Source: Nitrospinales bacterium (GTDB taxonomy: Bacteria; Nitrospinota_A; UBA7883; JACRGQ01). Taken from it: a DNA stretch of 64,000 bases. How positions within the stretch are numbered: position 1 is the first letter of the stretch; each line of letters opens with the position of its first letter. Positions 1 through 64,000 of this stretch are shown here, in pieces. The stretch lies in NCBI GenBank assembly GCA_023248535.1, contig JAHFEJ010000004.1, positions 3,012 to 67,011 of the forward strand, given 5' to 3'. Under the pieces are notes generated by a model. That model was given only the letters and a program-made list of their open reading frames with translations. It did not search any database and had not been told where the DNA came from. A program made the translations under genes and the position numbers.

Positions 1-207
1 TCCGGAAAGAATGCGTAGATCAGCCTTGGTTAATGGATTGCCACGCCCAAGAGGCTGTCGCGGATTGGACCAGACCGCGCGGTTCACTTTGGTTTGCACA
101 ATAAGGGAAAATGGCTTTAAATAGCTCCGCTGATAGAAAATGAATTTGCTCTAAATGGTTTACGGCCGTAAATGACCGGATGACTGGATGGCCGGAATAG
201 GAGAAAC

Positions 208-1215
208 ATGGTTGCGATAGCGGCTTTAGCCGTTTTTTGGGTCACTCTATTTTTCACAGGGGTATTTCGCAATCATGCATTAAAAAAAGGGCTGGTTGAT
301 ATGCCCGTCGCCCGTTCTTCCCATACCGAGCCTACCGCCCGCGGCGGCGGCGTGGTATTCGTCGTGATCGCTTTTTTGATGGGCGGGGCCTTTTACCGGT
401 ATGGCTATATTGCGAAGGCCGAGTTTATTCTCGTTGCATGTTCATTCCTTATGGCCACCGTGGGAATGGCGGATGATTATCTGAAATTGCGGAACCATAT
501 CCGTTTCGTCGCCCAAATAATCATCGCATCGGTATTCCTTATGTTTAACGGCGTGCCGGAGACCCTTTCCCTCGCGCCGTTAACCATGCGCCTGGGCGCT
601 TTTGCGTGGCCCTTGAGCATCCTTTTCATCGTATGGTCGGTTAATTTATTTAACTTCATGGACGGTCTCGACGCATTTGCCTCCACCACGGCCATCACGA
701 TATTCGCCACATTGGGAATATTGGGCGCGGCGGCCGGCGTGCCGCATTTTCCGATCCTCATGCTTGTACTCATTGCATCGATAGCGGGCTTCCTGAAATG
801 GAACTTCCCTCCGGCAAAGATTTTCATGGGAGATGGCGGCAGTTATTTCCTAGGATTTATGATCGCGGGCGCGGCGCTGGCATTGAACACCAACTATGGC
901 GTTCCCTTGATGGTTCCCGTTACGCTTTACGGCCTCTTCTGGTTTGATGCCACGATCACCCTTATCCGGAGAATGCTCAACGGCGAGAAATGGTACATGC
1001 CCCACAAAAGCCATGCCTACCAACGGCTGCACCAAGCGGGCTATTCCCATCTGCGGGTCACCGGCTATGCGTTGCTCCTCAATATAATATTGGCGTTTTT
1101 AGGGGCCGCCGGATTTTTCTATCCGCAATACATGCTGGCTTTCTTTGCGGCGGGCCTCCTCCTCCTTGGGTTTCTTTACGCCGTGGTGGAGCGGATTAAA
1201 CCTCTTAAGAACTGA
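208..1215 (+). CDS. Glycosyltransferase family 4 (polyprenyl-phosphate sugar-1-phosphate transferase, WecA/MraY superfamily)
   Basis: 335-aa multi-TM protein; N-terminal loop motif DMPVARSSHTEPTARGGG resembles the conserved RSxH-x-PTPRxGG loop of WecA/WbpL-type phosphotransferases; ATG preceded by an AGGAG-like RBS. Confidence 0.75.
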   Translation: MVAIAALAVFWVTLFFTGVFRNHALKKGLVDMPVARSSHTEPTARGGGVVFVVIAFLMGGAFYRYGYIAKAEFILVACSFLMATVGMADDYLKLRNHIRFVAQIIIASVFLMFNGVPETLSLAPLTMRLGAFAWPLSILFIVWSVNLFNFMDGLDAFASTTAITIFATLGILGAAAGVPHFPILMLVLIASIAGFLKWNFPPAKIFMGDGGSYFLGFMIAGAALALNTNYGVPLMVPVTLYGLFWFDATITLIRRMLNGEKWYMPHKSHAYQRLHQAGYSHLRVTGYALLLNIILAFLGAAGFFYPQYMLAFFAAGLLLLGFLYAVVERIKPLKN

Positions 1216-1321
1216 ACGGAAGTTCACGCCCCGCTTTCATGGCTGTAACCGGACATATAAAAAGTGTAGGATGTTCCCATCACCCCTTAAGTTTGGGGAT
1301 ACAAAAGGCGATATAGGGGTC

Positions 1322-2482
1322 ATGCCATCCACAGCAACAGACAGGTATATGAAAGTAGATTTTTACCGGCATAATCTGGACGATGAATGCATCGCCTCGC
1401 TAGTGGGGGCGGCAAAACAGGTTTTTATTTCCACCGGCCCCAAAACCCAGGAATTTGAGGCCGCTTTCGCATCCTACCTCAATCTTCCCCACGCCATCGG
1501 CACCATGAGCTGCACCCACTCCCTGTACCTGGCCTGGCGCGCCCTGAATGTCGGCGCGGGGCACGAGGTCATTGTTCCCGCCATGACGTTTGTGGCCACC
1601 ATCGAAGCGTTAATGTTGACCGGCGCCACGCCGGTTTTTGCCGATGTCGATCCGCGCACCGGCTTACTCGATCCCACGTGCGCCGAAAGAAAGATCACCC
1701 CCCGCACCAAAGCCGTCTGCCCCGTGCATCTGTATGGGACCATGGCGCCGATGGACCGCTTCCGGGAAATCGCCGATAGGCACTCGCTCCTGCTGGTCGA
1801 AGACGCCGCCCACTGCGTCGAGGGGAAAGTCCCCGGCTTTTCACCCGGCTCGCTTTCCGATGCGGTGGCTTTTTCCTTTTACGCCACCAAGAACATCACC
1901 TGTGGCGAGGGGGGAGCTGTCGCCACCCGCCATGCGGAAGTCTCCCATAGGGTCAGGCTGCTGCGGAACCACGGCATCAACCGGTCAGCCATCGAACGGT
2001 TCACCAACAAGGTGTCGGCTTATGACGTGGAAGAGTACGGATTTAAATCGAACATGTACGATCTTCAGGCGGCCCTGCTCATCCCCCAGTTGGCGAAGAT
2101 CGAAGTTAACCACGCGCGCCGTGAAGCGATCGTGCGGGAATACAACAACGCCTTCGGCGATACCGGCCTCACGCCGCCGTATGTGCCGCCAGGCCATAAA
2201 AGCGCCCTGCATCTGTACACCGTGCGCCTGCCCGATGAACAAAGGCGGGATGAATTCATGCGGGCGCTGACGGAAATGGGGGTTGGCTGCACCGTGAATT
2301 ACCGCCCCCTCTCTTCACTCACCTTTTTCCGGACACAACTCAACATGCGCGATGAGGATTACCCAAACGCCACCGGTATCGGCAAAACCACCGTATCCCT
2401 CCCGCTCTATCCAAATCTTACGGACGGGGAAGTTGCCTATGTCATTGACACCGTGCGGAAGACAGCCCGCAATATCCTGTAA
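1322..2482 (+). CDS. DegT/DnrJ/EryC1/StrS family PLP-dependent sugar aminotransferase
   Basis: Family-typical blocks (GPKTQEFEAAFASYL, AVCPVHLYGTMAPMDRFREIADRHSLLLVEDAAHC, FSFYATKNITCGEGGAV with candidate active-site Lys); start ambiguous among in-frame ATGs at 1271/1322/1349. Confidence 0.8.
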   Translation: MPSTATDRYMKVDFYRHNLDDECIASLVGAAKQVFISTGPKTQEFEAAFASYLNLPHAIGTMSCTHSLYLAWRALNVGAGHEVIVPAMTFVATIEALMLTGATPVFADVDPRTGLLDPTCAERKITPRTKAVCPVHLYGTMAPMDRFREIADRHSLLLVEDAAHCVEGKVPGFSPGSLSDAVAFSFYATKNITCGEGGAVATRHAEVSHRVRLLRNHGINRSAIERFTNKVSAYDVEEYGFKSNMYDLQAALLIPQLAKIEVNHARREAIVREYNNAFGDTGLTPPYVPPGHKSALHLYTVRLPDEQRRDEFMRALTEMGVGCTVNYRPLSSLTFFRTQLNMRDEDYPNATGIGKTTVSLPLYPNLTDGEVAYVIDTVRKTARNIL

Positions 2483-2647
2483 CAATATTTTCCGGCCCCG
2501 CCTTTCAACGGTTGCCATCGGCAACAAATACCGGACGGATCTGACGCTATCGAATTGGCTTCCGCGCGGCGGCACTTGCCGTTTTCCGCCGATTTTGCGC
2601 TATAGTGGTGGTGTTGTAAGACAATAAAAAGGGTTGAGGCTATTGTA

Positions 2648-5600
2648 ATGGATGCGCCCGATTTTTCAGGTTTTGTAAACGAGTTCGTTGAGGAAGCCGA
2701 AGAGCATCTGCAAACCCTCAACGCCAGCCTCCTCCACATCGAACAAAGCGCCGCCAGCGGAGCGGCCAACAAGGAAAAGGTGGATTCCCTCTTCCGCGCG
2801 GCCCACACCGTCAAAGGCCTCGCGGGGATGATGGAGTTCGAGGGAATCGAGCGGCTGTGCCACCGGATGGAAGACATTTTCGGGGAAATCCGCCACGGCC
2901 AAATGCCGGTAACCGCCGAAATCATCGACGCGCTCTTCGCCGCGGCGGATACGCTGGCAAAACTGATCGCCGCCGTGCGTGAAAGCGGCACCGACAAGGG
3001 GGTGCCCACCGGCGCCCCGCTGGAACTCATGAACAAGGCGCTACTCGCCGCAAAAGCGGTTCCCGTTTCCCCCTCAAAAAAAACCAAGGGAAAGAAAAGG
3101 AAAAGGATCGATCCCGCCGATCTGGGCATCTCCCTGGACGCCGCCCTGTTGGATGAAAAAGACCTCGTCATGCTTGAAGACGCGGTGACGGCCGGACTAT
3201 GGATTTACGAGCTGGGCAAGGAATTCACCGGCGGAACGCCCCTCGATAAAATTCACCGCCTGCCGGTCTTCCGCGACATCGAACAGGCCGGCATGCTCAT
3301 CGCCACACTCCCTCCGGTCGAGCACATTCCCGCCGCCAAGGGAACCGTCAATTGCCGCTTCATCTTTAGTTCCGACCTCCCCTCCGGCAGTGTACGCGAC
3401 ATTTTTCTTGATCCGGTGACGGTGCTCAAGGAAGGATGGACCGCGAAGCCCCCTCCTTCCGCAGTTGCCGCGGAGCCGGAACCGGAAGCGCCGGAACAGC
3501 GGCCGCTTAACGAAATCCTGGCGCAGTTGGATGAAACGCTGATCCAGGAATTCGTGAAGTCCGCCTTGGAGCAGCTTGACCAGATCGATCTCGCCCTGCT
3601 GGAACTCGAACGGGATCCGGGGGATTCTTACATCGCCATGGAAATCCATAACGGCTTCCGCTCCTACAAGGGAAAAGCGGCCCTCTTCGGTTTTAATAAG
3701 ATCGCCCTGCTGGCGGGCAAACTTGACGGCATTTTCGGGTTGATCCACAACCAGCGGGTCATCGCCGGAACCGAACTTTTCGAAGCGGTTGCCATCAGCG
3801 CCGAAAAACTGCGGCGCCTGCTGGAAGAGCTCAAACTGCGCAAAGAAACCGGCATTTCGGTGAATGACGACCTGAAACGGCTGGACGCCCTGGTTGGAAA
3901 GGCAAAATGGATCCCGGAAGAATTGGGCGCGGTGCTGGCCCAATCGGCGCTGAGTCCCGATGTAATTGCGCAACTGAACGCCGCCGAAAAAGCGCTGATC
4001 GCGGAGGAGTACGAAAAGGGGCGCGCCATCTATCAGATCGTCATCCGCTTCGCCGAAGACGCCTTGAAATCGGGGTACGAACCGCTCTCCATCGTTCCGG
4101 TAATAGGGAAATGCGGCGACATCCTGGTAAGCATCCCCATCATCGACGGGGTGCCCGAAATCTTCCGCTACGAGGCCGACAAGTGGGGCATCGGCTTTCA
4201 CTTCCTTTTCGCCACAAATCTTTCGCCGGAACAGTTACACTCCCGTTTCACCATGCTCCCCCGGTTCATGGAAATTGACCTGCGCAAAGTATTGCATAAG
4301 GAGGCGTCTTCAAAACCTGTCACGGCCCGCCCGGCGGCGGCAGCCCCGGCGAAACAGGTTTCCGCCACGCCAACGCCAAAGTTTGGCGGAGAACGCACCC
4401 ACTTCCCTGAAGAGGCCGCCAGCCGCGGCTTGAAAGAGCCTTCCGCGGCCCGGCTTGAAGAACCCATCCGGCTTGAACGGCGGCAAACCGGGAACTCCCT
4501 TGACGGCTATTCCGCCGAAGATGCGGAAAAGAAACTCAAGGAGAAAGCCGTAAACACCATACGCGTCGATATCGGCCGGCTGGACAAGCTGCTGAACCTT
4601 ATCGGCGAGCTGGTGATAGACCGCACCCGGCTGGAACAATTAAGCGCTGAAGTGCGCAGACAACTGCCAACCAATCCGATCGGCGTTCAACTGGCCCATA
4701 CGAACCAGCTTTTCCAGCGCCACATAAACGACGTGCAGGACATGGTGATGTCGGTGCGGATGGTGCCGATCGGCAACGCCTTCAACAAATTCCCGCGCAT
4801 AGTGCGCGACATGGCGAAATCGCTGAAAAAAAACGTAAACCTGATCATCGACGGCGAAGAGACGGAGCTGGATAAAACCATCATCGAGGAGGTGGGCGAT
4901 CCGTTGATCCACCTGATACGCAACGCCCTCGACCACGGGATAGAGCCGCCGCATGAACGCCGCGCGGCAGGCAAGCCGGAAACCGGCCAGATAACGCTAA
5001 AGGCCTATCACGAGGGGGACACGATCATCATCGAGGTGTCTGACGATGGCCGGGGCATGGACCTTGAAAAAATACGGTCGCTTGCGGTGCAAAAAGGGCT
5101 GCTTGACCCGGATGCCGCCCAGATCAATGAAAAAGAGCTGCTCCAGTTCATTTTCGAGCCGGGATTCAGCACCACCGAGGAGCCTACGATGGTATCCGGG
5201 CGCGGCGTTGGAATGGATGTGGTAAAAAGGAACATCGTCAAACTCAAAGGGCTTATCGACATTTTCTCGGAACAGGGCAAAGGATGCGTCATCCGGCTGC
5301 GGCTGCCGCTGACACTCGCCATCGTCCCCACCCTCATTGTCGGGGTGCGGGAAGAGACCTTCGCCATTCCCCTTTCATCGGTGGCGGAATCGATCCGCAT
5401 AGCCGCGGGGGATATACGTATGGTGAACGGGCGCGAGATGATAACCCTGCGCGATACGGTTTTGCCGCTGGCCCGGCTGGACAAGCTGTTCATGCTGGAC
5501 CACAAGCCGTTGCGCAAAACGCCCCCTCAAGCGCAACAGGGGGGTGCGGCGGAAAAATCCTTTAAGGGCGCGGGCCGGGCGCGGCGTGACTCCGTATTCA

Positions 5601-5842
5601 TCGTGGTGGTCGGCCTTGCTGAAAAACGCCTCGGCCTCGTGGTGGGCGACCTCAAGCGGCAGCAGCAGGTGGTGATCAAAAACCTTGGGGAAATGCTGAA
5701 AGACGCGCCCGGCATTTCAGGCGCCACCATCATGGGGGACGGCCGCGTGGCATTGATCCTCGACGTGGGACAGATCATTGAAGAGGCGGGCCATCGGCAA
5801 CGCCAGCAGCCGGTGGCCGGCGTGAAAGAACCCGTCTTATGA
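2648..5842 (+). CDS. cheA: Chemotaxis histidine kinase CheA (1064 aa; N-terminal HPt, second HPt-like module, dimerisation, HATPase_c, two CheW-like regions)
   Basis: HPt motif RAAHTVKGLAGMM; HATPase blocks HLIRNALDHGIE and DDGRGMD; C-terminal CheW-like segments (FAIPLSSVAE..., SVFIVVVGLAEKRLGLVV...). Confidence 0.9.
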   Translation: MDAPDFSGFVNEFVEEAEEHLQTLNASLLHIEQSAASGAANKEKVDSLFRAAHTVKGLAGMMEFEGIERLCHRMEDIFGEIRHGQMPVTAEIIDALFAAADTLAKLIAAVRESGTDKGVPTGAPLELMNKALLAAKAVPVSPSKKTKGKKRKRIDPADLGISLDAALLDEKDLVMLEDAVTAGLWIYELGKEFTGGTPLDKIHRLPVFRDIEQAGMLIATLPPVEHIPAAKGTVNCRFIFSSDLPSGSVRDIFLDPVTVLKEGWTAKPPPSAVAAEPEPEAPEQRPLNEILAQLDETLIQEFVKSALEQLDQIDLALLELERDPGDSYIAMEIHNGFRSYKGKAALFGFNKIALLAGKLDGIFGLIHNQRVIAGTELFEAVAISAEKLRRLLEELKLRKETGISVNDDLKRLDALVGKAKWIPEELGAVLAQSALSPDVIAQLNAAEKALIAEEYEKGRAIYQIVIRFAEDALKSGYEPLSIVPVIGKCGDILVSIPIIDGVPEIFRYEADKWGIGFHFLFATNLSPEQLHSRFTMLPRFMEIDLRKVLHKEASSKPVTARPAAAAPAKQVSATPTPKFGGERTHFPEEAASRGLKEPSAARLEEPIRLERRQTGNSLDGYSAEDAEKKLKEKAVNTIRVDIGRLDKLLNLIGELVIDRTRLEQLSAEVRRQLPTNPIGVQLAHTNQLFQRHINDVQDMVMSVRMVPIGNAFNKFPRIVRDMAKSLKKNVNLIIDGEETELDKTIIEEVGDPLIHLIRNALDHGIEPPHERRAAGKPETGQITLKAYHEGDTIIIEVSDDGRGMDLEKIRSLAVQKGLLDPDAAQINEKELLQFIFEPGFSTTEEPTMVSGRGVGMDVVKRNIVKLKGLIDIFSEQGKGCVIRLRLPLTLAIVPTLIVGVREETFAIPLSSVAESIRIAAGDIRMVNGREMITLRDTVLPLARLDKLFMLDHKPLRKTPPQAQQGGAAEKSFKGAGRARRDSVFIVVVGLAEKRLGLVVGDLKRQQQVVIKNLGEMLKDAPGISGATIMGDGRVALILDVGQIIEEAGHRQRQQPVAGVKEPVL

Positions 5843-6216
5843 AGCTGATGGCCTGGCTTTTTACCGCGTTCGTATTCGCCACGTCCTCCAGTGCGAATGC
5901 CGCCCAAAAACAGGTAAAAATATGCGGCGCCCAGACTGAAACCCATATCAGCGGAACCAATACGCCGCACAACAACGATGATGGCAATGTGCATGCCAGC
6001 GGCGCCACAACCCCGGCCGCCACGAAGGCGGCTCCCGAAAAAAAAACATCTCCCAAGGAAGCTTCGCGCCAACAACCAGGCGCCGGGCAAGAATTCAATG
6101 ACGGGCATCCCGCGCCGGGCGAAGTGCGCAAGCCGCGCCAACCGCGGCAGGCCACGGTGGAAAGTCCCCGTTCCCCTACTCCACCACGGGCACCGGACGC
6201 CCCCGGCGGAAAATGA
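5839..6216 (+). CDS. Hypothetical small Pro/Ala/Thr-rich secreted protein (ATG overlaps cheA stop)
   Basis: ATGA overlap with cheA stop; hydrophobic N-terminus MKLMAWLFTAFVFATSSSANA resembles a signal peptide; low-complexity remainder; no recognisable domain. Confidence 0.25.
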   Translation: MKLMAWLFTAFVFATSSSANAAQKQVKICGAQTETHISGTNTPHNNDDGNVHASGATTPAATKAAPEKKTSPKEASRQQPGAGQEFNDGHPAPGEVRKPRQPRQATVESPRSPTPPRAPDAPGGK

Positions 6217-6238
6217 CCCGGACAAAAAGGAATAACCG

Positions 6239-7957
6239 ATGAACATAACCTACAAGCCCCGGCTAAGCCCAAATGGTGAATACACGGTGGAGGTCGATAA
6301 ATATGGGCAGGAAATCATCCACAACCCTTTACTGAACAAAGGAACCGCCTTTTCCATTCATGAACAGGAGGAATTCGGCCTTATCGGCCTGTTGCCGCCG
6401 CACATCTCCACCTTGGGGGAACAGCTTACCCGCACCATGGAAAGCTACCATGCCTGCTCCAGCAACATCTCGAAGTACATCTATCTCCGTTCGCTGCAGG
6501 ACCGCAACGAAACGCTCTTCTACGCGATGCTGCGCCAGAACATCCGCGAAATGCTCCCCATCGTGTACACCCCAACCGTCGGTGAAGCCGTGGAGAAACA
6601 CGGACATATCTACCGCAACGCGCGCGGCCTTTTCATAACCCCCGATAACGTATTCAACATGGGGGAAATGGCCAAACACCTCCCCTCCGCGAATATCGAG
6701 ATCATCGTCGCCACCGACAGCCAGGCGATACTGGGCATTGGCGACCAGGGGGTCGGCGGCATGGCCATCCCCATCGGCAAACTTTCACTTTACACCGTGG
6801 CGGCCGGTATCCACCCCTCGGCCTGCCTGCCGGTCTGTCTCGATGTGGGAACCGACAACCGCACCCTCCTCGCCGACCCGCTCTATCTGGGGCGCCGTCA
6901 CTGGCGGCTTACCGGCAATGAATACGCCGTCTTCATAGAAAACTTTGTGGAACAGGTGAAAAAACATTTCCCCAACGCCGTTCTCCAGTGGGAAGACTTT
7001 GCCAAGCAGAACGCCTTTACCAACATGGACAAGTACCGCGACGCCCTCCCCTCGTTTAACGACGACGTGCAGGGAACCGGCGCGGTGGTGCTGGGGGGCA
7101 TCCTCGGCGCGATGAAAATAAAAAGAAAAACCCTGCGGGACCACCGCTATCTGATTTACGGAGCGGGGGCCGCCGGCGGCGGCATCGCCCGGCAGATACG
7201 CGATGGGCTGAAAAACGCCGGCTTAAGCCATGAAGAGGCCTGCGGCCATGTGTTCATGGTGGATAGCGCCGGCCTTGTTACCGAGGGCCGGGAAGGACTG
7301 GAGGAATATAAAAAAGAATTTGCCAAGCCGGAACGGATCACCGGTGGCTGGGTGCGCGATAACGTATACGAGTTGACAATGGCGGAAACCATCCGCCACG
7401 CCAAGATTAACGTTCTCATCGGCGTGTCGGGGCAGACCGGCGCATTCAACGAACAGATCATCAATCTGATGACGGCCAACGATCCCGAACCGCTCATCTT
7501 CACCCTTTCCAATCCCACGTCGAAATCCGAAACCGACCCGCGAAAAGTTCTCCAACAAACAAACGGCAGGGCCATCGTCGCGTCCGGCTCCCCCTTCGGC
7601 TCCGTCACGGTGAACGGACGGGAAATCGAAGTGGGCCAAGGGAATAACGCCTTCATCTTTCCCGGCCTGGGGCTGGGAACCCTGGTCGCCAAGGCGCGCA
7701 AGATCACCGATGGCATGATGACCGCCGCGGCCCATGCCTTGGCCGCCTCCGTGACCGAAGAGCGGTTGGCTTCGCGGACCATTTATCCCCCGGTGCAGGA
7801 CATCTTCGAGGTTTCGCACAAGGTGGCGGTGGCCGTGTACAAACAGGCGGTGGCCGATGGCGTGGCGGAAGTGGCCCACGGCTCGGATCCGGAAAAAGTG
7901 ATCCGCGGCCTTATGTGGCTCCCCGCCTATGCCAACTACACGCGGGCGAAAAAATAA
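6239..7957 (+). CDS. maeA: NAD(P)-dependent malic enzyme
   Basis: 572 aa with malic-enzyme signature blocks (IVYTPTVGEAVEKHG; VATDSQAILGIGDQGVGGMAIPIGKLSLYTVAAGI; NAD-binding GAGAAGGGIA); AAGGA RBS upstream. Confidence 0.9.
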   Translation: MNITYKPRLSPNGEYTVEVDKYGQEIIHNPLLNKGTAFSIHEQEEFGLIGLLPPHISTLGEQLTRTMESYHACSSNISKYIYLRSLQDRNETLFYAMLRQNIREMLPIVYTPTVGEAVEKHGHIYRNARGLFITPDNVFNMGEMAKHLPSANIEIIVATDSQAILGIGDQGVGGMAIPIGKLSLYTVAAGIHPSACLPVCLDVGTDNRTLLADPLYLGRRHWRLTGNEYAVFIENFVEQVKKHFPNAVLQWEDFAKQNAFTNMDKYRDALPSFNDDVQGTGAVVLGGILGAMKIKRKTLRDHRYLIYGAGAAGGGIARQIRDGLKNAGLSHEEACGHVFMVDSAGLVTEGREGLEEYKKEFAKPERITGGWVRDNVYELTMAETIRHAKINVLIGVSGQTGAFNEQIINLMTANDPEPLIFTLSNPTSKSETDPRKVLQQTNGRAIVASGSPFGSVTVNGREIEVGQGNNAFIFPGLGLGTLVAKARKITDGMMTAAAHALAASVTEERLASRTIYPPVQDIFEVSHKVAVAVYKQAVADGVAEVAHGSDPEKVIRGLMWLPAYANYTRAKK

Positions 7958-7975
7958 GCCGCGGGAGAACGCGGG

Positions 7976-8602
7976 TTACACCCGCTCTTTGAGTAACGGC
8001 GATACACGATCCCAGATTTGACCGCTGACCGCGTCAATCCCCTGCCGGGCATCGATGCGTATTAAGCTCTCAAAGCCGGGGCCGTTGAATATGCGGTAGA
8101 CCTTTTTCAGAAACCCGATTTTCTCAAAGCCGATGTTCGCCCCGCCCCGGCCTTCAACGCGTTTAAGCCCCTCTTCCGGCTTGATGTCGAGGAAAAAGGC
8201 GATGTCCGGCTGTGGAAAATGCCGGTTCTTTTCAGCAATGACTTTAACGTCAAAACCCAGCGCCCCCTGATACGCCATATTGCTGGGGATGTAGCGGTCC
8301 ATCACCACAATTTTTCCCGTAATGAGGGCCGGGATGATGTTTTGCTTGCTGTCTTCTTCGCGGTCGTTGATGAACCAGGAAAGTTCCTCTTCGCGGGTAA
8401 CACCGTCACGCCCATGAGTGGCGATCCGGCGTATCTTCTGGCCCCACGGGCCGTTGGTCGGTTCCTTCAGGTAAAGGGCATCATGCCCCGCGCCACGAAG
8501 ACGGTCCACCAGTAATTGAGCCTGTGTGCTCTTCCCCGCTCCATCCAGCCCCTCGATGAGGACAAACAACCCCTTCTTCCGCTCTTCATTCCACACGCAC
8601 AT
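7976..8602 (-). CDS. tmk: Thymidylate kinase
   Basis: P-loop LIEGLDGAGKSTQ at N-terminus and overall dTMP kinase architecture in 208 aa. Confidence 0.9.
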   Translation of the reverse strand: MCVWNEERKKGLFVLIEGLDGAGKSTQAQLLVDRLRGAGHDALYLKEPTNGPWGQKIRRIATHGRDGVTREEELSWFINDREEDSKQNIIPALITGKIVVMDRYIPSNMAYQGALGFDVKVIAEKNRHFPQPDIAFFLDIKPEEGLKRVEGRGGANIGFEKIGFLKKVYRIFNGPGFESLIRIDARQGIDAVSGQIWDRVSPLLKERV

Positions 8603-9145
8603 GGAAGGATTCTATACCGCCTACGGCCGGTGCCAAATAGAATTCAGGCCTGTACCAAAATTGCCCTGTCCCGTCAAAAAAACCGCGTTACTGAGGGCCG
8701 AAGTCTTTCCAGGCCTTCGCGACAATAAAGACTATCGGGGCGCTATGCAGTAAAAGGTCAAAAATGTCTATTGGCTTGCGAAGCGTTCCGTTGGAAAGCA
8801 TCCGTATTTTTTCGACAAGATGCGGTTCCGGCGCCATCGGCCAGGGAGCAACCGCCAACCCGGCGGCGAGTATGATCAAAAGCGGCCAGCTGATATTATC
8901 GAGCATTGACTAATTCCATGAAATTGTTGAGTCAAAAGTGCAAAAAAGGGTTCAATGCTGCCCGTATAAGCACAGCATGATGGAAACACGTATTTATAAA
9001 ATAATAAACTTAATGGTTGATTTCAAAAAATAAAGTGGCATAATTACACGGTTTCTTGGCGCACCTGCGTGCGCCTCTAGCCGGGAACGACGGTTTGCAT
9101 TAGCCATAAGTTGACCGAAAATAACATGGTAAAGGGTTAACAGAT

Positions 9146-9538
9146 ATGAAAAAAGAGTACAAAGAGCTTCTAAACGCCCTGCTGAAACGCAGGGATGAAC
9201 TGGTCGCGCTGGAAGGGCACACCGGCCAAAAGGGCCTGGAAAACCTGGAGCTTGGCCATGGCGACGATATGGATATCGCCGAATCGGTCGTCGAGCAGGA
9301 AATGTCGATGACGATCCGCAACCGCGCATCGCGGGAAATCATCCTCATCGATGAATCTATTGAAAAGCTCCACCGGGGAGCATATGGCATCTGCGAAAGT
9401 TGCGACCAGGAGATTGAAACCAAACGGCTTAAAGCGCGGCCATTCGTAAAATATTGCATCGACTGCCAGACCGAAATGGAAAAAAATGCCGAGGAAAGCG
9501 CCCCCGGCGGCGGTTTCCAATTCGGAAAACTGGAATAA
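9146..9538 (+). CDS. DksA/TraR family C4-type zinc-finger protein
   Basis: 130 aa; N-terminal coiled-coil-like region followed by CESCDQEIETKRLKARPFVKYCIDCQ (Cx2C-x17-Cx2C) typical of DksA/TraR. Confidence 0.8.
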   Translation: MKKEYKELLNALLKRRDELVALEGHTGQKGLENLELGHGDDMDIAESVVEQEMSMTIRNRASREIILIDESIEKLHRGAYGICESCDQEIETKRLKARPFVKYCIDCQTEMEKNAEESAPGGGFQFGKLE

Positions 9539-9587
9539 CATCCCGATATACGGTATACTTCCCTTCAACCTTGCGTGAGGAAATAGA

Positions 9588-9827
9588 ATGTTTGATTTGA
9601 AAATGTATGCAAAGGCGCTGACCGCGGTGCCGCAACGCTATCTCCTTGTCAATGCCATGGTTCACCGTATGCGCCAATTGCAAGGCGGCGCCGAGCCGAT
9701 GGTTGAATCGGAAGGACTTTCCCTGTTCGACATCTCGCTTAAAGAAATCGTCGAAGGCAAGATCGCGATCAAGCAGATCGTCGAAGAGCGGCAAACCCTT
9801 ACCTTAAACGCGGAACACCTGGATTAA
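9588..9827 (+). CDS. rpoZ: DNA-directed RNA polymerase omega subunit
   Basis: 79 aa; VPQRYLLVNAMVHRMRQLQGGAEPMVESEG...SLKEIVEGKI aligns with the RpoZ core (NRFDLVLVAARRARQ...LREIEEGLI); strong GAGGAAA RBS. Confidence 0.65.
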   Translation: MFDLKMYAKALTAVPQRYLLVNAMVHRMRQLQGGAEPMVESEGLSLFDISLKEIVEGKIAIKQIVEERQTLTLNAEHLD

Positions 9828-9839
9828 TCCAACACCGGA

Positions 9840-10190
9840 ATGGCTGAAGATAACAGCTTCACCATTAATGACCGGCGCGGAACCGCCGGGCGGGAGGTCC
9901 CGCCCCCCAATGCGGAAACCGGCAAACGCAATGCTGCACCGGCAATTAACTTCTCCACGTTCATCCTCTCGCTTTCCACTTCCGCCGCCATGAACATGGG
10001 AGGCTATACCGATCCGGTATCCGGCTTGATCCCCCGCAATCTTGAGTTGGCCAAACAATCCATAGATATCCTGGGCATCCTTGCCGAAAAAACCAAGGGC
10101 AATCTTGACGCCGACGAAAGCCACCTGCTCGATTCGGTTCTGTATGAACTGCGAATGCGGTATATTGATGAGATCAAGAAGGGGGCGTGA
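9840..10190 (+). CDS. DUF1844-like protein
   Basis: 116 aa; FSTFILSLSTSAAMNMG...NLELAKQSIDILGILAEKTKGNLDADESHLLDSVLYELRMRY matches my recollection of the DUF1844 pattern; stop overlaps the downstream fliN start. Confidence 0.5.
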   Translation: MAEDNSFTINDRRGTAGREVPPPNAETGKRNAAPAINFSTFILSLSTSAAMNMGGYTDPVSGLIPRNLELAKQSIDILGILAEKTKGNLDADESHLLDSVLYELRMRYIDEIKKGA

Positions 10191-10552
10191 CGGTGGACGA
10201 AGAAGGACGGTCTATTAAAGAAAGTTCGGAAGAAGAAGCCCGGGTAGTCATTGAAAAATCCGAGGAAGAGAAAAATGCGCTCGCCTCGATCACAAAAGAG
10301 CTGGATCAATATCTCGATATCCCGTTGACCGTCAGCACCGAGCTGGGACGCACCAAGATCACCGTCCGCGAAATACTGAAACTGAAAGACGGCGCCGTCA
10401 TCGAGCTTCACAAGCTGGTGGGAGAGCCGATGGAAATCTACATTAACGGCCTTCTTACCGCCCGCGGCGAAGTGGTGGTGGTGAACGAACGCTTCGGCAT
10501 CCGCGTGACCGACGTTATCGACCCGATGGAAATCATCCGGCAGAACGCCTAG
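10187..10552 (+). CDS. fliN: Flagellar motor switch protein FliN (SpoA domain)
   Basis: LDIPLTVSTELGRTKITVREILKLKDGAVIELHKLVGEPMEIYINGLLTARGEVVVVNERFGIRV is the canonical FliN/SpoA C-terminal domain; GTG start (10187 or 10193) overlapping the upstream stop. Confidence 0.85.
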   Translation: MTVDEEGRSIKESSEEEARVVIEKSEEEKNALASITKELDQYLDIPLTVSTELGRTKITVREILKLKDGAVIELHKLVGEPMEIYINGLLTARGEVVVVNERFGIRVTDVIDPMEIIRQNA

Positions 10553-10586
10553 GCCACACGCCGCCCCATCCCTTGCTCCTCCCTCC

Positions 10587-13037
10587 TCAGCCAAGATAAC
10601 GGGTGACGCGGGGAATGAAATCTTCCGGCACGATCGGCTTGGCGATGAAGTCGTTCGCGCCCAATTCAAACACCTTGCGCCGGATATCGATCAGTTCGCC
10701 GCTGACCCCGGTGGAAGAGGAAATGGCGCTGTTAACGATCACGGGAAGCGTTTGAAGTAATGGATTGGCCCGAATCTCCCGGAGCAGCTCAAATCCATCC
10801 ATTTCAGGCATGCCAAGATCGGTGATCAACAACATGACCGAAGTGGTTTTCAGTATCTCCAGGGCCTCCACCCCATTAGAGGCTTCAATGACTTCCACAT
10901 CCTTTATTTCCAGGATGTGCTTTCTCATGATGGCGCGCTGCACCTCTTGATCGTCCGCCACCAGAACCACCGGCCGGATCGGCGGGAACCGCATGGAAAA
11001 AACGGCGCCCCGTCCCTCAACCGAGGCGACCGTTAAATCACCGCCATGGGCTTCCATGATTTCCTTGCAATAGGGAAGCCCCAGCCCCGTTCCCTTTTCA
11101 CCGCCGGTTCCCGTGGTGGTCGTTTTCACCTCCGGCCTGAAAATATCGGGCAGAAGCGATGCCGGTATGCCAACGCCGCCGTCCTTCACGGTGATGGTGT
11201 GGGGATCGGAGGCCCCCACGGTTATGCTGTCGCCTTCACGGCAGAATTTCACGGCGTTTGAAACAAGGTTATTCAATACTTCCAAGATCAGCGCGGTGTC
11301 GGCGAAAACCTTCATGCCGGAGGGGACTTCGTTGATGAGCCGAATCCCTTTTTTCTCGGCGGCCGGAGAGTAATGCCCGAACGAAGAGGCCGCAATATCG
11401 CGTACCGTCACGGGCTTTTTAATCACCAAAATCTTTCCCGACTGCAAACGGCTTAAATCGAGCAATTGATCGATCATCTCCAACAGGCCGCCAAGGTTTC
11501 CGCGCGCCCTCGACAACAAATTCGTCTCCGCCGCCGCGTTCACATTATAATGTTCCTTATTTTCCAGCATTCCCAGGAGCGCCATCACATTCCCCAGCGG
11601 TCCGCGCAGGTCATGCGAGACGAGCGAGATAAACTTGTTTTTGATTTTGGTGGCGTCCTCGGCATGTTCTTTTTCGATCCGCAGCGCGGTCGTCCTTTGC
11701 TCCACTTTTATTTCCAGTTGTTCCTTGGCCTCCAGCAGTATCTGGTGCACCCGCATTTCGTTTTCCAGCGCGCGCGCCTGCGCCTCCTCCTTTTCCCGCC
11801 GGATGGCCGCCGTCTTATCCTTTATGGCTTCCGAAATGGCTATCGACATGAGAATCGCCTCGGCGCAAACACCAACATCCATTGCGTGGCTGGTAATTGC
11901 CGAAAACGGCACCACACCCAGATGAACCAGGCCGTACACCACGATCCCCGCGATGCTGGATGCCCAGGCAAGAAGGAAGAACCGCGCGGCGCGCAAACCG
12001 TTTTTCAACGCCATAACGCCGGCCGCCAATAGCAGCGGCGGATACACCAACGCGGTACAAACAATGATCATGTGGAGTTGGGTATAATTGGGCCATGTCA
12101 GCGACAAAATGGTCATAATGCCACACGCCCAGAGATAGCCAACCATAAGACGGTCGGCGCGGGGAGCTGTTACCCGCGAGTTGAGAAAGACGCGCGCAAA
12201 AACAATCCCGCTTGACTCGACATACATCACGGCAAAGAGTATCGAATGTTTGGACCACCACAGCCAATCCGGCCAGAAATAGGCGTGGGCGAATCCATTG
12301 AAAACCAGGTTCTCAAAAATCCAGCTGGAAAGATAAATGACATAGACGATACTGCTTTTTTCCTTCAGGGAAATAAACATGAACAGGTTGTAGCAAAACA
12401 CGGCGAACAACACACCGAAATTCAGGCCATACAACAGCCATTCGTTCCTCTGCCGCCTGTGGAAATTATTTTCGTTCCATAAGGTAAAGGGTGTCATAAA
12501 CGTAGTTTCCGTCTTGACGCGCAGGTAAAGCGTTGTTTCACCCGGACCGGCACGGAACGGAAAGACCAAGCCCTGGCTGACAATCCCCGTTTCTTCTGGA
12601 ACCTCCATCAAGCCCGCCCTCCGCTCCGTAAACCCCCCTTCCGGCCGGGGAACATAAAGCAATACATGGTCGAGGTGGGTAAAATCCGTTCCGAGAATTG
12701 CTTCGAAGGGAGAAGCGGAGGGATTATCGACCGCCACCTTGAACCAGATGGCTGATGCGGTGAAACCAAAATAGAGGTTATCCATTCTGCTGGGTGCAAA
12801 ACGGGACTGAAACGCGGGCGATGAAACATCGGCGATGGTCAACGCCCCGCCGGGGTCTTCAAAAATATCGACGTGGCGCCCTAACCTATAAAGAGCGGTC
12901 TTGCCATCCAGCACAACCGGTGACGCTTCTGACGTTGTTGCCGCCAAAGACGGAAAAGACTGAAAAGAAAAAAAGAGTGCGGCGATCCCCATAATGAGAA
13001 AATAAGTCCCGCCCCTTTTCCGATTTGCCAACACCAC
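10587..13037 (-). CDS. Hybrid sensor histidine kinase with 7TMR-DISM periplasmic and 7TM domains, HisKA, HATPase_c and C-terminal receiver
   Basis: 816 aa: signal peptide, periplasmic domain, 7 TM helices, coiled coil, H-box (LVSHDLRGPL), HATPase (DGGVGIP...GTGLGL), receiver (VLVADDQ...DLGMPEMDG). Confidence 0.85.
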   Translation of the reverse strand: MVLANRKRGGTYFLIMGIAALFFSFQSFPSLAATTSEASPVVLDGKTALYRLGRHVDIFEDPGGALTIADVSSPAFQSRFAPSRMDNLYFGFTASAIWFKVAVDNPSASPFEAILGTDFTHLDHVLLYVPRPEGGFTERRAGLMEVPEETGIVSQGLVFPFRAGPGETTLYLRVKTETTFMTPFTLWNENNFHRRQRNEWLLYGLNFGVLFAVFCYNLFMFISLKEKSSIVYVIYLSSWIFENLVFNGFAHAYFWPDWLWWSKHSILFAVMYVESSGIVFARVFLNSRVTAPRADRLMVGYLWACGIMTILSLTWPNYTQLHMIIVCTALVYPPLLLAAGVMALKNGLRAARFFLLAWASSIAGIVVYGLVHLGVVPFSAITSHAMDVGVCAEAILMSIAISEAIKDKTAAIRREKEEAQARALENEMRVHQILLEAKEQLEIKVEQRTTALRIEKEHAEDATKIKNKFISLVSHDLRGPLGNVMALLGMLENKEHYNVNAAAETNLLSRARGNLGGLLEMIDQLLDLSRLQSGKILVIKKPVTVRDIAASSFGHYSPAAEKKGIRLINEVPSGMKVFADTALILEVLNNLVSNAVKFCREGDSITVGASDPHTITVKDGGVGIPASLLPDIFRPEVKTTTTGTGGEKGTGLGLPYCKEIMEAHGGDLTVASVEGRGAVFSMRFPPIRPVVLVADDQEVQRAIMRKHILEIKDVEVIEASNGVEALEILKTTSVMLLITDLGMPEMDGFELLREIRANPLLQTLPVIVNSAISSSTGVSGELIDIRRKVFELGANDFIAKPIVPEDFIPRVTRYLG

Positions 13038-13139
13038 TCCCCTTTAACCCCTTTACGCACACCGCCACGCCACAATTACCCGACAGACCTGTATAAATCA
13101 AAAATCCAATAACTATTGCGCCGCGGTTGCCAAATATCA

Positions 13140-13425
13140 TACCATTTTGACATTATTTTTGTTGAAGCAACAAGATGTAGTTATGACCCTCGGCACGGTA
13201 TACTTTTCCTTGATACAAAATACCCGAGCATTTTTATAAGATTTACATAGGTCATTAACATATTATTAATAGCCAACTGACGATCTAAAACTATAACTAT
13301 TTGTTTTTGTTATCTTATTACATGTGCACTTGCTAACATTAATAGTTGACAAATGCACTATGGTTTATATAAAATAGTTGAAGTTTGATAAACTGACCTT
13401 ATGTTGATATAAGTTAAATTTATGG
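13140..13425. promoter_or_regulatory. AT-rich (~30% GC) intergenic island upstream of the sulfur-assimilation cluster; probable promoter/regulatory region
   Basis: Roughly 290 bp of A/T-rich sequence in a ~62% GC genome, immediately upstream of the sulfite reductase gene; contains sigma70-like TTGACA-N16-TATAAA (about 13346-13373). Confidence 0.4.
13346..13373 (+). promoter_or_regulatory. Candidate sigma70-type promoter (TTGACA-16 bp-TATAAA)
   Basis: Consensus -35 hexamer and near-consensus -10 with 16-bp spacer, ~50 bp upstream of the ATG at 13426. Confidence 0.35.
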
Positions 13426-14466
13426 GTGGATATGGATACCAAAAAGAAAAAGCTGAAGATATCGGTCGATCACAACCTTGAAGAACGGACAATCAAGCGG
13501 ATTGAGGTGAATGCTGAAGTGTCCGGCAAAAAACCGGTTGGAAAAATCAATTTTGCCGAACTGCGCGCGGGCGGCTTCATCAAACAGCGCCAGAAGGACA
13601 AGTTCACGGTCCGCCTTAAGTGCCCCGGCGGCAACATGACCCTCGACCGGCTCAAGACCATCGTGGCGGCCACCGAAAAATTCGGCAGCGGCCAGCTGCA
13701 TCTCTCCACGCGCCAGTCGATGGAGATTCTGCATGTGGATTATCACAACTTCGGGCCGCTGGTGGATCTGCTGAAAGAAGCCGGCCAGGACGTTGCATCC
13801 TGCGGACCGCGCGTGCGGGTGCCGAATGCCTGCGGCGGTTGCGAATACAACCCGAACGGCATCACCGATACGCAAAAAATGGCCAACGTGGTGAATGAGA
13901 AGTTTTTCGGCATGCGGACGAACCACAAATTCAAGATGTCGTTCTCCGGTTGCCCGCACGACTGCATACACGCCGCCAGCGCCGACCTCGGCTTGATCGG
14001 CACCGTATGGCCGGTGTGGGAAGAAGCCAGTTGCACCGGGTGCACCATCTGCGCCTCGGCCTGCACCGAGGGGGCGATAGAATCGCACCCCGAAACCGGC
14101 AAGCCGATATTTGACGCGGAAAAGTGCCTTTACTGCGACGACTGCGTACGGGCCTGCCCCACCAGCTCGTGGACCGCGGGGAAAACCGGCCATAGCCTGC
14201 GGGTGGGCGGCCACCACGGGCGGCATCCGGTAAATAGCACCATCGCGGCCCGTTTCCTCACCGACGAAGAGGCGGAAGCCGCCATTGGCGCGTCCATTGC
14301 GTGGTACCAGAAAGCGGGCGAAGGCAAAGGCCGCATCCGGCTGGGCAACTTGCTGATGCAAGAGGGGCAAATGGAAAGCTATATGGCGGCGCTGGCCGAT
14401 GCGATCGGCCCGGAAAAGCTGGAGGAGAACATTGAGGCTCCCCAGAAGATAACCATCAGGAGATGA
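13426..14466 (+). CDS. Small ferredoxin-domain-containing sulfite reductase (nitrite/sulfite reductase family, AsrC/alSir-like)
   Basis: 346 aa; nitrite/sulfite reductase ferredoxin-like half-domain, siroheme/4Fe-4S cysteine cluster region (SCGPRVRVPNACGGC...SGCPHDC) and inserted 2x[4Fe-4S] ferredoxin motif (CTGCTICASAC...CLYCDDCVRACP). Confidence 0.7.
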   Translation: MDMDTKKKKLKISVDHNLEERTIKRIEVNAEVSGKKPVGKINFAELRAGGFIKQRQKDKFTVRLKCPGGNMTLDRLKTIVAATEKFGSGQLHLSTRQSMEILHVDYHNFGPLVDLLKEAGQDVASCGPRVRVPNACGGCEYNPNGITDTQKMANVVNEKFFGMRTNHKFKMSFSGCPHDCIHAASADLGLIGTVWPVWEEASCTGCTICASACTEGAIESHPETGKPIFDAEKCLYCDDCVRACPTSSWTAGKTGHSLRVGGHHGRHPVNSTIAARFLTDEEAEAAIGASIAWYQKAGEGKGRIRLGNLLMQEGQMESYMAALADAIGPEKLEENIEAPQKITIRR

Positions 14467-14711
14467 GCATGGCGGAAATAGCGGCGGACAAATTTATTGA
14501 TATCTCCAGCGAGGTGTGCCCGATGTCGTTCGTGCTGACCAAGCTGGCCCTGGATGAGCTGGAAGACGGGCAGGTGTTGGAACTTGTCTGTCAGGCCGGC
14601 GATCCGGTGCGCAACATCTCTATACAGTTGAAGGATGAAGGGCAGATGATCATCAGCGTAAAAAAGGAAACAGACGGGAATTTCCGCCTGAAAATAAGAA
14701 AAAACGGTTAA
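14463..14711 (+). CDS. TusA-like sulfurtransferase
   Basis: 82 aa with the CPxP active-site motif (ISSEVCPMSFV) near the N-terminus; ATGA overlap with the upstream gene. Confidence 0.8.
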   Translation: MSMAEIAADKFIDISSEVCPMSFVLTKLALDELEDGQVLELVCQAGDPVRNISIQLKDEGQMIISVKKETDGNFRLKIRKNG

Positions 14712-14738
14712 CTAAAAAGCAGGAAGGGATAAAGGACG

Positions 14739-15458
14739 ATGAGCAAAACAACTGAGAACCTCAAAGAGTTGGTCGAGAAGCTGCACTTCGGCGAAAAAGT
14801 TGCCCGCGCGGAGGAGCTGCTGCGCAGCTACTACGACCTGTATGGCGACAACGCAGTCATCGCGAACTCGCTGGGCAAGGACAGCATGGTGGTGTGGGAT
14901 ATGGCGCTGCGGGTGAACCCCAACGCCAAGGGCTTCATCGTCACCACCCCCTACAAGCCGAAGCAGACCAAAGACTACATGGAAATGCTGATGGCCAAAT
15001 ACCCCAAAAACCTGAAGCTGTACCAGGCCGAGGGAGACGGCAGCGAAGAGCTGTACAAAGAAACCCCCGATATCTGCTGCGACAAGTACAAGGTGGAACC
15101 GGTGCGCCGCGCCGTGGAAGATATGAATGTTAAATGCTGGATCACCGGCCTGCGCTGCACCGAAGGACGCACCCGCACCGACTTCCAGGAAGTGGAAGAG
15201 CGCGACAAGGGGTTGATAAAACTGAACCCGATACTGCTGTTCAAGGAGCGCGAAGTGTGGCAGTACCTGGCCGTGTACGGCGTGCCGTGCAACGAACTGT
15301 ACAGGCACGGGTTCCGCTCGCTCGGATGCGCCCCCTGCACCAGCATCACCGCCGATGACAACGAGAGGGCCGGCCGCTGGATCGGCACCTCGAAGTGCGG
15401 CGGCGAATGCGGCATCCACACGAGGCCTTTGAAAGGGGCCGTGGGCGCCGAAGCGTAA
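14739..15458 (+). CDS. cysH: Adenylyl-sulfate/phosphoadenylyl-sulfate reductase (CysH family, Fe-S type)
   Basis: PP-loop-like NSLGKDSMVV; CC...CxxC cysteine pattern (DICCDKY ... CAPC) typical of 4Fe-4S APS reductases; C-terminal ECGIH matches the conserved CysH ECGLH catalytic motif. Confidence 0.8.
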   Translation: MSKTTENLKELVEKLHFGEKVARAEELLRSYYDLYGDNAVIANSLGKDSMVVWDMALRVNPNAKGFIVTTPYKPKQTKDYMEMLMAKYPKNLKLYQAEGDGSEELYKETPDICCDKYKVEPVRRAVEDMNVKCWITGLRCTEGRTRTDFQEVEERDKGLIKLNPILLFKEREVWQYLAVYGVPCNELYRHGFRSLGCAPCTSITADDNERAGRWIGTSKCGGECGIHTRPLKGAVGAEA

Positions 15459-15475
15459 CTAAACGCCAACCGGGT

Positions 15476-15510
15476 TCCCCCGCCATGCGGCGGGGGACCT
15501 GATTTTTTTA
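15476..15510 (+). terminator. Rho-independent terminator (CCCCCGCC-loop-GGCGGGGG + T-tract)
   Basis: GTTCCCCCGCCATGCGGCGGGGGACCTGATTTTTTTAATTTT directly after the cysH stop. Confidence 0.65.
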
Positions 15511-15532
15511 ATTTTAATTGTATGGACAGCCA

Positions 15533-16288
15533 ATGGAAGCCGTTCTCGGGTTTGTAATAGCCTTCGCCATAGCCATTACCGGCGTGGGGGCCGGCACCAT
15601 CACCGCGCCCGTCCTGATGCTGTTCCTTGGCGTCGAGCCCGCCATCGCGGTCGGAACGGCGCTCGTCTTCTCCGTTATCGTAAAAATTCCCGCTGGCATT
15701 TCATACTACGCCAAGAAAAAGGTACATATCCCCACCCTGCTGCTGATGGCCGCGGGGGGCGTGCCGGGGGTGATCGTGGGCACTTTCCTGCTCGGCCATC
15801 TGGCCCAAAACAAGGAACTTAAAACGATCATCCTCACCATCGTCGGCGCGATCGTCCTTCTTTCCGCCATCATGAACATCACGCTGATGGTGAAACGGGT
15901 CGATCTTTCCAGCCATCACAAAAAGCTCAAGCCGCTTATACCGCTCTTCACCTTCTTCATCGGCTTTGAAGTGGGCTTCAGCTCCGCCGGGGCGGGCGCG
16001 CTTGGCACCCTCCTGCTGCTCTATACCACCAACCTTTTCGCCTGCACCGTTATCGGCACCGACATCCTTTTCGGCCTGATTCTTTCAGCCGTGGGCGGCG
16101 GAATGCACTTGGGCATGGGAAGCGTCGATCACCTGCTGACGCTGAAACTTGCCGCCGGGGGGATTTTTGGATCGCTGGCGGGCGTTCATTTTGCTTCCAT
16201 GATCCCCACAAGACCGCTGCGTTTTGCGTTGCTGGCGTGGCTTATCTTCATCGGCTCGCAACTCCTCTACCGCGGCATCACCGGGTAG
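15533..16288 (+). CDS. TauE/SafE (TSUP) family sulfite/anion exporter
   Basis: Polytopic membrane protein with two TSUP repeats (GVGAGTITAPVLMLFLGV ... GAGALGTLLLLY); ORF opens at TTG 15518, first ATG at 15533. Confidence 0.8.
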   Translation: MEAVLGFVIAFAIAITGVGAGTITAPVLMLFLGVEPAIAVGTALVFSVIVKIPAGISYYAKKKVHIPTLLLMAAGGVPGVIVGTFLLGHLAQNKELKTIILTIVGAIVLLSAIMNITLMVKRVDLSSHHKKLKPLIPLFTFFIGFEVGFSSAGAGALGTLLLLYTTNLFACTVIGTDILFGLILSAVGGGMHLGMGSVDHLLTLKLAAGGIFGSLAGVHFASMIPTRPLRFALLAWLIFIGSQLLYRGITG

Positions 16289-16841
16289 CGGAGGGAAAGC
16301 GGGCGGCAAGTTCCGTCCGCACGGCGGCGGTTTTTTCGGTATCGGCAAGTTCCGTGTAACAGCGCTCCAGCATGGTGAGTGCGCTGTGATAGCGGCTCGG
16401 ATTGAGCAACGCCGTCCCCTTCCGCGAAAGCTGGCGCGCGCGTTCAAAATGCGGCGCGGCGGCGGCCCATTCCTTCGCCCAAGCGTGAAACATCCCCGCT
16501 TCAAAATGCGTCTTCGCGTTTTCCGGATCCAGCGCCAGCGCTTTCTCATACGCGCGTAACGCTTCATCATGCCGCCCGGCGGAACGGTAAAGGGCGGCGA
16601 CATCACTCCACGCCACGGGATTTTCACCGTCAAATACCAGCCATTTTTCCGATACCCGGATCGCATCGTTAAAACGTCCGGTTCCCGCATACCCGGCGGC
16701 ACGGGACTGGACAAACCGCATCAACGCCGGTTTCAGAGCAATCAGCAGCAGCGGCACTAGCAGCAGGGTGACGGCAAGCCGTACCCATAAACCGGGATCC
16801 TCCGCCTGAGCGTGATTGTGGCCGTGTTCGTTTCCGCTCAT
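16278..16841 (-). CDS. TPR-repeat membrane-anchored protein (CcmH/NrfG-like)
   Basis: N-terminal His-rich segment, one TM helix, then TPR-like repeats (AALYRSAGRHDEALRAYEKALALDPENAKTHFEAG); 4-nt overlap with ccdA. Confidence 0.55.
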   Translation of the reverse strand: MSGNEHGHNHAQAEDPGLWVRLAVTLLLVPLLLIALKPALMRFVQSRAAGYAGTGRFNDAIRVSEKWLVFDGENPVAWSDVAALYRSAGRHDEALRAYEKALALDPENAKTHFEAGMFHAWAKEWAAAAPHFERARQLSRKGTALLNPSRYHSALTMLERCYTELADTEKTAAVRTELAARFPSATR

Positions 16842-17554
16842 GCGATCAGAATAAATGCGAGGCCCGCCACAACGAGCAGATTACCGGCCAAAAGCTTCAT
16901 GTACGCTTCCATCCGCCGGACATTTGCCTGTTCGCGGCGGAACATGCTGGCGGATAACGCGACGGCAATGAGCGGCACGCACTGCCCCGCCGCGTAACTG
17001 GCGAAAAGCAATGCCGACTGGAATACCGCGCCGTTGAGGAACGAAAGCCCGGCGATGCCTACCAGCGCCGCGCCGCAGCAGGGACACGAAGGAAGCTCCA
17101 ATACGGCGAAAACCACACCGAAACCGAAAGCCGACCTGGCGTTGTTTATCCGCGCGGTGATGGCATCGCAACGGTCCCGCAGCCATGAGGCGCGGGAAGG
17201 TATCAGGCCCGCGAACAGTGCGCCCGCGCCGATCAGCAGAACGCCCAATACCCAGTAAATCGGGCGGCTGGACTGCTCCATCCCCCGTGCCAACCCGCTT
17301 ATGCTGCTGAATGCGATCCCCAACAATGTGAAGCTGACGATGAGTCCCAGCGAAAAGGCCAACGTGTGGATCAATACCCTTTTTTGCGATTCGGGAGAGG
17401 CTGCCGAGTAACCGAACACCACCGGCAGCCGCAGAATAGTGCAAGAAGCGAGTGATGCTCCCGCGCCCGCGGCGAATGACAGCGGCACCAGTTGGAGCAA
17501 CGTCCCGCCCGTAAGCACATCCAGGGATAAAGAACCGTCACCGAACAGCGCCAT
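16838..17554 (-). CDS. ccdA: Cytochrome c-type biogenesis protein CcdA (DsbD transmembrane domain)
   Basis: 238-aa polytopic membrane protein with paired cysteines in TM1 (VLELPSCPCCGAALVG) characteristic of CcdA/DsbD. Confidence 0.75.
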   Translation of the reverse strand: MALFGDGSLSLDVLTGGTLLQLVPLSFAAGAGASLASCTILRLPVVFGYSAASPESQKRVLIHTLAFSLGLIVSFTLLGIAFSSISGLARGMEQSSRPIYWVLGVLLIGAGALFAGLIPSRASWLRDRCDAITARINNARSAFGFGVVFAVLELPSCPCCGAALVGIAGLSFLNGAVFQSALLFASYAAGQCVPLIAVALSASMFRREQANVRRMEAYMKLLAGNLLVVAGLAFILIA

Positions 17555-17577
17555 ACATCACACTCCGCCGTAAGACA

Positions 17578-17826
17578 TTAAAGGTCTTGCACCGCAGCCC
17601 GCTTTTTAGTCTTTTCCAGTTTTTTAATGCGGGCTTCAGCCTTGTGGGCATCGCTTTTCGCAAGTGGCCGGCTTTTTATCAACAGCTTTACCGGCAACCG
17701 CCCACGGGTGTATTTCGCCCCTTTTCCGCTGTTATGGGTGGCGAACCGCTTGCTTACATCAGTGGTCACGCCGCAGTAGCGGGTGCCGTCGGCGCATTTC
17801 AGCAGATACACATACCAACCGGCCAT
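17578..17826 (-). CDS. GIY-YIG nuclease family protein (small, standalone)
   Basis: 83 aa starting [34 protein letters not shown]...; GIY-YIG core (YVYLL...YCG); the longer ORF call extends into the upstream gene and is rejected. Confidence 0.85.
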
Positions 17827-17851
17827 GTAGCTCAGCCTAACACGGTGGCAG

Positions 17852-18883
17852 CTAGAAGCCCATTTCAATGGCCTGGAGCATCTTCTTGGCCTCCGTGAAA
17901 GCGGGGTTTTTCTCCAGCGCCCGCAAAAAGCATTTTTTCGCTTCCTCGATGTTCTTCGCCTCCAGGTAGGCGCGCCCCAGATTGAAAAGGATGTTTTCGT
18001 CATCCGGATCGACATCGATGGCCCGCCGGTAGAGGTTGATCGCCTCGGTGTAATTATGGCGGCGGCGATAGATGATACCAAGCGAGTTATAAATATTGAC
18101 CACCTGCGGGTTGATGCGGAGCACTTCCTTGAAGACTTCCTCGGCTTCGTCGTCCATGTTCCGTTCGAGGAAAATCTTGCCCGCTTTTTCGTAGCATTTT
18201 TCGGCCTCTTCCTGCTCGTTCAGCTTCATGTAGACTTGCCCCATCATCTTGTAGGCGCGGCCGTGGAAATTGTTTATCATCACCGCCTTGCGGAAGGCGA
18301 TGATCGCCTCGTCGTACTTCCCCTGCGCCGCCTTGATATAGCCGATGTTGTAATAAACATCGGCGTCTTCCCCCACCCCCAGTACCTCCTTGTAGATGGC
18401 GAGGGCGGCATCAAGTTTCCCGATGGCGACCATCTGTTTGGCTTTGGTGAAAAGGTCTTCGATCTTGGTGGTGGCGCTGTCCGGGGCGCTGGTAAGGACG
18501 GAGGCGATCTTCTGATCCAGTACGCCGGCTTTGAGCGGTTCCAGCATGATGGACGTAACGCCGAATTTTCCCGCCTCCACCACCATATCGCGGTTGATGG
18601 TGCTGCATACCAGGATGAATGGGATGTTGAACAATTCTTCATCGGCAGAGACCACTTTCAGCAAGGTCATGCCGCTCATCTGGGGCATATCCCACGCGGC
18701 GATAATGAAGTTGATCGGCCGCCGCTTCAGGATATGGAAAGCGGATGCCCCGTCGACGGCCTGATCGAAGTGGACGTAATCCGCCGATTTCAGCATCGCG
18801 ATAATGGTTTCCCGCTTCACGCGGTCGGCATCCGCTATGAGGAAATAAACCCTGTTTTTGTTCAGTATCTTTTCGGTGGTCAT
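17852..18883 (-). CDS. Response regulator receiver domain fused to TPR repeats
   Basis: N-terminal REC (FLIADAD...[12 protein letters not shown]...K) followed by multiple TPR motifs ([26 protein letters not shown]...). Confidence 0.8.
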
Positions 18884-18909
18884 TACTGTTACAGATTACA
18901 CCGGATACG

Positions 18910-20928
18910 CTAGGTTAAATCAAGCGTTGCTTTTCGCACGCGGGTGGTTTGGAATTCCAGCGCCTCGCGGGTTTTAGCCAGCGAATATTCGAATTCCCGT
19001 TCCAGCCGGGGATCGTTTTGCGAGGGAGGGGCGCTTACCCTCAGGTCAATCTTGTGCCCGGCCAGTTCCGCGCGCGAGAGCATGTCCGCCATTTCCATCA
19101 AAGCGGGGTTGATGCCCATACGGGTGTGGCGGAACTCGCCCCACGAATCGTGAAACACCATATCGACCCGCCGGATTTCCCCCGGCGATTCCGCCAAACC
19201 AAAGTTGGGGATCACGAACACCCGGACGACGGCTCGCTCGCCCAGATAATCGCCGCGGGATGGTTCATAGTGGTAGCCGGCAAAATAGGCATGCAGCTTG
19301 TTGAGCAGGTATTCCACATCCTCCTGGCTATAGGGAATCCCTTTTTCAGAGCGAAAGTAGAATTTTATGCCCGGTTTCCAGATGGCGTTGATGATCATCC
19401 ACACCATCATATCCACCAACGATTTCAGACGGTTGAGGGGCTGAACGGTGGAAAGTCCGGCGGTCACTTCCGAGGGGCTGCCGGTATAAAGCGCCCACCC
19501 CCGCTCTCCCCGAACCGATTTCTCAAGAAACAGCGAAAGTTTTTGCGCATCGGCCGGAATGGCCCGGTGAAAAAAAGCTATTTTGCCCGGCACCTGCTCA
19601 AAGTGGGTGAAAAGCTTGCGTCCCAACACCGTCATGTCATCCCGCGTTATATAGGTCAGCTTGTCGACATGGGTCTTCTGATAATCCGAAAGGCGGATGT
19701 AGGCATCAATGAAATAACGGTATACCCTGCCAAGGGAATTTAACCGGCGCTGGGGATCATGGGCAAACAGCTGTTGCAGGTCATCCGCTTCGTCCCCCTG
19801 CCACCCCCAGCGCTTCATAATGGCCGCCAATACCTGTTCCTTGGGCGAAAGCATTTCGGTGCGGGTCCGCAACAAGCGGTCAATGTCGTCCGGCTCAATG
19901 CCGGTTTTAAGGATGAACGCCCACTTCACCAGCGTCACCTCCTTCATCATCCCGCGTTGCACATAAAAGGCGTTGGAACGCTCGAACATCATGATATAGG
20001 GATCAATCTCCTCCAGCGGGCCGGCCGGGTCGAGAACCCGGCGTTTCACCTCCTCGCACAACAATCCCGCCAACGGATTGAACAGGTAGCTTTCCAGCAG
20101 TCCCATTTTCAACACCGACTTGAAAGGGGATCCAAGCGCCTTGTTGATCTGCCACAGAGCCGCGCCAAAGAACTCCTCTTCCTCGGCGTAAATGAGGTGC
20201 CCCAGGTCAATATATTCTTCCAGTCCTTCCATACCTTGCCGCCGCAAAGCGGTGTAAAGCCCCGCTGCTTCCAGTTCCGGGTAGTCGGGTGGAATAATCC
20301 ACCAGAGCGGTTTTCGCCCCGCCACCCAAATGGCGGTGCGGTAAAATTCGTCTTTGAACAACTTCCCCAACGCGGAGCCAACATTTTCCCGGTCCGTCTC
20401 CCCAAAAAGATTCAGGCGAAACTCGCTGATATCCTGCAAAAAGAAGTGCGCCTCCACCCGGTGCCGGGAATAGAGCCATTGCTCAATGGCGGCAAGCTTC
20501 CGTTTGAGTGAAAAAAGATCGGTCTGGGAAAACTCTTCTTTATCGATGAACAGAATGTAATCGAAATCGGATTTGTGCGTCTGCGCCACCGTTCCCAGGC
20601 TGCCGATGAGGGCGAGCGAAATTATTTTTGGCTCCTGGGCCGGATGGGCCGCCGCGCCTGGAGCGATCTCCGCCACCGCCTTCAGATGAAGTTCACGCGG
20701 AATGAAATTATGGATACCGGCGGGCGCGTCCAATACGGGCTTCAACCCCTCGATGCCGCTATAATTTGCGTGCAGCAACAGTGGCACCGCCCCAAAGACG
20801 GTGTTTTCGGCCGGGCTGAAGAGCGACACCGCGCCATAAATGCGGGCCACGTTGAACATGTCAAAGCGGTAGCGCTGCCGCCTTACCTGTTCGGGAATGA
20901 GCGGCGGCGCCGCCAAGCCGCCACTCAT
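18910..20928 (-). CDS. cyaA: Class I adenylate cyclase (CyaA-type catalytic region, shortened C-terminus)
   Basis: Alignable by eye to E. coli CyaA: nucleotidyltransferase motif ALIGSLGTVAQTHKSDFDYILFID (cf. [20 protein letters not shown]), DEFYRTAIWVAGRKPLWWIIP (cf. [21 protein letters not shown]), EEFFGAALWQINKALGSPFKSVLKMGLLESY, DPYIMMFER. Confidence 0.8.
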   Translation of the reverse strand: MSGGLAAPPLIPEQVRRQRYRFDMFNVARIYGAVSLFSPAENTVFGAVPLLLHANYSGIEGLKPVLDAPAGIHNFIPRELHLKAVAEIAPGAAAHPAQEPKIISLALIGSLGTVAQTHKSDFDYILFIDKEEFSQTDLFSLKRKLAAIEQWLYSRHRVEAHFFLQDISEFRLNLFGETDRENVGSALGKLFKDEFYRTAIWVAGRKPLWWIIPPDYPELEAAGLYTALRRQGMEGLEEYIDLGHLIYAEEEEFFGAALWQINKALGSPFKSVLKMGLLESYLFNPLAGLLCEEVKRRVLDPAGPLEEIDPYIMMFERSNAFYVQRGMMKEVTLVKWAFILKTGIEPDDIDRLLRTRTEMLSPKEQVLAAIMKRWGWQGDEADDLQQLFAHDPQRRLNSLGRVYRYFIDAYIRLSDYQKTHVDKLTYITRDDMTVLGRKLFTHFEQVPGKIAFFHRAIPADAQKLSLFLEKSVRGERGWALYTGSPSEVTAGLSTVQPLNRLKSLVDMMVWMIINAIWKPGIKFYFRSEKGIPYSQEDVEYLLNKLHAYFAGYHYEPSRGDYLGERAVVRVFVIPNFGLAESPGEIRRVDMVFHDSWGEFRHTRMGINPALMEMADMLSRAELAGHKIDLRVSAPPSQNDPRLEREFEYSLAKTREALEFQTTRVRKATLDLT

Positions 20929-21082
20929 GGTTTTTCCCGCGCCGCGTGGATGTCAATATCTCCTGAGGACATCATGCCGATATATTACCCTTATCGGGAC
21001 ATCTTTTCCCCCGTAACAATGAAGAACGGGCCATAACCGGATATTTGCCCAATATCCGGCTCCCGGCTGTTATAATCGCCCG

Positions 21083-22366
21083 ATGGAAACATTCAAACAC
21101 AAGCTCTCAATACTCCCGGGGAACCTCCGTTGCCTTACCATACCGGTGCCGATGAACCGCTCGATGACCCTGTTGGTGCTGGTGCGGGTGGGAAGCCGCT
21201 ATGAAACAAAGGAGATTAACGGCATTTCGCACTTTATGGAACATATGTTCTTCAAGGGGGCGGAGAAGTACCCCGACACGATGGCGGTGGCGGGCGCCAT
21301 CGACGGCGCGGGGGGAAGCTTTAACGCATTCACCGGCGAGGAAATCGTCGGGTACTACGTCAAAATATCGTCCGCGCGCAAGGAGATCGCCTACGATGTG
21401 CTCTCGGACATGCTTCTGCACGCCAAATTCGACGCGGCGGAGATCGCCCGCGAACGGGGGGTGATCATCGAGGAGATCCGGATGCACCATGACGATCCGC
21501 AGAACCAGGTGTATCAGGATTTCCACCGCCTCGTTTTCGGTGATCAGCCGCTCGGCTGGGATATCGCTGGCACTGAAGAACGGGTGACCGCCATGTCGCA
21601 TGATCACTTCGCGGAACACCACCGCCGCTTCTATTACGGCGCGAACACGGTGATCACCGCGGCCGGCGGCATAACCCCCGGCGAACACGAAGCGCTATGC
21701 GAAAAATATTTCCGCTTCGCCGCCGCGGGAACCGCCCCCGCCATGCCGGCCCCTTTCGCGCGGCAGGAAGCGGACCGCATGCTCATCCGCGAGCGGGATA
21801 CCGAGCAGGCTCACTTTGTTTTCGGTTTTCCCGCCTGCGCGGCGGAGACCGAGGACGAAAAAGTGCTGAAGGTGGCCTCCGTCATTTTGGGCGGTTCCAT
21901 GAGTTCGCGCCTTTTTTACCAGATACGCGAGCGGCGCGGGCTGGCCTATTACGTCAACGCCTCGTTCTCCCCGTATCAGGATACCGGCGTGTTCCAGGTG
22001 AGCGCCGGTGTGAACCTGGACAAAATACAGGACGCGCTCAAATACGCGCTGGAGGAAATGGACAAGCTGAAACGCGAACCGGTGACGGATGAAGAGCTGG
22101 CGCGTTCGAAGGAGAACATCAAAGGGCATACCGATCTGGCACTTGAGGACAGCCGCCGGGTCGCCAGCCTCTACGGGGTGCGCGAACTGCTATACAACAA
22201 CATAAAGACCCCTGAAATGCTGGCGGCCGAAGTCGATAGCGTGACGGCGGAACAGATTCAAGCCGCCGCGCAACGCTATTTCACCGACGCCGCCATGAAG
22301 CTCGCCGTCGTCGGCCCCCTTAAGCGGGACGATACGTGGGATAAAGCTTTCCGCCTCTCGGTTTGA
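21083..22366 (+). CDS. M16 family zinc peptidase (insulinase/PqqL-like)
   Basis: Inverted zinc-binding motif HFMEHMFFKG (HxxEH) plus downstream Glu; two M16 domains in 427 aa. Confidence 0.9.
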   Translation: METFKHKLSILPGNLRCLTIPVPMNRSMTLLVLVRVGSRYETKEINGISHFMEHMFFKGAEKYPDTMAVAGAIDGAGGSFNAFTGEEIVGYYVKISSARKEIAYDVLSDMLLHAKFDAAEIARERGVIIEEIRMHHDDPQNQVYQDFHRLVFGDQPLGWDIAGTEERVTAMSHDHFAEHHRRFYYGANTVITAAGGITPGEHEALCEKYFRFAAAGTAPAMPAPFARQEADRMLIRERDTEQAHFVFGFPACAAETEDEKVLKVASVILGGSMSSRLFYQIRERRGLAYYVNASFSPYQDTGVFQVSAGVNLDKIQDALKYALEEMDKLKREPVTDEELARSKENIKGHTDLALEDSRRVASLYGVRELLYNNIKTPEMLAAEVDSVTAEQIQAAAQRYFTDAAMKLAVVGPLKRDDTWDKAFRLSV

Positions 22367-22376
22367 ACCCCGGAAG

Positions 22377-23111
22377 CTACAGCTTCGTCTTGAGAAACGC
22401 CTGGGCGACGATATCGATTTCCTTAACGGTAAGGTCGCGTTTCATTTCCATGAAAGAGCGGGAGCGGGAGATGATGTTGAGCAGCCATTTCCGCTGTTCA
22501 GGCTCGGTCTTCTTATGCAGCAACAGGCGGAAGCGGGTGGTGATGTCCTTGACGAGGGCCTTCACCTCGGCATCCGCCACTAACGCGTTCACATCGACCA
22601 GGCGGGTAACTTCGTTGCGATAGGCCTCTTTCTTCCTGTCGCAAAGGTCTTCGTACTGGTGGATCAATTCGGTGCCATGCGCCTGTTTCAACGCCATGAT
22701 GATCCCCTCGGCGACCTGGCGCGGCACAAAACCGTCCACCGGCTCAACCAGCAGCCTTTCGCTCGTCTCTTCATCTTTAGGGAAATGCACTTCGATATCG
22801 AACAGCAGCGCGCGCCCCAGATAATCGTGCCGGACCTCTTCCCATTTCCGCCTCTGCAGGTATTTGGTCATCCGCTCGTTGAACGCGGTGGTCGTGGTGG
22901 ACGCCACGCGCTGGATTTCCGGCATCATTTCGGCCAGCGCCTTATTGATCTGGTCGCGCGGCACGCCCGCCTTGAGAAGCTTCTGCACGAACGTGGTAAG
23001 CACCTCTTTGAACCCCTGCGAAAAAAAGGGGGTTGTCAGCGCTTTCGGAAGCGATTCATCCGGCTCCACCGGGGGGGCCGGGGCCGCATTCCTTTCCATT
23101 TGCCCTATCAT
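22377..23111 (-). CDS. Hypothetical protein (244 aa, no recognised domain)
   Basis: Long intact ORF with genome-typical composition, convergent with the M16 peptidase (10-bp spacer); no motif recognised by eye. Confidence 0.45.
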   Translation of the reverse strand: MIGQMERNAAPAPPVEPDESLPKALTTPFFSQGFKEVLTTFVQKLLKAGVPRDQINKALAEMMPEIQRVASTTTTAFNERMTKYLQRRKWEEVRHDYLGRALLFDIEVHFPKDEETSERLLVEPVDGFVPRQVAEGIIMALKQAHGTELIHQYEDLCDRKKEAYRNEVTRLVDVNALVADAEVKALVKDITTRFRLLLHKKTEPEQRKWLLNIISRSRSFMEMKRDLTVKEIDIVAQAFLKTKL

Positions 23112-23250
23112 CGTTGTTTAATTGTACCGCACTCGGGCAAATATGCAAAAAATATGGCGATTTGACCCCTAAGGGGCATTTAAGGGGGAGCTTTTGCACT
23201 CGAAAATGCTATTATAACCCCCAATGCCGAAGGGCACTTTTGGGAGAAAG

Positions 23251-24396
23251 ATGAAAAACCGCTTTCGTTTTCTTTTTGCCGGATTGGCGGCAATACTCTG
23301 GCTTCCGGCAACGACCCACGCCGCGGGCTACCCGCTTCAGCTTGACGGCGATACCTTCGCCACACTGAGCGTCCGGATACAGGCCGCCGCGGTTCTGGCG
23401 CAGGATCAGGCCGGCGCCGCCAATGGCGACGCCTCGCAGGGGGGTACTCATTATGATTTCTTCGCGCGGCGCATTCAGTTACTCGCCGCCGGACAGGTGA
23501 CCCCCGCCCTCTCGTTCATGATCATGATGGAGCATGCCCGCTACGGCGAAAACTACTCCCGTGGCACCGGCATCCAGACAGCCGACGCGTGGGTGCAATG
23601 GAACATGTCCGAAGCGTTCCACCTGATGACCGGAGCCTACCTTCCGCCATTCTCGCGCAACCAGCTTACCTCCGCGATGTACTTCATCGGGCCGGACCGC
23701 CCGATCTTGGAGAGCATGATGCTGGAATCCCCCGGCATGTACGAAAAGCGGGATCGTGGCGCCGTCCTCTGGGGCAACTTCAGCGGGCTGCAATACCGCG
23801 TTGCCGTTGGCAAAGGGGCAAAGAGCAGGGTTTTGGGCGACGAAACGCTCCGCACTACGTGGCGCGTGCACTATGCATTCCTGGATCCCGAGCCGGTTTA
23901 TTACTACAAGGAAAGCTACCTGGGAAAATCGCGCATCTTCACCGCCGGTTATTCCGTGGACAAACAGGATAAAGTCTCGCTGGATCCCGGCGGCAATCCC
24001 GCCCCTTACAGCGCGTGGACCTCCGACCTGCTCATGGAGGGGGGTGACGGCGGCACCATTTACACCGTACTCTACGCGTATTACAAATACGACTGGGGGA
24101 ACCCCGACCGCACCGGCACGGACGGCTTTTATCTGCAGGGCACCGGATGGACGCTGACCACCGCCTATCTGTCGGCAGGGATGCAGCCATACCTCCGTTA
24201 CACCGATTGGGTCGCCGCCAGCCTGGCCCCCAGCGCCAAGCAGAAGCGGTGGGCCATCGGGACGAATTACTACCTGAAGGGGCACGAATCAAAGTTCACG
24301 TTCGAATACGAGTCCATCAGCTTCGATCTCGAAGGCCCCACATACGATATGAAGAACCACGGCGTCTTCACCCTCCAGTTTCAAACCGCGTTTTAG
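23251..24396 (+). CDS. Outer-membrane beta-barrel protein (porin-like)
   Basis: Signal peptide MKNRFRFLFAGLAAILWLPATTHAAG; alternating amphipathic beta-strand pattern; C-terminal ...TLQFQTAF with terminal Phe typical of OMPs. Confidence 0.6.
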   Translation: MKNRFRFLFAGLAAILWLPATTHAAGYPLQLDGDTFATLSVRIQAAAVLAQDQAGAANGDASQGGTHYDFFARRIQLLAAGQVTPALSFMIMMEHARYGENYSRGTGIQTADAWVQWNMSEAFHLMTGAYLPPFSRNQLTSAMYFIGPDRPILESMMLESPGMYEKRDRGAVLWGNFSGLQYRVAVGKGAKSRVLGDETLRTTWRVHYAFLDPEPVYYYKESYLGKSRIFTAGYSVDKQDKVSLDPGGNPAPYSAWTSDLLMEGGDGGTIYTVLYAYYKYDWGNPDRTGTDGFYLQGTGWTLTTAYLSAGMQPYLRYTDWVAASLAPSAKQKRWAIGTNYYLKGHESKFTFEYESISFDLEGPTYDMKNHGVFTLQFQTAF

Positions 24397-24405
24397 CCTC
24401 TCCAT

Positions 24406-24606
24406 GTCATGCCGGGCTTGACCCGGCACCCAGAAAAATTATCAATGCTTCCCTCAATCGGCCCCTTGGGCCGAGGTACATGCTGAGAGCATGTACCCGC
24501 CGGGCTTCCGGGTGAGTACACAATTCATTGTGTACGCTGGCGCGCCAGCGCCAAGAGAGGTCGGCCCGTACGGGCCGATGTACCCAATAAATTGTGTACC
24601 CACCCA
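24406..24606. mobile_element. MITE-like element, family A (left hairpin TIR + REP-palindrome core; right TIR missing)
   Basis: GTCATGCCGGGCTTGACCCGGCACCCAGAAAAATTATCAATGCTTCC matches the TIRs of the copies at 45822, 53352 and 62347; followed by palindromes GTACATGCTGAGAGCATGTAC, GTACACAATTCATTGTGTAC, TGGCGCGCCAGCGCCA, GGCCCGTACGGGCC, GTACCCAATAAATTGTGTACC. Confidence 0.5.
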
Positions 24607-24679
24607 GGAATGCGGAAGAAAAAGAAAAGGGGGTCTTTTTTCAAAGGCCCCCTTCGTGCGGTTTTAAAGAACCGGTTTG

Positions 24680-26524
24680 TTATTTAACCGGCTTTGCTAT
24701 CCCTGACACTCCCGGTTTTGCGTAGGGAAGGTATCCAGAAGCATACGCAGTGGTTGTAGGTGTAGCAACAACTACGCTGCCGCTTGCATTGACCGTCATG
24801 GTCGCCGCAACAAACCAACCATTCACGTTCGTACTATTAAACGTATAGGTCCACGGCCCGTAGCTGTTGCTGCCGAGCTGGAGCGACACCACGATATCCG
24901 CCTTGGCATCGCCATGCAGCGAATACGAATGCACCGCAAGGACGTAGAACCCCTGCGCCAGTTTAGAGGCGGTCATGTGTTCCGGCCCGTAGCCGTTCGT
25001 ATCGTCGATGTCGTAAAGGATGTCGCAACTTGTGTTGCTGTCCACGCTCACGCCGGCATAATTTGAGCCGGTATCGGTGCACGCATAGCCAGTCTGGCTA
25101 AAGCCGCTTGCATAATATATATGCCAGAGGGCCGTGGCGGGGGTAAGGGTAGCTGCTGTACTGGCTGGAGCCGTGCTGTAGAAGAAAAGGTGGGTATCCA
25201 TATCGGAGTTTGATGTGGATGTGCCATTGCTCCAGGTAAGCGTCGCCGTCATCGTGTTGGCCGTAACGGTGCCGCTGTTGCCCGACGAGGTGGTGGTGCT
25301 GGCGCCGGTGCTCGCCGTGAAGACGCCGCTCCCCTCGTTCATGGTGGGGTAGTTGCACTGCGCGCCCGTCATGGCGCTGACGCTGGCGAAGGATTGGGCC
25401 GTCTGCCCGGTAACGGTGACCGTCACGGTGCCATCCGCGGCGTAGACTACGGTGGTGTTGCCGTTTATGGTAATGCTTCCCGCCGTGGTATGTGCGCTGG
25501 CGAAGGTGTACCGGATCGGGGTATTCGTCACCACCGAGAACGTGCCGCCGTCGCAGAACGAGGCCGGCGTATAGGTGATGGAGGCGGTTCCGCTAATGGA
25601 AACATCCTGATAGGTGGTGGTGGTCGTGGTGGCGGTGGTGAAATTGGTGAACGAGGCGGTAACGCTGTACGCCACGCTGGAAGCCGTCCAGTCATCCTTG
25701 AAGGAGCCATTCATCTTGACGGTGTTGGTGGTTGTCGTATGGGCCGTTTCGACTATCAGGTTGGTGAACGTGAACGTTGAAGCGCTGGCGGTTCCCGACA
25801 TATAGTCGGTCAGGGTCATCGTCCCGTTCGCCGTATCGCTAAAGGTGTAACTGCCGGTGGCGGTGCCGGCCGTATAGGTGCTTGTCAACGTAATGGCCGA
25901 CGACATTTTTGAGACAAGGGTGGTATACGTCGTGCCGCTTACGTTGTAGGCCAACATGACGAGGGGAGTGGCGGAGGTGCCAAGGGTAATGCTGAAAGAA
26001 TTGGCGCTGCCGGAAACGGTGATCGTTCCATCCATCTGGACGCCCGCTTCGCGGCAGGTGTTAAACGTCATGCTTACCGCTGTCGCGCTGGTGGCGGAGA
26101 AAGTGGCCGTGCCTCCGTCGGTGCAGGCAACCGAACCGGAAGTCGCCGCGCGGGCGCCTGCCACGGCCTTTTGATGCTGGCCGATCTTGTTAAAAACCGA
26201 CAATGCCGCCATCTTGCCGGTAGCCTGCGAGAGGGTGTTTACTTTGGCATCGGACGATTGAAGCGGGACGGGCGATGCCGTCTTCGGCGCCGCAACCGTG
26301 CCCCCCATCGAGGTGACCGATATTTTGTCTATATTGGAAAAGGTGGTGCTGGCGCCCTGAGCCATCGATGCCGCCTGCACATTGGAAGAAGTTGCCTGTG
26401 TGCCTGCCGCCGCGGTGCTGATTGTGGTTGTTGTGGTTGCTGGCGCAGTAGTGCCGCCGCCACCGCCGCCGCCGCAAGCCGCGATAAACGATCCGATCAT
26501 AAGAGTAATGATCAGCTTCTTCAT
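24680..26524 (-). CDS. Large Thr/Ser/Gly/Ala-rich surface lipoprotein with C-terminal PPC-like (pre-peptidase C-terminal) beta-sandwich domain
   Basis: Lipoprotein signal MKKLIITLMIGSFIAAC (lipobox) then Gly-run; ~45% T/S/A/G low-complexity body; C-terminal region (DILYDIDDTNGYGPEH...GFYVLAVHSYSLHGDAKADIVVSL) resembles the PPC domain pattern. Confidence 0.6.
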   Translation of the reverse strand: MKKLIITLMIGSFIAACGGGGGGGTTAPATTTTTISTAAAGTQATSSNVQAASMAQGASTTFSNIDKISVTSMGGTVAAPKTASPVPLQSSDAKVNTLSQATGKMAALSVFNKIGQHQKAVAGARAATSGSVACTDGGTATFSATSATAVSMTFNTCREAGVQMDGTITVSGSANSFSITLGTSATPLVMLAYNVSGTTYTTLVSKMSSAITLTSTYTAGTATGSYTFSDTANGTMTLTDYMSGTASASTFTFTNLIVETAHTTTTNTVKMNGSFKDDWTASSVAYSVTASFTNFTTATTTTTTYQDVSISGTASITYTPASFCDGGTFSVVTNTPIRYTFASAHTTAGSITINGNTTVVYAADGTVTVTVTGQTAQSFASVSAMTGAQCNYPTMNEGSGVFTASTGASTTTSSGNSGTVTANTMTATLTWSNGTSTSNSDMDTHLFFYSTAPASTAATLTPATALWHIYYASGFSQTGYACTDTGSNYAGVSVDSNTSCDILYDIDDTNGYGPEHMTASKLAQGFYVLAVHSYSLHGDAKADIVVSLQLGSNSYGPWTYTFNSTNVNGWFVAATMTVNASGSVVVATPTTTAYASGYLPYAKPGVSGIAKPVK

Positions 26525-26704
26525 GACACCCTCCATATTTCTTGCCTGTTTGACCTAAAATCTCTCAACTCCATTCTAACGCCACTTTCCCGTTTTGCGT
26601 GGCTTTGTTCACTAAATTGGGAAAGAATGACGTCGATCGCTAAAGACTTGCTATTAGATGTAAAAAGATGAAGAACACGGTTCATGCGAACCGCCCGCCC
26701 GCGC

Positions 26705-28177
26705 TTATTTTCCGCCGAGCCGTTCAAGCCAGGCGCGGGCGCGGGTTTCGGGATCGGAATGCCCGGTAACATCGGTGATGACGCTCACCATATCCGCGCC
26801 TGTATCCAAAACTTCGCCCGCACGTTCCAGCGTGATCCCCCCGATGGCGGCCAACGGATAATTGAACAACCGCTTCCAAAGCCGCACGGCATCAAGCCCC
26901 TGCGGGGCAAAGGCCATCGACTTTATCTTTGTGGGATAAATGGGGCCTAGCGCGATGTAAGAGGGAGACAGGCCATGTGCGACTGCCGCCTCGTGATAGC
27001 AGTGGGTGCTGACGCCAAGCCGCAGTCCCGCCGCGCAGATGGCGGCGATATCAGCGGCCAGAATATCCTCCTGCCCCAAATGCACCCCGTACGCGCCATG
27101 CTTTATGGCAAGCCGCCAAAAATCGTTTATAAAAAGCCGGATGCTTCTTTCGCGGCAAAACGCCACGCTTTTGATTATCTCGCTCTCCAACCCGGCCCCC
27201 TCCAGAGTTTTTACCCGGAGCTGCATGATCCTCACACCGCACTCCGCCAGCCGCTTCACCCACTCGAACGAATCGACGATCGGATAAAAATCCGGCCACG
27301 GTACCTCGATGGCGGGGAACGGCTGAGGCTCAACTGCTGGATGCCGCACGACCCACGGAAAATCCGCCGGTTCGCAGGGGAACGGCGGCGGCTCCTCCGC
27401 CGCCGCACGGTAGGCATGCTGCATGAATCCGCGCGCCATGACAATCGCGTCGCGCATTTCAAGGCCGTGGGCCATACCCGCCGCGATGGCGGTGGCCAGG
27501 TTGGCGATCATCCCTTTGTGTTCCGACACACGTTGCGGCTGCAACCTGTTTGTGGCTATCCAATAACGCTCAGTCCCGTCGGTGAACTAATCAAAGACAG
27601 CGGTTCCTCCCGGCAGTTGCCCCCCTTTCAGCAACACCGCCTTGGGCCCCATACCCAAAACCTCTTCGGCGGCCCGCACCATCTGATCGTGATCAACAAT
27701 AGGCCTGTTGAGCAACTGCTCGGCCTCGTCGATATCGGGGGTAAAAAGAGCAGTAACGGGAAATACGTTTTTCGTGATGAAATCGGCCGTTTCGGCATCA
27801 ATGTGGTTTTCCGAGAGCGAACCAAAAACGTCGCCATCCAGAATAACCCGCGCATCCGCCCCTTCCAGAGCGTGAAGCAACACCGCGAGGTGCCCCTCAT
27901 CGTAAACCGGCCCCACCTTAACAACCGGATGCCCTCCCGCTTCATCAAGCGCGGCGTCAAGATCATCGAGAAAATCGTCTGGATGGGTGAGCGACAGATG
28001 CACCGGTTCGCCGGGAATCATCACCATGGACGAGGTAATGGCGGGGCGCAGCGGCATGTCGAGCGCATCGAGCGTCCGCTCGTCGCATTCCAGGCTGCCG
28101 GGGCGGTCGATGCCATGCTCCCCGGCGGCGATGACGAAAGGGGCCTTGAGTCCGTCCTTTACGTTGGGGTGGCGCAC
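26705..28177 (-). pseudogene. thiDE: thiD-thiE fusion (HMP-P kinase + thiamine-phosphate synthase) interrupted by one in-frame TAG
   Basis: Upstream ORF (27587..28177) aligns to ThiD (VLLKGGQL cf. VLMKGGHL; TPDIDEAEQLL cf. TPNLPEAAALL) and stops at TAG 27587-27589. The same frame continues ...D*FTDGTERYW...SEHKGMIANLATAIAA (cf. E. coli DWLFTREGEQRF...NTHGTGCTLSAALAA) and then ThiE (FPAIEVPWPDFYPIVDSFEWVKRLAECGVRIMQLRVK, RLFINDFWRLAIKHGAYGVHLGQED). The ThiD N-terminal GGAG motif also looks degenerate. Confidence 0.65.
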
Positions 28178-28196
28178 GTCGCGTCCGGGTGCCGTA

Positions 28197-28988
28197 TTAT
28201 TTTTTCTCCTGGTGCCAAAACGGCGTGCCGACCACCGGGGTGGAGGGGGTGGCGAACTCGCGCTCCGGCATCATCCCGGCCTGATACGCCTTGCGCCCCG
28301 CATCTATCGCCATCGCGAAGGCGCGGGCCATCTCCACCGGATCGCGCGCCAGCGAAACGGCGGTGTTCAGCAACACGCCGTCGAACCCCATCTCCATCAC
28401 GGCCGCGGCGTGGCTCGGCTTTCCCAGCCCCGCGTCGATGATACAGGGGACATCCTTGAACCGGGCGCGGAATGTTCTTAACGAATGGGGGTTCGCCGGG
28501 CCGCGCCCGCTGCCGATGGGGGCCGCCCACGGCATCAGCACCTTGCAACCGGCGTCCAGCAGCCGTTCGGCGAAAACGAGGTCGTCCGTCATATAGGGGA
28601 ACACCTCGAAACCTTCTTTGATAAGTATCTTGGCCGCCTCCACCGTGCCGAATGGATCGGGCTGGAGGTTGTAGTCGTCGCCGATAACCTCCAGTTTTAT
28701 CCAATCGGTGTTGAACACTTCACGGGCCATGCGAGACACCGTCAGCGCATCCTTCACGCTGTAGCACCCGGCGGTGTTCGGCAGGATGTTGAGCTGCATC
28801 TCCTTCAACAGGTTCAGGAAGGCGTTGCTGTCCCATTTGCCGCTGCCGTAACGGCGCAGCGACACGGTGACCACTTCGGAGCCGGATGCCTCGATCGCCT
28901 GCCGCATGGTCTCCGGCGAGGGATACCGGGCCGTGCCGATAAGAAACCTGCTGAATAATTCTTTGCCGCCCAAACGCAACATCGTCAA
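28197..28988 (-). CDS. thiG: Thiazole synthase ThiG
   Basis: 263 aa; [22 protein letters not shown]... and C-terminal [28 protein letters not shown] are canonical ThiG. Confidence 0.9.
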
Positions 28989-29185
28989 CCTCCGGGAAAG
29001 GGCGTGACGATCTCGATATCGTCACCTTCGCCCAGTTTTGTTTTTTCGTAATCGCCGCGGGGGACGAACTCGCCGTTGAGGGCCACCGAGAAAAACTTCA
29101 CATCCCCTCCCAGCGATTTTACCAGTTGGGCGACGTTTTCAACCCTGTCAAATTCGCGGGCTTCGCCGTTGACAACCAGCTTCAT
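28985..29185 (-). CDS. thiS: Sulfur-carrier protein ThiS
   Basis: 66 aa [22 protein letters not shown]...[13 protein letters not shown] ending in GG; ATGA overlap with the thiO stop; the longer ORF call upstream is rejected. Confidence 0.8.
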
Positions 29186-30258
29186 GGATGCGCTTCGTAC
29201 AATTCCGCGAATGCCGCGTCCGGTTTTCCCCCTTCGATCAGGGATATTACCAATTCGGCGATTTTCGGCGAAAAGAGGTAGCCATGCCGGTAAAGTCCGT
29301 TCACGCGGATAAGCCGTCCGCCGTGGCGGATCCTCGGCAGGTTGTTTGGAAACGCCGGACGGCACTGCGTCATCGTTTCGATGACGCGCCCCTCGGAAAA
29401 TCCGCTGTGCATAGCGTAGGCGGCGGAAAGAAGCTCCAGCGTGCCGCGCACCGATATCGGGCTGAGGTCTTCATCGTCGATGGCGGTGGCGCCAAGGATG
29501 AACTGGCCGCCGGGGCGGGGCACCACATAGATGGGATAGCGCGGGTGCATCATCCGCACCGGCCGGTTCAGCCTGACCTCCGGCGCGTGCACCCACACCA
29601 GTTCGCCGCGCACGCCGCGCAGGCCGGGAAGCTGCGTTTTGCCTTTCAGCCCGCGGGTATCAAGCACCATGTCAAAGTCGAACGCGCTTATGGCGGTATC
29701 AATGCGGCCATCGTCCGCCGAGCGGACGTGTACGCCCAAATTCAGCGTGGCGTATTTTTGCAGCCATTCGCCCAGCACCACCAGCAGCCTGCGTGAATCG
29801 ATCTGCCCTTCCAGCGGCAGGTAAAGGCCATCCATAAACGCGTCATCGATATCAGGCTCCAGTTCGCGGAGTTCGGCCCCTTCCACGCGCCGCATTACCA
29901 GATTGCCGGTATGTTCGTCCATCTTGCGTACCAGCCGCATCAATTCATTGCGGTCTTGGGGGTGGGAGATGACCAGACTGCCGGCCGCCTGGCAATAGAC
30001 ATCCCCCCCGATCTGGGGCAGGAGTTGTTGCCACATGGCGAGCGAAGGATTGCCGAGGCGCGCCACCACCGGCTCGGCGTATTCCAGCTCACAGTAGGGA
30101 GCGATCATGCCGGCTGCCGCGTAACTGGTGGTGCCGGTCGCCGCCAGATCGCCGTCATCGAACAGCGTTACGCGCCACCCCTTTTTAGCCAGCAGGTAGC
30201 CGGTCAGCCGTCCGATGATGCCCGCTCCCGCGATGCCGCACGTATTTCCCTTAGTCAT
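29182..30258 (-). CDS. thiO: Glycine oxidase ThiO (FAD-dependent oxidoreductase)
   Basis: N-terminal dinucleotide fold CGIAGAGIIGRLTGYLLAKKGWRVTLFD; DAO-family length (358 aa); position within the thiOSG operon. Confidence 0.8.
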   Translation of the reverse strand: MTKGNTCGIAGAGIIGRLTGYLLAKKGWRVTLFDDGDLAATGTTSYAAAGMIAPYCELEYAEPVVARLGNPSLAMWQQLLPQIGGDVYCQAAGSLVISHPQDRNELMRLVRKMDEHTGNLVMRRVEGAELRELEPDIDDAFMDGLYLPLEGQIDSRRLLVVLGEWLQKYATLNLGVHVRSADDGRIDTAISAFDFDMVLDTRGLKGKTQLPGLRGVRGELVWVHAPEVRLNRPVRMMHPRYPIYVVPRPGGQFILGATAIDDEDLSPISVRGTLELLSAAYAMHSGFSEGRVIETMTQCRPAFPNNLPRIRHGGRLIRVNGLYRHGYLFSPKIAELVISLIEGGKPDAAFAELYEAHP

Positions 30259-30300
30259 CGTATTCCGCTTTCCCTGATCGTGCCGACAAACGAAAACCTG

Positions 30301-31497
30301 TTACGCCAGACGCTCGCCGAAGGCTTTCAAGCGGCGCATCCCCTCTTCGATCCGCTCGGTGGCCATCGCGTAGCTGAAGCGCAAATAGCCTTCCGCGCCG
30401 AACGCAACGCCCGGCACCGGGCCGACCCCCGCGTGGTCGATGAGGACGTTCGCCAATTGCGCCGAATCGCGGATGACCTCCCCGTCGAATTTCTTGCCGA
30501 GCCAGCCGTTGAAATTGGGGAACGCGTAGAACGCTCCTTTCGGGACGACGCACGAAATGCCGTCCATCGAGTTGAGCGCGCCGACGATGATGTCGCGCCG
30601 CTTTTTGAATTCCGACGCGCGCGTGGCGAAAAACGCGGTATCTTTCAGCGCTTCCGCCGCCGCTAGCATCAGCGGCGTTACGGGGTTGCTGGTGGACTGG
30701 CTCTGCAGTTTCACCATCGCCTTGATGATCGGCTCCGGCCCCAGCGCGTGGCCAAGCCGCCAACCGGTCATTGAAAAGCTCTTGGACATGCCGTTCACCA
30801 GAATGGTGCGGTCCTTCACGTCCGCCCCCAGTTGCACGGGGGAGAGGTGTTTGTGGCCGTCATAAACGATGGCGTCGTATATCTCGTCCGAAATGAGGTA
30901 GATGTCGTCGTTCACGGCGATATCGGCGATCTTGCGGATCGTTTCATTGCTGTAAACCGCGCCGGTCGGGTTACACGGCGAGTTGAGGATGATCGCTTTG
31001 GTGGCGGAGGTGATCTTCGATTTCAGCTCGTCCATATCGGGATTGAACCCGTTTTCGGGGCGGCAGTTCACAAAAACCGGCTTGGCCCCCGCCAGCAGCA
31101 CCTGGCTGGGATAGGTGACCCAGTACGGGGAGAAGATGATGACTTCATCCCACTCGTCGAAGAGCACCTGGGAGATGTTGTAGAGCGAGTGCTTGGCCCC
31201 CATCGAGACGATGCACTGGCTCTTGGCGTAATCGACGCCGAGCTGGCGGCTGGTGAATTCGACGATGGCGGTCTTTATCTGGTCGTTGCCGGCGACGGGG
31301 GCGTACTTGTTCTTTCCCTCGCGGATCGCCTTGATGGCGGCCTCCTTGGCCGGTTCGGGCACGTCGAAATCGGGCTCGCCCGCGGCGAAGCTGATGATAT
31401 CCTTCCCCTTCGCGTTCAGCGCCGTTATGCGCCCCGCCACCTCCATCGTGGCCGATTCTTCGAACGAATCCATCCTCCGCGCAAGTTTCATGTTCAT
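30301..31497 (-). CDS. Class I/II PLP-dependent aminotransferase (aspartate/aromatic aminotransferase-like)
   Basis: 398 aa with AAGEPDFDVP, NSPCNPTG and the SKSFSMTGWRLG lysine motif of fold-type I aminotransferases. Confidence 0.88.
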   Translation of the reverse strand: MNMKLARRMDSFEESATMEVAGRITALNAKGKDIISFAAGEPDFDVPEPAKEAAIKAIREGKNKYAPVAGNDQIKTAIVEFTSRQLGVDYAKSQCIVSMGAKHSLYNISQVLFDEWDEVIIFSPYWVTYPSQVLLAGAKPVFVNCRPENGFNPDMDELKSKITSATKAIILNSPCNPTGAVYSNETIRKIADIAVNDDIYLISDEIYDAIVYDGHKHLSPVQLGADVKDRTILVNGMSKSFSMTGWRLGHALGPEPIIKAMVKLQSQSTSNPVTPLMLAAAEALKDTAFFATRASEFKKRRDIIVGALNSMDGISCVVPKGAFYAFPNFNGWLGKKFDGEVIRDSAQLANVLIDHAGVGPVPGVAFGAEGYLRFSYAMATERIEEGMRRLKAFGERLA

Positions 31498-31985
31498 TTC
31501 CTTCCCTTGGCGTGCAGCTTGCGCCGCAACGCATTGGCGACGGCGGGCGGCACAAGGGCCGTGACATCGCCCCCCAGCCCCGCCACCTCTTTGATGATCT
31601 TCGAGCTAATGAACGTGTACTCCTCGCTCGGCATCATAAATACCGTTTCCACCTTCTTGTTTATTTTCCGGTTCATCTGGCTTAATTGCAATTCATACTC
31701 AAAATCGGAAATGGCGCGCAGGCCGCGCACCACCGTGTAAACGCCGCGCGACATGCAAAAATCGACCAACAGATTGTCGAACGCTTCCACCGCCACGCGG
31801 CCATTATGCCCTGCGGTGGCTTTGCGGATGAGGTTCACCCGCTCTTTCACGGCAAAGAGGGGCTTTTTGGCCGGATTCACCGCCACGGCGATGATAATGG
31901 AGTCGAACACCGAGAGCGAACGGGTGACGAGGTCGAGGTGGCCATTGGTGACCGGGTCGAACGTCCCCGGATATACCGCTTTCAT
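31494..31985 (-). CDS. coaD: Phosphopantetheine adenylyltransferase
   Basis: MKAVYPGTFDPVTNGHLDLVTRS (T/HxGH nucleotidyltransferase motif), 163 aa; ATGA overlap with the downstream gene. Confidence 0.92.
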   Translation of the reverse strand: MKAVYPGTFDPVTNGHLDLVTRSLSVFDSIIIAVAVNPAKKPLFAVKERVNLIRKATAGHNGRVAVEAFDNLLVDFCMSRGVYTVVRGLRAISDFEYELQLSQMNRKINKKVETVFMMPSEEYTFISSKIIKEVAGLGGDVTALVPPAVANALRRKLHAKGRK

Positions 31986-32011
31986 CCAGATTCCTCCGTG
32001 TTAAGCGGCAG

Positions 32012-32986
32012 TCAGCGGGAAGCCGCTTGTTTCTTCAATTGTACCGCACGGCGGGCGGCATCGGCCAGCCCCGTGGCGGTAAACCCGCAGGCCTCCAGAA
32101 GCTCTTCCGGCGCGCCGGATGATATGTAATCGTCCTGAATGCCCACGCGGATGACCGGCACCGGATTATTCTCGGCCACCAGTTCAGCCACCGCGCTCCC
32201 CAGTCCGCCGATGATGCTGTGCTCTTCGGCGGCGACCAACGCGCCGCTTTCGGCGGCCGCCTGCAGGACAAGATCGCGGTCAATCGGCTTGATGGAAGCC
32301 ATATTGACCACCCCCGCCGAAATCCCTTCTTTCTCAAGAAGCGCGGCGGCTTCCAGCGCAATGCTCGTCATCAACCCGCAGGCGATAAAGGTGACATCCG
32401 CCCCCTTTTTCAATTGATCCCCTTTGCCCGGGGTGAACGTTTTGGAATCGTTAAACACCACCGGGAACTTGTCGCGCGTGAGACGGATGTAGACCGGTCC
32501 GACGTATGCGGCCGCCCAGCGGACCGCCGCGGCGGTTTCATGGGCGTCGGCCGGCATAATGACGGTCATGCCGGGGATGGCGCGCATCAGGGCGATATCC
32601 TCTCCCGCCTGGTGCGAAGGGCCGTCTGGCCCGACGGTGATGCCGCCGTGCGTGGCGATAATCTTGACGTTCTGGTGCGGGTAGCCGACCGCCTGCCGAA
32701 CCTGTTCCCACGCCCGCCCGGAGGCGAAAATGGCGAACGTGGAGGCGAACGGTATCTTGCCACCGGCGGCAAGCCCCGCGGCGGTGCCAATCATATCCTG
32801 TTCGGCGACGCCCATATTGAAGAAACGTTCCGGGAACGCCTTGGCGAACGTCGAAGTACGGGTGCTGCCTGAAAGATCGGCGTCCAGCACCACGATGTCC
32901 TTGTTGGTTTTTCCCAGTTCCGCAACGGTTTTGCCGTAGTAATCGCGTAACGCAAGCATCTCGGCCATATTATGCCTTCTCCCCAA
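32012..32986 (-). CDS. Transketolase, C-terminal subunit (pyrimidine-binding + C-terminal domains)
   Basis: 324 aa; the transketolase C-terminal half, split from the N-terminal subunit gene, which it overlaps by 17 nt. Confidence 0.88.
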   Translation of the reverse strand: MGRRHNMAEMLALRDYYGKTVAELGKTNKDIVVLDADLSGSTRTSTFAKAFPERFFNMGVAEQDMIGTAAGLAAGGKIPFASTFAIFASGRAWEQVRQAVGYPHQNVKIIATHGGITVGPDGPSHQAGEDIALMRAIPGMTVIMPADAHETAAAVRWAAAYVGPVYIRLTRDKFPVVFNDSKTFTPGKGDQLKKGADVTFIACGLMTSIALEAAALLEKEGISAGVVNMASIKPIDRDLVLQAAAESGALVAAEEHSIIGGLGSAVAELVAENNPVPVIRVGIQDDYISSGAPEELLEACGFTATGLADAARRAVQLKKQAASR

Positions 32987-33800
32987 GCTCGGCCAGCGCC
33001 TTGTTCAGTTCATCCGTGCTGGGAGCTGTGCCGTGCCACTTGGCCAGCCGCTCCATAAACGACACTCCTTTGCCCTTCACCGTGCGCGCCCAGATCAGCG
33101 ACGGCTTATCCGTCACTTTTTTCGCGTTGTCGATGGCGGCGAAAATCTGCCCGAAATCATGGCCGTCGATCTGCTGCACATGCCAGCCGAACGCTTCCCA
33201 TTTCTTCCCTATCGGCTCAATGCCCATCACATCGCTCACGAATCCGTCGATTTGCAGTTCGTTGTTATCCAAAAACGCGATGAGGTTGCCCAGCTTGAAG
33301 TGGGCGGCGCTCATGGCCGCTTCCCAAATCTGCCCCTCCTGCGTTTCACCGTCCCCCATCATGGCGTAGACAAAGGTGTCCCGCCCATCGAGGCGGTTCG
33401 CCAACGCAAGCCCGTTGGCTTGCGAAAGCCCCTGACCGAGCGAGCCGGTGGTGATCTCAACGCCGGGTGTGGAGGGGGCGTACGGGTGGCCGCTCAAAAT
33501 GCTTTCATATTGCCGCAGGGTTTTGAGGTGCTCCCGGCCGAAGTAACCGCATTCGGCAAGCACGGCGTAAAGCGCCGGGGCGCCGTGCCCCTTGGAGAGG
33601 ACGAATTTATCGCGCCGATCCGTTTTTTTGCGGTCTGGACCGTGATCCATCGCGCCGCAATAGAGGGCCACCAGCATATCGATGGCCGAAAGGGAACCGC
33701 CCGGGTGCCCGCTGCCCGCAGCATGGATCATGGTAAGGATATCAACGCGCATCCGGCGCGCGATTTCCTTAAGCTCAACAACGTCTTTTGTCCGTTTCAC
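32970..33800 (-). CDS. Transketolase, N-terminal subunit (TPP-binding domain)
   Basis: 276 aa with GSGHPGGSLSAIDMLVALY and GDGETQEGQIWEA TPP-binding blocks. Confidence 0.88.
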   Translation of the reverse strand: MKRTKDVVELKEIARRMRVDILTMIHAAGSGHPGGSLSAIDMLVALYCGAMDHGPDRKKTDRRDKFVLSKGHGAPALYAVLAECGYFGREHLKTLRQYESILSGHPYAPSTPGVEITTGSLGQGLSQANGLALANRLDGRDTFVYAMMGDGETQEGQIWEAAMSAAHFKLGNLIAFLDNNELQIDGFVSDVMGIEPIGKKWEAFGWHVQQIDGHDFGQIFAAIDNAKKVTDKPSLIWARTVKGKGVSFMERLAKWHGTAPSTDELNKALAELGEKA

Positions 33801-34114
33801 AAATTACCCCCAAAAACCGGTCATCCGCAGCTAATCCCGTGAATAAAGCGGGTTAAGGATAACATACACCCCCTAGGCAGGCAAACGGGGAAAACGGTAA
33901 AAACTGGGAAATGCGGCCAGCCTACGGGTTGTGCAAAAAACGGCAAAAACAGAGGTCAGAAATTGGCGGTCGGCGTGGAAATAGATACCGCTTTCCCCGG
34001 GTTATTGGGAGATAAATGGACTGAAGCGCGAAAGACTGGGAGGAAAGTTGAAACCCGCCGCGGCGGCCTTTAGCGTGCCCTTGATGTTAGGGGAGGCCCC
34101 GATTCCCTTGTTAC

Positions 34115-34315
34115 TCAGTTATTTTGGTAGTGGCTGATCAGGGCATTCATATCCCGATTGGCAAGCTGCTCGCCGCTAAACACATAGTGGAGGATATAGC
34201 CCAAGGTAATGCCAATGGAATCAACCTCTTTATAAAGAATGGCATCAACAGCCCCGGCTTCCCCGGCGAACATTTTGACCACTTTGCGTTCCATATCCTC
34301 AAATCCCTTTTTCAT
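34115..34315 (-). CDS. Hypothetical small protein (66 aa) at the distal end of the flagellar operon
   Basis: Intact small ORF co-directional with the fli operon; no recognised motif. Confidence 0.3.
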   Translation of the reverse strand: MKKGFEDMERKVVKMFAGEAGAVDAILYKEVDSIGITLGYILHYVFSGEQLANRDMNALISHYQNN

Positions 34316-34445
34316 AATGATCGCCGCCTTTCTGTTTTAGTATCTTATCGGATAATTCACCAGTCGGCTTAAGGCGATAGAAAAACCCGTACCAGCGTCC
34401 CGGCATTATATTCGGGAGGTTCTACCTGTCAAAGGAATAATGCAA

Positions 34446-34982
34446 CTACTGTTCCATCTGCCGCTTCGCCAGCTGTTCGCTGATCTGTGCGGCTGTGGCG
34501 GTATCAAGACTGCTCAGGATTTTCGAGGACGACTGGGCTTTCATGGCCATGAGAATACGCAACGCCGTGGGGCGGTCCATAGCCTTCAAACGGCTGGCTG
34601 CGTCGGCCGCGGGCATGGTGGCATAGGCTTTGGCGAGTGTGGTCACATTCTTCACTTCAAGATCGTCGCGCAACTTCACCAGTTCTTCCAGCTTTAGCTG
34701 CACGATCTTCAGTTCGTCGATCTTTTTCTGGATGCTGGCTTCAAGGGTAAGAAGCTGCCCTTCGCGGGCGTTCAGTTCCTCTTCGCGGCGGCGCAGCTCT
34801 TCCTGTTTTTTCTGCAGGTCCTTGGCCATCTCCATCCGCATCTGGTCCTGCGGGTCGGCGCCGGTTTTTGAGGCCGCTTCATTCTGGGCCAGCGCCTTCG
34901 GGATATTCACCGCGCCGCTTCCCGCCGCCACCAGCGCGGCGGCAAAAAGAAGCCCCGTGAAAAAAACAACATTCCTGCTCAT
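34446..34982 (-). CDS. MotE/YlxF-like flagellar protein (N-terminal TM, coiled coil, MgtE-N-like C-terminal domain)
   Basis: ATGA overlap with the fliJ stop; hydrophobic N-terminus; charged coiled coil (QKKQEELRRREEELNAREGQLL); C-terminal KAYATMPAADAASRLKAMDRPTALRILMAMKAQSSSKILSSLD resembles the MgtE-N/FliG-type helical domain of COG3334 proteins that follow fliJ in other fla operons. Confidence 0.55.
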   Translation of the reverse strand: MSRNVVFFTGLLFAAALVAAGSGAVNIPKALAQNEAASKTGADPQDQMRMEMAKDLQKKQEELRRREEELNAREGQLLTLEASIQKKIDELKIVQLKLEELVKLRDDLEVKNVTTLAKAYATMPAADAASRLKAMDRPTALRILMAMKAQSSSKILSSLDTATAAQISEQLAKRQMEQ

Positions 34983-35422
34983 AGCGCCTGCTCCCTGAAC
35001 CACATCATTTGCGCCACCTCGTCGGTGAATTTCACTTCACGCCGTTTTTCCTCTTTCTCGTAGGCATCTTTCAGCCGGTCGCGGTAAATCTCGAGCGCCT
35101 TGCGGCGGCGAAGATATTCCTGCAGCTCAAGCTGCTTCGCTTTCAGCCGTTCGCCGATCTGCTCCAACTCGCGCATCTTCCACCGGATATCCGCGTCGCG
35201 TCCCTGTAAAAAGTCATCGTATAGCCGAAACAGCTTCGGGTCGTGCGCAGTACGGCCCAACTCTGTCATGGCGGCGGCGGCTTCCGTGCGCCCCTGCTCC
35301 AGCGTGGCGAGAACGCCGCGGGCATGTAACTGTTCGGCGTTGACCAGCGCCACTTCGCGCTGCTTTTCTTCCTCCTGCCGTTTCCGGTGGTCAAGGACGC
35401 TTTGCAGCCGGAATTTGAACAT
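34979..35422 (-). CDS. fliJ: Flagellar export protein FliJ
   Basis: 147-aa highly charged coiled-coil protein (MFKFRLQSVLDHRKRQEEEKQREVA...) immediately downstream of fliI with a 1-nt overlap. Confidence 0.75.
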   Translation of the reverse strand: MFKFRLQSVLDHRKRQEEEKQREVALVNAEQLHARGVLATLEQGRTEAAAAMTELGRTAHDPKLFRLYDDFLQGRDADIRWKMRELEQIGERLKAKQLELQEYLRRRKALEIYRDRLKDAYEKEEKRREVKFTDEVAQMMWFREQAL

Positions 35423-36735
35423 CAGAAAATCTCCTTAAGCCGCCGCAACGTATCGGTAAAATCGGCCCGTTCGCCGATCCCCTGCTCAAGAAAGGTGTTT
35501 ATAAGCGGGTATTTCTGTATGGCGAAGTCGATGTCGGGGTTGCTCCCCTTCACATACGCTCCGATGTTGATAAGGTCTTCCGCCTCTTTATAAATGGCCA
35601 GCGTCCGAAACAGCGTTTTGGCCAGTTTCCGGTGCTCTTCGCCGGTTACATCGATCATCACGCGGCTTATGCTTCCCAGCACATCGATGGCGGGATAATG
35701 GCCCCGCGCCGCAAGGGCGCGGGAGAGGATAATGTGGCCGTCCAGAATGGCGCGCGACGCGTCTGAAACCGGCTCGCCCAGATCATCCCCTTCCACCAGC
35801 ACGGTATAGATGCCAGTGATGCTTCCCTCGCCTTCGGTGCCGGCGCCGGCCCGTTCCAGCAGGCGCGGCAGCAGCGCGAACACGCTGGGGGTGTACCCTT
35901 TCGTGGCGGGCGGTTCGCCAATGGAAAGGCCGATTTCCCGCTGCGCCATGGCGAAACGGGTAAGCGAATCGATCATCAGAAGCACATCTTTCCCCTGTTT
36001 GCGGAAATATTCGGCGATGGCGGTTGCGGTATATGCCGCCCGTAAACGGACCAGCGGAGTGTTATCCGAAGTGGCGGTCACCAGCACCGAGCGGCGCAAG
36101 CCGTCTTCTCCCAAATTCTTGTCAATAAACTCGCGCACTTCCCGTCCGCGTTCGCCCACAAACCCGATCACCGTCACATCGGCATCGGTCATCTTTGCCA
36201 TCATCCCCATCAAAACCGATTTACCCACACCGGTTCCGGCCATGATGCCGATTCGCTGGCCGCGGCCGCAGGTAAGCAGCCCGTTCACCGCCCGCACGCC
36301 AAGGTCGAGCGGTTGGTGTATCCGCTTGCGGCTTACGGGATTTATCGGGTCGGCGTAGAGCGGCATTTCACCCATGCAGCTCAACGGCCCCTTTCCATCA
36401 ATGGGATTGCCGAGGCCGTCCAAAACGCGCCCAAGGATGCCTTCATCCACTTTTACCACGGCGCGCCCGGTCAATGCCTCGATGCGGCAACGCGGGGATA
36501 CCCCCTGCGGCGCGGAGAGCGGCATCATCAGTATCCGTCCGTCACGGAAACCAACCACTTCGGCGTCAACGGTTGCCCCCTCGCCCCGCGGGTAGATGCG
36601 GCACATGGAGCCGACCGGCACATCCGGACCGTCCCCTTCGATAACGAGGCCAATAATGCGTACCACCTGTCCCACCGGCACAATAGAAGCGGACTGTGTA
36701 AGCGCCCGCCGGTATTTCGTCAGATCAACGTTCAT
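35422..36735 (-). CDS. fliI: Flagellum-specific ATP synthase FliI
   Basis: 437 aa with Walker A GAGVGKS and extensive similarity to FliI/T3SS ATPases. Confidence 0.95.
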   Translation of the reverse strand: MNVDLTKYRRALTQSASIVPVGQVVRIIGLVIEGDGPDVPVGSMCRIYPRGEGATVDAEVVGFRDGRILMMPLSAPQGVSPRCRIEALTGRAVVKVDEGILGRVLDGLGNPIDGKGPLSCMGEMPLYADPINPVSRKRIHQPLDLGVRAVNGLLTCGRGQRIGIMAGTGVGKSVLMGMMAKMTDADVTVIGFVGERGREVREFIDKNLGEDGLRRSVLVTATSDNTPLVRLRAAYTATAIAEYFRKQGKDVLLMIDSLTRFAMAQREIGLSIGEPPATKGYTPSVFALLPRLLERAGAGTEGEGSITGIYTVLVEGDDLGEPVSDASRAILDGHIILSRALAARGHYPAIDVLGSISRVMIDVTGEEHRKLAKTLFRTLAIYKEAEDLINIGAYVKGSNPDIDFAIQKYPLINTFLEQGIGERADFTDTLRRLKEIF

Positions 36736-36738
36736 CGC

Positions 36739-37554
36739 CTATTTCCCTATCTGCTCGCGTAACGTGCGGTGGATATTTATCAGCCGGTTTTCCACCGTGG
36801 CGTCCAGGCTCCCGATATTCGTTTCAAGGATGCAGCCGCCGGGAGTGATCGCCGGGTCGGCCTTGAATTCCATTTTTTCGACCACTTCCATTTCCTGTTG
36901 CAGGCTTTCCCGCATAACGCCGAGCAATTCCATGTCCTTCGGGCTCAGCCGCACCACGATGCTCTGCTTGGTCTCCAGTTCCGACACCGCCTTGCGCAAC
37001 ACTTCAACGACGATAGCGGGATCCTGCGCCACTTCGCGGCGCACGATCTCGGCGGCGATCAACACCACCAGGTCCACCATCTCCTTTTCGGCCTTGCGGT
37101 ACTGGATGCCGCGGGCGGCCTCCAACTGCTTTAGGCCGTCAACAAGGGTATTCATGAGGCCGGTCGCTTCGGCGAAGCCTTCATGCTTCCCCTTGATATT
37201 TCCCTCTCTATAGCCCTTTTGATAGGCATCCGCTTCGATCTGCTCAACGCGGGCATGGGCGGCGCGCAACATGCCATCAATCTCATCGCTGGTCTTTTTG
37301 AGTATCTCGTCGCGGCGGTAGCCCCCCTTGAATTCGAAGTCAAACCCGCCAAGGACAAATTCATCCTCTCCGCTGGTTTCCGGCCGTTTGTGATCGGGCC
37401 TGAATTCGGCGGCGGCGTCCTTGCGGCGGGCCGCCTCCATAACCTCCGCCTCTTCCGTGAAATTCGCGAAGGAAAAGGGCTTGAAATCGTCGGTGCCGCC
37501 AATATCGAAGTTAGACAAGTTCCTCGCCTCCGCCCGCCAGCACCACCTTGCCAT
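36739..37554 (-). CDS. fliH: Flagellar assembly protein FliH
   Basis: Position between fliG and fliI; acidic/charged FliH-like region (EADAYQKGYREGNIKGKHEGFAE...); start uncertain (ATG 37554 overlaps the fliG 3' end by 44 nt; alternative ATG at 37440). Confidence 0.7.
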   Translation of the reverse strand: MARWCWRAEARNLSNFDIGGTDDFKPFSFANFTEEAEVMEAARRKDAAAEFRPDHKRPETSGEDEFVLGGFDFEFKGGYRRDEILKKTSDEIDGMLRAAHARVEQIEADAYQKGYREGNIKGKHEGFAEATGLMNTLVDGLKQLEAARGIQYRKAEKEMVDLVVLIAAEIVRREVAQDPAIVVEVLRKAVSELETKQSIVVRLSPKDMELLGVMRESLQQEMEVVEKMEFKADPAITPGGCILETNIGSLDATVENRLINIHRTLREQIGK

Positions 37555-38542
37555 CCTCTTCCAGTTTTTTCACAATGCGGATGATGCTCTGCTGGGCCTT
37601 TTCCACGTCGGACAGTTTCACCGGTCCCATCGCCGCGAGGTCTTCCTTCAGCATTTCGCCGGCACGCTTGGACATGTTGTGGAGTATCTTCTCCTTGAGC
37701 TGCTCCGACGCCGTCTTGAGGCCGAGGATGAGGTCGTCGCGCGAGACCTCCTTGAGAATGACCTGCATCCCCTTGTCATCCACCGACAGGAGGTCCTCGA
37801 ATACAAACATGAGGTTGCGGATGCTTTCGGCAAGCTCCGGATTGAACGATTCGATTTCAGTCAGAATGCCGACCTCCATGTTATGGTCGAGATTGTTGAC
37901 GATTTCGGCCACGGCTTCCACGCCTCCCAACCGGCTCCCTTCCATCGCGCCGGCGCTCTGGAATTCGGTCGCCAACGCGCGGTCCAGATCGGCGACCACC
38001 GAGGGATTTACCCGCTCCAGCGTGGCGATGCGGAAAACGATTTCCGAGCGGAAACGGTCGGGCAGGTTTTTAAGGATTTCCCCCGCCTGCGCGGAATCAA
38101 GATGGGCCAGTACTATGGCGGCCGTTTGCGGGTACTCGTTCCGCAGGAATGCGGCGACGGTTTTCGGGTCAAGATGGCGGATCGCCTCGAGGCCGCCCCC
38201 CAGCTCTTCGGTTTGACCGGGCGCGGCGATCTTGGAAAGTATTTCGGCCACCTTCCCCGCATCCATGGTTTTTTCAAGCATTTTCTTCAGATACTCGCGG
38301 CCGCCGGAAAGAATGCCCCCTTCGCCCCCTTCAAGGGCCTCGAAGAATTCGCGCGCCACGGTATCAATCTGTTCGTTGCTGATGTTCTCCATGAACGACA
38401 TGTAGTTACCCACCGCCTGTATCTCTTTTTCATTCATTTTGGCGAGGACTTTTGAGGCGATAGTCTCCCCCATCGAAATCATCAAAACAGCCACCTTTTC
38501 AGGGCCGCTTAATATGTTTGAACCCGGTTTACCACGTGCCAT
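37511..38542 (-). CDS. fliG: Flagellar motor switch protein FliG
   Basis: 343 aa with the conserved FliG middle and C-terminal domains (LSGPEKVAVLMISMGE..., torque helix region). Confidence 0.95.
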   Translation of the reverse strand: MARGKPGSNILSGPEKVAVLMISMGETIASKVLAKMNEKEIQAVGNYMSFMENISNEQIDTVAREFFEALEGGEGGILSGGREYLKKMLEKTMDAGKVAEILSKIAAPGQTEELGGGLEAIRHLDPKTVAAFLRNEYPQTAAIVLAHLDSAQAGEILKNLPDRFRSEIVFRIATLERVNPSVVADLDRALATEFQSAGAMEGSRLGGVEAVAEIVNNLDHNMEVGILTEIESFNPELAESIRNLMFVFEDLLSVDDKGMQVILKEVSRDDLILGLKTASEQLKEKILHNMSKRAGEMLKEDLAAMGPVKLSDVEKAQQSIIRIVKKLEEDGKVVLAGGGEELV

Positions 38543-38568
38543 ACAATAATCCCTCTTCTTGGCCTATT

Positions 38569-40182
38569 TTACGCCTGTTTGGCCCGCTTGAGCCAACTGC
38601 GCAGCAATTCAGCCGCCTGCTCCGGATTGCTGGATATAAGATCGGTCACCCGTTTGCGGTAATCGATTACCTCATTTTCTTTGGCTCCCATCAAACCGGA
38701 AAGCTCCTTTTCCATCTGCGAAACCGTCTGCGGGAAGGTGCGCAGTTCTTCCACTTCCTTGGTGGAAGTGGCCAGCCAGCGCGAAACCGGCCTCAGGAGG
38801 AACAGGAACAGTATCACGCCCGCGATGGCGTACCCGGCGTACTTGATACCGGTCATCATCAACTCCTGCTTGGATTCGGTGTCAAGCCGTTCAGCCTCCG
38901 CCATCAAAGCGGTTTCCTCGAACTGCATGCTTTCTACCGTCACGTTATCCTGCCGGTTCCCCTCGAAACCGATAGCGGAGCGTACCAGTCCCGCGATACG
39001 CTCTTTTTCTTCGTTGACCAGCGGCGTGAACTCGCGTGTCACCTTACCGTCAGCCCCCTTGGTTTCCTTGTATTTTCCATCCACCATCACGGCGACGGAA
39101 AGCTTTTTCACCTGCATGGCAGGTTCCACCACCGTCTTCACCACTTTGTTGATCTCGTAGTTGACGGTTTCCTGCGTTTTGGTCGACTCGGCCGGTTTGC
39201 CGATGATCTGTCCCGCCTCGCCGCTTTCCGGAATGTTGCTCGATACGCCGGCCACCCCCGCGGGCATCGCCGGGCCGGTGTTCTTTTCCTCCACCCGGTG
39301 CTCGCTGCGGGCCACCTGGCTCTCCGGGTCATACAGCTCTTCAGTGCGCTGTTCCTGCTTGAAATCGATGGCCGCCGACACGCGGATGATCGCCTTGCCG
39401 TTGCCCACCACATGCTCAAGCATGGTCCGCACCCGCTTTTCAACATCGTTTTCATAATTGCGGCGCATATCCATTTGCCGGTTTGACAGCTTGGTCATTT
39501 CGTCCCCGTCTTCGTCCGGCACGGTCAGAATGGTGCCGTGACTGTCCACGATGGTGACATCGGAGGGACTCAGCCCTTCAATGGATGACGAAACAAGGTG
39601 GGCCATTCCCTCCACCTGCGATTTGTTCAGTTTTCCGTTCCCCCTCAGCTTTAGCACCACCGAGGCGGTCGGCTTCTGCTTATCCTCCTCGAAAAGCGAC
39701 TTGTTGGGGATGGAGATATGCACGCGGGAACTTTGCACCGCCGCGATGGAATTAATGGTTCGCTGCAATTCCCCTTGCAGGGCACGGCGGTAATTCAGTT
39801 TTTGAACGAATTCGGTCATGCCGAAGGTGGTTTTGTCGAACAGCTCGAATCCGACGCCGCCCCCCGAGGGTATCCCTTCGCCCGCAAGCTCAAGCCGGAG
39901 CTGATAGACGTCTTTGCCCGGCACGCTGACCGCCGTACCGCCGCTTTCCAGCTTGTACATTATCTTGCGGGTCTTCAGCTTTTCGGTGACGGCGAGGGCG
40001 TCTTCCTGCGAAAGGTTCGCATAGAGGACGCTGTAGTCCTCACCGCTGGAAAGATAGCTCGTGACCAAAATGCCGGCGGCCAGCAGGATGCCGAATCCGA
40101 CCAGGGCGATCTTCTTCCCCGTCGGCATATTGTTGAACAACACGGCCAGTTGTCCAAACGCGTTTTTTAGCTGATCAAACAT
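38569..40182 (-). CDS. fliF: Flagellar MS-ring protein FliF
   Basis: 537 aa with N-terminal TM, YscJ/FliF family periplasmic domains and a C-terminal TM + FliG-binding tail. Confidence 0.92.
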   Translation of the reverse strand: MFDQLKNAFGQLAVLFNNMPTGKKIALVGFGILLAAGILVTSYLSSGEDYSVLYANLSQEDALAVTEKLKTRKIMYKLESGGTAVSVPGKDVYQLRLELAGEGIPSGGGVGFELFDKTTFGMTEFVQKLNYRRALQGELQRTINSIAAVQSSRVHISIPNKSLFEEDKQKPTASVVLKLRGNGKLNKSQVEGMAHLVSSSIEGLSPSDVTIVDSHGTILTVPDEDGDEMTKLSNRQMDMRRNYENDVEKRVRTMLEHVVGNGKAIIRVSAAIDFKQEQRTEELYDPESQVARSEHRVEEKNTGPAMPAGVAGVSSNIPESGEAGQIIGKPAESTKTQETVNYEINKVVKTVVEPAMQVKKLSVAVMVDGKYKETKGADGKVTREFTPLVNEEKERIAGLVRSAIGFEGNRQDNVTVESMQFEETALMAEAERLDTESKQELMMTGIKYAGYAIAGVILFLFLLRPVSRWLATSTKEVEELRTFPQTVSQMEKELSGLMGAKENEVIDYRKRVTDLISSNPEQAAELLRSWLKRAKQA

Positions 40183-40221
40183 TCCCGCCTCCCGTCACTT
40201 CCATGTCACCCATATCCCCGT

Positions 40222-40650
40222 TTACCGATTTCCAATATCGATGGCTTTCTGCGCCATCGTTTTCACCGTGTTGATCACCGCCGCGTTCGCCTCGTAGGCG
40301 CGCGTGGCGGAAAGCATGTCCACCATCTCCTTCATTACATTCACGTTGGGCATGCTCACATACCCGTTCACGTCGGCATCGGGATGGCTGGGATCGTACA
40401 CCTTCTGAAACTCCCCCCGGTCTTCCTGAACGGCGACCACGGTCGGCTGCGAAACCGAATCCGCCAACGCCTTGCCGAATCCGCCTTCAAGGGGCGTGGC
40501 GGCCAACACTACTTCCTTGCGCCGGTAGGGGCCGCCTTCCGGCGTGCGGGTGGTATTCACGTTGGCTAGATTGCTGCTCACCACATTCATCCGGGTGCGC
40601 TGCGCGCTCAGGCCCGCCGCTCCAACTTTCATTGCCGACATTAAATCCAT
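40222..40650 (-). CDS. flgC: Flagellar basal-body rod protein FlgC
   Basis: 142 aa; N-terminal rod motif SAQRTRMNVVSSNLANVNTTRTPEGGPYRRKEVV and C-terminal AYEANAAVINTVKTMAQKAIDIG. Confidence 0.92.
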   Translation of the reverse strand: MDLMSAMKVGAAGLSAQRTRMNVVSSNLANVNTTRTPEGGPYRRKEVVLAATPLEGGFGKALADSVSQPTVVAVQEDRGEFQKVYDPSHPDADVNGYVSMPNVNVMKEMVDMLSATRAYEANAAVINTVKTMAQKAIDIGNR

Positions 40651-40666
40651 GGCGTCACTCCTTTAA

Positions 40667-41077
40667 TTATTGCGCCGAAAGCGATATCGCGCTTTTCAAA
40701 AGACCCAACTGTTTGTTCGTGATCGTGGCGTAGGTGGAGTAATTAATGTTCATCTCCGCCATCCGCGTTATTTCCCGTTCCAAATCCACCGTGTTGCCAT
40801 CCAGCCGCGCCGAAGAACCGCTCGCCGTCATCGACGGCGTTACTTTTAAGATGTCGGTTACCGGTAAATGCCCCGGATGCGTTCTCACCATTCCCCCTTT
40901 AGCCGGGGTTTTCAGCGCTTCGGCCATGGCCCCTTCAAAACTTACTTCTTGGGCCTTGTAGCCTGGAGTGGCGCTGTTGGCAATATTCGCCGCAGTCTGC
41001 GATGCTGAAGCGGATACGAAGTCGAGCGAACGGCTCGCCAGCTCCAATCCGTTTGTCGTCAAACCAAATATTTTCAT
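40667..41077 (-). CDS. flgB: Flagellar basal-body rod protein FlgB
   Basis: Starts MKIFGLTTNGLELASRSLDFVSASASQTAANIANSATPGYKAQEVSFE (ATG at 41077; longer ORF call rejected); C-terminal ITRMAEMNINYSTYATITNKQ. Confidence 0.88.
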   Translation of the reverse strand: MKIFGLTTNGLELASRSLDFVSASASQTAANIANSATPGYKAQEVSFEGAMAEALKTPAKGGMVRTHPGHLPVTDILKVTPSMTASGSSARLDGNTVDLEREITRMAEMNINYSTYATITNKQLGLLKSAISLSAQ

Positions 41078-41253
41078 GGCGTCAAAATTCCCTACACAAT
41101 ATTTTTGCCTAACCTCTATAGAGCAAACGCCATGCCGCAAACCGCAACTGCCGGTTTTTGCTCTATTTCCACACTTCCATCAATTCCATGTCCCCGAAAA
41201 CTAACTCCAACGTCAAAAAATGTAATCCTCAAACATCATTAAGTAGGGAAACA

Positions 41254-41268
41254 GCAAATGCCGAGCCA
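41254..41268 (-). promoter_or_regulatory. Candidate sigma54 (-24/-12) promoter for the flgB operon: TGGCTC-N5-TTGC
   Basis: Minus-strand TGGCTCGGCATTTGC with exact consensus spacing and the conserved GG/GC dinucleotides, ~175 nt upstream of the flgB ATG. Confidence 0.35.
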
Positions 41269-41511
41269 CGGAATATTGACGGGCAAGCACCTTTTCCTAG
41301 ATGACAACGACTCTCATAGGCTAGAGGTCAAGGATGAATCCCATAGGCAATGGGAAATTATGGAAAATGGCAAATTTTTTCCGATTTACGATTTTCATAT
41401 CGGCAAAAGGAGGCAAATTCTGCCGGACAAGGGATGGAATGGCTAGGAACTTTATGCACTGCGGGACAGTACGCAAGTAACATCTCTTTTATTATCAGAT
41501 ATTTATCTCCA

Positions 41512-41527
41512 TGGCACAGCTCTTGTA
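41512..41527 (+). promoter_or_regulatory. Candidate sigma54-like promoter for fliK-flgD-flgE: TGGCAC-N5-TTGTA
   Basis: TGGCACAGCTCTTGTA ~43 nt upstream of the fliK ATG; -24 element perfect, -12 element has GT instead of GC. Confidence 0.3.
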
Positions 41528-41569
41528 ATTTTCCATCGGTGAACAGGAAGTAAAACTTTAGAGGTAAAT

Positions 41570-43189
41570 ATGAAAGTAGAAATGAAAAAGGCGACAGACG
41601 TAACCCAAACAGCGGGAACCGGAGCGGCAGTGGTGATGGGAGCTTCCGGGTTGGCGGGGGCCGGCGCATTTGCCACCTTGCTCAGCACCTTTACCGCCGG
41701 CGATGCGAAACAGACGGCATTGCAATCCGCCGATTTTCATTCCGCAAAAAAGAATGCTGATGCTCCGATAGCCGCGCGAAACACCGAATCAAATACCTTT
41801 AAATCGAATGCCGTTAAAGAGGCCTCACAAAAATATGAGAAGACCGCGGCAAAAGCGGCGGCGAAGGCTGAAACCTCCAACACCAATACCGGCAACACCG
41901 GCAGCGTTTCAGCGGCCAAGGCGGTAAACAGCGAATCCAACGAATCAAATGAAAACGATGCCGATGCGGACAACGCGGCCAAAACAGAGACGAAGGGCAC
42001 CGCCGCCCAAGCCGCCAAGGCTCCGCAGAGCGAACAGGCGCCTGATCAAGCACAACCGCCGATGAAGATGGAAGATGTCATTAAAGCGTTAAACCTCAAC
42101 GATCAGCAGGTGCAGCAGTTGGCGCAGGCGCTCAACATCAGCGCGGCCGATCTGAAGCAGATGCAGATCGCCGTCAAGGCGGACGGGCAGACAGGGGGGG
42201 CGCAACTGACCGCCCTGATGGCGGATGGCAAGGAACAGAACCTTTCTGCGATGCTTGGCATGAATTCCGCCGATGGCAAGGCGGCTCCGGCACAGGCGGT
42301 CATGGATAAAATCGCGGGCATCCTGAACCTGGACAACAGCCAAAAACAGGACTTTTTCGCGCAACTTAACATTTCCTCCTTTTCATCCAATTCGTCCGAC
42401 GGTGTCAAGACCGCCAACGGCGACATAGCCCTCAAAAACTCCAACGCAGCCAAACAGGCCGATCAGATACAACCTTCCGCCAACAACGCCACCGCCATCG
42501 AGACGGGCAACACCGCGGTACAGAATGCGGCACAACCCGAGAACAACGGCAACGGCGGCAACTCCTTCAACGGAGAGGCGGGCACGCAGATCGCCGCGAC
42601 AGCACAAAAAGACGGCGCGGTAACGGAACAGTCCCAGAAAACGGATTTCAGCGCCGCCCTCGGCAAAGCGGGCGAAGCCGCCGGCGCCGCCGCCACGCAA
42701 GGGACGAAAACCACGGCGGTTCACGCCGCGGCGCAGACGTTGGCGGCTGAAACGGCCAAACCCGACGCCAAGGTTATGAACCAGATCGTGGAAAAGGCGA
42801 CCATACTCCAGTTCCCCAACGCCACGCAGACCAAGATCAGCCTGAACCCCAAAGAACTCGGCAACGTGGACATAAAGTTGACGATGCACGACTCGTCGGT
42901 GACGGCGAGCATCGTGGTGGAAAACAGCGCTGTCAAGCAGGTGGTTGAGCAGAACCTCGACCAGCTCAAGAACGCGCTGCACCAGCAGGGGATCACCGTG
43001 GACGAGATGATGGTCTCTGTCGGCCAGCAGAACGGCGGCAACGCGCAGAATTCAAACCAGTCCCAGCGTGAAGCGGCGGCCAACGCCCCCTTCACCGGAA
43101 CCGCCCAGCGTGCGCCCGAACCCGCGGCCGTCAGCCCGGCGTTCATGCGCCGCCCGATCGGCAACCACCGGGTCAGCGTCACGGCATAA
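41570..43189 (+). CDS. fliK: Flagellar hook-length control protein FliK-like
   Basis: 539 aa; low-complexity Ala/Gln/Asn-rich central region; C-terminal Flg_hook domain (TKISLNPKELGNVDIKLTMHDSSVTASIVVENSAVKQVVEQNLDQLKNALHQQGI). Confidence 0.8.
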   Translation: MKVEMKKATDVTQTAGTGAAVVMGASGLAGAGAFATLLSTFTAGDAKQTALQSADFHSAKKNADAPIAARNTESNTFKSNAVKEASQKYEKTAAKAAAKAETSNTNTGNTGSVSAAKAVNSESNESNENDADADNAAKTETKGTAAQAAKAPQSEQAPDQAQPPMKMEDVIKALNLNDQQVQQLAQALNISAADLKQMQIAVKADGQTGGAQLTALMADGKEQNLSAMLGMNSADGKAAPAQAVMDKIAGILNLDNSQKQDFFAQLNISSFSSNSSDGVKTANGDIALKNSNAAKQADQIQPSANNATAIETGNTAVQNAAQPENNGNGGNSFNGEAGTQIAATAQKDGAVTEQSQKTDFSAALGKAGEAAGAAATQGTKTTAVHAAAQTLAAETAKPDAKVMNQIVEKATILQFPNATQTKISLNPKELGNVDIKLTMHDSSVTASIVVENSAVKQVVEQNLDQLKNALHQQGITVDEMMVSVGQQNGGNAQNSNQSQREAAANAPFTGTAQRAPEPAAVSPAFMRRPIGNHRVSVTA

Positions 43190-43200
43190 GGAGAAAAACC

Positions 43201-43947
43201 ATGATAGTAAATTCAAGCGCTGAAACCACCGCGACGCCGCAGAAGGCGGCGGCCGGAAGCCTGCTTCCCGGCGGCAAAGCCGCCACTTCCCAGGGAACCT
43301 TGAGCAAGGATCAGTTTCTGAAGCTGCTCATCGAACAGTTGAAGCACCAGGATCCGCTCTCCCCGATGCAAAACACCGAGTTCACCTCGCAGATGGCGCA
43401 GTTCAGCCAGCTTGAACAGCTCTACAACGTGAACACAAGCCTGGGCACGATGGCGCAAGCAAGCGTTTCCGCAAACAACGCCCAGTCGTTGAGCCTGATC
43501 GGCAAGGAAGTGAAAGCGGCCGGCAACAGCATCGAGGTGAAGAACGGCGCCGCAAGCGACATGGCCTTCAACCTGCCGGAAGCCGCCTCCGACGCCTCGG
43601 TCACCGTCAGCGACGCGAAGGGCAACGTGGTCGCCACCATCGACGCAGGCGCGAAAGCAAGCGGCGACAACACGGTGGCGTGGGACGGCCGCGACGCGGC
43701 GGGCCAGCCGGTGGCCTCGGGCACTTATACCTTCAGCGTGAACGCGCACAACCTGGCGGGGAACAGCATCACCGCCTCCACCTACATGAGGGGCGTCGTG
43801 AAATCGGTGAGCATTCAAAACGGGGTGTCATACCTGAACCTCGGCAACAACATAAAGATTCAGTTGGGCGACGTCATGGAGGTCAGCCAGCCAGGCACGG
43901 CGACAACCTCCGCGGCGGTAAAGAACTTGGGCATTTTTTCGTATTAA
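43201..43947 (+). CDS. flgD: Flagellar hook assembly/capping protein FlgD
   Basis: N-terminal FlgD motif LSKDQFLKLLIEQLKHQDPLSPMQNTEFTSQMAQFSQLEQL; C-terminal FlgD Ig-like/Tudor region. Confidence 0.92.
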   Translation: MIVNSSAETTATPQKAAAGSLLPGGKAATSQGTLSKDQFLKLLIEQLKHQDPLSPMQNTEFTSQMAQFSQLEQLYNVNTSLGTMAQASVSANNAQSLSLIGKEVKAAGNSIEVKNGAASDMAFNLPEAASDASVTVSDAKGNVVATIDAGAKASGDNTVAWDGRDAAGQPVASGTYTFSVNAHNLAGNSITASTYMRGVVKSVSIQNGVSYLNLGNNIKIQLGDVMEVSQPGTATTSAAVKNLGIFSY

Positions 43948-43962
43948 ACAAGGAGGCAGATC

Positions 43963-45210
43963 ATGAGTTTAAACAGTGCAATGTATTCCGGGGTCAGCGG
44001 CATTATGACGCTGGGCAACGCCATGAACGTGACGGGCGACAACATCGCCAACGTCAACACGGTCGGCTACAAGGGGAGCCGCACGATGTTCTCGGACATC
44101 CTGTCCAATTCGCTTTCCAACGGCTCCACCACCATGCAGATGGGGCGCGGCACCTTTTTGAGCGGCGTCACCCCCTCGTGGTCGCAGGGGTCCTTTGAAA
44201 GCACCGCCAACGCCACCGACATGGCGCTGCAAGGCTCCGGCTTTTTCATGGTGAAAGACCCCGTCAACAACGCCAAGTTCTACACCCGTTCCGGCCAGTT
44301 CACCCTTAACAACCAGGGGCAACTGGTCAACGGCAACGGGATGAACGTGCAGGGGTATCAGGTAACCAGCACCGTGAACGGCGCGGTGAACACCAACGGC
44401 CAGATCAGCAACATCAACATCGGCGGCGTGCAGTCGGTGCCCAAGGCCACCACGCAGTTCCGCATCGGCGCGAACCTCAACGCCGCGGCCAGCGCCAACG
44501 CCACGTTCGCCACCAGCTTCGACGTGTACAACAACCTCGGCGGCCGCGTGACGCTGACCTACAGCTTCACGAAAAGCCCCCTGGCCCCGCTGACGTGGAA
44601 CTACACGGTCGCAGCCTCTTCCGGCACGATAACCACCGGCGGCGCGGGCGCCATGACCTTCAACTCCTCCGGCCAGATGGTGACACCGGCGGCAAACCCC
44701 GCGCTTTCCATCACCGGCTTCCCCACCGGCGCCGCGCCCCTGACGATGAACTGGACGCTCTTCAACCCGGTTGGCGGCGCGCTTTACGGCGACATCACCA
44801 GCTACAACGCCGGATCGACCACGACCTCGATCATCCAGGACGGCTACTCGACCGGCACGCTGAAGGGCCTCTCGGTCGACGGCAAGGGGGTCATCAGCGG
44901 CCTCTTCTCCAACGGCCAAACGCAGGCGCTCTACCAGTTGGCGATAGCCGACTTCGCCAGCCCCTGGGGCCTCAGCCGCCAGGGGGGCAGCATGTACGCC
45001 GAAACCATGCAGTCGGGCCAGCCGTTGCTGGGCACCGCCGGATCGGGCGGACTGGGCACCGTGCTCGGCAGTTCGCTGGAGCTTTCCAACGTCGACCTCG
45101 CCAGCGAGTTCGTGAAAATGATCCAGAACCAGCGCGGCTACCAGGCGAACTCGCGCATCATCACCACGGTGGACGAGATGATGACCGAAGCGGTGAACCT
45201 GAAACGGTAA
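43963..45210 (+). CDS. flgE: Flagellar hook protein FlgE
   Basis: 415 aa; N-terminal rod/hook heptad region (MSLNSAMYSGVSGIMTLGNAMNVTGDNIANVNTVGYKG) and C-terminal LSNVDLASEFVKMIQNQRGYQANSRIITTVDEMM. Confidence 0.92.
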   Translation: MSLNSAMYSGVSGIMTLGNAMNVTGDNIANVNTVGYKGSRTMFSDILSNSLSNGSTTMQMGRGTFLSGVTPSWSQGSFESTANATDMALQGSGFFMVKDPVNNAKFYTRSGQFTLNNQGQLVNGNGMNVQGYQVTSTVNGAVNTNGQISNINIGGVQSVPKATTQFRIGANLNAAASANATFATSFDVYNNLGGRVTLTYSFTKSPLAPLTWNYTVAASSGTITTGGAGAMTFNSSGQMVTPAANPALSITGFPTGAAPLTMNWTLFNPVGGALYGDITSYNAGSTTTSIIQDGYSTGTLKGLSVDGKGVISGLFSNGQTQALYQLAIADFASPWGLSRQGGSMYAETMQSGQPLLGTAGSGGLGTVLGSSLELSNVDLASEFVKMIQNQRGYQANSRIITTVDEMMTEAVNLKR

Positions 45211-45226
45211 ATAAGATAACGTAAAT

Positions 45227-45248
45227 CCCGCCGGTGTTCCGGCGGGAA
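45227..45248 (+). terminator. Terminator-like hairpin after flgE (no clear U-tract)
   Basis: CCCGCCGG-TGTT-CCGGCGGG 8-bp GC stem 17 nt after the flgE stop; lacks a T-run, so it may be rho-assisted or only an RNA end structure. Confidence 0.25.
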
Positions 45249-45562
45249 CGTTGAAGGATAACGATGTACATAAGGAGTGTTAGCACGGTCAAGCATTTTT
45301 CGCCTCCTTGTTTCGACCGGCGCCTTTAAACACTGCGTCCTGTTCAACCCCCGCCGGGATTAACCCCCCGGCGGGGGCAAAAAATGAGCGGATGAAATTT
45401 AGAAGCAAGCGTTTTTGAAATTGGAAGTTAAGAAGGGAACCGCCGTTTTCGCCTCCTTGTTTATACGGCGCGCGTCCTTTTAACTGCGTCAAAATGCCCG
45501 GCCGGCAGCCTACCGGCCGGGCGCCCAAATCCCCCCTCTTCCCCTTCCCCCTGTCAGAAGTG

Positions 45563-45657
45563 AACCACAGAGCAACAGAGACACGGAGAGGACTGTTTGG
45601 GGTAATAAACAACGAAAAAAAGATTTTTCTGCCCTGTGCCTCTGCGTCTCTGTGGTT
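45563..45657. repeat. Long imperfect hairpin repeat, family B, copy 1
   Basis: AACCACAGAGCAACAGAGACACGGAGAGG ...~40-nt A/T-rich loop... CCTCTGCGTCTCTGTGGTT; related copy at 60744-60846. Confidence 0.5.
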
Positions 45658-45670
45658 ATCTCCATATTCC

Positions 45671-45821
45671 CCGGTGGGTGCAGGTTCTCAACATATACAT
45701 CGGCCCGGCGGGCTTGGAGAGTTGCCGCTGGCGCGGCAATGTCACACAGGAATGTGAGACCTGCTTCCCATGGTGGGACACGCATTCTTGCGTGTCATCG
45801 GCCCGGCGGGCCGATTGCGAT
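45671..45821. repeat. REP-like palindrome cluster
   Basis: Successive GC-rich palindromes GGCCCGGCGGGC, GCCGCTGGCGCGGCAA, GACACGCATTCTTGCGTGTC, GGCCCGGCGGGCC sharing motifs with the RAYT-flanking REPs. Confidence 0.5.
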
Positions 45822-45994
45822 GTCATCCCGCACTTGATGCGGGATCCAGAAACATTATCAAAGCTTCCCCCATCGGCCCGCCGGGCCGACGTTCCCTTGG
45901 CGCGGTGCGCCAATGTACCCAATAAATTATGTACCTACCGGGAGGGGGAAAGTTTGGACAATATTTCTGGGTGCCGGGTCAAGCCCGGCATGAC
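45822..45994. mobile_element. MITE-like element, family A, complete copy (two ~45-bp hairpin TIRs flanking a REP-palindrome core)
   Basis: Left TIR GTCATCCCGCACTTGATGCGGGATCCAGAAACATTATCAAAGCTTCC; right TIR (reverse complement) GTCATGCCGGGCTTGACCCGGCACCCAGAAATATTGTCCAAACTTTCC; core GGCCCGCCGGGCC / TTGGCGCGGTGCGCCAA / GTACCCAATAAATTATGTACC. Confidence 0.6.
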
Positions 45995-46042
45995 AGAGAA
46001 GGAATTGGCGCCGCATTGCCAACTGCCTCGATACCCGTTATA

Positions 46043-46339
46043 ATGGGAGCCGTGATAAAGTCGTTTGCCGGCAAAATGACCCGGAAGCTTTTCGAGGAAG
46101 GAAAGGCCGAAGGTCATTTACGGGCAATCGAGGCGGCGGCGAAAAGAAAGCTCGCCATGCTTCACTTTGCGCGGCGGCTTGCCGACTTGCGCGTGCCGCC
46201 GGGAAACAGGCTGGAAGCCCTTAAAGGCGGCAGAAAAGGACAATTCAGCATCAGGATAAACGACCAATATCGAATCTGCTTTCGTTTTGATGAAGGAGAA
46301 GGCAATGCTTACGATGTTGAAATCACCGATTATCATTAA
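46043..46339 (+). CDS. higB: HigB-like toxin (plasmid-maintenance killer protein, RelE/ParE superfamily)
   Basis: 98 aa MGAVIKSFAGKMTRKLFEEGKAEG...NRLEALKGGRKGQFSIRINDQYRICFRFDEGEGNAYDVEITDYH matches the HigB/killer family (FKxxxxxKxF ... RLEALKG...QFSIRINDQYRICFRF...DVEI.DYH). Confidence 0.85.
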   Translation: MGAVIKSFAGKMTRKLFEEGKAEGHLRAIEAAAKRKLAMLHFARRLADLRVPPGNRLEALKGGRKGQFSIRINDQYRICFRFDEGEGNAYDVEITDYH

Positions 46340-46351
46340 GGAAATGAAGCC

Positions 46352-46651
46352 ATGAGCGGTATTGGATACGCCATTGAACATCCGGGGGCGGTGCTGTGGG
46401 AGGAGTACCTTCAGCCGATGGGGATAACCCAAAGCCGCTTCGCGCGGGAGATCGCCATCAGCTTTACGCGAGCCAACGAACTGATAAACGGGAAACGGGG
46501 CTTTACGCCCGATACCGCCCTGCGGGTGGCGAAATATCTGGGCACGTCGCCGGAATTCTGGATGAACTGGCAAGCGGCCTACGATCTCCAGCGCGCCCGC
46601 AAAGAGCACGCCGGCGACTATCGCAAAATAAAAACCGTCACCGCCGCGTAA
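46352..46651 (+). CDS. higA: HigA-family antitoxin (XRE-type HTH)
   Basis: 99 aa; IEHPGAVLWEEYLQPMGITQSRFAREIAISFTRANELINGKRGFTPDTALRVAKYLGTSPEFWMNWQAAYDL is the canonical HigA/VapI HTH antidote pattern; 12 nt after higB. Confidence 0.85.
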   Translation: MSGIGYAIEHPGAVLWEEYLQPMGITQSRFAREIAISFTRANELINGKRGFTPDTALRVAKYLGTSPEFWMNWQAAYDLQRARKEHAGDYRKIKTVTAA

Positions 46652-46770
46652 CCCTCCATCGGCCCGCCGGGCCGATTGTCTTGGTAGGTGCGACATTCCT
46701 GTCGCACATTGGCGCAACGCGCCAACCGTGTCGGCCCAATGGGCCGATGTACCCAATGAATTGGGTACCC
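46652..46770. repeat. REP-like palindrome cluster abutting the higA stop
   Basis: GGCCCGCCGGGCC, GTGCGACATTCCTGTCGCAC, TTGGCGCAACGCGCCAA, GGCCCAATGGGCC, GTACCCAATGAATTGGGTAC: the same palindrome types as in the RAYT-flanking arrays. Confidence 0.55.
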
Positions 46771-46780
46771 ACCGGGAAAG

Positions 46781-46810
46781 GCAGGGGCAGGTTTGAAACC
46801 TGCCCGTACA
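46781..46810. repeat. Palindrome GGGCAGGTTTGAAACCTGCCC (copy 1; second copy at 47939-47967)
   Basis: Near-identical 25-29-bp hairpin plus flank (…CCCGTACA(A)GCATCCG) present twice, bracketing the low-GC cassette. Confidence 0.45.
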
Positions 46811-46837
46811 GCATCCGGTCCACCAAGAACAAGAAAG

Positions 46838-46864
46838 GGCCGGCCTGGCGGGCCGCTTTTCTTC
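46838..46864 (+). terminator. Possible rho-independent terminator (GGGCCGGCC-loop-GGCCGC + TTTTCTT)
   Basis: GC-rich stem followed by a T-rich run ~190 nt downstream of higA; weak assignment. Confidence 0.3.
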
Positions 46865-47185
46865 GTGGCACGATCCGGCTTTGCCCGAGAGAACGCGGAT
46901 CGCATATTCAGGGTTATACCCGCAATTGACCTGAAATTCCGACAGTATCCCCGCCCCTTCTTCTTCCCCTCTGCCTGCCGGCACCGCTCCCGGATCGCCA
47001 CAAAGTATTCTTTCCGCTATACTTTCCCCATTTTCCGCGTTCCTTTTGGTTACATTTAATATGAGGCAATTCGTAGTATAAATAAACCAGCTATTTGACA
47101 TCTCAAAAAGTAGCATTCCGAGGTACAATCAACATAATCTAAAGAGTCTCTGCTCTTCCTTTGATTTCATCGGAGGTGTCTGATC

Positions 47186-47455
47186 TTGAACAAATTCAAC
47201 GTTAAGAAGACAGCGAAAGATGACCTACTGAACATTCCCAACGTACATTCTCATCCGGGAATTCAATTTCCCCTCCTTGTAGAGCCTGTAGCGAACTCGA
47301 TTACATGCTTATTTGAAAGCCAGCACCACTATAACAACGGGGTGAACGTACTGCATGACAACACCAGCCGGGCAGGTGTTGAAGGCGCCGCTATCCAATT
47401 GCTCACGCTGACATCTTTTCCTTCCGAAGTGGTGGCGTATGAGCCTAAACAATAA
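47186..47455 (+). CDS. Hypothetical small protein in the low-GC cassette
   Basis: TTG start 9 nt after GGAGG; ORF lies entirely in ~45% GC DNA; no recognised domain. Confidence 0.3.
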   Translation: MNKFNVKKTAKDDLLNIPNVHSHPGIQFPLLVEPVANSITCLFESQHHYNNGVNVLHDNTSRAGVEGAAIQLLTLTSFPSEVVAYEPKQ

Positions 47456-47903
47456 GCGCCTTGCGGCGCTCATCGGGTGTCTTTTTATAGCCTACGGCGC
47501 AATAACGGGATGTGGCCGTAAATTGAAGCCAAATGAAGGCGGCACCGCGTCTTCCGGCGGGGGTGGCTTGCCAAGCGCATATGATTCATCAACGCCATCG
47601 GGCACCTCGAATGGCGCGTCATCTTCAAGTAACAATGCCCAGCGGCATGGCTGTCAATACCCATCAAGCGGCAATCCAACATCGTGCGTTGAAAAGGATA
47701 ATATCGTCAGCCAGGCAAATTGCAATAATTATGAGACGTTCGCTGATTCTTGCCCTTTGACCGGCCTTGTCGCCACATGCTCCATTAAAGATACATATGG
47801 CTCTGTCATCAAAATAAATTATGAATATACCGGCACCCTGCAAGACGCTCAACTATACACAACGATTGGAACAGGCGAGACACTTTCTTGCATAGGCCCT
47901 TGA
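47439..47903 (+). CDS. Hypothetical Cys-rich lipoprotein in the low-GC cassette
   Basis: Lipoprotein signal MSLNNKRLAALIGCLFIAYGAITGC (lipobox ITGC); Ser/Gly-rich linker; 8 further cysteines; low GC. Confidence 0.5.
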   Translation: MSLNNKRLAALIGCLFIAYGAITGCGRKLKPNEGGTASSGGGGLPSAYDSSTPSGTSNGASSSSNNAQRHGCQYPSSGNPTSCVEKDNIVSQANCNNYETFADSCPLTGLVATCSIKDTYGSVIKINYEYTGTLQDAQLYTTIGTGETLSCIGP

Positions 47904-47938
47904 CGGCAAGACGCAACGCACCTGAGCCGCCTTTTGAG

Positions 47939-47967
47939 GTACGGGCAGGTTTGAAACCTGCCCGTAC
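47939..47967. repeat. Palindrome GTACGGGCAGGTTTGAAACCTGCCCGTAC (copy 2)
   Basis: 12-bp perfect stem with TTGAA loop 36 nt after the lipoprotein stop; same element as at 46781-46810. Confidence 0.5.
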
Positions 47968-48006
47968 AAGCATCCGCCCCGCCGGGAGAAAGGAAAAAGA
48001 CAAGAG

Positions 48007-48050
48007 AGCTTTGAAAATATTTCTGGATCCCGGGTCAAGCCCGGGATGAC
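48007..48050. mobile_element. Solo right-end TIR of MITE family A, 7 nt downstream of the rel stop
   Basis: AGCTTTGAAAATATTTCTGGATCCCGGGTCAAGCCCGGGATGAC: its reverse complement GTCATCCCGGGCTTGACCCGGGATCCAGAAATATTTTCAAAGCT matches the family A TIR consensus. Confidence 0.5.
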
Positions 48051-48057
48051 AAAAAGA

Positions 48058-50235
48058 TCAGCGTTTTTCGGCGCGGCGGGCATCCATGATACGTTCGACG
48101 CTGCGGATGCCATCGAGGCCGCGCACCGTTTCCAATATCCGTTGCAGGTGATTGAGGTCTTCTATCTCGACCGTGAGATCCAGATCCCCCTCTATCGCGC
48201 TGGTGGCGGTGACGGTGGCGGATGCGATATTCGCTTCGCACCCGGCGATGGCGGCGGAGACCCGCGCCAAAATGCCGGGACGGTTGAGGCTCTTAATGAG
48301 GATGCGCACCGGGCGGAGCTGCTTTTTCGCGGCGGTCTCCCACCGGGCTTCGAGCAGCCGTTCGGGGTCGGCCTCCAGGGATTTAAGGGAGGGGCAACTT
48401 TTGGCGTGGATCACCAAGCCGTGCCCGGCCGAGATGTACCCCAAGATCGGGTCGCCCGGCACGGGGTTGCAGCAGCCGGCGAAGCGGATCAGCATGTCGT
48501 GGATATCGCCCACGCGCACCCCCAGGTTTTCGGTCACGCTGGCGATGTAGTTCTTGCGGCGGTTTTCGACCTCGCGCCATTTTTCGGCCGGGAGCAGCTT
48601 GTGCAGCACCGTGTAGGCCGATAGCGACGAGATGCCGATACGGTCGAGCATCACCTCGGCGTTTTTGAAACCGAGGGCCACGGCGGCGGCCTCCATCGTT
48701 TCTTTCGTCCAAAACGCCTTCAGGTCCAGCCCGTGGCGGCGCAGCTCGTTCTCCACGATCTCGTTCCCCAGCCGCAGCGATTCCACCTTCTGCGCGTTGC
48801 GCAGATACCCCTTTATCTTGGCGCGGCCGTGGGAGGTGACGGCGATCTTGAGCCAATCGCGCACCGGGTGCTGCTCGTTCGAGGTGAGCACCTCCACCAC
48901 GTCGCCGTTGCGCAGCTGGTAGTCGGGCGGCACCGGCTTGCCGTTCACCAGCGCGCCGAGGAAGTGGTTCCCCAACTGGGTGTGGATGCCGTAGGCGAAA
49001 TCGAGCGGGGTGGCCCCGGCGGGGAGCGCTTTCACCTCCTGCTTCGGGGTGAAGACGTAGACCTCGTTCGGAAAGAGGTCCATCTTGAGCGTGTCGATGA
49101 ACTCCTCGGAATTGTCGACGCTGAGGCCCAGGTCCAGCAGCCGCTTCACCCAGATGAAATTCTCGTCGTCCTTGGTGGGGGGGCGCTTCCCCTCTTTATA
49201 GCGGAAGTGCGCCGCCACGCCGTCTTCGCTGTTGCGGTGCATCTGGCTGGAGCGTATCTGGAATTCCACCCGCCGCCCGGTGTGCGTGAGCACGGTGGTG
49301 TGTATGCTCTGGTACATGTTCTCTTTCGGCAGCGCGATATAGTCCTTGAACTTGCCGGGGATCGGCTTCCACTTCGTGTGGACAAGCCCCAGCACCTTGT
49401 AGCAGTCGAGCAGGCTGTTGGTGATGATCCGCACGCCGATGAGATCGTATATCTGGTCGAAATCGAGGTTCTGTTCGGTCATCTTGCGGTAGATGCCGTA
49501 AAAATGCTTGAAGCGCCACGACACCTGCCCCATGATCTTTTCCATCAGCATCAGGTCGCGCGTTTGGGCGCAGAGGCTGGTGATGAATTTATCCAGCTCC
49601 TCCTGCCGCTCTTTCATCAGCCCCTCGATCCGCTTGTACTCGAACGGCATGAGGTACTTGAAGGCTATGTTCTCCAGCTCCACCTTGATCCAGTGCAGGC
49701 CCAGGCGGTTGGCCAGCGGGGCGTAGATATCCATCGTCTCCTGCGAGATGAATTTCTGTTTCTGCGGGGGGAGGAAATCGAGCGTCCGCATGTTATGGAG
49801 GCGGTCGGCCAGCTTGATGAGCACGACGCGGAGGTCGTTGCTCATGGCCAGGATCATCTTGCGGACGTTTTCGGCCTGCGATTCCTCTTTGCTGGCGAAG
49901 GTGAGGCGGCTGAGCTTGGTAAGCCCCTCCACCAGCAGCAGCACCTCCCCGCCGAAGATCGAGCGTATCTGGGCGGGATCGGCTTCGGTATCCTCCAGCG
50001 TGTCGTGCATCAGGGCGGCGGCGATGGCGGCGGGATCCATCTTCATTTTGGTGAGGATGAACGCCACCTGCATCGGGTGGCTCATATACGGCTCGCCGGA
50101 AAGGCGCACCTGCCCCTTGTGCGCCGCCGAGGCGAACGCGTAGGCCCCCAGTATCTTGTCCACCTCGGCGTCCGGCTGATATTCGCGGACGGCTTCGATG
50201 ATCTCCTCCAGGTGTATCGCCCGCAGCGCCTGCAT
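48058..50235 (-). CDS. rel: Bifunctional (p)ppGpp synthetase/hydrolase, RelA/SpoT family
   Basis: 725 aa; HD hydrolase domain (HPMQVAFILTKMKMDPAAIAAALMHDTLEDT), RelA/SpoT synthetase domain, TGS and C-terminal ACT. Confidence 0.95.
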   Translation of the reverse strand: MQALRAIHLEEIIEAVREYQPDAEVDKILGAYAFASAAHKGQVRLSGEPYMSHPMQVAFILTKMKMDPAAIAAALMHDTLEDTEADPAQIRSIFGGEVLLLVEGLTKLSRLTFASKEESQAENVRKMILAMSNDLRVVLIKLADRLHNMRTLDFLPPQKQKFISQETMDIYAPLANRLGLHWIKVELENIAFKYLMPFEYKRIEGLMKERQEELDKFITSLCAQTRDLMLMEKIMGQVSWRFKHFYGIYRKMTEQNLDFDQIYDLIGVRIITNSLLDCYKVLGLVHTKWKPIPGKFKDYIALPKENMYQSIHTTVLTHTGRRVEFQIRSSQMHRNSEDGVAAHFRYKEGKRPPTKDDENFIWVKRLLDLGLSVDNSEEFIDTLKMDLFPNEVYVFTPKQEVKALPAGATPLDFAYGIHTQLGNHFLGALVNGKPVPPDYQLRNGDVVEVLTSNEQHPVRDWLKIAVTSHGRAKIKGYLRNAQKVESLRLGNEIVENELRRHGLDLKAFWTKETMEAAAVALGFKNAEVMLDRIGISSLSAYTVLHKLLPAEKWREVENRRKNYIASVTENLGVRVGDIHDMLIRFAGCCNPVPGDPILGYISAGHGLVIHAKSCPSLKSLEADPERLLEARWETAAKKQLRPVRILIKSLNRPGILARVSAAIAGCEANIASATVTATSAIEGDLDLTVEIEDLNHLQRILETVRGLDGIRSVERIMDARRAEKR

Positions 50236-50627
50236 CAGATCACCTCTTCAGGCGTACGGGTCAGCCGCCGGGGGGAGGGGCCGTAAAAACAGGCGACCGT
50301 GATGTCGCCCGCGCCCCGGTTCACCATCGCGTGCGGGGCCCCTTTGGGGATTTTGACGGCGGCATTCCGCGGGCGGAGCGTTCTGTCGCGGCCGCCGTGG
50401 CGGACGACCACCGCGGCGCCGTCCCCTATGCAGATGAGATACTCGTCGTGATGCGGGTGGACGTGGTTTCCCCGCACCGCCCCCGGCTTCAGGGTGGCGA
50501 TATGGAAATCCTTGAGATTCCCCGCCTTGAGGCGGCTCGCCAACGCCGCCGCCATGGGAAACAGCACCATCCCGCGCGCATCCTTGAAAACGCGCGCTTT
50601 TATTATTTGCATCGATTTTTTCGGCAT
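50235..50627 (-). CDS. Cupin-fold protein (WxcM/FdtA-like sugar 3,4-ketoisomerase family)
   Basis: VFKDARGMVLFP...RGNHVHPHHDEYLICIGDGAAVVV matches the small cupin isomerase pattern (F.D.RG.L...RG.HAH....Q...C..G); start taken at MPKKSMQII; 1-nt overlap with the rel start. Confidence 0.5.
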   Translation of the reverse strand: MPKKSMQIIKARVFKDARGMVLFPMAAALASRLKAGNLKDFHIATLKPGAVRGNHVHPHHDEYLICIGDGAAVVVRHGGRDRTLRPRNAAVKIPKGAPHAMVNRGAGDITVACFYGPSPRRLTRTPEEVI

Positions 50628-50671
50628 AATTTCTTTCCAAACCCAAAGAGTGTGCATATATAATAGCCGCC

Positions 50672-53338
<2,667 letters not shown>

Positions 53339-53351
53339 CCGCGCCTTTCAT

Positions 53352-53498
53352 GTCATGCCGGTCTTGAACCGGCACCCAGAAATACTTTCAAAACTTCTTG
53401 GCGCTACGCGCCAATGTACATGCTCTCAGCATGTACCCACCCCGGGGAAAAGAAAGTTTTGAAAATATGTCTGGATCCCGCATCAAGTGCGGGATGAC
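53352..53498. mobile_element. MITE-like element, family A, complete copy filling the gap between the convergent secA and topoisomerase B-subunit stops
   Basis: Left TIR GTCATGCCGGTCTTGAACCGGCACCCAGAAATACTTTCAAAACTTC; core TTGGCGCTACGCGCCAA + GTACATGCTCTCAGCATGTAC; right TIR ...AAAGTTTTGAAAATATGTCTGGATCCCGCATCAAGTGCGGGATGAC. Confidence 0.65.
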
Positions 53499-53502
53499 AG
53501 CT

Positions 53503-55392
53503 CTAGATGTCGGCTTCGAAGCCGGCGGCGTTTTCGGTGATGAACTTGAAGCGGGCCTGCACGTCGCGCCCCATCAGGTCGCTGAAGGCCTTGTCGGTCT
53601 CTTCCGCATCGACCAGCATCACCTGCAGGAGGGTGCGCTTTGATTTATCCATGGTGGTCTCTTTCAGCACCGTCACCGGCATTTCCCCCAGCCCTTTGAA
53701 GCGCGAGACCTCCAGCTTCCGGTTTTTGTGCTTCGCCATCACCTGTTCTTTTTCGGCGTCGTCGGCGGCGTAGATCACCTCGTCCTTGCCCATCGTGATG
53801 CGGTAGAGCGGCGGCTGGCTGAGGTAGATGTGGCCGTGATCGATGAGCGGCCTCATGTTGCGGTAAAAGAACGTGAGCAGCAGGGCGCTGATGTGCGCGC
53901 CGTCCACGTCGGCGTCGGTCATGATGATGATCTTGCTGTAGCGCAGCTTGTCCAGGTCGAACGCCGCGCCGATGCCGGTGCCGATGCTGAGCATCAGCGC
54001 CTGTATTTCGGCGTTGGCCTGCAGCTTGGCGTCGGCCGCGCTTTCGACGTTCAGTATCTTTCCGCGCAGCGGGAGGATGGCCTGCGTTTTGCGGTCGCGG
54101 GCCTGCTTGCTGCTGCCGCCGGCGCTGTCGCCTTCCACGATGAACAGTTCGCACTCATCGGGGCTGGCGCTGGAGCAATCGGCCAGCTTGCCCGGCAGCG
54201 TGAGGCGGTGCGACACCAGCCCCTTGCGGTGCACCTCTTCCCGCGCGGCGCGGCTGGCCATGCGGGCGCGGGCGGCCAGCTCCACGCGGGCGATGACGGC
54301 GTCGGCCACGGTGGGATTTTCCAGCAGGTACTTTTCAAACGCGGGACGGACGGCGCTTTCCACCTGGCCGGCCACTTCCACGTTGTTCAGCTTGTCTTTC
54401 GTCTGCCCCTGGAACTGCGGCTGGCCCACCAGCACGCTCAGGATGCAGGTAAGCCCTTCGCGCACGTCGTCCGCCGTGACCGGCGGCGCCTTCCCTTTCG
54501 GCAGCTTGCGCTCCATCGCGTCGCGCACGGTCTTCACCAGCGCGCTCCGCAGTCCGGCCTCGTGCGTGCCGCCGTCGCCGGTGGCGATGCTGTTGCAGTA
54601 GCTTTCCATGCGGCTTTCGGTTTTCTCGGTCCACTGGAAGGCCGCCTCCACCTTGATGGGGGAGGTTACGCTTACGAAGAACGGGGCGGGCATCACCCCT
54701 TTTTGCGCGCCGAGCACCTTGTTGATGTAGTCCAGAATGCCGTTCTCGTAGAAATAGCTCTTGGTTTCCTTGGTACGGCGGTCGGTGACGCTGATCTTCA
54801 GCCCCTTGTTGATGAAGGCCTTGGATTCGGCCCGGTCGCAGATGGTCTTGAAATTGAATTTCAGCTTGCCGAATATCTCGTGGTCGGTGACAAAGTGCTG
54901 GGACGTTCCGTGCGCGCGCGTCGCCTCGCCTTTCCGCAGCTTGGTTTTCGCGACGCCGCGGCTGAACTCCTGATGCCAGGTGTAGCCATCGCGCTTCACC
55001 TCCACCTCCAGCTTTTCGGAGAGCGCGTTCACCACGCTAATGCCGACGCCGTGCAGGCCGCCAGAGGAGGAATAGTTCTTGTTGTGGAACTTGCCCCCGG
55101 CGTGCAGCGTGCACATGATGATCTCAAGCGCCGGTTTTTTGAATTTGGGATGCAAGTCGACCGGTATGCCGCGGCCGTCGTCGGAGACCTTCACCGCGTT
55201 GTCGGCGGTGATCTCTATCTCGATGTGGGTGGCGTAGCCGTTGATCGCCTCGTCCACCGAGTTGTCGACCGCCTCCCACACCAGATGGTGCAGGCCGGTG
55301 CTGTCGGTGCCGCCGATGTACATGCCGGGGCGCACCCGGACCGGCTCCAGCCCTTCCAGTACCGTTATGTCTTCGGCGGTATACTTACCCAC
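53503..55392 (-). CDS. Type IIA DNA topoisomerase subunit B (GyrB/ParE family)
   Basis: 629 aa, GTG start; GHKL ATPase blocks ([31 protein letters not shown]), TOPRIM ([12 protein letters not shown]); assignment gyrB vs parE not resolvable by eye. Confidence 0.9.
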
Positions 55393-57655
55393 GCGCCACC
55401 CCTATCAGTTTCTTTTTGCCGGCGCCGCCGTATACGCGGCCGGCTTGCGCCCGCTGCCCCATATCCATGCCGCCCACTTTTTCCACCGCGTCTTTGCCGC
55501 CGTCGAACATGAAGGTGAGGGTGTTTGCCTTGTTCACCACTTTGGCGGCGATGATAACGTCCTTTGCGTCCATCTTGATGAGCTTCACCCCGGCGCCGGG
55601 GCCGGTGAGAAGCGGAATTTCCTCCACGGGGAAGAGCAGCCCCTTGCCGCCATTGTGGGCGGTATAGAGGTACTGGCCGTCCACCGGCAATACGTCGAAC
55701 ACGGCGTTGTCTTCCTTCACGTTGGCGTATTTGCGGCCCGCCTTGGTGGTTTCGGTAACGGCGGCGCGGGCAAAGCGCAGTCCCATGCCGTTCTCCAGCA
55801 CCGCCACGTATTCCCCTTTCGGCTCCGCCCCGCTCCGGATGTGGTCGAAGTGATCCACCGCCACCACCCGCTCGCCGTCGCCGAACTTGAAGAAGCTCTG
55901 CACCGGCTCGCCGAAGCCGGTGGTGGAGGGGAGGTCGTACGCCTTCACGGTGTACACCTTTCCGGCGGAGGTGAAAAAGCCGATGTGCTCGGCGGTATCG
56001 GCCGGCAGCACTTTCAACAGCGCGTCCCCTTCCTTGAAGCGGAGCTGCCCTTCGTTCGGCTCGTTCTTCATCCGCTTCACCCAACCGTTGCGGCTGATGA
56101 CGACGAAGCACTTCTCATGCTGGATGAAATCGTCGGCGGTGAAAGCCTCTTCCTCCGCCCCCGCTTCCAACCTGGTGCGGCGCTTGTCGCCGTATTCGTT
56201 CTTCACGTCGAGCAGCTCTTTTTTCACCAGGCCGCGCAGCTTCACCTTGCTCTTCAGGATGTCCTCTATCATCTCGCGGCGGACCTCCAGCTCGGCGGCC
56301 TCCAGCTTGATCTTCTGTATCTCCATCGAGACCAGCGCGGCCAGCCGCAGGTCGAGGATGGCGTTGGCCTGCACCTCGTCCAGCCGGAAGTGCTTCATCA
56401 GCCCGGTGCGGGCCTCATCGCGCGTTTTGCTTTTGCGGATGATGGCGATGGCGGCATCGAGGTCCTTCAGCACGGTGGTGAGCGCGCGCAGGATGTGCAG
56501 CCGCTCCAGGATATTGTTCAGCTCGTGGCGCAGGCGCTTTTCGGTGGTCTCCACGCGGAAGGCGATGAAGGTAAGCAGCATCTCGGCCAGGCCCATGCGG
56601 CGCGGCGCCCCTTTGGGGTCGAGCGCGGTCATGTTGACGGCGAAGTTGTATTCCAGATCGGTGTACTTGTAAAGGAACGCCATGATCTTGGCGATGTCGG
56701 AACCGGCCTTCGGTTCCAGCACCACGCGGATGACCTCGGTGCTTTCGTCGCGCACGTCGGCCAGCTGCGGCAGCTTCTTTTCGATGATGAGACCGGCGAT
56801 CTTTTCCACCAGCTTCGCCTTGTTCACGGTGTAGGGGATGCTGGTGATGACGATCTGCTGCTTGCCGCGCTTGGCGTCCTCCACCTCGTACTCGCCGCGG
56901 ATGCGGATGGAGCCGCGCCCCTCTTCGTAGATGGCGCGCAGCTCTTTTTTGGTGGCCAGCATCGTCGCGCCGGTGGGGAAATCCGGCCCCTTGATGTATT
57001 TTTGCAGTGCGGCGGTGTTGAGTCCGGCGTCGTCGATAAGCGCCACGAGGGCGTCTATCACCTCGTTCATGTTGTGCGGCGGGATGTTCGTCGCCATGCC
57101 GACCGCAATGCCGGAACTTCCGTTCACCAGCAGGTTGGGGAAACGGCTGGGCAAAAAGACCGGCTCTTCCAACGTGGCGTCGTAGTTGGGGCGGAACGGC
57201 ACCGTATCCTGCTCTATCTCCTTCAGCAGCTCCATCGCCAGCGGGCGGAGGCGCGCCTCGGTGTAACGCATGGCGGCGGCGGAATCGCCGTCGATGGAGC
57301 CGAAATTCCCCTGCCCGTCGATAAGCGGATAGCGGAGCGAGAAATCCTGCGCGAGGCGGACGAGCGTATCGTACGCGGCCTGGTCGCCGTGCGGGTGGTA
57401 TTTGCCCAACACCTCGCCGACGATGGCGGCGGATTTGCGGTAACGGTTTTCGGGCGTGAGGCGCATCCGGTACATGGCGTAGAGGATGCGTCGGTGAACC
57501 GGCTTGAGGCCGTCGCGCACATCCGGCAGGGCGCGGGCGGCGATGGTGCTAACGGCGTAGCTGAGGAAGCGCTGGCGCAGTTCGCCTTTGAGATCGGTAT
57601 GCTGTATATCGTCGCCTGCTCCGCCCGCGAGCGCAAGTTGTTGTTTCTTACTCAT
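55385..57655 (-). CDS. Type IIA DNA topoisomerase subunit A (GyrA/ParC family; no GyrA-box found)
   Basis: 756 aa; [24 protein letters not shown] with catalytic-Tyr region; beta-pinwheel CTD; no QRRGGKG GyrA-box detected at the start of the CTD; 8-nt overlap with the B-subunit gene, which it precedes. Confidence 0.9.
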
Positions 57656-57753
57656 TGGAGAAAAGAAATAACAGATTTCGCCTTAAAATGGAAGCGGTAT
57701 AAATAGATATATGCGAATTAATGTGTTTTTATTGGTTGAATTCGTCTCCTTGC

Positions 57754-57991
57754 TTGGTGGGTACCCAATTCTTTATTGGTGGGTACCCAATTCATTGGGT
57801 ACATCATGCCACAAGGCAGGACTTTCCCCTTGGCGCTGGCGCGCCAACGTACACATTAAAATGTGTACCTACCCGGAAAAGCCCCTCTCTTGGTCTCGGT
57901 GGGACGGACACTCCTGTCCGTCATCGGCTCGCAGGGCCGACTCTCTATTGGCGCTGGCGCGCCAACGTACACATTAAAATGTGTACCCACC
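57754..57991. repeat. REP array (left flank of RAYT): two repeat units of GGTGGGTACCCAATTC(T)ATTGGGTAC / GGCCGACTCT / TTGGCGCTGGCGCGCCAA / GTACACATTAAAATGTGTACC
   Basis: Ends 4 nt before the RAYT stop; contains the same four palindrome types (P1-P4) as the right-flank array, plus GACGGACACTCCTGTCCGTC. Confidence 0.6.
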
Positions 57992-57995
57992 GGCA

Positions 57996-58487
57996 TCAAG
58001 GCAACATATTTTCATTTACAATCAGCCACGGGTAATCTTGCGGCCTTTCCGCAAGACCGGCACGAACCGCATTCCCCCGTATATACTCATATTTATCCAG
58101 CCATTCATCTTCATTCCGCACTATCCTGTCGTAGGACTCCTTCTGCCAGCAAGAACCGGTACGCTTGAGCAATCTGTTGACCGGGTGCGATGTTTTGCCT
58201 TTTATGGTTTTTAGAATGCCGGTCAGCGAATAAAATAACCCTGCCGCTTTCTCCAGCGGTCTTATCAAAAGATGTATGTGATCGGGCATAATAACGCCTA
58301 TTGAAACATCGTACTTGCTCCGCGCACCTTCAAGTACCGCCAATCGAACAATGTCACGCCCCGCCTCCGGCAACAAAAATCCTTTTGTGCGGAAGGTGAC
58401 AAAGTACCACATGCCCCCTTGCTGCCAATGAGGGAGCTTCCGGTGGGTGATCGTTACATCGGTTGCGGTAATGTTCCGCTTCGGCAT
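57996..58487 (-). mobile_element. REP-associated tyrosine transposase (RAYT, IS200/IS605 Y1 HUH transposase family)
   Basis: MPKRNITATDVTITHRKLPHWQQGGMWYFVTFRTKGF...IMPDHIHLLIRP (HxH/HUH motif) ...YEYIRGNAV (catalytic Tyr region); flanked on both sides by REP arrays; the ORF call extends with a TTG start into the REP, so the ATG at 58487 is preferred. Confidence 0.8.
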
Positions 58488-58512
58488 AAGCCGATGATAA
58501 CATTTCTTCCCT

Positions 58513-58950
58513 GCTCGGTGGGTATCCAATTTTTTATTAGGTGGGTACCCAATTCATTGGGTATATCGGCCCAACGGGCCGACTCTCTCTTGGCGCGTTG
58601 CGCCAATGTACACAATAAATTGTGTACCTACCCGGATGCTCGGTGGGTACCCATTTTAATGGGTACTTCGGCCCAACGGGCCGACTCTCTCTTGGCGCGT
58701 TGCGCCAATGTACACAATAAATTGTGTACCTACCCGGATGCTCGGTGGGTACCTATTTTAATGGGTACTTCGGCCCAACGGGCCGACTCTCTCTTGGCGC
58801 TTTGCGCCAATGTACACAATAAATTGTGTACCTACCCGGATGCTCGGTGGGTACCCATTTTAATGGGTACATTGGCGCAAAGCGCCAAGAAGGTGTCATA
58901 CCTGACGGCATGATGTACACAATAAATTGTGTACCTACCGGGGAAGCGGG
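58513..58950. repeat. Tandem REP array (right flank of RAYT): four ~102-bp units, each a string of four palindromes
   Basis: Unit GCTCGGTGGGTACCCATTTTAATGGGTACTTCGGCCCAACGGGCCGACTCTCTCTTGGCGCGTTGCGCCAATGTACACAATAAATTGTGTACCTACCCGGAT repeats at ~58513 (with a 23-bp insertion), 58638, 58740 and 58842 (last copy degenerate). Confidence 0.7.
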
Positions 58951-58985
58951 AATAAAAAAAGGGGCTTGGGTTGAACCCAAGCCCC
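58951..58985 (-). terminator. Rho-independent terminator of the porin gene
   Basis: Minus strand: GGGGCTTGGGTT-loop-AACCCAAGCCCC followed by TTTTTTTATT, 25 nt after the porin stop. Confidence 0.7.
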
Positions 58986-59010
58986 TTGTATGACGAATTA
59001 AGCGTTCTGG

Positions 59011-60234
59011 TTAGAACACGTATTCGAGCATTACGATCATCTTGCTTTCGAACGGCTTCGCATCGCCGGAGGCGTTGCAGACGTCGATGGTCAGGTCGAC
59101 GTTCTGAGCAACCGCCCACCAGCCGCCGATGAAGGTGGCGGTGTAAGCATTGCGGGTAGCCGCGCCGTTGTCAAACGAACCGAAGCCAGCTTTCAAACCG
59201 GCATGGTGGGTGATGCCGAGTTCGGCGCCAACGCTGAAACCTTTGTTGTCTTTGCCGGTTGCGTTGTAGATCGACTGCGCATCGCTCTTGACGGTTGCGT
59301 AGTTGGCGATCACTTCCAGGCTCATGCCGGCAACCGGCATCTGGAGCTGGCCATCGACCATCATCGAGTCGGACGCAATTTCGGTGTCGGTGCCGGCCGC
59401 GGTGCCGGGGAAATTGCGGATCTTGGTTTTGCCGCTGGTCAAGGACACGCCAACCGCCAAGTCCATATCGCCGATCTTCGGGGTGATCGCGGCGCGGATG
59501 TAGTTGGAAAGGTTGAAGCCGACGTCGTAGTTACCACCGGTTGCGGTACCGCTGAAAGAGGATGCCGCCGGAGCAAAGAGGGAGACGTTCACGAAGAACA
59601 TGTCGCTGCCGGCGAAGAAGCCAAGGCCCTGCGCACCGTTGTTCCACGGACCGTTCATCGCGGCGCGGGGGTGCCACTGGGTGACTTCGTAACCGAACTG
59701 ATTCCGCTGGTTACCGGTCTGGAAGAGCTCCATACCGTACGCCGGGCCGGCATCAGCAGTCGAGAACACGGTCAAACCGCCGCGTACCCCGCCAAAGTCT
59801 TTGGAGAAGACGAACTTGTTGTTCGGCATATGGCCGTCGCCGGAGAATTCGTTCAACGCGCCCATGTTTTCGCCAACGCGGCCGCCGATCAGGATCGCCG
59901 CCTCGTCGGGGATGTTCCACTCGCCGTACTTTTTGCCGGTTGCTTCGGGGCTCTGGTTGACGAGGCGGATTTTCACGACCACCGCGGCGTTGAGAACCGG
60001 GGGAAGGGAAAGGCCGTCATCCTGGATAAGATCCTGCGCGGCCTGGGTAAAGCCGCCCAGTTTGAAATCGCGGCCGAAAGCGTTGAGCTTCGGGATGTGC
60101 TGGTAATGGCACGAGTAGCAGGGCACGCCGACCTGGCGCGCGAAGGCCGGAACGGCTTCCGCTTTGGTGGGGGCCACGATCGCGCCAACAAGGGCAACCG
60201 CCGCCGCAAGGAACAACATTGAAAACTTCTTCAT
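59011..60234 (-). CDS. Outer-membrane porin-like beta-barrel protein
   Basis: Signal peptide MKKFSMLFLAAAVALVGAIVAPTKAEA; ~380-aa mature region with alternating beta-strand character; C-terminal ...MIVMLEYVF (terminal Phe); own strong terminator. Confidence 0.65.
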   Translation of the reverse strand: MKKFSMLFLAAAVALVGAIVAPTKAEAVPAFARQVGVPCYSCHYQHIPKLNAFGRDFKLGGFTQAAQDLIQDDGLSLPPVLNAAVVVKIRLVNQSPEATGKKYGEWNIPDEAAILIGGRVGENMGALNEFSGDGHMPNNKFVFSKDFGGVRGGLTVFSTADAGPAYGMELFQTGNQRNQFGYEVTQWHPRAAMNGPWNNGAQGLGFFAGSDMFFVNVSLFAPAASSFSGTATGGNYDVGFNLSNYIRAAITPKIGDMDLAVGVSLTSGKTKIRNFPGTAAGTDTEIASDSMMVDGQLQMPVAGMSLEVIANYATVKSDAQSIYNATGKDNKGFSVGAELGITHHAGLKAGFGSFDNGAATRNAYTATFIGGWWAVAQNVDLTIDVCNASGDAKPFESKMIVMLEYVF

Positions 60235-60743
60235 TTAAAAACCTCCTCGAATAATTCCTGTCTAAGGATTAACCACTGTTTAATGCGCCTGTTTGTTCTT
60301 CAGTTTTCCGGCTGGCCCAGGCTTGCCGCACCGCAACAACGCCCACCTCCTTATTGCTTCAATTTTTTTTTACTGTTGCTTTTAAGGCTCCCTCTCCCTT
60401 TAACAATCGGCACACCGCGCTTGGCGCAACGTGCCAGTTGGTAACTAAACCGCAAACTTGAGCGATACTACCAAAATTACCAAGGCCCTGTCAACTTTTT
60501 AAGGGGCTTGCATAATCCAATCCGTTACCCAAAAGTGGCAGGCCGTTCAAAGGCTTTATTCCCCCCCGGGAATCAAAGCCAAGCCATCCGGGGCGGATAC
60601 CCGTTTTTGCGGCATCCGGCATGGGGATAAACTTCCCTTTTTCGTGCGCCCTCACCCCTTTAGGCCATGCACACGGGTGCAGTATACCGTAATTACCGTC
60701 AAAACCGCATGAAAAAACTTTGGGGTGGTTAAAGGGGGCAGCA

Positions 60744-60846
60744 AACCACAGAGCCACAAAGACACAGAGAAATCTGTTTAGTAAAGGCACAATAAAATAT
60801 GGCAAGAGGCTTGTTTTGCAACTCTGTGTCTCTGAGCCTCTGTGGT
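60744..60846. repeat. Long imperfect hairpin repeat, family B, copy 2
   Basis: AACCACAGAGCCACAAAGACACAGAGA ...loop... CTCTGTGTCTCTGAGCCTCTGTGGT; arms ~85% identical to copy 1 at 45563-45657. Confidence 0.5.
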
Positions 60847-60883
60847 CATATCCATACACAGAAATGCCGCAAGGCATGACCCC

Positions 60884-61040
60884 TCTTGGCGCTAACGCGC
60901 CAATGTACACAATGAATTGTGTACCTACCCGGAAAAGACCAGCCGGATGCTTGGTGGGTACCCAATTTATTGGGTACATCGGCCCGCAGGGCCGACTCTC
61001 TCTTGGCGCTGGCGCGGCAAATCGGCGACAGAGTGTCGCC
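60884..61040. repeat. REP-like palindrome cluster upstream of folC
   Basis: TTGGCGCTAACGCGCCAA, GTACACAATGAATTGTGTACC, GGTGGGTACCCAATTTATTGGGTAC, GGCCCGCAGGGCC, TTGGCGCTGGCGCGGCAA, GGCGACAGAGTGTCGCC. Confidence 0.55.
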
Positions 61041-61070
61041 GCTACCTGGGGGAGAGGGTATAGTACGGGG

Positions 61071-62315
61071 ATGTTTGAAGGGAAGGGCTACCGGCGGATA
61101 CTGGCGGAACTGTACGGGATGCAGCGGTTTGGCATACGCCCGGCGCTGGCCCCCACCGTGAAATTCCTGCGCGCGCTGGGAAACCCCCACAAGAAGCTCC
61201 GCTGTTTCCATGTGGCGGGCACCAACGGCAAAGGCTCGACCACCGCGATGACCGCCGCCTCGCTTGCGGCGGCGGGGTACAAAACCGGCGCGTATTACAG
61301 CCCGCATGTGAGCGATTTCCGCGAGCGGTTCCTGATAAACGGCGCGTTCGTCCCGCGAAAAGAGATTTATGAAACGCTGCGATGGATGGGGGAGGCTTAT
61401 GACGCGGCCCTGAAAGGGGGGGACGCCCCGCGATACCTCACCTTTTTCGAGTGGAGCACCGCGCTGGCCTTTTGCCTTTTCGCCCGCGCCAAGGTGGATG
61501 TGGCGGTGCTGGAAACGGGGATGGGGGGACGGTTCGACGCCACCAACGTGGTAAGGCCGGAGGTATCGGTCATCACCAACATTTCGCTGGAGCACACGGC
61601 GATACTGGGAACCAGCGTGGCGGAAATCGCGGCGGAAAAGGCGGGGATCATAAAAAAGGGCCGGCCGGTTGTCTGCTGCGGCACGGATGCGGCGGCGAAC
61701 CGGGTTATCGCGGCGGCGGCGCGGACGAAAAAATCGGCCGCGCTGTTCATCGGGCGGGATTTCACGGTATCGGGCCGTGGCCTGTTCACCGCCGCCGACG
61801 GTACGCGGCTGCGCCTCGCGCCCGCGATGCGCGGAACGTTCCAACTGCGCAATGCGGCGCTGGCCGCGCAGGCGTTGCTGGCCCAAGAACGGTTTGCGGT
61901 AACGCCGGAGCAGATCGAACGGGGCGTGGCGGCGGCGCGGCTGCCGGGGCGCTTCGAGATGGCGCGGCGCGGCGGCAAAACGGTCATCTACGATGTGGCG
62001 CACAACCCCGCCGCGATGAAGGAATTGGCCAAGAATCTGCGCGCCAGCGGAATAAAAAAATGCGCGTTCCTGCTGGGCATACTGGACGACAAGGATTTTT
62101 CCGCCATGCTGAAGATACTCAAGCCGCTGGCCACGGCGGTTTACTGCATCAAGCCGGACGCCAAGCGGGGGCTGGACGCCGGACGGCTGGCCGCCGCCGC
62201 GCGCACGATGGGGATCGACGCAGTTGCGGGCGCGCCGCGGACGCCGCCTTCCATACTCTGCGTGACCGGCAGCTTCACCACGGTGGAAGCGGGAAAGAAA
62301 CTCTTCGCGCGGTAG
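61071..62315 (+). CDS. folC: Bifunctional folylpolyglutamate synthase / dihydrofolate synthase
   Basis: Mur-ligase P-loop HVAGTNGKGSTTAM; FolC blocks (YYSPHVSDFRERF, GGRFDATNVV, TNISLEHT); start at ATG 61071 (the ORF call 60720 runs through repeats). Confidence 0.88.
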   Translation: MFEGKGYRRILAELYGMQRFGIRPALAPTVKFLRALGNPHKKLRCFHVAGTNGKGSTTAMTAASLAAAGYKTGAYYSPHVSDFRERFLINGAFVPRKEIYETLRWMGEAYDAALKGGDAPRYLTFFEWSTALAFCLFARAKVDVAVLETGMGGRFDATNVVRPEVSVITNISLEHTAILGTSVAEIAAEKAGIIKKGRPVVCCGTDAAANRVIAAAARTKKSAALFIGRDFTVSGRGLFTAADGTRLRLAPAMRGTFQLRNAALAAQALLAQERFAVTPEQIERGVAAARLPGRFEMARRGGKTVIYDVAHNPAAMKELAKNLRASGIKKCAFLLGILDDKDFSAMLKILKPLATAVYCIKPDAKRGLDAGRLAAAARTMGIDAVAGAPRTPPSILCVTGSFTTVEAGKKLFAR

Positions 62316-62346
62316 ATGCATTCCTGCCGCAAAATCCGCCTCCCTT

Positions 62347-62490
62347 TGTCATCCCGGCCTTGAGCCGGGATCCAGAAATATTTTCAAAGCTTTCTCCATC
62401 GGCCCGGTGGGCCGACACTCTTCAGCGGCAGGCGTGCCAATTTAAGAAAGCTTTGATAATGTGTCTGGATTCCCGCCTACGCGGGAATGA
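62347..62490. mobile_element. MITE-like element, family A, complete copy between the convergent folC and NHL-protein stops
   Basis: Left TIR GTCATCCCGGCCTTGAGCCGGGATCCAGAAATATTTTCAAAGCTTTC; right TIR GAAAGCTTTGATAATGTGTCTGGATTCCCGCCTACGCGGGAATGAC; short core with GGCCCGGTGGGCC. Confidence 0.65.
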
Positions 62491-62504
62491 CAGGGATGGG
62501 GAGA

Positions 62505-63422
62505 TCAGTAATCCAGCGAGGCGAGGCGGTGGGAGAGCGTAAGCGGAATGAGGATTTTGCGGTTTTTACGGTCGATAAAAAGCGAGCCGGGGGTTTTGAG
62601 CTTTTCCTTCAGCACCCGTTTCGGCCCCTGCCCCAGATCATCCATCCGCACCACCTTGCCGCGCGTGAAACTGACCGCATAGACGCGCCCATCACCGTCG
62701 ATATCCATGCCGACAAGGTTGCGGAAATCGGCCTTGATGAATTTCGGGTTCACTTTCCCCGCCATGTCGATGCCGCCGATGTAACCGTTGGCGAGGGTGA
62801 CAAGGAATTTATCCAGCTGCGGGCTGTAAGCGATGGCGCTGGGGGAATCGAGTTCCCTGCCGGTGGCAAAGACCGACACCTCGTTGTTATTCGCCGGGTC
62901 GATGATGAATATCTTCGAGCCGATGGTATCGCACACATAGATGCGCCCCTGGGGGCCGCGCGCCATATCGGCCAGGTATTTCGCCCCCTGCGGGGCGAGA
63001 TCGACCGAGGCCAGAAGCGCGCCGCTGTTCTTATCCGCCACCACCACACGGTCTATATCGGAGATGTACAGGCGGTCGCCGTCTATCAGCAGCCCCTTGG
63101 GGGCGTGAAGCTTGAAACCCCCTTTTCCCCCCTGGATGAATTTAAGCTCCGCCAGCGTGCCGTCCGGGTTGAGCCGGGTGATAAAACCGCGATTCCCCTT
63201 TGAGAGTTGGCGGCCGTTCAGATTGGCGATGAAATAGGTTCCGGCCGTTTCGTCCTTGATGAAGCCGCGGGGAAAGGAAAGCCCTTTGATGTGGAACTCG
63301 TCAGGCGCAGATACTGCCGGAACGGGGGACGGCTCCGATTTATCTTGACCCGCGCCGTGGGCGGACAGGGGCGTAAAAGCGAGGAATAATAACAGGAGGG
63401 CCGATTGCGCCCTTACTCCCAT
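62505..63422 (-). CDS. Secreted NHL-repeat (six-bladed beta-propeller) protein
   Basis: Signal peptide MGVRAQSALLLLFLAFTPLSAHGA; repeated blades of the form GRIYVCDTIGSKIFIIDP / DRLYISDIDRVVVADKNSG / GRVYAVSFTRGKVVRMD. Confidence 0.6.
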   Translation of the reverse strand: MGVRAQSALLLLFLAFTPLSAHGAGQDKSEPSPVPAVSAPDEFHIKGLSFPRGFIKDETAGTYFIANLNGRQLSKGNRGFITRLNPDGTLAELKFIQGGKGGFKLHAPKGLLIDGDRLYISDIDRVVVADKNSGALLASVDLAPQGAKYLADMARGPQGRIYVCDTIGSKIFIIDPANNNEVSVFATGRELDSPSAIAYSPQLDKFLVTLANGYIGGIDMAGKVNPKFIKADFRNLVGMDIDGDGRVYAVSFTRGKVVRMDDLGQGPKRVLKEKLKTPGSLFIDRKNRKILIPLTLSHRLASLDY

Positions 63423-63608
63423 ATGCCAAAATAGCCCACGCGGGTATCGGCGAACCGCGGCTCCGCCGGTTCCCGTTCCTGATCCGGGGCGGATGCGGCA
63501 AGCGCGAAGCCTCCCCGCATACGGATCTCCATTTCCAGCGCGTTCATTTCGCGGGTCAAATCCTTGAGGGCCATATCCATGTCCATGCATAACCTCCTGT
63601 ACATATCG

Positions 63609-63956
63609 CTATTCAAGGGCAAGTTCAATCTTTTTTCCGCCGGCGGCCGTCAGGGTGATGCCCGATTCGCCGATGGCGGCCACGCGGCAGCCGCCCAGGC
63701 GGCCGCCGATATTGAGCAGGACGCTTTCACCGCCGGGTTCGCGCAGCAGCGCAGCCCGCTTATCGGGGTCGTTGTGGAACACAATGCCGTCGAGCACGAA
63801 CACCGGCGCGGGGGCCGCCTGTACGCGATGGCGGACAGGCGGCTCGATCCCGGCTGGTTCTTTTCGGGTAACGGGGAAGGATAAATCGGGGCCGGCCGTT
63901 GTTCGGGGTGAAATCTCTCCTTTTTCACCCAGCGGTCCGGCCCCTTGCTCCTTCAT
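63609..63956 (-). CDS. Hypothetical protein
   Basis: 115-aa ORF near the window edge (window continues past 64000); no recognised domain. Confidence 0.2.
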   Translation of the reverse strand: MKEQGAGPLGEKGEISPRTTAGPDLSFPVTRKEPAGIEPPVRHRVQAAPAPVFVLDGIVFHNDPDKRAALLREPGGESVLLNIGGRLGGCRVAAIGESGITLTAAGGKKIELALE

Positions 63957-64000
63957 CGGATAGGTGGCGGCGTCAGGCGGCTCCTCGTGCGCGGATAGTT

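Follow-up and report, generated by a model that had tools for sequence, protein, structure and literature searches.

A private in-frame amber codon in a thiD-like/thiE fusion gene of a Nitrospinales bacterium

The thiD-like/thiE reading frame and its surroundings

The window analysed here is a stretch of 64,000 nt from a Nitrospinales bacterium. On its minus strand lies a complete thiD-like/thiE reading frame (thiDE) of 490 codons (26705..28177), with a GTG start at 28177 and a TAA stop at 26705-26707. Translated whole (28198-26705), the frame is open except for a single internal stop at codon 197 (27587-27589, minus strand), where CTA on the plus strand reads as TAG on the coding strand and replaces a conserved Tyr. 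An earlier note on this DNA had described an in-frame TAG that interrupts one ThiD-ThiE frame, and both the translation and the domain analysis bear this out: with the stop masked, Pfam returns one unbroken Phos_pyr_kin match across the stop (residues 34-259, 98 bits), and then TMP-TENI at residues 303-469 (157 bits). Since the ThiD match runs across it, the TAG lies inside a domain and not between genes.

Upstream of thiDE, in the same cluster and on the same strand, are thiO (DAO), thiS and thiG (28197..30258), and the order thiO-thiS-thiG-thiDE is kept in relatives. The GTG start of thiDE is found 19 nt past the thiG stop (28177-28199, minus strand), and its Shine-Dalgarno match is very weak (-3.2 kcal/mol); translation of thiDE may be coupled to that of thiG. 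Close orthologues keep both the GTG start and the N-terminus MRHPNVKDG. Neither a TPP nor an HMP-PP (thiS-motif) riboswitch is detected at thiO-thiS-thiG-thiDE (28197-32000, minus strand) in an Rfam search extended to E<=1.

The thi cluster follows, after a gap of 42 nt, an aminotransferase gene, a CTP_transf_like gene and a split transketolase pair, with all of which it may be co-transcribed. The transketolase pair (32012-33800, minus strand), upstream of the thiamine cluster, consists of an N-terminal gene of 276 aa and a C-terminal gene of 318 aa, and encodes a thiamine-diphosphate-dependent enzyme. Directly downstream of thiDE is the gene for a predicted lipoprotein of 614 aa (24680-26524, minus strand), which is rich in Thr, Ala, Gly and Ser and has no Pfam family. 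In two relatives at 82% (L050 and L051), a 614-aa protein with no Pfam family occupies the same position downstream of thiDE.

The ThiE and ThiD-like domains

The C-terminal ThiE domain (TMP-TENI, PF02581; residues 303-469, 26771..27271, minus strand) appears intact, in keeping with the earlier description of a full ThiE domain past the stop. Its scores exceed the cut-offs of both PF02581 (157 bits vs. 27) and TIGR00693 (149.5 vs. 145.1). Residues 309-486 align to the solved B. subtilis ThiE (1g4t/2tps) with E = 3e-26, and the stretches conserved between the two, namely QLR-K, ND, HLGQED, GVS-H, LGPIYPT and IGGI, are what we take to be the ThiE active-site motifs. An intact ThiE product is not encoded in the window record itself, in which amber codon 197 lies upstream of the domain and no in-frame start past it has a Shine-Dalgarno match better than -5 kcal/mol.

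The N-terminal ThiD-like domain (Phos_pyr_kin, PF08543; residues 34-259, 27401..28078, minus strand) belongs to the family at the level of the fold, with a score of 98 bits; its score against the equivalog model TIGR00097 is 82 bits, below the cut-off of 205. All five ThiD motifs (glycine-rich N-terminal, DPV, TPNxxE, KGGH and GTGC) are altered across the clade: GSDxxGGAG is replaced by GEHGIDRPGS, DPV by DGD or DPE, TPNxxE by TPDxxE, KGGH by KGGQ, and GTGC by GMIA or GKVA. These replacements are common to the window, to a nearly identical twin contig (see below) and to six homologues of 55-83% identity (P0001-P0006). The canonical motifs are present in about 108 of the 120 fusions listed among the homologues. 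Degenerate ThiD motifs are also seen in P0007, P0011, P0012, P0015 and P0052, and the clade with the motif-less ThiD-like domain also takes in L002 and L050-L052.

In relatives of 82-84% identity, dN/dS is 0.07-0.17 for the ThiD-like part and 0.13-0.22 for the ThiE part; by this measure, purifying selection on the ThiD-like part is at least as strong as on the ThiE part. The N-terminal GGAG motif had previously been called degraded and offered as a sign of a pseudogene. The motif is indeed altered, but it is so throughout the clade, and purifying selection acts on the domain (dN/dS about 0.1-0.15); on both counts a decaying pseudogene is rejected. The reading frame itself contains one stop and no frameshift, its product is otherwise the same as that of the twin, and dN/dS among the orthologues is 0.07-0.27.

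The meanings of the catalytic motifs are known from the ribokinase superfamily, in which GXGD/C has the role of an anion hole. Because of this role, the altered motifs suggest that kinase chemistry has been lost. Judged from its sequence, the N-terminal domain is probably not an HMP kinase, and probably serves as a conserved, non-catalytic 'pseudokinase' module on ThiE. This point is independent of the TAG stop. No relevant account of an inactive ThiD domain in fusion with ThiE turned up in literature searches. If the ThiD-like domain is not a kinase, the pathway would need a separate thiD, and the automatic naming of such proteins as 'bifunctional HMP kinase/ThiE' is probably wrong in this Nitrospinales-like clade. 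Marine Nitrospina MAGs are reported to have a separate tenA-thiD cluster (PMC12236431), and a separate, real ThiD would fit with this arrangement.

The origin of the stop codon

A protein search returns 1437 homologues. Each of the four closest (81-83% identity) is one protein of 489-493 aa and spans 99-100% of the query, all 120 homologues listed are fused single ORFs, and ThiD homology extends 60 residues beyond the stop. At the stop column, these 120 homologues have Tyr (82), Phe (30), His (2) or another residue (6), i.e. Tyr or Phe in 112 of them, and the preceding Asp is present in 119. The position had been proposed to be conserved, and it is, with an almost invariant Asp before a column of mostly Tyr and Phe. 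E. coli ThiD has Trp at this column, the residue that the earlier note aligned there.

The nucleotide sequences of five orthologous loci were set side by side, namely: the ENA twin contig; MAG nzgw267; GCA_040961205; GCA_040960095; and one Logan contig. Their codons at the stop site are TAT, TAT, CAT, CAT and TAT, respectively. A comparison with orthologues had been suggested earlier as a check, and its outcome is a sense codon at the site in every orthologue compared. The best match in a scan of genome contigs is the Nitrospinales MAG nzgw267 (84%), and thiDE is a single ORF of 486-493 aa in all close orthologues. An exact DNA pattern for the region around the site, with N at the variable base, has 0 matches in JGI metagenome contigs, and a protein-guided scan of JGI metagenomes yields only distant relatives (<=39% over the full length), which are uninformative about the site.

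The twin, an independent ENA metagenome contig (ERZ27280116 k141_5537301, 43,856 nt), overlaps positions 1-37926 of the window, and differs from it over these 37,926 nt by 2 mismatches and 0 gaps (99.995% identity). The first mismatch is the stop base. The twin has TAT (Tyr) and one 490-aa gene is called there, while the deposited NCBI contig of 71,002 nt, from which the window comes, is annotated with products of 196 aa and 268 aa. The second and only other difference (27530, minus strand) is synonymous, with CGT in the window and CGG in the twin as well as in L002, an outgroup. The two differing bases are 57 nt apart, and each is a G/T transversion when read on the coding strand. In outgroups, the codon at the stop site is TAT or CAT, and that at 27530 is CGG, CTG or CGC. 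As read from these alignments, both window alleles (TAG and CGT) are derived, and the TAG arose from a Tyr codon by T-to-G substitution of its third base, a change that is private to the window assembly. The probability of two independent sites falling so close together is about 0.003, and thus the two differences share one origin.

The twin contig ends at window position 37926, in the flagellar fliG/fliH region, and the source contig of the window continues beyond this point; a contig of 50-200 kb with the RelA protein of the window (48058-50235) also exists. Over 33.8 kb, the window and the Logan contigs of run SRR14366785 agree at every base. Those compared leave 27438-28055 uncovered, and the points at which they break off are not repeated in the window; this gap, which could stem from low coverage or from variation, is weak evidence for an artefact.

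We lean towards a consensus or sequencing artefact, in which the TAG is confined to the deposited consensus. A false TAG could have come, for example, from a handful of reads that were damaged, erroneous or duplicated, at a place of thin coverage; the cells would then produce the full 490-aa protein. The artefact is favoured because a single faulty molecule or read would carry its errors close together, as the two differences are (57 nt apart, with no other in 38 kb), and we infer that the pair of changes is an artefact and not a real haplotype. Furthermore, dN/dS in relatives (0.07-0.27) shows purifying selection on the gene, so that a nonsense allele would be disfavoured in vivo and would be neutral as an error. 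Against an artefact, coverage was presumably reasonable, given a contig of 71 kb, and short reads at such coverage would seldom give a consensus with two wrong bases; in addition, 38 kb without indels or further errors indicates an assembly that is otherwise very clean.

The chief alternative, to which we give appreciably less credence, is a real and very recent nonsense allele, Tyr197 to amber, in some or all cells of a nearly clonal population. It would leave a 196-aa ThiD-like fragment with little or no ThiE, i.e. a young thiE null (thiamine auxotrophy) that has had no time for further decay. In its favour, the TAG is present in the deposited NCBI contig, with the 196-aa and 268-aa products annotated accordingly. 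In a De Bruijn assembly, SNPs separated by less than k fall into a single bubble, so that a linked pair at such a distance would come out as one haplotype; for this reason a real minor haplotype would look identical to an artefact. Oxidised guanine classically causes two types of mutation, G to T and T to G, and one in-vivo event of such damage could yield both changes. Environmental bacteria commonly lose the ability to make vitamin B1, and salvage genes, which would be consistent with such a loss here, have been reported in Nitrospina MAGs (PMC12236431).

The possible in-frame starts past the stop are TTG at codon 212, GTG at codon 217, and ATG at codons 223, 235, 241, 247 and 252. The claim in the earlier note that the downstream ThiE part has only non-ATG (TTG) starts is therefore incorrect, but its doubt about independent translation of ThiE is well founded, since no post-stop start has a ribosome-binding site. 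The best anti-Shine-Dalgarno pairing of these starts is -1.7 to -4.4 kcal/mol, as compared to about -5 to -10 kcal/mol for most of the neighbouring genes. The 268-aa downstream product in the NCBI source record begins at ATG codon 223 (26705..27511, minus strand), which has no convincing Shine-Dalgarno sequence (duplex -3.5 kcal/mol). Efficient reinitiation for ThiE alone at TTG 27544, GTG 27529 or ATG 27511 was considered and rejected, as none has a Shine-Dalgarno match. Because the post-stop starts pair weakly, the TAG, if real, should be close to a ThiE null, and the lack of a start with a ribosome-binding site is in agreement with a nonsense allele that is a true null; low-level reinitiation of ThiE from such an allele is possible.

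Several observations argue against a nonsense allele. The gene is strongly constrained in relatives, and the remainder of the thi cluster is intact, with no difference from the twin. Errors would be expected to cluster as these two differences do, the only ones in 38 kb, but independent real mutations rarely would. Finally, the allele is found in no other public contig. That the TAG haplotype is real and marks a fresh thiE-null (thiamine-auxotroph) lineage, segregating in an almost clonal Nitrospinales-like population, is a tentative proposal that we consider rather unlikely. If it were so, the window would hold a snapshot of the first step in the loss of the vitamin B1 pathway, before further decay. 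With TAT in the twin and sense codons in the orthologues, a nonsense mutation and a sequencing error are the two explanations from the earlier note that find support, while the decaying pseudogene proposed along with them does not.

Programmed recoding of the TAG (by readthrough, a suppressor tRNA or pyrrolysine), which would yield the full-length ThiD-like/ThiE protein, had been put forward as well, and we judge it highly improbable. The sole point in its favour is that the frame runs on unshifted through a conserved domain. Against it, the codon is TAT in the 99.995% identical contig and TAT or CAT in the orthologues, and TAG is a normal stop, a usage that the earlier note had left to be checked: it terminates 8 of the 40 genes called on the twin contig. 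The stretch of 116 nt that begins at the stop shows no greater folding propensity than shuffled sequence does (z = 0.29), and Rfam finds no RNA element in the whole window at gathering score or in 26.5-34.5 kb at E<=1. Readthrough thus finds no support in the conservation of the stop, in terminator usage, where TAG is common, or in downstream structure. ARAGORN, run over the window, gives a doubtful tRNA-Pro as its sole match and detects no suppressor or Pyl tRNA. The annotated genes of the window include none of the pyl type, the neighbours being flagellar, secretion, topoisomerase, sulfur-assimilation and signalling genes. The tRNA-Pro(TGG) call (88 nt, 20016-20103, minus strand) lies within a 672-aa adenylate-cyclase ORF (18910-20928, minus strand) and is probably a false positive; Rfam at gathering score finds no tRNA in the whole window.

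The least credible explanation, that a short thiD-like gene and a thiE gene are genuinely separate and share a frame by chance, agrees with the two products listed in the NCBI source annotation but is rejected, since one Pfam ThiD match spans the stop, no spacer is present, no ribosome-binding site is found downstream, and all 120 listed homologues are fused, including the closest at 81-84% identity, with ThiD homology 60 residues past the stop. Orthologues in the form of separate genes with an intergenic spacer, which the earlier note had said would overturn its reading, are not what is observed; the orthologues are single ORFs.

For annotation, the locus is best treated as one thiD-like/thiE gene with a doubtful base, rather than as a pair of genes, a site of recoding or a decaying pseudogene. 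For metabolic reconstructions, a ThiE deficiency of the organism should not be scored from the TAG alone.

Comparison with known systems

Three known systems bear comparison with the locus. In the long ThiE of the Vibrio type (NF008933 / PRK12290, 438 aa), there is apparently also a non-ThiE N-terminal extension that is continuous with the ThiE domain. Residues 202-478 of the window protein align to positions 113-403 of this model with 213 bits; this score is far under the cut-off of 516 and the N-terminal 200 residues are unmatched, so that the protein is not a member.

The ThiD-ThiE fusions of many Proteobacteria and other bacteria (HMP/HMP-P kinase plus thiamine-phosphate synthase) are closer in architecture, with the same order of PF08543 followed by PF02581, a length of about 490 aa and a location in a thi cluster. 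The window clade differs from them in that all five ThiD motifs are changed, and the window record alone differs in having an amber codon in frame.

The stop itself is an ordinary private nonsense base or a consensus error, and is nothing new. In MAGs, 'pseudogenes' that are due to a point nonsense change or to a consensus error likewise show one base that disables a conserved gene with no other damage, together with a near-identical, independent assembly that lacks it. The window record does not differ from these in kind; what is unusual is how close to the stop, at 57 nt, the only further difference in 38 kb is found.

Follow-up and report, generated by a model that had tools for sequence, protein, structure and literature searches.

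A convergent spacer between flgE and rel in an uncultured Nitrospinota bacterium is a turnover zone of hairpin repeats, a toxin–antitoxin pair and a decaying accessory module

In an uncultured Nitrospinota bacterium, flgE and rel/spoT are separated by a convergent (3′-to-3′) spacer of 2.8 kb, analysed here within a 64-kb stretch of DNA referred to as the window. This gap is a real turnover zone, in which selfish hairpin repeats of known kinds accompany an intact toxin–antitoxin (TA) pair and a decaying accessory module. We consider it probable that it is a place where DNA can be deposited and turned over at little cost: an insertion at a 3′–3′ junction would break no promoter and would therefore persist, hairpin repeats would provide both targets and recombination substrates, and the two together would lead to fast turnover of content, with the spacer also used as a rearrangement breakpoint. 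The spacer is a well-layered yet ordinary case of bacterial genomes gathering accessory DNA. All of the sub-elements named in a preliminary description of the region are present, within 1–2 nt of the positions given there. The spacer and its flanks comprise:

43963–45210, + strand: flgE, flagellar hook protein, the left core flank, with a complete Pfam domain set (Flg_bb_rod, LlgE_F_G_D1, FlgE_D2, Flg_bbr_C)
45211–45549, + strand: conserved non-coding spacer, kept in relatives
45563–45657, unstranded: family B long hairpin with 22-nt inverted arms, AACCACAGAGCNACAGAGACAC
45671–45820, unstranded: REP cluster 1, GTGG-tagged and untagged short palindromes, including CGGCCCGGCGGGCCG
45821–45995, unstranded: family A complete element, 175 nt, with 45-nt termini that each hold an 8-bp covarying hairpin
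46016–46044, + strand: predicted sigma-70-type higBA promoter, TTGCCA-17-TATAAT, 11/12 matches
46043–46339, + strand: higB toxin of the GraT/HigB type (PF05015, E 4.8e-18; full-length match to PDB 6f8s_B, E 3.7e-21)
46352–46651, + strand: higA antitoxin, HTH_3 (TIGR02607, E 9.8e-28; PDB 6f8s_A and 3trb)
46652–46777, unstranded: REP cluster 2, in order P1, GTAG-tagged GTGCGACATTCCTGTCGCAC, P2, P1 and CCAC-tagged GTACCCAATGAATTGGGTAC
46779–46826, + strand: pal29 copy 1, hairpin at 46781–46809 plus a common ~17-nt 3′ extension
46841–46855, unstranded: P1-like hairpin with A and T runs on its flanks, terminator-like on both strands
47186–47455, + strand: ORF89, TTG start, likely a decaying gene
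47439–47903, + strand: ORF154, small and lipoprotein-like, with an L-x-G-C lipobox, a Ser/Gly linker and a six-Cys C-terminal domain
47937–47985, + strand: pal29 copy 2, hairpin at 47939–47967 (DNA fold z = −6.7) plus the common 3′ extension
48007–48051, − strand: family A solo terminal unit, ending 6 nt from the rel stop codon
48058–50235, − strand: rel/spoT, bifunctional RSH, the right core flank (Pfam HD_4, RelA_SpoT, TGS, ACT_4)

Every relative open to examination has a different set of genes in the spacer, and none carries the arrangement of the window; these relatives are individual MAGs or short contigs, drawn from different samples. In L001, with a Rel product 96% identical, the DNA is 90–93% identical until 5 nt beyond the rel stop, after which come REP-like palindromes and then a MazE-like and PIN pair. 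The relative with 88% FlgE identity (L083) has, in order, the 340-bp spacer, an AAA_14/DUF4143 gene matching the defence candidate PADLOC PDC-S01 (E 3.2e-59), REPs, the higBA promoter joined to a higB tail, HigA, REPs and typA. A RAYT-like Y1_Tnp gene lies 513 bp 3′ of flgE in a 92% relative, and in a 77% relative (L088) a short spacer of only ~700 bp is followed by typA.

On the left, flgE homologs bear the name FlgE of Nitrospinae/Nitrospinota. To the right of the spacer, the 88% and 77% relatives have typA/bipA and a 74% relative has a YHS/TetR/MMPL set; typA is absent from the 64-kb window. The earlier view of a single chromosomal site between two core genes therefore fails: the flgE–rel adjacency is itself lineage-specific, and the spacer, with its switching right neighbour, is also a synteny or rearrangement breakpoint, at which the repeats may have mediated the rearrangements. 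The relatives and contigs compared yielded neither a true empty site nor a polymorphism within a population, and an order of events (insertions, deletions, rearrangement) would be a reconstruction from four or five snapshots. Chromosomal integration hotspots, or variable regions between conserved flanking genes, are a general concept of comparative genomics. The spacer resembles them in that close relatives have differing cargo next to the same flank (TA pairs, a defence-candidate ATPase, a transposase), and differs in that one flank is conserved at a time, the right neighbour being rel or typA, in that the site has no integrase or tRNA, and in that its cargo is tiny (modules of 0.3–1.2 kb).

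The region had been described as accessory throughout, with no housekeeping function, which does not hold for positions 45211–45549; these lie outside the variable zone. This stretch comprises a GC hairpin (45226–45247) and two tandem units of ~150 nt (~45290–45385 and ~45440–45525), each formed in order by TTTTCGCCTCCTTGTTT, TTTAAACACTGCGTC and a GC-rich hairpin, with a degenerate TTTTAACTGCGTC in place of TTTAAACACTGCGTC in unit 2. It is ~80% identical to L083 over 335 nt, and its core is 87.5% identical to L088 over 48 nt, though the flgE DNA is only 72% identical; a degenerate version is found in L084. Owing to this conservation, down to relatives of 74–77% FlgE identity, the first 340 bp after flgE are not accessory. 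The motif occurs at a single site in the 64-kb window, and a search of Rfam gave no match. This conserved ~340-bp non-coding element, linked to the flgE 3′ flank, would form the first layer of the spacer.

The second layer would consist of GTAG/GTGG-tagged REP hairpins and doublets, of the same families as those around the genome's own RAYT (57.8–59.0 kb). Both clusters proved to be genuine REPs by the tag definition of PMC3733652; palindromes P3 and P4 bear the tags, as does pal29, and P1 and P2 are without the GTAG tag. Cluster 2, which begins immediately 3′ of the higA stop, is a REPIN-like doublet with tags pointing outward. As had been supposed, the sub-elements belong to dispersed repeat families and recur far above chance: within the 64 kb of genome covered by the counts, CGGCCCN3GGGCCG is found 10 times, TTGGCGCN3GCGCCAA 7 times and GTACMCAWTNNAWTGKGTAC 17 times, against 0.05, 0.01 and 0.00 expected from dinucleotide shuffles. 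Their probable source is:

57776–58960, − strand: REPtron, outside the flgE–rel gap, comprising RAYT and REP arrays
57996–58487, − strand: RAYT gene (NF047646 REP_Tyr_transpos, E 1.5e-22; PDB 4er8 TnpA-REP, E 1.7e-5)

The RAYT scores 80 bits on NF047646, exactly the NCBIfam equivalog cut-off, and also matches E. coli TnpA-REP (PDB 4er8). It is located 10 kb from the gap, between REP doublets (57776–57993) and a tandem array of three 102-nt REPIN-like units (58530–58960), and these flanking REPs are of the same types as those of the gap. RAYT, a single-strand DNA tyrosine (HUH) transposase, presumably mobilises and spreads the REPs of the window. REP/REPIN–RAYT systems (REPtrons) are described from Escherichia coli, Pseudomonas and Stenotrophomonas (PMC3116915, PMC3337134, PMC3733652, PMC3479197). 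The window shares with them short GTAG/GTGG-tagged palindromes, their arrangement as inverted doublets or in tandem arrays, a single RAYT gene with its own REPs on either side, and the siting of REPs downstream of genes and in convergent spacers. Unlike them, it belongs to a host, Nitrospinota, outside the GTAG-repeat phyla named by PMC3733652, and its clusters mix tagged (P3, P4) with untagged (P1, P2) palindromes in fixed 102-nt composite units.

Next to cluster 1 is the complete family A element, which has further copies in the window:

24405–24610, unstranded: family A solo terminus accompanied by REP palindromes, between convergent genes, 9 nt 3′ of a stop codon
53351–53499, unstranded: second complete copy of family A, which fills the convergent secA–gyrB spacer
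62347–62492, unstranded: third complete copy of family A, also between convergent genes; the variant stem TTCCCGC/GCGGGAA is found at its right terminus

Family A had been called a MITE; the inverted-repeat element at 45821–45995 and the solo end at 48007–48051 are real, but inspection of the flanks revealed no target-site duplication and the ends bear hairpins. Its eight terminal units in the 64-kb window are distributed over all four convergent spacers, with none outside once a single apparent exception was eliminated, and lie 4–32 nt from stop codons, a siting that matches the published placement of conv-REPs (PMC3733652). In the terminal hairpin 96.6% of cells are paired, with compensatory changes in four of eight pairs; none of 500 shuffles scored as high, and slid controls collapse. 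The interior of the element at 45821–45995 contains three REP-type palindromes. Family A is similar to the TIR repeat families (TIRtrons) described beside GTAG REPs (PMC3733652) and to classical MITEs in its length of ~150–175 nt, its lack of coding content, its multiple copies and its 45-nt terminal inverted repeats, and is distinct in having neither a target-site duplication nor an autonomous partner in the window. A covarying hairpin in each terminus and the REP palindromes of the interior, which set it apart from DDE-type MITEs, place it closer to a REPIN-like doublet. Units resembling family A also occur in a distant Deltaproteobacteria MAG (L024). The third layer would be these elements, with 45-nt ends and a structurally selected hairpin, near the stop codons of convergent spacers. 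The family B hairpin was likewise recovered (arms 45563–45584 and 45636–45657; DNA fold z = −3.8), with a second copy at 60744–60847; both copies adjoin REP clusters.

The TA pair is, as described, an intact GraTA-type module whose higA stop directly abuts REP cluster 2. Its higB may start at the GTG at 46052 rather than the ATG at 46043, since the ATG overlaps the −10 box. The pair resembles Pseudomonas putida GraTA (PDB 6F8S) and Proteus vulgaris HigBA (4MCT, 4MCX) in gene order (toxin first), sizes, and the combination of a RelE-fold HigB with an HTH-XRE HigA, with full-length similarity to both 6F8S chains. It differs in being a chromosomal, putatively active pair of Nitrospinota, and in that a close relative has a clean toxin-gene deletion with promoter and antitoxin persisting. 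In this relative, L083, the promoter core is joined to the last ~24 nt of higB, and HigA is 99% identical at the amino-acid level; given the higB deletion, variation at the TA module amounts to decay. Recent acquisition of higBA as cargo is contradicted by its presence in the 88% relative and by third-codon-position identity to L083 of 83% for higA versus 78% for flgE; with this similar divergence, the module is old and vertically inherited in this clade. The fourth layer would thus be a GraTA/HigBA-type operon with its own promoter, vertically inherited for at least as long as the lineage has been separate from the 88% relative.

Beyond cluster 2 is the low-GC cassette (46811–47938), which does deviate in composition, albeit less than had been stated (48–50% against 57.8%, not 45% against 62%). 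Its GC content averages 49.6% and falls to 47.9% at its lowest (z about −2.6; window mean 57.8%, SD 3.8% in 1-kb windows). The window has about six such low-GC patches, the five others being as low or lower, and the cassette ranks ninth there in tetranucleotide deviation. A moderate compositional deviation and a patchy distribution are what suggest a foreign, horizontally acquired cassette. The source contig's gene caller called neither of its two supposed genes, of which ORF154 is a real gene, of a rare lipoprotein-like family, and ORF89 is probably a decayed partner. An exhaustive search with ORF154 returned only three relatives; identity is 48% to P0122 (E 4.4e-32) and 43% to P0123 (E 2.5e-20), and Pfam, NCBIfam and PADLOC gave no match. 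P0124 is repetitive and probably a spurious relative. ORF89 has no homolog among 5.8 billion proteins searched; it is 34% identical, with a 24-residue deletion, to an 87-aa ORF that precedes the ORF154 homolog of L087, and is probably a decayed copy of that partner. The L087 cassette homolog occurs in another context, where it follows a rumA-like gene, is accompanied by an HTH regulator and lacks pal29; a search revealed no further copy of the cassette. The fifth layer would be the remnant of a small low-GC module, its lipoprotein gene intact, its partner ORF decayed and the HTH regulator of L087 gone.

Both pal29 palindromes said to bracket this cassette are present, in the same orientation and separated by 1129 nt, but they are not a cassette-specific boundary. 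The GTAG-tagged hairpin class is found across phyla on >120 metagenome contigs and borders ordinary genes in other genomes; pal29 is a member of this widespread class. The sixth layer would be a locally modified class member, with copies 3′ of the higBA/REP block and 3′ of ORF154. Repeated layering of mobile or structured elements, as originally envisaged, is thus borne out by the repeat families and differing gene content, but not for the first 340 bp, and higBA is not a recent arrival.

It is doubtful, though worth serious thought, that family A, the REPs and pal29 are instead kept for function, as bidirectional terminators or 3′-end mRNA stabilisers in a regulated 3′-UTR landscape. The placement of family A (four of four convergent spacers, 4–32 nt from stops) may reflect selection, its hairpin covaries, the post-flgE element is conserved, and REPs have been proposed to be transcribed and to serve as RNA elements (PMC3733652). 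Covariation is, however, equally expected if a transposase recognises the hairpin as single-stranded DNA. Positions are not conserved either, the secA–gyrB spacer of L001 containing a different 66-nt filler and its rel lacking a following family A; none of these elements has a canonical T-run, and the differing gene cargo is left unexplained.

Other readings compete with the turnover zone over the cassette and the assembly. An element delivered by site-specific recombination, with the ~48-nt direct repeats (46779–46826, 47937–47985) as attL and attR, would fit the shared orientation of the pal29 copies, the ~17 nt common beyond the hairpin and missing from the metagenome consensus, their enclosure of the spacer's only compositionally deviant segment, and the lack of both pal29 and cassette 3′ of the higA–REP block in L083. 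It is unlikely: integrase, recombinase and tRNA are all absent, the homologous L087 module has no pal29 boundaries, and same-orientation pal29 pairs elsewhere enclose ordinary genes of host-typical GC. Longer genome-specific repeat units exist (for example, L097), so the shared extension may be this genome's version of the unit. Very unlikely is a non-autonomous IS200/IS605-like unit, with the two pal29 hairpins as its left and right ends, mobilised with its cargo in trans by a Y1 (RAYT-type) transposase. Both hairpins are on one strand, as at IS200/IS605 ends, pal29 has a GTAG-type tag, the window has a RAYT, and RAYT-like genes are the most recurrent pal29 neighbour (4 of 80 metagenome loci, two within ~22 nt of the gene); at the locus inspected, L144, the hairpin is translated inside an ORF. 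Yet P3-type REPs rather than pal29 flank the window's RAYT, the L087 homolog is without hairpins, the cassette has no second copy, and pal29 pairs elsewhere enclose core genes of normal GC, one of which reads like ruvB. Scarcely credible is an assembly chimera of unrelated segments joined at common repeats. Two independent Logan contigs from this population stop precisely at repeats (45804; 46749–47967), leaving joins unspanned, and apart from the window only the k141 contig shows the join between cassette and rel. Exact repeat matches, however, are 25–31 nt, far under k=141 (from the source contig name), and flgE, the conserved spacer, higA and the REP types occur together on a single, independent L083 contig. 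L081 differs from the window by one mismatch over 17 kb (99.994% identity), and the family A terminus at the rel stop matches the pattern of the three other convergent spacers.

Between the convergent genes flgE and rel/spoT is a spacer of 2,847 bp, in which every sub-element reported in the preliminary description is present, with coordinates correct to 1–2 nt.

Features of the flgE–rel spacer and of the repeat loci to which it is compared (window positions)
43963–45210, + strand: flgE, left flank of the spacer
45563–45584 and 45636–45657: arms of the family B long hairpin
45671–45820: REP cluster 1
45821–45995: family A inverted-repeat element, complete
46043–46339: higB (PF05015, E = 4.8e-18)
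46352–46651: higA (TIGR02607, E = 9.8e-28)
46652–46777: REP cluster 2
46781–46809 and 47939–47967: 29-nt hairpin (pal29), two copies in the same orientation
48007–48051: family A solo terminus, with the rel stop 6 nt away
48058–50235, − strand: rel/spoT, bifunctional, right flank of the spacer
57776–58960: complete REPtron, a RAYT (REP-associated tyrosine transposase gene) between REP doublets and an array of three 102-nt tandem REPIN-like units
57996–58487, − strand: RAYT ORF (NF047646, 80 bits, equal to the equivalog cut-off; E = 1.5e-22)
60744–60847: second copy of family B

The repeat families among these sub-elements recur elsewhere in the window, and comparison with relatives reveals a different arrangement in each, making the spacer variable. 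FlgE and Rel have their nearest named relatives in Nitrospinae/Nitrospinota MAGs (73–74% identity), and the closest genome is the unclassified MAG WY2.bin26 (L001, Rel 96%). L001 is collinear with the window from 56182 to 48053 at 90–93% DNA identity and ceases to match 5 nt beyond the rel stop; after this come REP-like palindromes, a MazE-like and PIN pair and then the contig end. In the relative with 88% FlgE identity (L083), 340 bp after flgE are kept, followed by an AAA_14/DUF4143 gene and GTAG-tagged palindromes; further 3′ are the higBA promoter fused to the tail of higB, HigA, more REPs and, in place of rel, typA/bipA, a gene absent from the window. Filling the slot of the window’s family B, REPs and family A is this AAA_14/DUF4143 gene (L083 4024–5166, − strand), which has a PADLOC match to PDC-S01, a candidate defence system (E = 3.2e-59). 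In the 92% relative (ENA ERZ27297709), flgE is followed at a distance of 513 bp by a Y1_Tnp (RAYT-like) gene. On another contig of ERZ27297709, beside a Mur-ligase gene, is a RAYT 76% identical to that of the window and apparently syntenic with the window REPtron; if both contigs belong to one genome, that genome has a second REPtron in its flgE spacer. In the 77% relative (L088), typA follows after about 700 bp, and the 74% relative has unrelated neighbours.

The proposal of an accessory hotspot between core genes thus stands as far as variable content is concerned, but positions 45211–45549 are conserved, higBA is vertically inherited in the clade and the flgE–rel adjacency is lineage-specific, which makes the spacer a rearrangement breakpoint as well. 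The spacer resembles a genomic island or integration hotspot in the differing gene content at an orthologous flank of relatives, but differs from one in having neither an integrase or recombinase nor a tRNA target: checks returned no tRNA, tmRNA or recombinase ORF, and only the pal29 direct repeats of about 48 nt.

Dispersed through the window are three palindrome types, present in 10, 7 and 17 copies per 64 kb (0.05, 0.01 and 0.00 expected). Type P3 reads GGTGG/GGTAG-GTAC... and type P4 reads GGTAG-GTGCGAC..., both with GTGG or GTAG heads; this tag, absent from the P1 and P2 palindromes, is the hallmark defining the GTAG REP superfamily (PMC3733652). The RAYT ORF also matches the E. coli TnpA-REP (PDB 4er8, E = 1.7e-5), carries the HUH-like motif PDHIHLL and scores 21.5 against Pfam Y1_Tnp, just below the cut-off of 23. 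The REP arrays on both of its sides are built of the palindromes found in the flgE–rel spacer, and include the 102-nt composite units (P3 forward, P1, P2, P3 reverse; three copies at 58540–58886); in the spacer itself, the tags of the REP doublet at 46683–46775 point outward. Multi-copy imperfect palindromes of 20–40 nt, tags, a flanked RAYT and inverted doublets (REPINs) are therefore all present. With a RAYT in the window, matching palindromes flanking it and GTAG/GTGG tags on P3 and P4, the label ‘REP’ is right in the strict sense, and the RAYT probably disperses the REPs of the window. Relative to the survey in PMC3733652, Nitrospinota is a new host phylum for REPtrons. Exact-sequence look-ups of P0125, a protein 100% identical to the RAYT, and of HigB returned no record. 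The REPtron is low in GC and forms the most tetranucleotide-deviant 1-kb stretch in the window.

Family A, termed a MITE in the preliminary description, has 45-nt terminal inverted repeats that are 87% complementary; an nhmmer profile search of the window counted eight terminal units, making up three complete and two solo copies. Like DDE-derived MITEs, family A has terminal inverted repeats, is small and non-coding and occurs in multiple copies, but it differs from them in the target site: inspection of the flanks of the three complete copies (GA|GA, AGC|TGA on the reverse strand, and TT|GG) found no consistent duplication of 2 nt or more. No autonomous insertion sequence with family A ends turned up either, in the 64 kb of the window or in the fetched loci, and we would not apply the label in its strict sense. 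Each terminus forms an 8-bp hairpin with compensatory changes (96.6% of cells paired; double changes in four of the eight pairs, a level reached by none of 500 shuffles). In the window, family A occupies only convergent spacers, all four of them, 4–32 nt from stop codons, a ‘conv-REP’ placement of the kind reported for REPs (PMC3733652). The convergent secA–gyrB spacer holds a complete element in the window (53339–53502) and, in L001 (2693–2758; 90–93% DNA identity), a different 66-nt filler beginning TGTCATTCC, a variant terminus; convergent spacers thus turn over even among very close genomes. An empty family A site was sought there in L001, and only the different filler was found. Family A-like terminal units (CGTCATGCCGGACTTGATCCGGCATCCAGAA) are also present in a distant Deltaproteobacteria MAG, UBA5754 (L024 818–853, 8133–8168 and 12706–12741), and this hairpin class is therefore cross-lineage too.

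Downstream of the family A element is higBA, an intact, predicted toxin–antitoxin (TA) module of the GraTA type. HigB matches PDB 6f8s_B over its full length (E = 3.7e-21) and HigA matches 6f8s_A; the gene order is reversed, with the toxin first and higA 12 nt after higB, and a promoter-like site agrees at 11 of 12 positions. Between the window and L083, third codon positions are 83% identical in higA and 78% in flgE. The two genes having diverged to a similar extent, the module is vertically inherited in the clade, and its decay is what varies. In L083 (5495–5885), higB has been cleanly deleted, the promoter is joined to the final ~24 nt of the toxin ORF and HigA is 99% identical to that of the window, a natural snapshot of TA decay in which the toxin is gone and the antitoxin and promoter are retained.

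Composition deviates only at 46.8–47.9 kb of the spacer, in the cassette between the two pal29 copies (higBA has a GC content of 55%). That this segment is low in GC is correct, but the contrast had been overstated: the segment has 49.6% GC (minimum 47.9%, z about −2.6) against a window average of 57.8%. The cassette is one of about six low-GC patches of comparable depth in the window, and its tetranucleotide rank is 9, with five other patches similar. The patches at 8100–9400, 12000–13300 and 40400–41300 deviate at least as much as the cassette, the lowest value being 44.7% at about 12.6 kb.

The cassette holds ORF154 and ORF89. Searched exhaustively against 1.84 billion representatives, ORF154 has only three relatives: two good full-length matches (48% and 43% identity) and a weak, repetitive and probably spurious one. 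ORF154, a real gene although a rare one, has a lipobox, a Ser/Gly linker and a six-cysteine C-terminal domain in common with the two good relatives; an AlphaFold2 model built with the two homologues was unusable (mean pLDDT 36). ORF89 has no homologue in databases, and aligns, with a 24-residue deletion, to an 87-residue ORF preceding the ORF154 homologue in another locus, L087. The L087 module also contains a divergent HTH regulator and lies, without pal29, after a high-GC, rumA-like gene. Compared with this three-gene module, the window therefore appears to hold a decaying remnant; tblastn over 46.6–48.1 kb found no trace of the regulator. ORF89 and ORF154 matched nothing meaningful in PADLOC, PHROGs or NCBIfam, and a GYD domain, considered for the 87-residue ORF and ORF89, was discarded as neither had a Pfam match even at E ≤ 1. 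The cassette may be of foreign origin.

The palindromes said to bracket this cassette are both there, but they are not specific to it, belonging to a class that is widespread around ordinary genes. The 21-nt core of pal29 occurs in at least 120 metagenome contigs from hosts of 37–66% GC. The class has the form GTAG-GGGCAGGTTTGAAACCTGCCC-CTAC, with a core identical across contigs and random flanks (loci L089–L168); over 92 oriented sites, conservation stops exactly at GTAG-core-CTAC. So exact a match between such dissimilar genomes merits follow-up. The window copies depart from this form in reading GTAC...GTAC, a compensatory swap that leaves the stem intact, and share about 17 further nt on the 3′ side, giving direct repeats of about 48 nt; this extension is compatible with a local duplication as well as with a longer genome-specific repeat unit. 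The commonest recurrent neighbours of pal29 are RAYT-like genes (4 of 80 loci), and in the locus examined (L144) the hairpin lies inside a RAYT-like ORF and is translated as VGAGLKPAPT. An integron cassette array with attC sites of R″–L″/L′–R′ architecture was rejected, the integrase being absent and pal29 being a simple 11-7-11 hairpin, dispersed and multi-copy across phyla. A Xer/dif module, suggested by the 11-7-11 form, was likewise set aside: dif occurs once per chromosome, and pal29 is dispersed and multi-copy.

We consider it probable that the spacer has been shaped by turnover. The 3′–3′ junction would tolerate insertions, and RAYT-linked REP families and family A units would colonise such junctions; small accessory modules (TA pairs, a candidate-defence ATPase, a lipoprotein module) would come and go, with the repeats plausibly acting as targets or as substrates for recombination. 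Insertion sequences are known to target REPs (PMC1525189). Alongside the observed anatomy, family memberships and differences among relatives, we infer that rearrangement was mediated by the repeats. A role of the hairpins as functional terminators or stabilisers, with which the paired family A termini close to stop codons are consistent, is a lesser possibility and is compatible with the turnover model.

Two further explanations centre on pal29. Att-type integration there would account for same-orientation direct repeats around low-GC cargo and is unlikely, the spacer having no recombinase ORF and the hairpin being dispersed. Alternatively, the two same-strand hairpins with their ~17-nt extension could be the ends of a non-autonomous, cargo-carrying IS200/IS605-like unit moved in trans by a RAYT-type Y1 transposase. 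If so, GTAG-tagged REP hairpins could mobilise genes, not just themselves. RAYT-like neighbours are in keeping with this reading, which we regard as very unlikely: recurrent pal29-bounded cassettes were sought and rejected, since same-orientation pairs in other genomes surround ordinary genes (one reads like ruvB) at host-typical GC. Most improbable is an assembly chimera. Two SRR14366785 Logan contigs identical to the window end exactly at repeats (45804; 46749–47967), so that they do not independently span the joins; ENA contig ERZ27280116 k141_3033711 (L081) agrees with the window at all but 1 of 17,198 bases.

All components are of known kinds (REP/RAYT REPtrons, REPIN or terminal-inverted-repeat elements, HigBA/GraTA and a variable accessory spacer), and no new kind of system is revealed. 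The layering is instructive as a worked example from the poorly studied Nitrospinota of how convergent spacers gather TA modules and small accessory genes along with REP/RAYT hairpins and inverted-repeat elements, and of how they turn into synteny breakpoints. For MAG annotation, hairpins of this sort give contig breaks and spurious ORFs, such as those encoding VGAGLKPAPT peptides.

Directly 3′ of flgE is the conserved, non-coding segment 45211–45549, with a core at 45297–45345 and a second unit at 45446–45525. A scan of 44.5–48.8 kb against Rfam gave only a sub-threshold miRNA match, which is noise, and the element has no Rfam match or conserved ORF, occupies a single site in the window and is no dispersed repeat. 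RNAalifold, run on six units, returned −1.9 kcal/mol; covariation was not convincing, as the unit hairpins are too different to align. The order is TTCGCCTCCTTGT, about 10 nt, CGCCTTTAAACACTGCGTCCTG and a GC hairpin, duplicated in tandem in the window and L083; over 48 nt the core shares 87.5% identity with L088, a relative whose flgE DNA is 72% identical. The element could be a 3′-UTR element, a small RNA or a protein-binding site and, with the cross-phylum GTAG hairpin, is a side observation worth pursuing.

Follow-up and report, generated by a model that had tools for sequence, protein, structure and literature searches.

The accessory islet between the convergent genes flgE and spoT is probably a reduced and acquired copy of a rare lipoprotein module, lying in a REP-rich region of the 64-kb window (the whole stretch of DNA that was analysed). 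The islet occupies roughly 46782-47978 (~1.2 kb) and adjoins a higB-higA toxin-antitoxin pair. Its lipoprotein gene, ORF154, is a real but fairly ordinary accessory gene, and through it we describe a rare family that is new, in which a six-Cys lipoprotein is accompanied by an XRE repressor and a small cytoplasmic partner. The more unusual readings, in which the islet is a REP-bounded cargo moved by a REP-associated tyrosine transposase (RAYT) or a new envelope defence module, are unproven.

Layout and composition of the islet

Two ORFs had been claimed for the cassette in the earlier note, and both are present: ORF89 at 47186..47455 (+), which begins with TTG, and the lipoprotein gene ORF154 at 47439..47903 (+), which begins with ATG, encodes 154 aa and overlaps ORF89 by 17 nt. 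Upstream of them lies an AT-rich region of 39% GC (46990..47185 (+)), which contains a weak sigma-70-like match at 46995-47023 and a Shine-Dalgarno sequence, GGAGGTG, at 47172-47178, 7 nt ahead of the ORF89 TTG. The higB-higA pair is located at 46052..46651 (+) (higB start approximate, higA 46352-46651), possesses its own promoter, TTGCCA-17-TATAAT, and is flanked by REP clusters too. A terminator-like CGGCCTGGCGGGCCG hairpin followed by a T-run (46841..46855 (+), assigned by consensus match alone) would shield the cassette from higBA read-through. The gene for a relA/spoT-type (p)ppGpp synthetase/hydrolase occupies 48058..50235 (-), and synteny with the closest relative stops here. In the flgE-spoT interval we found no integrase, transposase or tRNA, and an Rfam scan of 45000-48200 gave a chance miRNA match as its sole result. 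Exact-protein look-ups returned no match for higA and, for spoT, one short contig from the same sample and nothing else.

The cassette had been said to have ~45% GC in ~62% surroundings. Its low GC is real, but the measured value for 46990-47905 is 47.1% against a mean of 57.8% for the whole 64-kb window, and the figure of ~62% holds for the adjacent genes (spoT and flgE, which flank the islet, have a GC of 62-63% and a GC3 of 0.87-0.90). The check by windowed GC and GC3 found a deviation: in 916-bp windows (sd 3.9%), this stretch has z = -2.8 and belongs to the bottom 1.3%, and the GC3 values of ORF89 (0.52) and ORF154 (0.48) compare with 0.63-0.90 for host genes (long ORFs, whole window). 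The composition is thus atypical against host genes, as in a horizontally acquired islet. The dip reaches its lowest point in the upstream stretch, 46990-47185. GC drops as far or further in at least three other patches of the window (8.5-9.0 kb, 12.2-13.2 kb and 40.5-41.2 kb), the deepest of which lies within a histidine kinase gene, in its sensor half.

ORF154 encodes a predicted lipoprotein with a six-Cys domain

The ORF154 gene can be divided into a signal peptide (47439-47510), the codon of Cys25, the predicted lipid site (47511-47513), a Ser/Gly-rich tether (47514-47636) and a six-Cys domain (47637-47900). The N-terminus of the protein, MSLNNKRLAALIGCLFIAYGAITG, carries K6/R7 and then a hydrophobic core, with predicted cleavage before the Cys. 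Its lipobox, LFIAYGAITG|C25, matches a PROSITE PS51257-type regex, which asks for K/R in the first 7 residues, six uncharged residues, [LIVMFWSTAG]2-[LIVMFYSTAGCQ]-[AGS]-C and a Cys at 15-35. The same regex is matched by four of the five homologues presented below (P0002, P0003 from an internal start, P0006 and P0007), and the remaining one, P0005, has a Pro at position -2 of the lipobox. The description of ORF154 as a lipoprotein with eight extra cysteines is therefore right as to the lipoprotein signal, given by the regex and Cys25, but wrong as to the number. ORF154 contains 8 Cys in all, and "eight extra" is an over-count because C14, which is not conserved, is part of the signal peptide, C25 is the predicted site of the lipid, and only the other six, in the C-terminal ~85 residues, belong to the domain.

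This architecture resembles that of bacterial lipoproteins, the substrates of Lgt/LspA, which share with ORF154 the positive N-terminus, the hydrophobic core and the lipobox (A-I-T-G-C25 here), followed by a flexible low-complexity tether and then a small folded domain. Unlike those proteins, ORF154 has a mature domain without a match to Pfam, NCBIfam or PDB sequences, and six members of its kind are known. Scans of both ORFs and all family members against Pfam, NCBIfam, PHROGs and PADLOC yielded nothing usable, sequence and profile searches of the PDB with the lipoprotein found no relative, and searches of phage, plasmid and IMG/VR collections with both proteins and the whole 1.2-kb DNA gave no match. 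The AlphaFold2 models were too poor to interpret, with a pLDDT of 39 when the mature protein was modelled by itself and of 49.8 when the domain was given a 6-sequence alignment, and Foldseek with the latter model against the PDB returned no hit below E = 1.

RcsF is an outer-membrane stress-sensor lipoprotein of Enterobacteria. It shares with ORF154 a lipid anchor, a disordered linker and a domain of ~80 residues with non-consecutive disulfides. In contrast to RcsF, which has four Cys, ORF154 has six, stands in another gene context and matches no Pfam family, that of RcsF included.

A rare lipoprotein family with a conserved gene order

A word-indexed search with ORF154 retrieved itself alone, on a Logan contig of 1219 bp that coincides exactly with window 46749-47967. 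An exhaustive HMMER search, continued with a profile search, yielded five homologues with 47-50% identity, all of them on short 1.4-1.8-kb contigs from SRA-run assemblies. The BLASTP/HHpred-type follow-up proposed earlier thus removes the orphan status of ORF154, and the family counts six members among 5.8 billion protein clusters. A further match of 265 aa, P0004, was dropped as a low-complexity or repeat match. In the family alignments the lipobox Cys, the six domain Cys and the block INYEYxGTLxDAQxYT are invariant, and the Ser/Gly/Asn-rich tether varies freely among the homologues.

Four of the homologous loci (L208, L209, L210 and L212), with a mutual DNA identity of 85-93%, have one gene order: a divergent 116-aa XRE/Cro-type repressor, an 87-aa ORF and the lipoprotein, the 87-aa ORF overlapping the lipoprotein gene by 4 nt. 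There the module sits between the end of a RumA-like methyltransferase gene on one side and the start of a NifU-like gene on the other. The fifth locus, L211, provides a third context, with an 83-aa ORF and then the lipoprotein. The pairwise dN/dS of the repressor (HTH) was 0-0.10, that of the small protein 0.26-0.49 and that of the lipoprotein 0.25-0.59, so all three are coding and constrained, and the lipoprotein evolves fastest. The intergenic region of the four loci with one gene order contains a conserved palindrome, ACGTATACGT, which is a plausible candidate operator. For the small partner protein, a search for a GYD domain (PF08734) gave no Pfam match above the gathering threshold (best E 0.2, in 1 of 6 members), and a PDB profile search gave no match.

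The copy in the window is reduced

ORF89 is homologous to the conserved cytoplasmic partner of 83-87 aa, to judge from a BLASTP match with the L208 partner (E = 6e-11) that spans a 24-residue gap. This gap is an in-frame deletion of the 24 best-conserved residues of the partner family (VLFEAPSRTAAELFAKDLG...). Furthermore, ORF89 has no ATG at the usual start and begins 23 codons upstream, at the TTG that follows GGAGGTG. Its length alone is not significant (P ~0.25 in shuffles), and the gene caller skipped it on the identical Logan contig. From its sequence, ORF89 is probably a degraded, truncated copy of the partner gene. Neither a remnant of the XRE repressor gene in the window nor homology between the upstream region of the cassette and those of the related loci rose above shuffled controls, and the candidate operator is absent from the window. 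Since the repressor is missing and ORF89 is truncated, ORF154 would probably be expressed without its normal control.

Such losses could mean that the cassette is a decaying copy, a non-functional leftover of the three-gene module that is heading to loss. The repressor gene is gone without a trace, and a partner ORF that lacks both its usual start and its best-conserved residues, and that a gene caller passes over, would agree with this. However, we consider it unlikely: ORF154 is intact and, unlike the reduced ORF89, retains every family-invariant residue, including the lipobox and the six Cys, and ORF89 itself is still open, with a strong Shine-Dalgarno sequence 7 nt ahead of its TTG. A reduced copy with an intact lipoprotein gene is the reading that we prefer.

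The module was probably acquired, but not necessarily recently

The closest available relative is the MAG WY2.bin26 (locus L002), which has 90.5-93% nt identity over the spoT side of the window (90.5% over spoT). Its homology ends at window 48052, 6 nt beyond the spoT stop, and past spoT it carries other hairpins and an AbrB-type/PIN-type gene pair instead of the cassette, so the region downstream of spoT is variable between close relatives. This presence/absence check involved a single close relative, the contig of which ends 916 nt past spoT, and in that one relative the cassette is absent from the orthologous site. The borders of the islet show no mobility genes or target-site duplication.

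Acquisition of the module by horizontal transfer or translocation is supported at the sequence level because the module is absent from this relative, has an atypical composition and occurs in three unrelated contexts across the family. The horizontal acquisition proposed earlier is accordingly supported, by the GC3 gap, the loss of homology in L002, the two other unrelated contexts and the position of the cassette inside a split REP mosaic (see below). Against it, no empty site was seen with the one close relative at hand, the islet is without integrase, tRNA or transposase, and the loss of the repressor together with the truncation of the partner could point to a decaying copy, as discussed above. 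The word "recent" finds no such support. In the four orthologous loci, the module keeps a GC3 of 0.37-0.57 beside a flanking gene with a GC3 of 0.88, across a divergence of dS 0.13-0.48. The low GC is therefore a persistent trait of the module and no clock, and "recent" does not follow from it.

The low GC could stem from selection on the module itself. This opens the reading that the gene pair is native and was inherited vertically, with a low GC that results from selection, acting for instance on mRNA structure or the level of expression, and the GC3 kept in the four syntenic orthologous loci speaks for it. We nevertheless hold it to be quite improbable, since a native pair would have to be missing at this very site in a relative of 90.5% nt identity, to be found in three unrelated contexts, and to have left six members among billions of protein clusters.

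An acquired module of this kind makes the locus comparable to the small genomic islets at recombination hot spots, with which it shares an atypical composition, a content that is variable between close relatives, and toxin-antitoxin neighbours (higBA here, AbrB/PIN in L002). It differs from them in having no integrase or tRNA, and its boundaries are REP clusters. The locus is thus a clear example of REP-hairpin clusters that mark a hot spot with different accessory modules in close relatives.

The flanking palindromes are probable REP-type elements

The cassette had also been described as bracketed by two copies of a palindrome. Two copies do flank it. Copy 1, GCAGGGGCAGGTTTGAAACCTGCCCGTAC, at 46781..46809 (+), has a 10-bp perfect stem with 2 outer-stem mismatches and then a AGCATCCG tail; copy 2, GTACGGGCAGGTTTGAAACCTGCCCGTAC, at 47939..47967 (+), is exact, with a 14-bp stem and a AAGCATCCG tail as in copy 1. 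However, copy 1 lies 181 nt ahead of the low-GC stretch, and the palindromes are not cassette-specific ends. Between the convergent genes ORF154 and spoT, copy 2 follows the ORF154 stop at a distance of 36 nt, and its hairpin dominates the predicted fold of the cassette 3' region. The 64-kb window contains exactly these two copies, in equal orientation, with 0 expected by chance. No bracketing palindromes are present in the homologous loci, and therefore they are not part of the module.

Both copies are intergenic and can form stable hairpins (14-bp and 10-bp stems), which agrees with the 20-40 bp extragenic palindromes of REP elements. REP elements are further marked by an end tag, GTAG or CGTC (Di Nocera et al. 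2013, PMC3733652). The window copies do not show this end tag and read GTAC/GCAG...GTAC, a compensated GTAC variant. Among the matches listed, the 21-nt palindrome core occurs in >120 unrelated metagenome contigs with a GC of 37-67%, in 2-4 copies in some of them, and also in at least 5 viral contigs; the metagenome consensus is GTAGGGGCAGGTTTGAAACCTGCCCCTAC, and the tags GTAG (65/139) and CTAC (85/139) are both dominant. A full-text literature search with four sequence variants of the core found no paper containing it. As far as can be told from sequence, the palindromes are REP-type elements that would also serve as 3' hairpins between convergent genes.

Many short hairpins of several types are clustered between genes throughout the window, and a RAYT gene is found at 57996-58529 (-) (NF047646, E = 2e-22, 79.6 bits vs a cutoff of 80), with arrays of GTAC-headed 20-nt hairpins on either side, which differ in type from the bracketing palindrome. 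The window resembles the REP/BIME and RAYT systems (Di Nocera et al. 2013, PMC3733652) in its short GC-rich extragenic palindromes, in the mosaics between convergent genes, in the GTAG...CTAC tags of the wider palindrome family and in a RAYT gene amid hairpin arrays. It differs from them in that the window copies carry GTAC, not GTAG, and in that metagenome contigs of great diversity contain an identical 21-nt core, whereas a REP family is usually confined to one species or genus.

The hairpins around the islet form part of a mosaic. An uninterrupted mosaic unit is present at 45897-45995 and at 53400-53500, where a TTGGCGC..GCGCCAA hairpin is followed by a GTAC hairpin that has a CCACCGGGA tail, and then by a TTTGAAAATATNTCTGG box and an ATCCCG..CGGGAT hairpin. 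A third unit is split, with the palindromes and the cassette between its two parts. The left part, downstream of higA (46709..46781 (+)), comprises the hairpins TTGGCGC..GCGCCAA, TCGGCCC..GGGCCGA and GTACCCAATGAATTGGGTAC with a CCACCGGGAAAGG tail; the right part (47979..48051 (+), with 48004-48051 as the share of the four-element run) comprises a CCGCCGGGAGAAAGG tail, a TTTGAAAATATTTCTGG box and a ATCCCGGG..CCCGGGAT hairpin with GACA, and ends 6 nt short of the spoT stop. The split mosaic fits an insertion into a REP cluster, which is suggestive and goes no further because other clusters are composed differently (62343-62491 and 24404-24640). We rejected CCACCGGGAAAGG / CCGCCGGGAGAAAGG as a target-site duplication, because this tail recurs behind other hairpins of the window; likewise, the similar 13-15-mers at both islet borders are generic hairpin tails.

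These features raised the question of whether the cassette is itself a REP-bounded cargo. The palindromes would then act as left and right ends of the IS200/IS605 type, and a cassette lying between same-strand REP hairpins would be excised and re-inserted by the RAYT, the 1.2-kb segment moving in trans as single-stranded DNA. The only two copies in 64 kb both flank the cassette in equal orientation and belong to a variant of their own (GTAC outer stem, A(A)GCATCCG tail), the RAYT gene lies 10 kb away between its GTAC-headed hairpins, and the cassette breaks a mosaic that is contiguous elsewhere. Nevertheless, the homologous loci have no such palindromes, neither a second cassette copy nor an empty site was seen, the apparent flanking direct repeat is the usual 3' hairpin tail in this genome, and the RAYT gene has hairpins of a different kind beside it. 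In addition, by a rough estimate, two copies would fall in neighbouring clusters by chance with a probability of ~0.15, which is not unlikely. We therefore give the cargo reading, and with it the mobility of the cassette as single-stranded DNA, very little chance. If it were true, REP pairs would be a vehicle for moving genes, beyond spreading themselves, and the wide spread of the 21-nt core over unrelated metagenomes would be in keeping with a hairpin carried along with its cargo.

Chromosomal integrons commonly hold higBA cassettes, and their attC sites measure at least ~55 bp and carry RYYYAAC ... GTTRRRY core sites. The reading that the palindromes are attC sites of an integron-type gene cassette, which the small promoter-poor ORFs and a toxin-antitoxin pair set apart by imperfect palindromes might bring to mind, is contradicted and has next to no probability, since the palindrome of 29 nt is below any attC length, no RYYYAAC / GTTRRRY core sites were seen on reading the sequence at its borders, like hairpins occur between ordinary genes all over the window, and the palindrome relatives carry the REP-typical GTAG tags.

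Proposed mechanism and putative function

Returning to the acquired and reduced module as the preferred account, it would have entered a recombination-prone REP cluster by horizontal transfer or translocation. From the general knowledge of lipoprotein biogenesis, the ORF154 precursor, probably made without normal control, would be exported by Sec, lipidated and cleaved by Lgt/LspA at ITG|C25, and anchored in a membrane, by default the outer one because residue +2 is Gly. The 41-residue Ser/Gly-rich tether would then hold the 85-residue domain, presumably beta-rich, in the periplasm or on the surface, and three disulfides made by DsbA from the six invariant Cys may lock this domain.

As for its role, we can offer a tentative suggestion, namely that ORF154 acts as a protective binder at the envelope that blocks a phage, a toxin or a lytic enzyme; it could, for instance, be an enzyme inhibitor or a factor of exclusion or immunity. 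We make this guess because of the analogy with small transferred lipoproteins and the relatively fast evolution of the protein. For the candidate surface or immunity-type function put forward in the earlier note, neither family, nor structure, nor neighbouring genes spoke in favour or against. The phage exclusion lipoproteins, such as Llp of T5, Cor of phi80/N15 and Ltp of TP-J34, guard the envelope from incoming phage. Like the module described here, they are small, horizontally carried lipoproteins, often beside a Cro/CI-type repressor, and the tether of Ltp is Ser-rich. In contrast to them, ORF154 shows no sequence similarity in PHROGs and has no relative among phages, IMG/VR or plasmids. 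None of the six loci has phage genes near the module, and no PHROGs match was significant. By these searches, ORF154 is neither phage-encoded nor a homologue of Llp, Cor or Ltp, as a phage superinfection-exclusion lipoprotein would be. Should it turn out to protect the envelope, it would be a new factor of that kind. The broader curiosity of the locus is the flanking palindrome, with an identical core in very diverse environmental genomes.

Distribution of the palindrome core

The REP-type palindrome that brackets the low-GC cassette has a 21-nt core, GGGCAGGTTTGAAACCTGCCC, which was found to be identical in more than 120 unrelated metagenome and viral contigs among the matches listed (L082-L206), and the GC content of these listed contigs ranged from 37 to 67%. 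The core usually occurs in the form GTAGGGGCAGGTTTGAAACCTGCCCCTAC, and in several contigs the outer stem is altered yet still complementary, that is, the core is constant while the extension is variable. Some of these contigs carry 2-4 copies. A full-text literature search with four sequence variants of the 21-nt core found no paper.

REP-associated transposase and hairpin mosaics

A REP-associated tyrosine transposase (RAYT) gene is located at 57996-58529 on the minus strand (NF047646, E = 2e-22; score 79.6 bits, cutoff 80). On either side of it, within window positions 57700-58990, we found arrays of 20-nt GTAC-headed hairpins, including GTACACAATAAATTGTGTAC and GTACCCATTTTAATGGGTAC among others. 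The gene and its two-sided arrays form a REPtron-like layout. A second palindrome with a 14-bp stem, AAGGGGCTTGGGTTGAACCCAAGCCCCTT, lies at 58959-58987, and it is built like the bracketing palindrome, with a G-rich stem and a TTGAA centre.

Intergenic mosaics built from at least six hairpin types recur in the window, at 24400-24640, 45560-46000, 46655-46860, 53340-53510 and 62340-62495. Two-fold symmetry is frequent in them, with inverted ATCCCG..CGGGAT hairpins and a TTTGAAAATATNTCTGG box at each end.

Assemblies of this organism are fragmented by REPs. In short-read assemblies from the same sample (L001 and L207), the breaks fall exactly on hairpins; the first base of L001, which equals window 46749-47967, is the start of GTACCCAATGAATTGGGTAC and its last base is the end of the palindrome. 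Such REP-caused breaks may be the reason that all members of the lipoprotein family are known solely from contigs of 1.2-1.8 kb.

Accessory modules and candidate operator

The higB-higA toxin-antitoxin pair at 46016-46651 (Pfam HigB-like, E = 1.4e-17; HTH_3, E = 3.7e-9) is also flanked by REP clusters on both sides. Its near-consensus promoter, TTGCCA-17-TATAAT, ends 7 nt upstream of the likely GTG start, and the GC3 of higB is low (0.54). In the closest relative (L002), the DNA past spoT (8050-8964) contains hairpins unlike those of the window and an AbrB-type antitoxin/PIN-type toxin pair, which stands where the window has higBA and the cassette. The post-spoT site has the look of an accessory-module hot spot.

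In the homologous lipoprotein loci (L208-L212), the intergenic region (e.g. L208 504-642) contains a conserved perfect palindrome, ACGTATACGT, accompanied by a related half-site, AACGTATAAG. Flanked by the genes for the XRE repressor and the small protein, these two elements represent a candidate operator.

The lowest-GC patch of the window, at 12241-13201 (minimum 42.6%), does not lie in an islet. It falls within a hybrid histidine kinase gene (10587-13037, minus strand; 816 aa), in the half that encodes the N-terminal membrane sensor.

Follow-up and report, generated by a model that had tools for sequence, protein, structure and literature searches.

Terminal modules and their gene context

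The repeat at 53351–53499 occupies the gap between two convergent genes, with the secA stop codon at 53338 and the parE stop codon at 53503. It belongs to a set of repeats in the window (the whole 64-kb stretch of DNA that was analysed), for which an earlier note on the same DNA had named five sites sharing a terminal element. All five are present within 1 nt of where that note had placed them; the last of the reported elements covers 62348–62491, or 62347–62492 when the invariant outer T/A is counted. The repeated unit is an oriented module of ~46 nt, consisting of a T, a GTC tag, an 8-bp hairpin, CCA, GAAA and TATTTTCAAAGCTT. Eight such modules (m1–m8) were found in the 64-kb window, arranged as three head-to-head pairs and two solos. 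The degenerate terminal pattern GTCATSCCGNNNTTGANNCGGSAYCCAGAAA gives 7 matches in the window, with 0.00 expected from 100 shuffles, and the eighth end (62491, minus strand), whose loop is 4 nt long, was picked up by a hairpin scan and not by this pattern. The subterminal 21-mer CCAGAAATATTTTCAAAGCTT, with up to 3 mismatches allowed, occurs eight times against 0 expected, and only at the eight modules. With eight modules found and none expected, the claimed repeat family with inverted hairpin ends is well founded.

The solo module m1 (24405–24450, + strand) forms the hairpin TGCCGGG/CTTGA/CCCGGCA and carries the TGTC tag, the CCA tail and an AT-rich subterminal stretch. The stop codon of a porin-like ORF (23224–24396) lies 8 nt upstream of the module's start, and palindromes of the types REP-A, REP-C and REP-B lie behind it, to about 24603. 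The first head-to-head dimer (45821–45995) is composed of m2 (45821–45866, + strand; stem CCCGCA/TGCGGG) and m3 (45950–45995, − strand; stem GCCGGG/CCCGGC). The other solo module, m4 (48006–48051, − strand; stem CCCGGG/CCCGGG), starts 6 nt beyond the stop codon of spoT/relA (ORF 48058–50235, minus strand). Dimer 2, the originally reported site at 53351–53499, contains m5 (53351–53396, + strand) and m6 (53454–53499, − strand). Dimer 3 (62347–62492), which lies between the stop codons of folC (62315) and an NHL-like gene (62505), is a heterodimer of m7 (62347–62392, + strand), with the 5-nt loop CTTGA, and m8 (62448–62492, − strand; TGTCATTCCCGCGTAGGCGGGAATCCAG), with the 4-nt loop GTAG. A Logan contig (L118), matched by its exact SpoT protein, ends inside m4; the exact-protein look-up with SecA returned no match.

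Through an alignment of the eight modules, it was found that the TGTC tag is invariant (8/8), as are the GTC ahead of the stem and the C behind it, and that a CCA tail follows the stem on its 3′ side in every module (columns 28–30). The 8-bp stem is ATCCCGGG/CCCGGGAT; its first pair is A-T in five modules and A·C in the other three, and its second pair is T-A in all eight. The loop is CTTGA in 7/8 modules and GTAG in the remaining one. Five or six stem variants coexist among the modules of the window.

Six modules read in the same sense as a neighbouring gene and begin 3–31 nt beyond its stop codon, and the siting close to gene 3′ ends described in the earlier note is correct. Its more specific claim, that complete copies sit between convergent stops, holds for the secA|parE and folC|NHL-like gaps (two of the three copies) but not for 45821–45995, which lies upstream of a higB/higA-like pair. 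From our own reading of the translations, the latter is a putative toxin–antitoxin pair (46053–46652, + strand; about 95 and 99 aa) that immediately follows dimer 1. Ahead of the pair, at 46016–46044, is a promoter-like site that resembles a sigma-70 promoter (TTGCCA-17-TATAAT, 11/12) more closely than any other in the region, and a REP array (46654–46800) lies behind the pair.

A scan of the whole window against Rfam gave nothing above gathering thresholds, and a permissive scan of 53300–53550 gave chance-level matches only (E = 0.47 and 0.76). ARAGORN calls an 88-nt tRNA-Pro(tgg) at 20016–20103 (− strand), inside a 672-aa ORF (18910–20928, minus strand); this call is probably false, as Rfam has no tRNA there at its gathering score.

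REP palindromes in the dimer spacers

Three kinds of palindrome recur in the window: REP-A (CGGCCC-N3-GGGCCG), REP-B (TGGCGC-N3/4-GCGCCA) and REP-C (a GT(A/G)G tag followed by GTAC...GTAC), the last with 17 tagged copies in arrays on both sides of a gene for a REP-associated tyrosine transposase (RAYT). The spacer of dimer 1 contains REP-A (45874–45888), REP-B (45898–45912) and a GTAG-tagged REP-C (45915–45938), that of dimer 2 contains REP-B (53399–53413) and a GTGG-tagged REP-C (53416–53440), and that of heterodimer 3 contains REP-A (62400–62414) plus another hairpin. The three spacers thus differ in content (A, B and C; B and C; A and another hairpin).

The RAYT gene (57996–58529, − strand) matches NCBIfam NF047646 with E = 2e-22 and a score of 79.6 bits (cut-off 80), and has a weak match to Y1_Tnp (E = 3e-4). 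Arrays of REP-A, REP-B and REP-C flank it at 57751–58010 and 58512–58960, and these flanks contain no TGTC modules. The same palindromes occur in the RAYT-flanking arrays and in the dimer cores, which confirms that the cores are built of RAYT-type REPs, and this RAYT is likely to be the source of the spacer palindromes. At 58530–58960, abutting the RAYT gene, the array is a BIME-like tandem repeat with a 102-nt period and 3–4 units, each made of REP-C, REP-A, REP-B and REP-C. A further palindrome, GTACGGGCAGGTTTGAAACCTGCCCGTAC, is present at 46782–46810 and 47939–47967, and is distinct both from REP-A, REP-B and REP-C and from the TGTC modules.

As single-stranded DNA, dimer 2 has a predicted fold (−45.2 kcal/mol, z = −11.4) with a hairpin at each end, a stem in the centre and the REP hairpins. 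The predicted folds of the composites have z-scores of −11.4 and −8.7, and their central stem arises from pairing between the subterminal stretches, which are complementary.

Compensatory changes in the module stem

The stems were said to be preserved by compensatory changes, and this is borne out by the eight-module alignment, in which the covariation score is 0.411 as compared with 0.098 in shuffles, and none of 500 shuffles reaches it. Among the eight window modules, 92% of stem cells are paired (76% in shuffles), with double-sided changes at three of the eight stem pairs, involving 10 cells. The pair 9-25 occurs as C-G, G-C and U-A, the pair 13-21 as G-C and C-G, and the pair 14-20 as G-C, A-U, C-G and U-A. 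When the alignment register is slid, the pairing is only 17–46%.

A change of the same kind is seen at one orthologous position. The loop-closing pair of the left module in the secA|parE gap is T-A in the window and G-C in a related genome (L124, described below). Both sides of the pair may have changed in place, or the module may have been converted by another copy.

Comparison of orthologous gaps

The best named relatives of SecA and of FolC are from Nitrospinae/Nitrospinota metagenome-assembled genomes (MAGs), and orthologous loci were compared in four relatives (L119, L122, L124 and L127). In the window, the secA|parE gap holds both modules. L124 (GCA_040960095.1), in which FolC is 83% identical and the gene order is the same, has an intact left module in this gap, while the right one is replaced by other hairpins; the gap also holds degenerate REP-A and REP-B, plus REP-C. 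L119 (GCA_027341145.1, SecA 93%) has neither the left module nor REP-B; REP-C persists there as a remnant, and the right module has a decayed stem. L122 (SecA 76%) has no module after secA, and its downstream gene order differs, with no parE. At the 3′ end of spoT, m4 is absent from L119 and L122, and the folC|NHL gap of L124 and L127 contains other palindromes and no module. In L124, the same convergent gaps (3235–3320, 11290–11330 and 11490–11520) also hold a different hairpin family (CCTCCCTTTGAAAAAGGGAGG, CCCCCTTTTGCAAAGGGGG). These comparisons suggest that convergent-gene gaps act as sinks for several palindrome families.

Since the modules are gained, lost and decay singly, the composite is best described as a mosaic, like BIMEs and the Neisseria intergenic mosaics, and not as a transposing unit. 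The earlier note had proposed a MITE-like family of 145–175 bp, and mobility as one unit does not survive the comparison, given that the cores differ and that relatives carry single modules. In its classical form this explanation would have the elements be deletion derivatives of an insertion sequence (IS), moved as 145–175-bp units by a DDE transposase for which the 45-bp ends serve as terminal inverted repeats. It is easy to see its appeal, for each copy is bounded by long inverted repeats that begin TGT...ACA, and the copies are short, intergenic and, by prediction, strongly folded. We nevertheless consider it very unlikely, because the cores differ among the three copies, single ends stand at the same gap in relatives, solo ends occur in the window itself, and the window has no transposase bearing module ends. 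Nor was a target-site duplication seen in the flanks of the window elements, and in 53 compact dimers from other phyla none rose above shuffled flanks. Moreover, the same 31-nt end is found across many phyla; to our knowledge, the terminal inverted repeat of no IS family has such a spread. A possible AAAAAGA repeat around m4 falls in an A-rich stretch.

Distribution of the module across phyla

Species genomes, one per species, were scanned with the pattern GTCATNNNNNNCTTGANNNNNNAYCCAGAAA, in which both stem arms are N, and at least 117 loci were found, as compared with a rough expectation of fewer than 10 chance matches in the species collection for this stem-free scan. The matches listed include Patescibacteria, Chloroflexota, Nitrospirota, Nitrospinota, Desulfobacterota, Zixibacteria, Cloacimonadota, Coxiellaceae, SAR324 and others. 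Copies outside the window were found in contigs of relatives (L124 and L121) and in many phyla.

Among the matches listed, 97 of 121 have fully Watson-Crick stems, whereas 9.9 do so with shuffled arms, and 49 stem combinations are represented; the pair 6-22 occurs as four pair types, and each of the pairs 9-19 to 11-17 as three or four. The bases at −1 and −2 before GTCAT are pyrimidines in 113/120 and 104/120 of the matches listed, respectively. The non-Watson-Crick cells of the matches listed are more often G·T (17) than A·C (6; p = 0.035), an excess that points to selection on the tagged strand. An inverted partner lies downstream of 60 of 109 modules among the matches listed, and only 8 are arranged back to back; the total length of the head-to-head dimers in this set peaks at 60–100 nt, with a median of 78 nt. 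The compact dimers (loci L001–L117) are mostly heterodimers, in which a CTTGA-loop module is combined with a partner whose stem is ATTCC... and whose loop is of the GAAAG or GCGAAAGC type. One contig labelled Bathyarchaeia (L035) and a MAG of Moraniibacteriota (L026) have nearly identical dimers; the contig may be mis-binned, or a recent transfer may have taken place.

ORFs of the type of Ssn, a GIY-YIG nuclease family, are present at 4 of the 117 loci listed. At two of them, L047 (Armatimonadota) and L073 (Desulfobacterales), the Ssn-type gene lies within a head-to-head pair of CTTGA-loop modules. This layout reproduces the 'NTS-ssnA-NTS' arrangement of Chenal et al. 2025 (PMC11893778).

A scan of metagenomes with a lineage-specific 44-nt pattern gave one match, L121. 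At 1–80 of this contig, the lineage-specific module is joined to a REP-A-like palindrome, GGCCTTTTAGGCC, at the distance also found in m1, m2 and m7. In our own reading of the sequence, the ORF after this module encodes a putative C-terminus of an IS66-type transposase. The L121 and L123 contigs come from the same JGI sample (Ga0315281).

Identity of the module

Di Nocera, De Gregorio and Rocco catalogued in 2013 the 'CGTC-tagged REPs', in the families CGTC-1 and CGTC-2 (PMC3733652). These are defined by an unpaired 5′ tag, CGTC, with TGTC and CCTC as common variants, by a stem of 8–9 bp with complementary A-T residues at positions one and two, by a loop of 4 nt (family 1, comprising dRS3 and Rickettsia RPE-6) or 5 nt, and by a short unpaired 3′ tail with the consensus CCA (PMC3733652). 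They occur mainly as head-to-head dimers with spacers of 20–100 bp, heterodimers being common; those at convergent genes (conv-REPs) lie within 20 bp of both ORF ends, and in some species CGTC-REPs coexist with GTAG REPs (PMC3733652). More recently, Chenal et al. 2025 defined the Neisseria Transformation Sequence (NTS), CGTCATTCCCGCGMAVGCGGGAATCYRG, which contains the dRS3 repeat, together with a degenerate Ssn-related motif, SRM (PMC11893778).

A comparison of m8 with the Neisseria NTS gives 26 matching positions out of 28. The published SRM pattern is matched exactly by four of the eight modules, as against 0.5 expected, and the other four fail it because of shifted or compensated stem bases. 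We therefore take each of the supposed terminal inverted repeats to be a copy of the CGTC/TGTC-tagged REP hairpin, alias dRS3, NTS or SRM, and the window elements to be gene-less head-to-head dimers of it, a reading to which we assign a probability of roughly 80%. The earlier note had not recognised its 'TIR' as this described and very widespread element. A REP-A copy at 45794 was considered as a further SRM and rejected; its GTCAT start is a chance product of the flank, since other REP-A copies do not start with GTCAT.

Possible roles in the transcript

The earlier note had also suggested that the elements could act as bidirectional terminators. This was not upheld: the stems are followed by CCAGAAA instead of a T-run, and there are no modules among the 44 terminator-like sites of the window. 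A terminator-like hairpin at 53324–53345 (GGCGCGG...CCGCGCC, then TTTCAT) extends across the secA stop codon, immediately ahead of m5, and it would be a better candidate for the secA terminator than m5, if any structure terminates secA.

It might still be asked whether the modules act mainly as RNA, that is, as 3′-UTR hairpins that block exonucleases or convergent read-through, with the covariation reflecting selection on RNA structure. A position 3–31 nt past stop codons would suit a function at the RNA level, the excess of G·T over A·C fits selection on one strand, and many REPs have been argued to be transcribed, lying within 20 bp of ORF 3′ ends (PMC3733652). We regard this as improbable for the main function. 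Besides having no T-run, the stems are not called as terminators by a consensus scan; the invariant unpaired tag, C and tail are explained by recognition by a protein and not by a generic hairpin; in other phyla, the orientation of solo modules is only weakly biased with respect to neighbouring gene ends (15 vs 10 among the matches listed); and SsnA does not act on RNA (PMC11893778). A role at the RNA level could coexist with one at the DNA level.

Ssn nucleases and the proposed mechanism

SsnA is a 94-aa GIY-YIG protein, which binds its motif only as single-stranded DNA and only on the strand that bears the tag, makes its cut a few nucleotides 5′ of the tag, and is inactive on RNA (PMC11893778). 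Binding depends critically on the C that follows the palindrome and cleavage on the 3 nt that precede it, and activity is abolished when the palindrome is altered with the hairpin kept (PMC11893778). In Neisseria, nicking by Ssn trims incoming transforming DNA (PMC11893778). The ssn genes themselves are found in the spacers of head-to-head motif dimers, as in the layout NTS-ssnA-NTS.

The bases that are critical in the SsnA experiments (GTC and C) are invariant in all eight window modules. With an Ssn profile built from four ORFs, no Ssn-type (cd10448-like) gene was found in the 64-kb window or in ~90 kb of its relatives, and it is for this reason by analogy that we infer Ssn recognition to operate in this Nitrospinota genome. 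On one strand, the motif consists of YY, the GTC tag, an 8-bp stem starting with A-T, a loop of 4–5 nt, C and the CCA tail. An Ssn-family GIY-YIG nuclease would bind the hairpin of the single-stranded module and nick a few nucleotides 5′ of the tag. If so, the stem would show compensatory changes because it must pair on the tagged strand, and the tag, the C and the tail would be invariant because their sequence must be kept. The RAYT at 57996–58529 represents a second, independent hairpin system, whose GTAG-type REPs fill the dimer spacers. By analogy with REP/RAYT, Ssn-dependent copying is our leading hypothesis for how the modules spread.

How do several stem variants coexist in one genome? 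It is not obvious that one enzyme could serve all five or six stems, since a change of the palindrome abolishes SsnA activity (PMC11893778). Tolerance of the enzyme, several paralogues or hairpin-templated conversion are possible explanations.

The only GIY-YIG gene in the window (17578–17826, − strand) encodes an 82-aa protein of the UPF0213/YhbQ type. It was examined as the cognate nuclease and rejected, being of the UPF0213 type (PDB 1zg2, E = 7e-17) with no module adjoining it; its match to the Ssn profile has an E-value of only 5e-5. That an enzyme encoded in the window, either this protein or the RAYT, acts on the TGTC modules is to our mind extremely doubtful. Both genes are indeed present, RAYT-type REPs are physically nested within the dimers, and other transposases were proposed in 2013 as possible movers of CGTC REPs (PMC3733652). 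However, the RAYT gene is flanked only by REP-A/B/C arrays and never by TGTC modules, the modules do not have the GTAG tag, and the GIY-YIG gene is of another type, with a weak Ssn-profile match and no module beside it.

Returning to the Ssn family as the more plausible partner, we can offer a broader picture only tentatively and at odds well short of even. In this picture, head-to-head SRM dimers would be the non-autonomous partners of ssn-carrying dimers, forming a mobile class that is driven by a GIY-YIG single-strand DNA nuclease and runs parallel to REPIN/RAYT. It would still be active in this lineage, where single modules of 46–74 nt are gained or lost between genomes whose proteins are 83–93% identical. 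The Ssn/SRM and RAYT/GTAG-REP systems would colonise the same convergent gaps, with RAYT REPs placed inside SRM dimers.

The practical gain from this analysis is correct annotation, and it also tells annotators and assemblers what breaks contigs, an example being L118, which ends in m4. The turnover of single modules, the apparent compensatory change in place and the nested RAYT REPs could inform how CGTC/SRM elements spread and what role Ssn has outside Neisseria; none of these three observations overturns current understanding.

Comparison with known systems

The window modules have every sequence feature of the CGTC-tagged REPs, namely the tag, the stem, the loop and the tail (PMC3733652). 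They likewise form head-to-head dimers, including a heterodimer, have spacers with complementary ends, lie near the 3′ ends of convergent or co-directional ORFs, and are accompanied by GTAG REPs. In copy number, there are 8 in 64 kb as against 0 expected, and the same lineage-specific module is present in L124 and L121. They differ in their host, since Nitrospinota is absent from the five phyla of the 2013 listing (PMC3733652), in their longer spacers (about 50–85 nt between the 46-nt modules), which hold GTAG-type REPs, and in a lineage-specific variant with A·C at the first stem position (GTCATG...CAC).

With the Neisseria NTS and the SRM, the window modules share the invariant GTC before the stem and C after it. 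In contrast, they show several stem variants in one genome and have no ssn gene in the window.

REPIN/RAYT, BIMEs and the Neisseria intergenic mosaic elements resemble the window elements in being inverted hairpin pairs that are non-autonomous and clustered into mosaics. The REPIN/RAYT type is tied to a single-copy enzyme acting on single-stranded DNA, and the dimer cores and the arrays around 57996–58529 are of this kind. Unlike GTAG REPs, the terminal modules have the TGTC tag in place of GTAG and are absent from the flanks of the RAYT gene; they belong to the CGTC superfamily. The module family was thus already catalogued in 2013, and the link to its nuclease followed in 2025. What is new here is the host phylum, the A·C variant, the extended module of 46 nt, the RAYT-type REPs nested within the dimer spacers and the evidence for module-by-module turnover between relatives.
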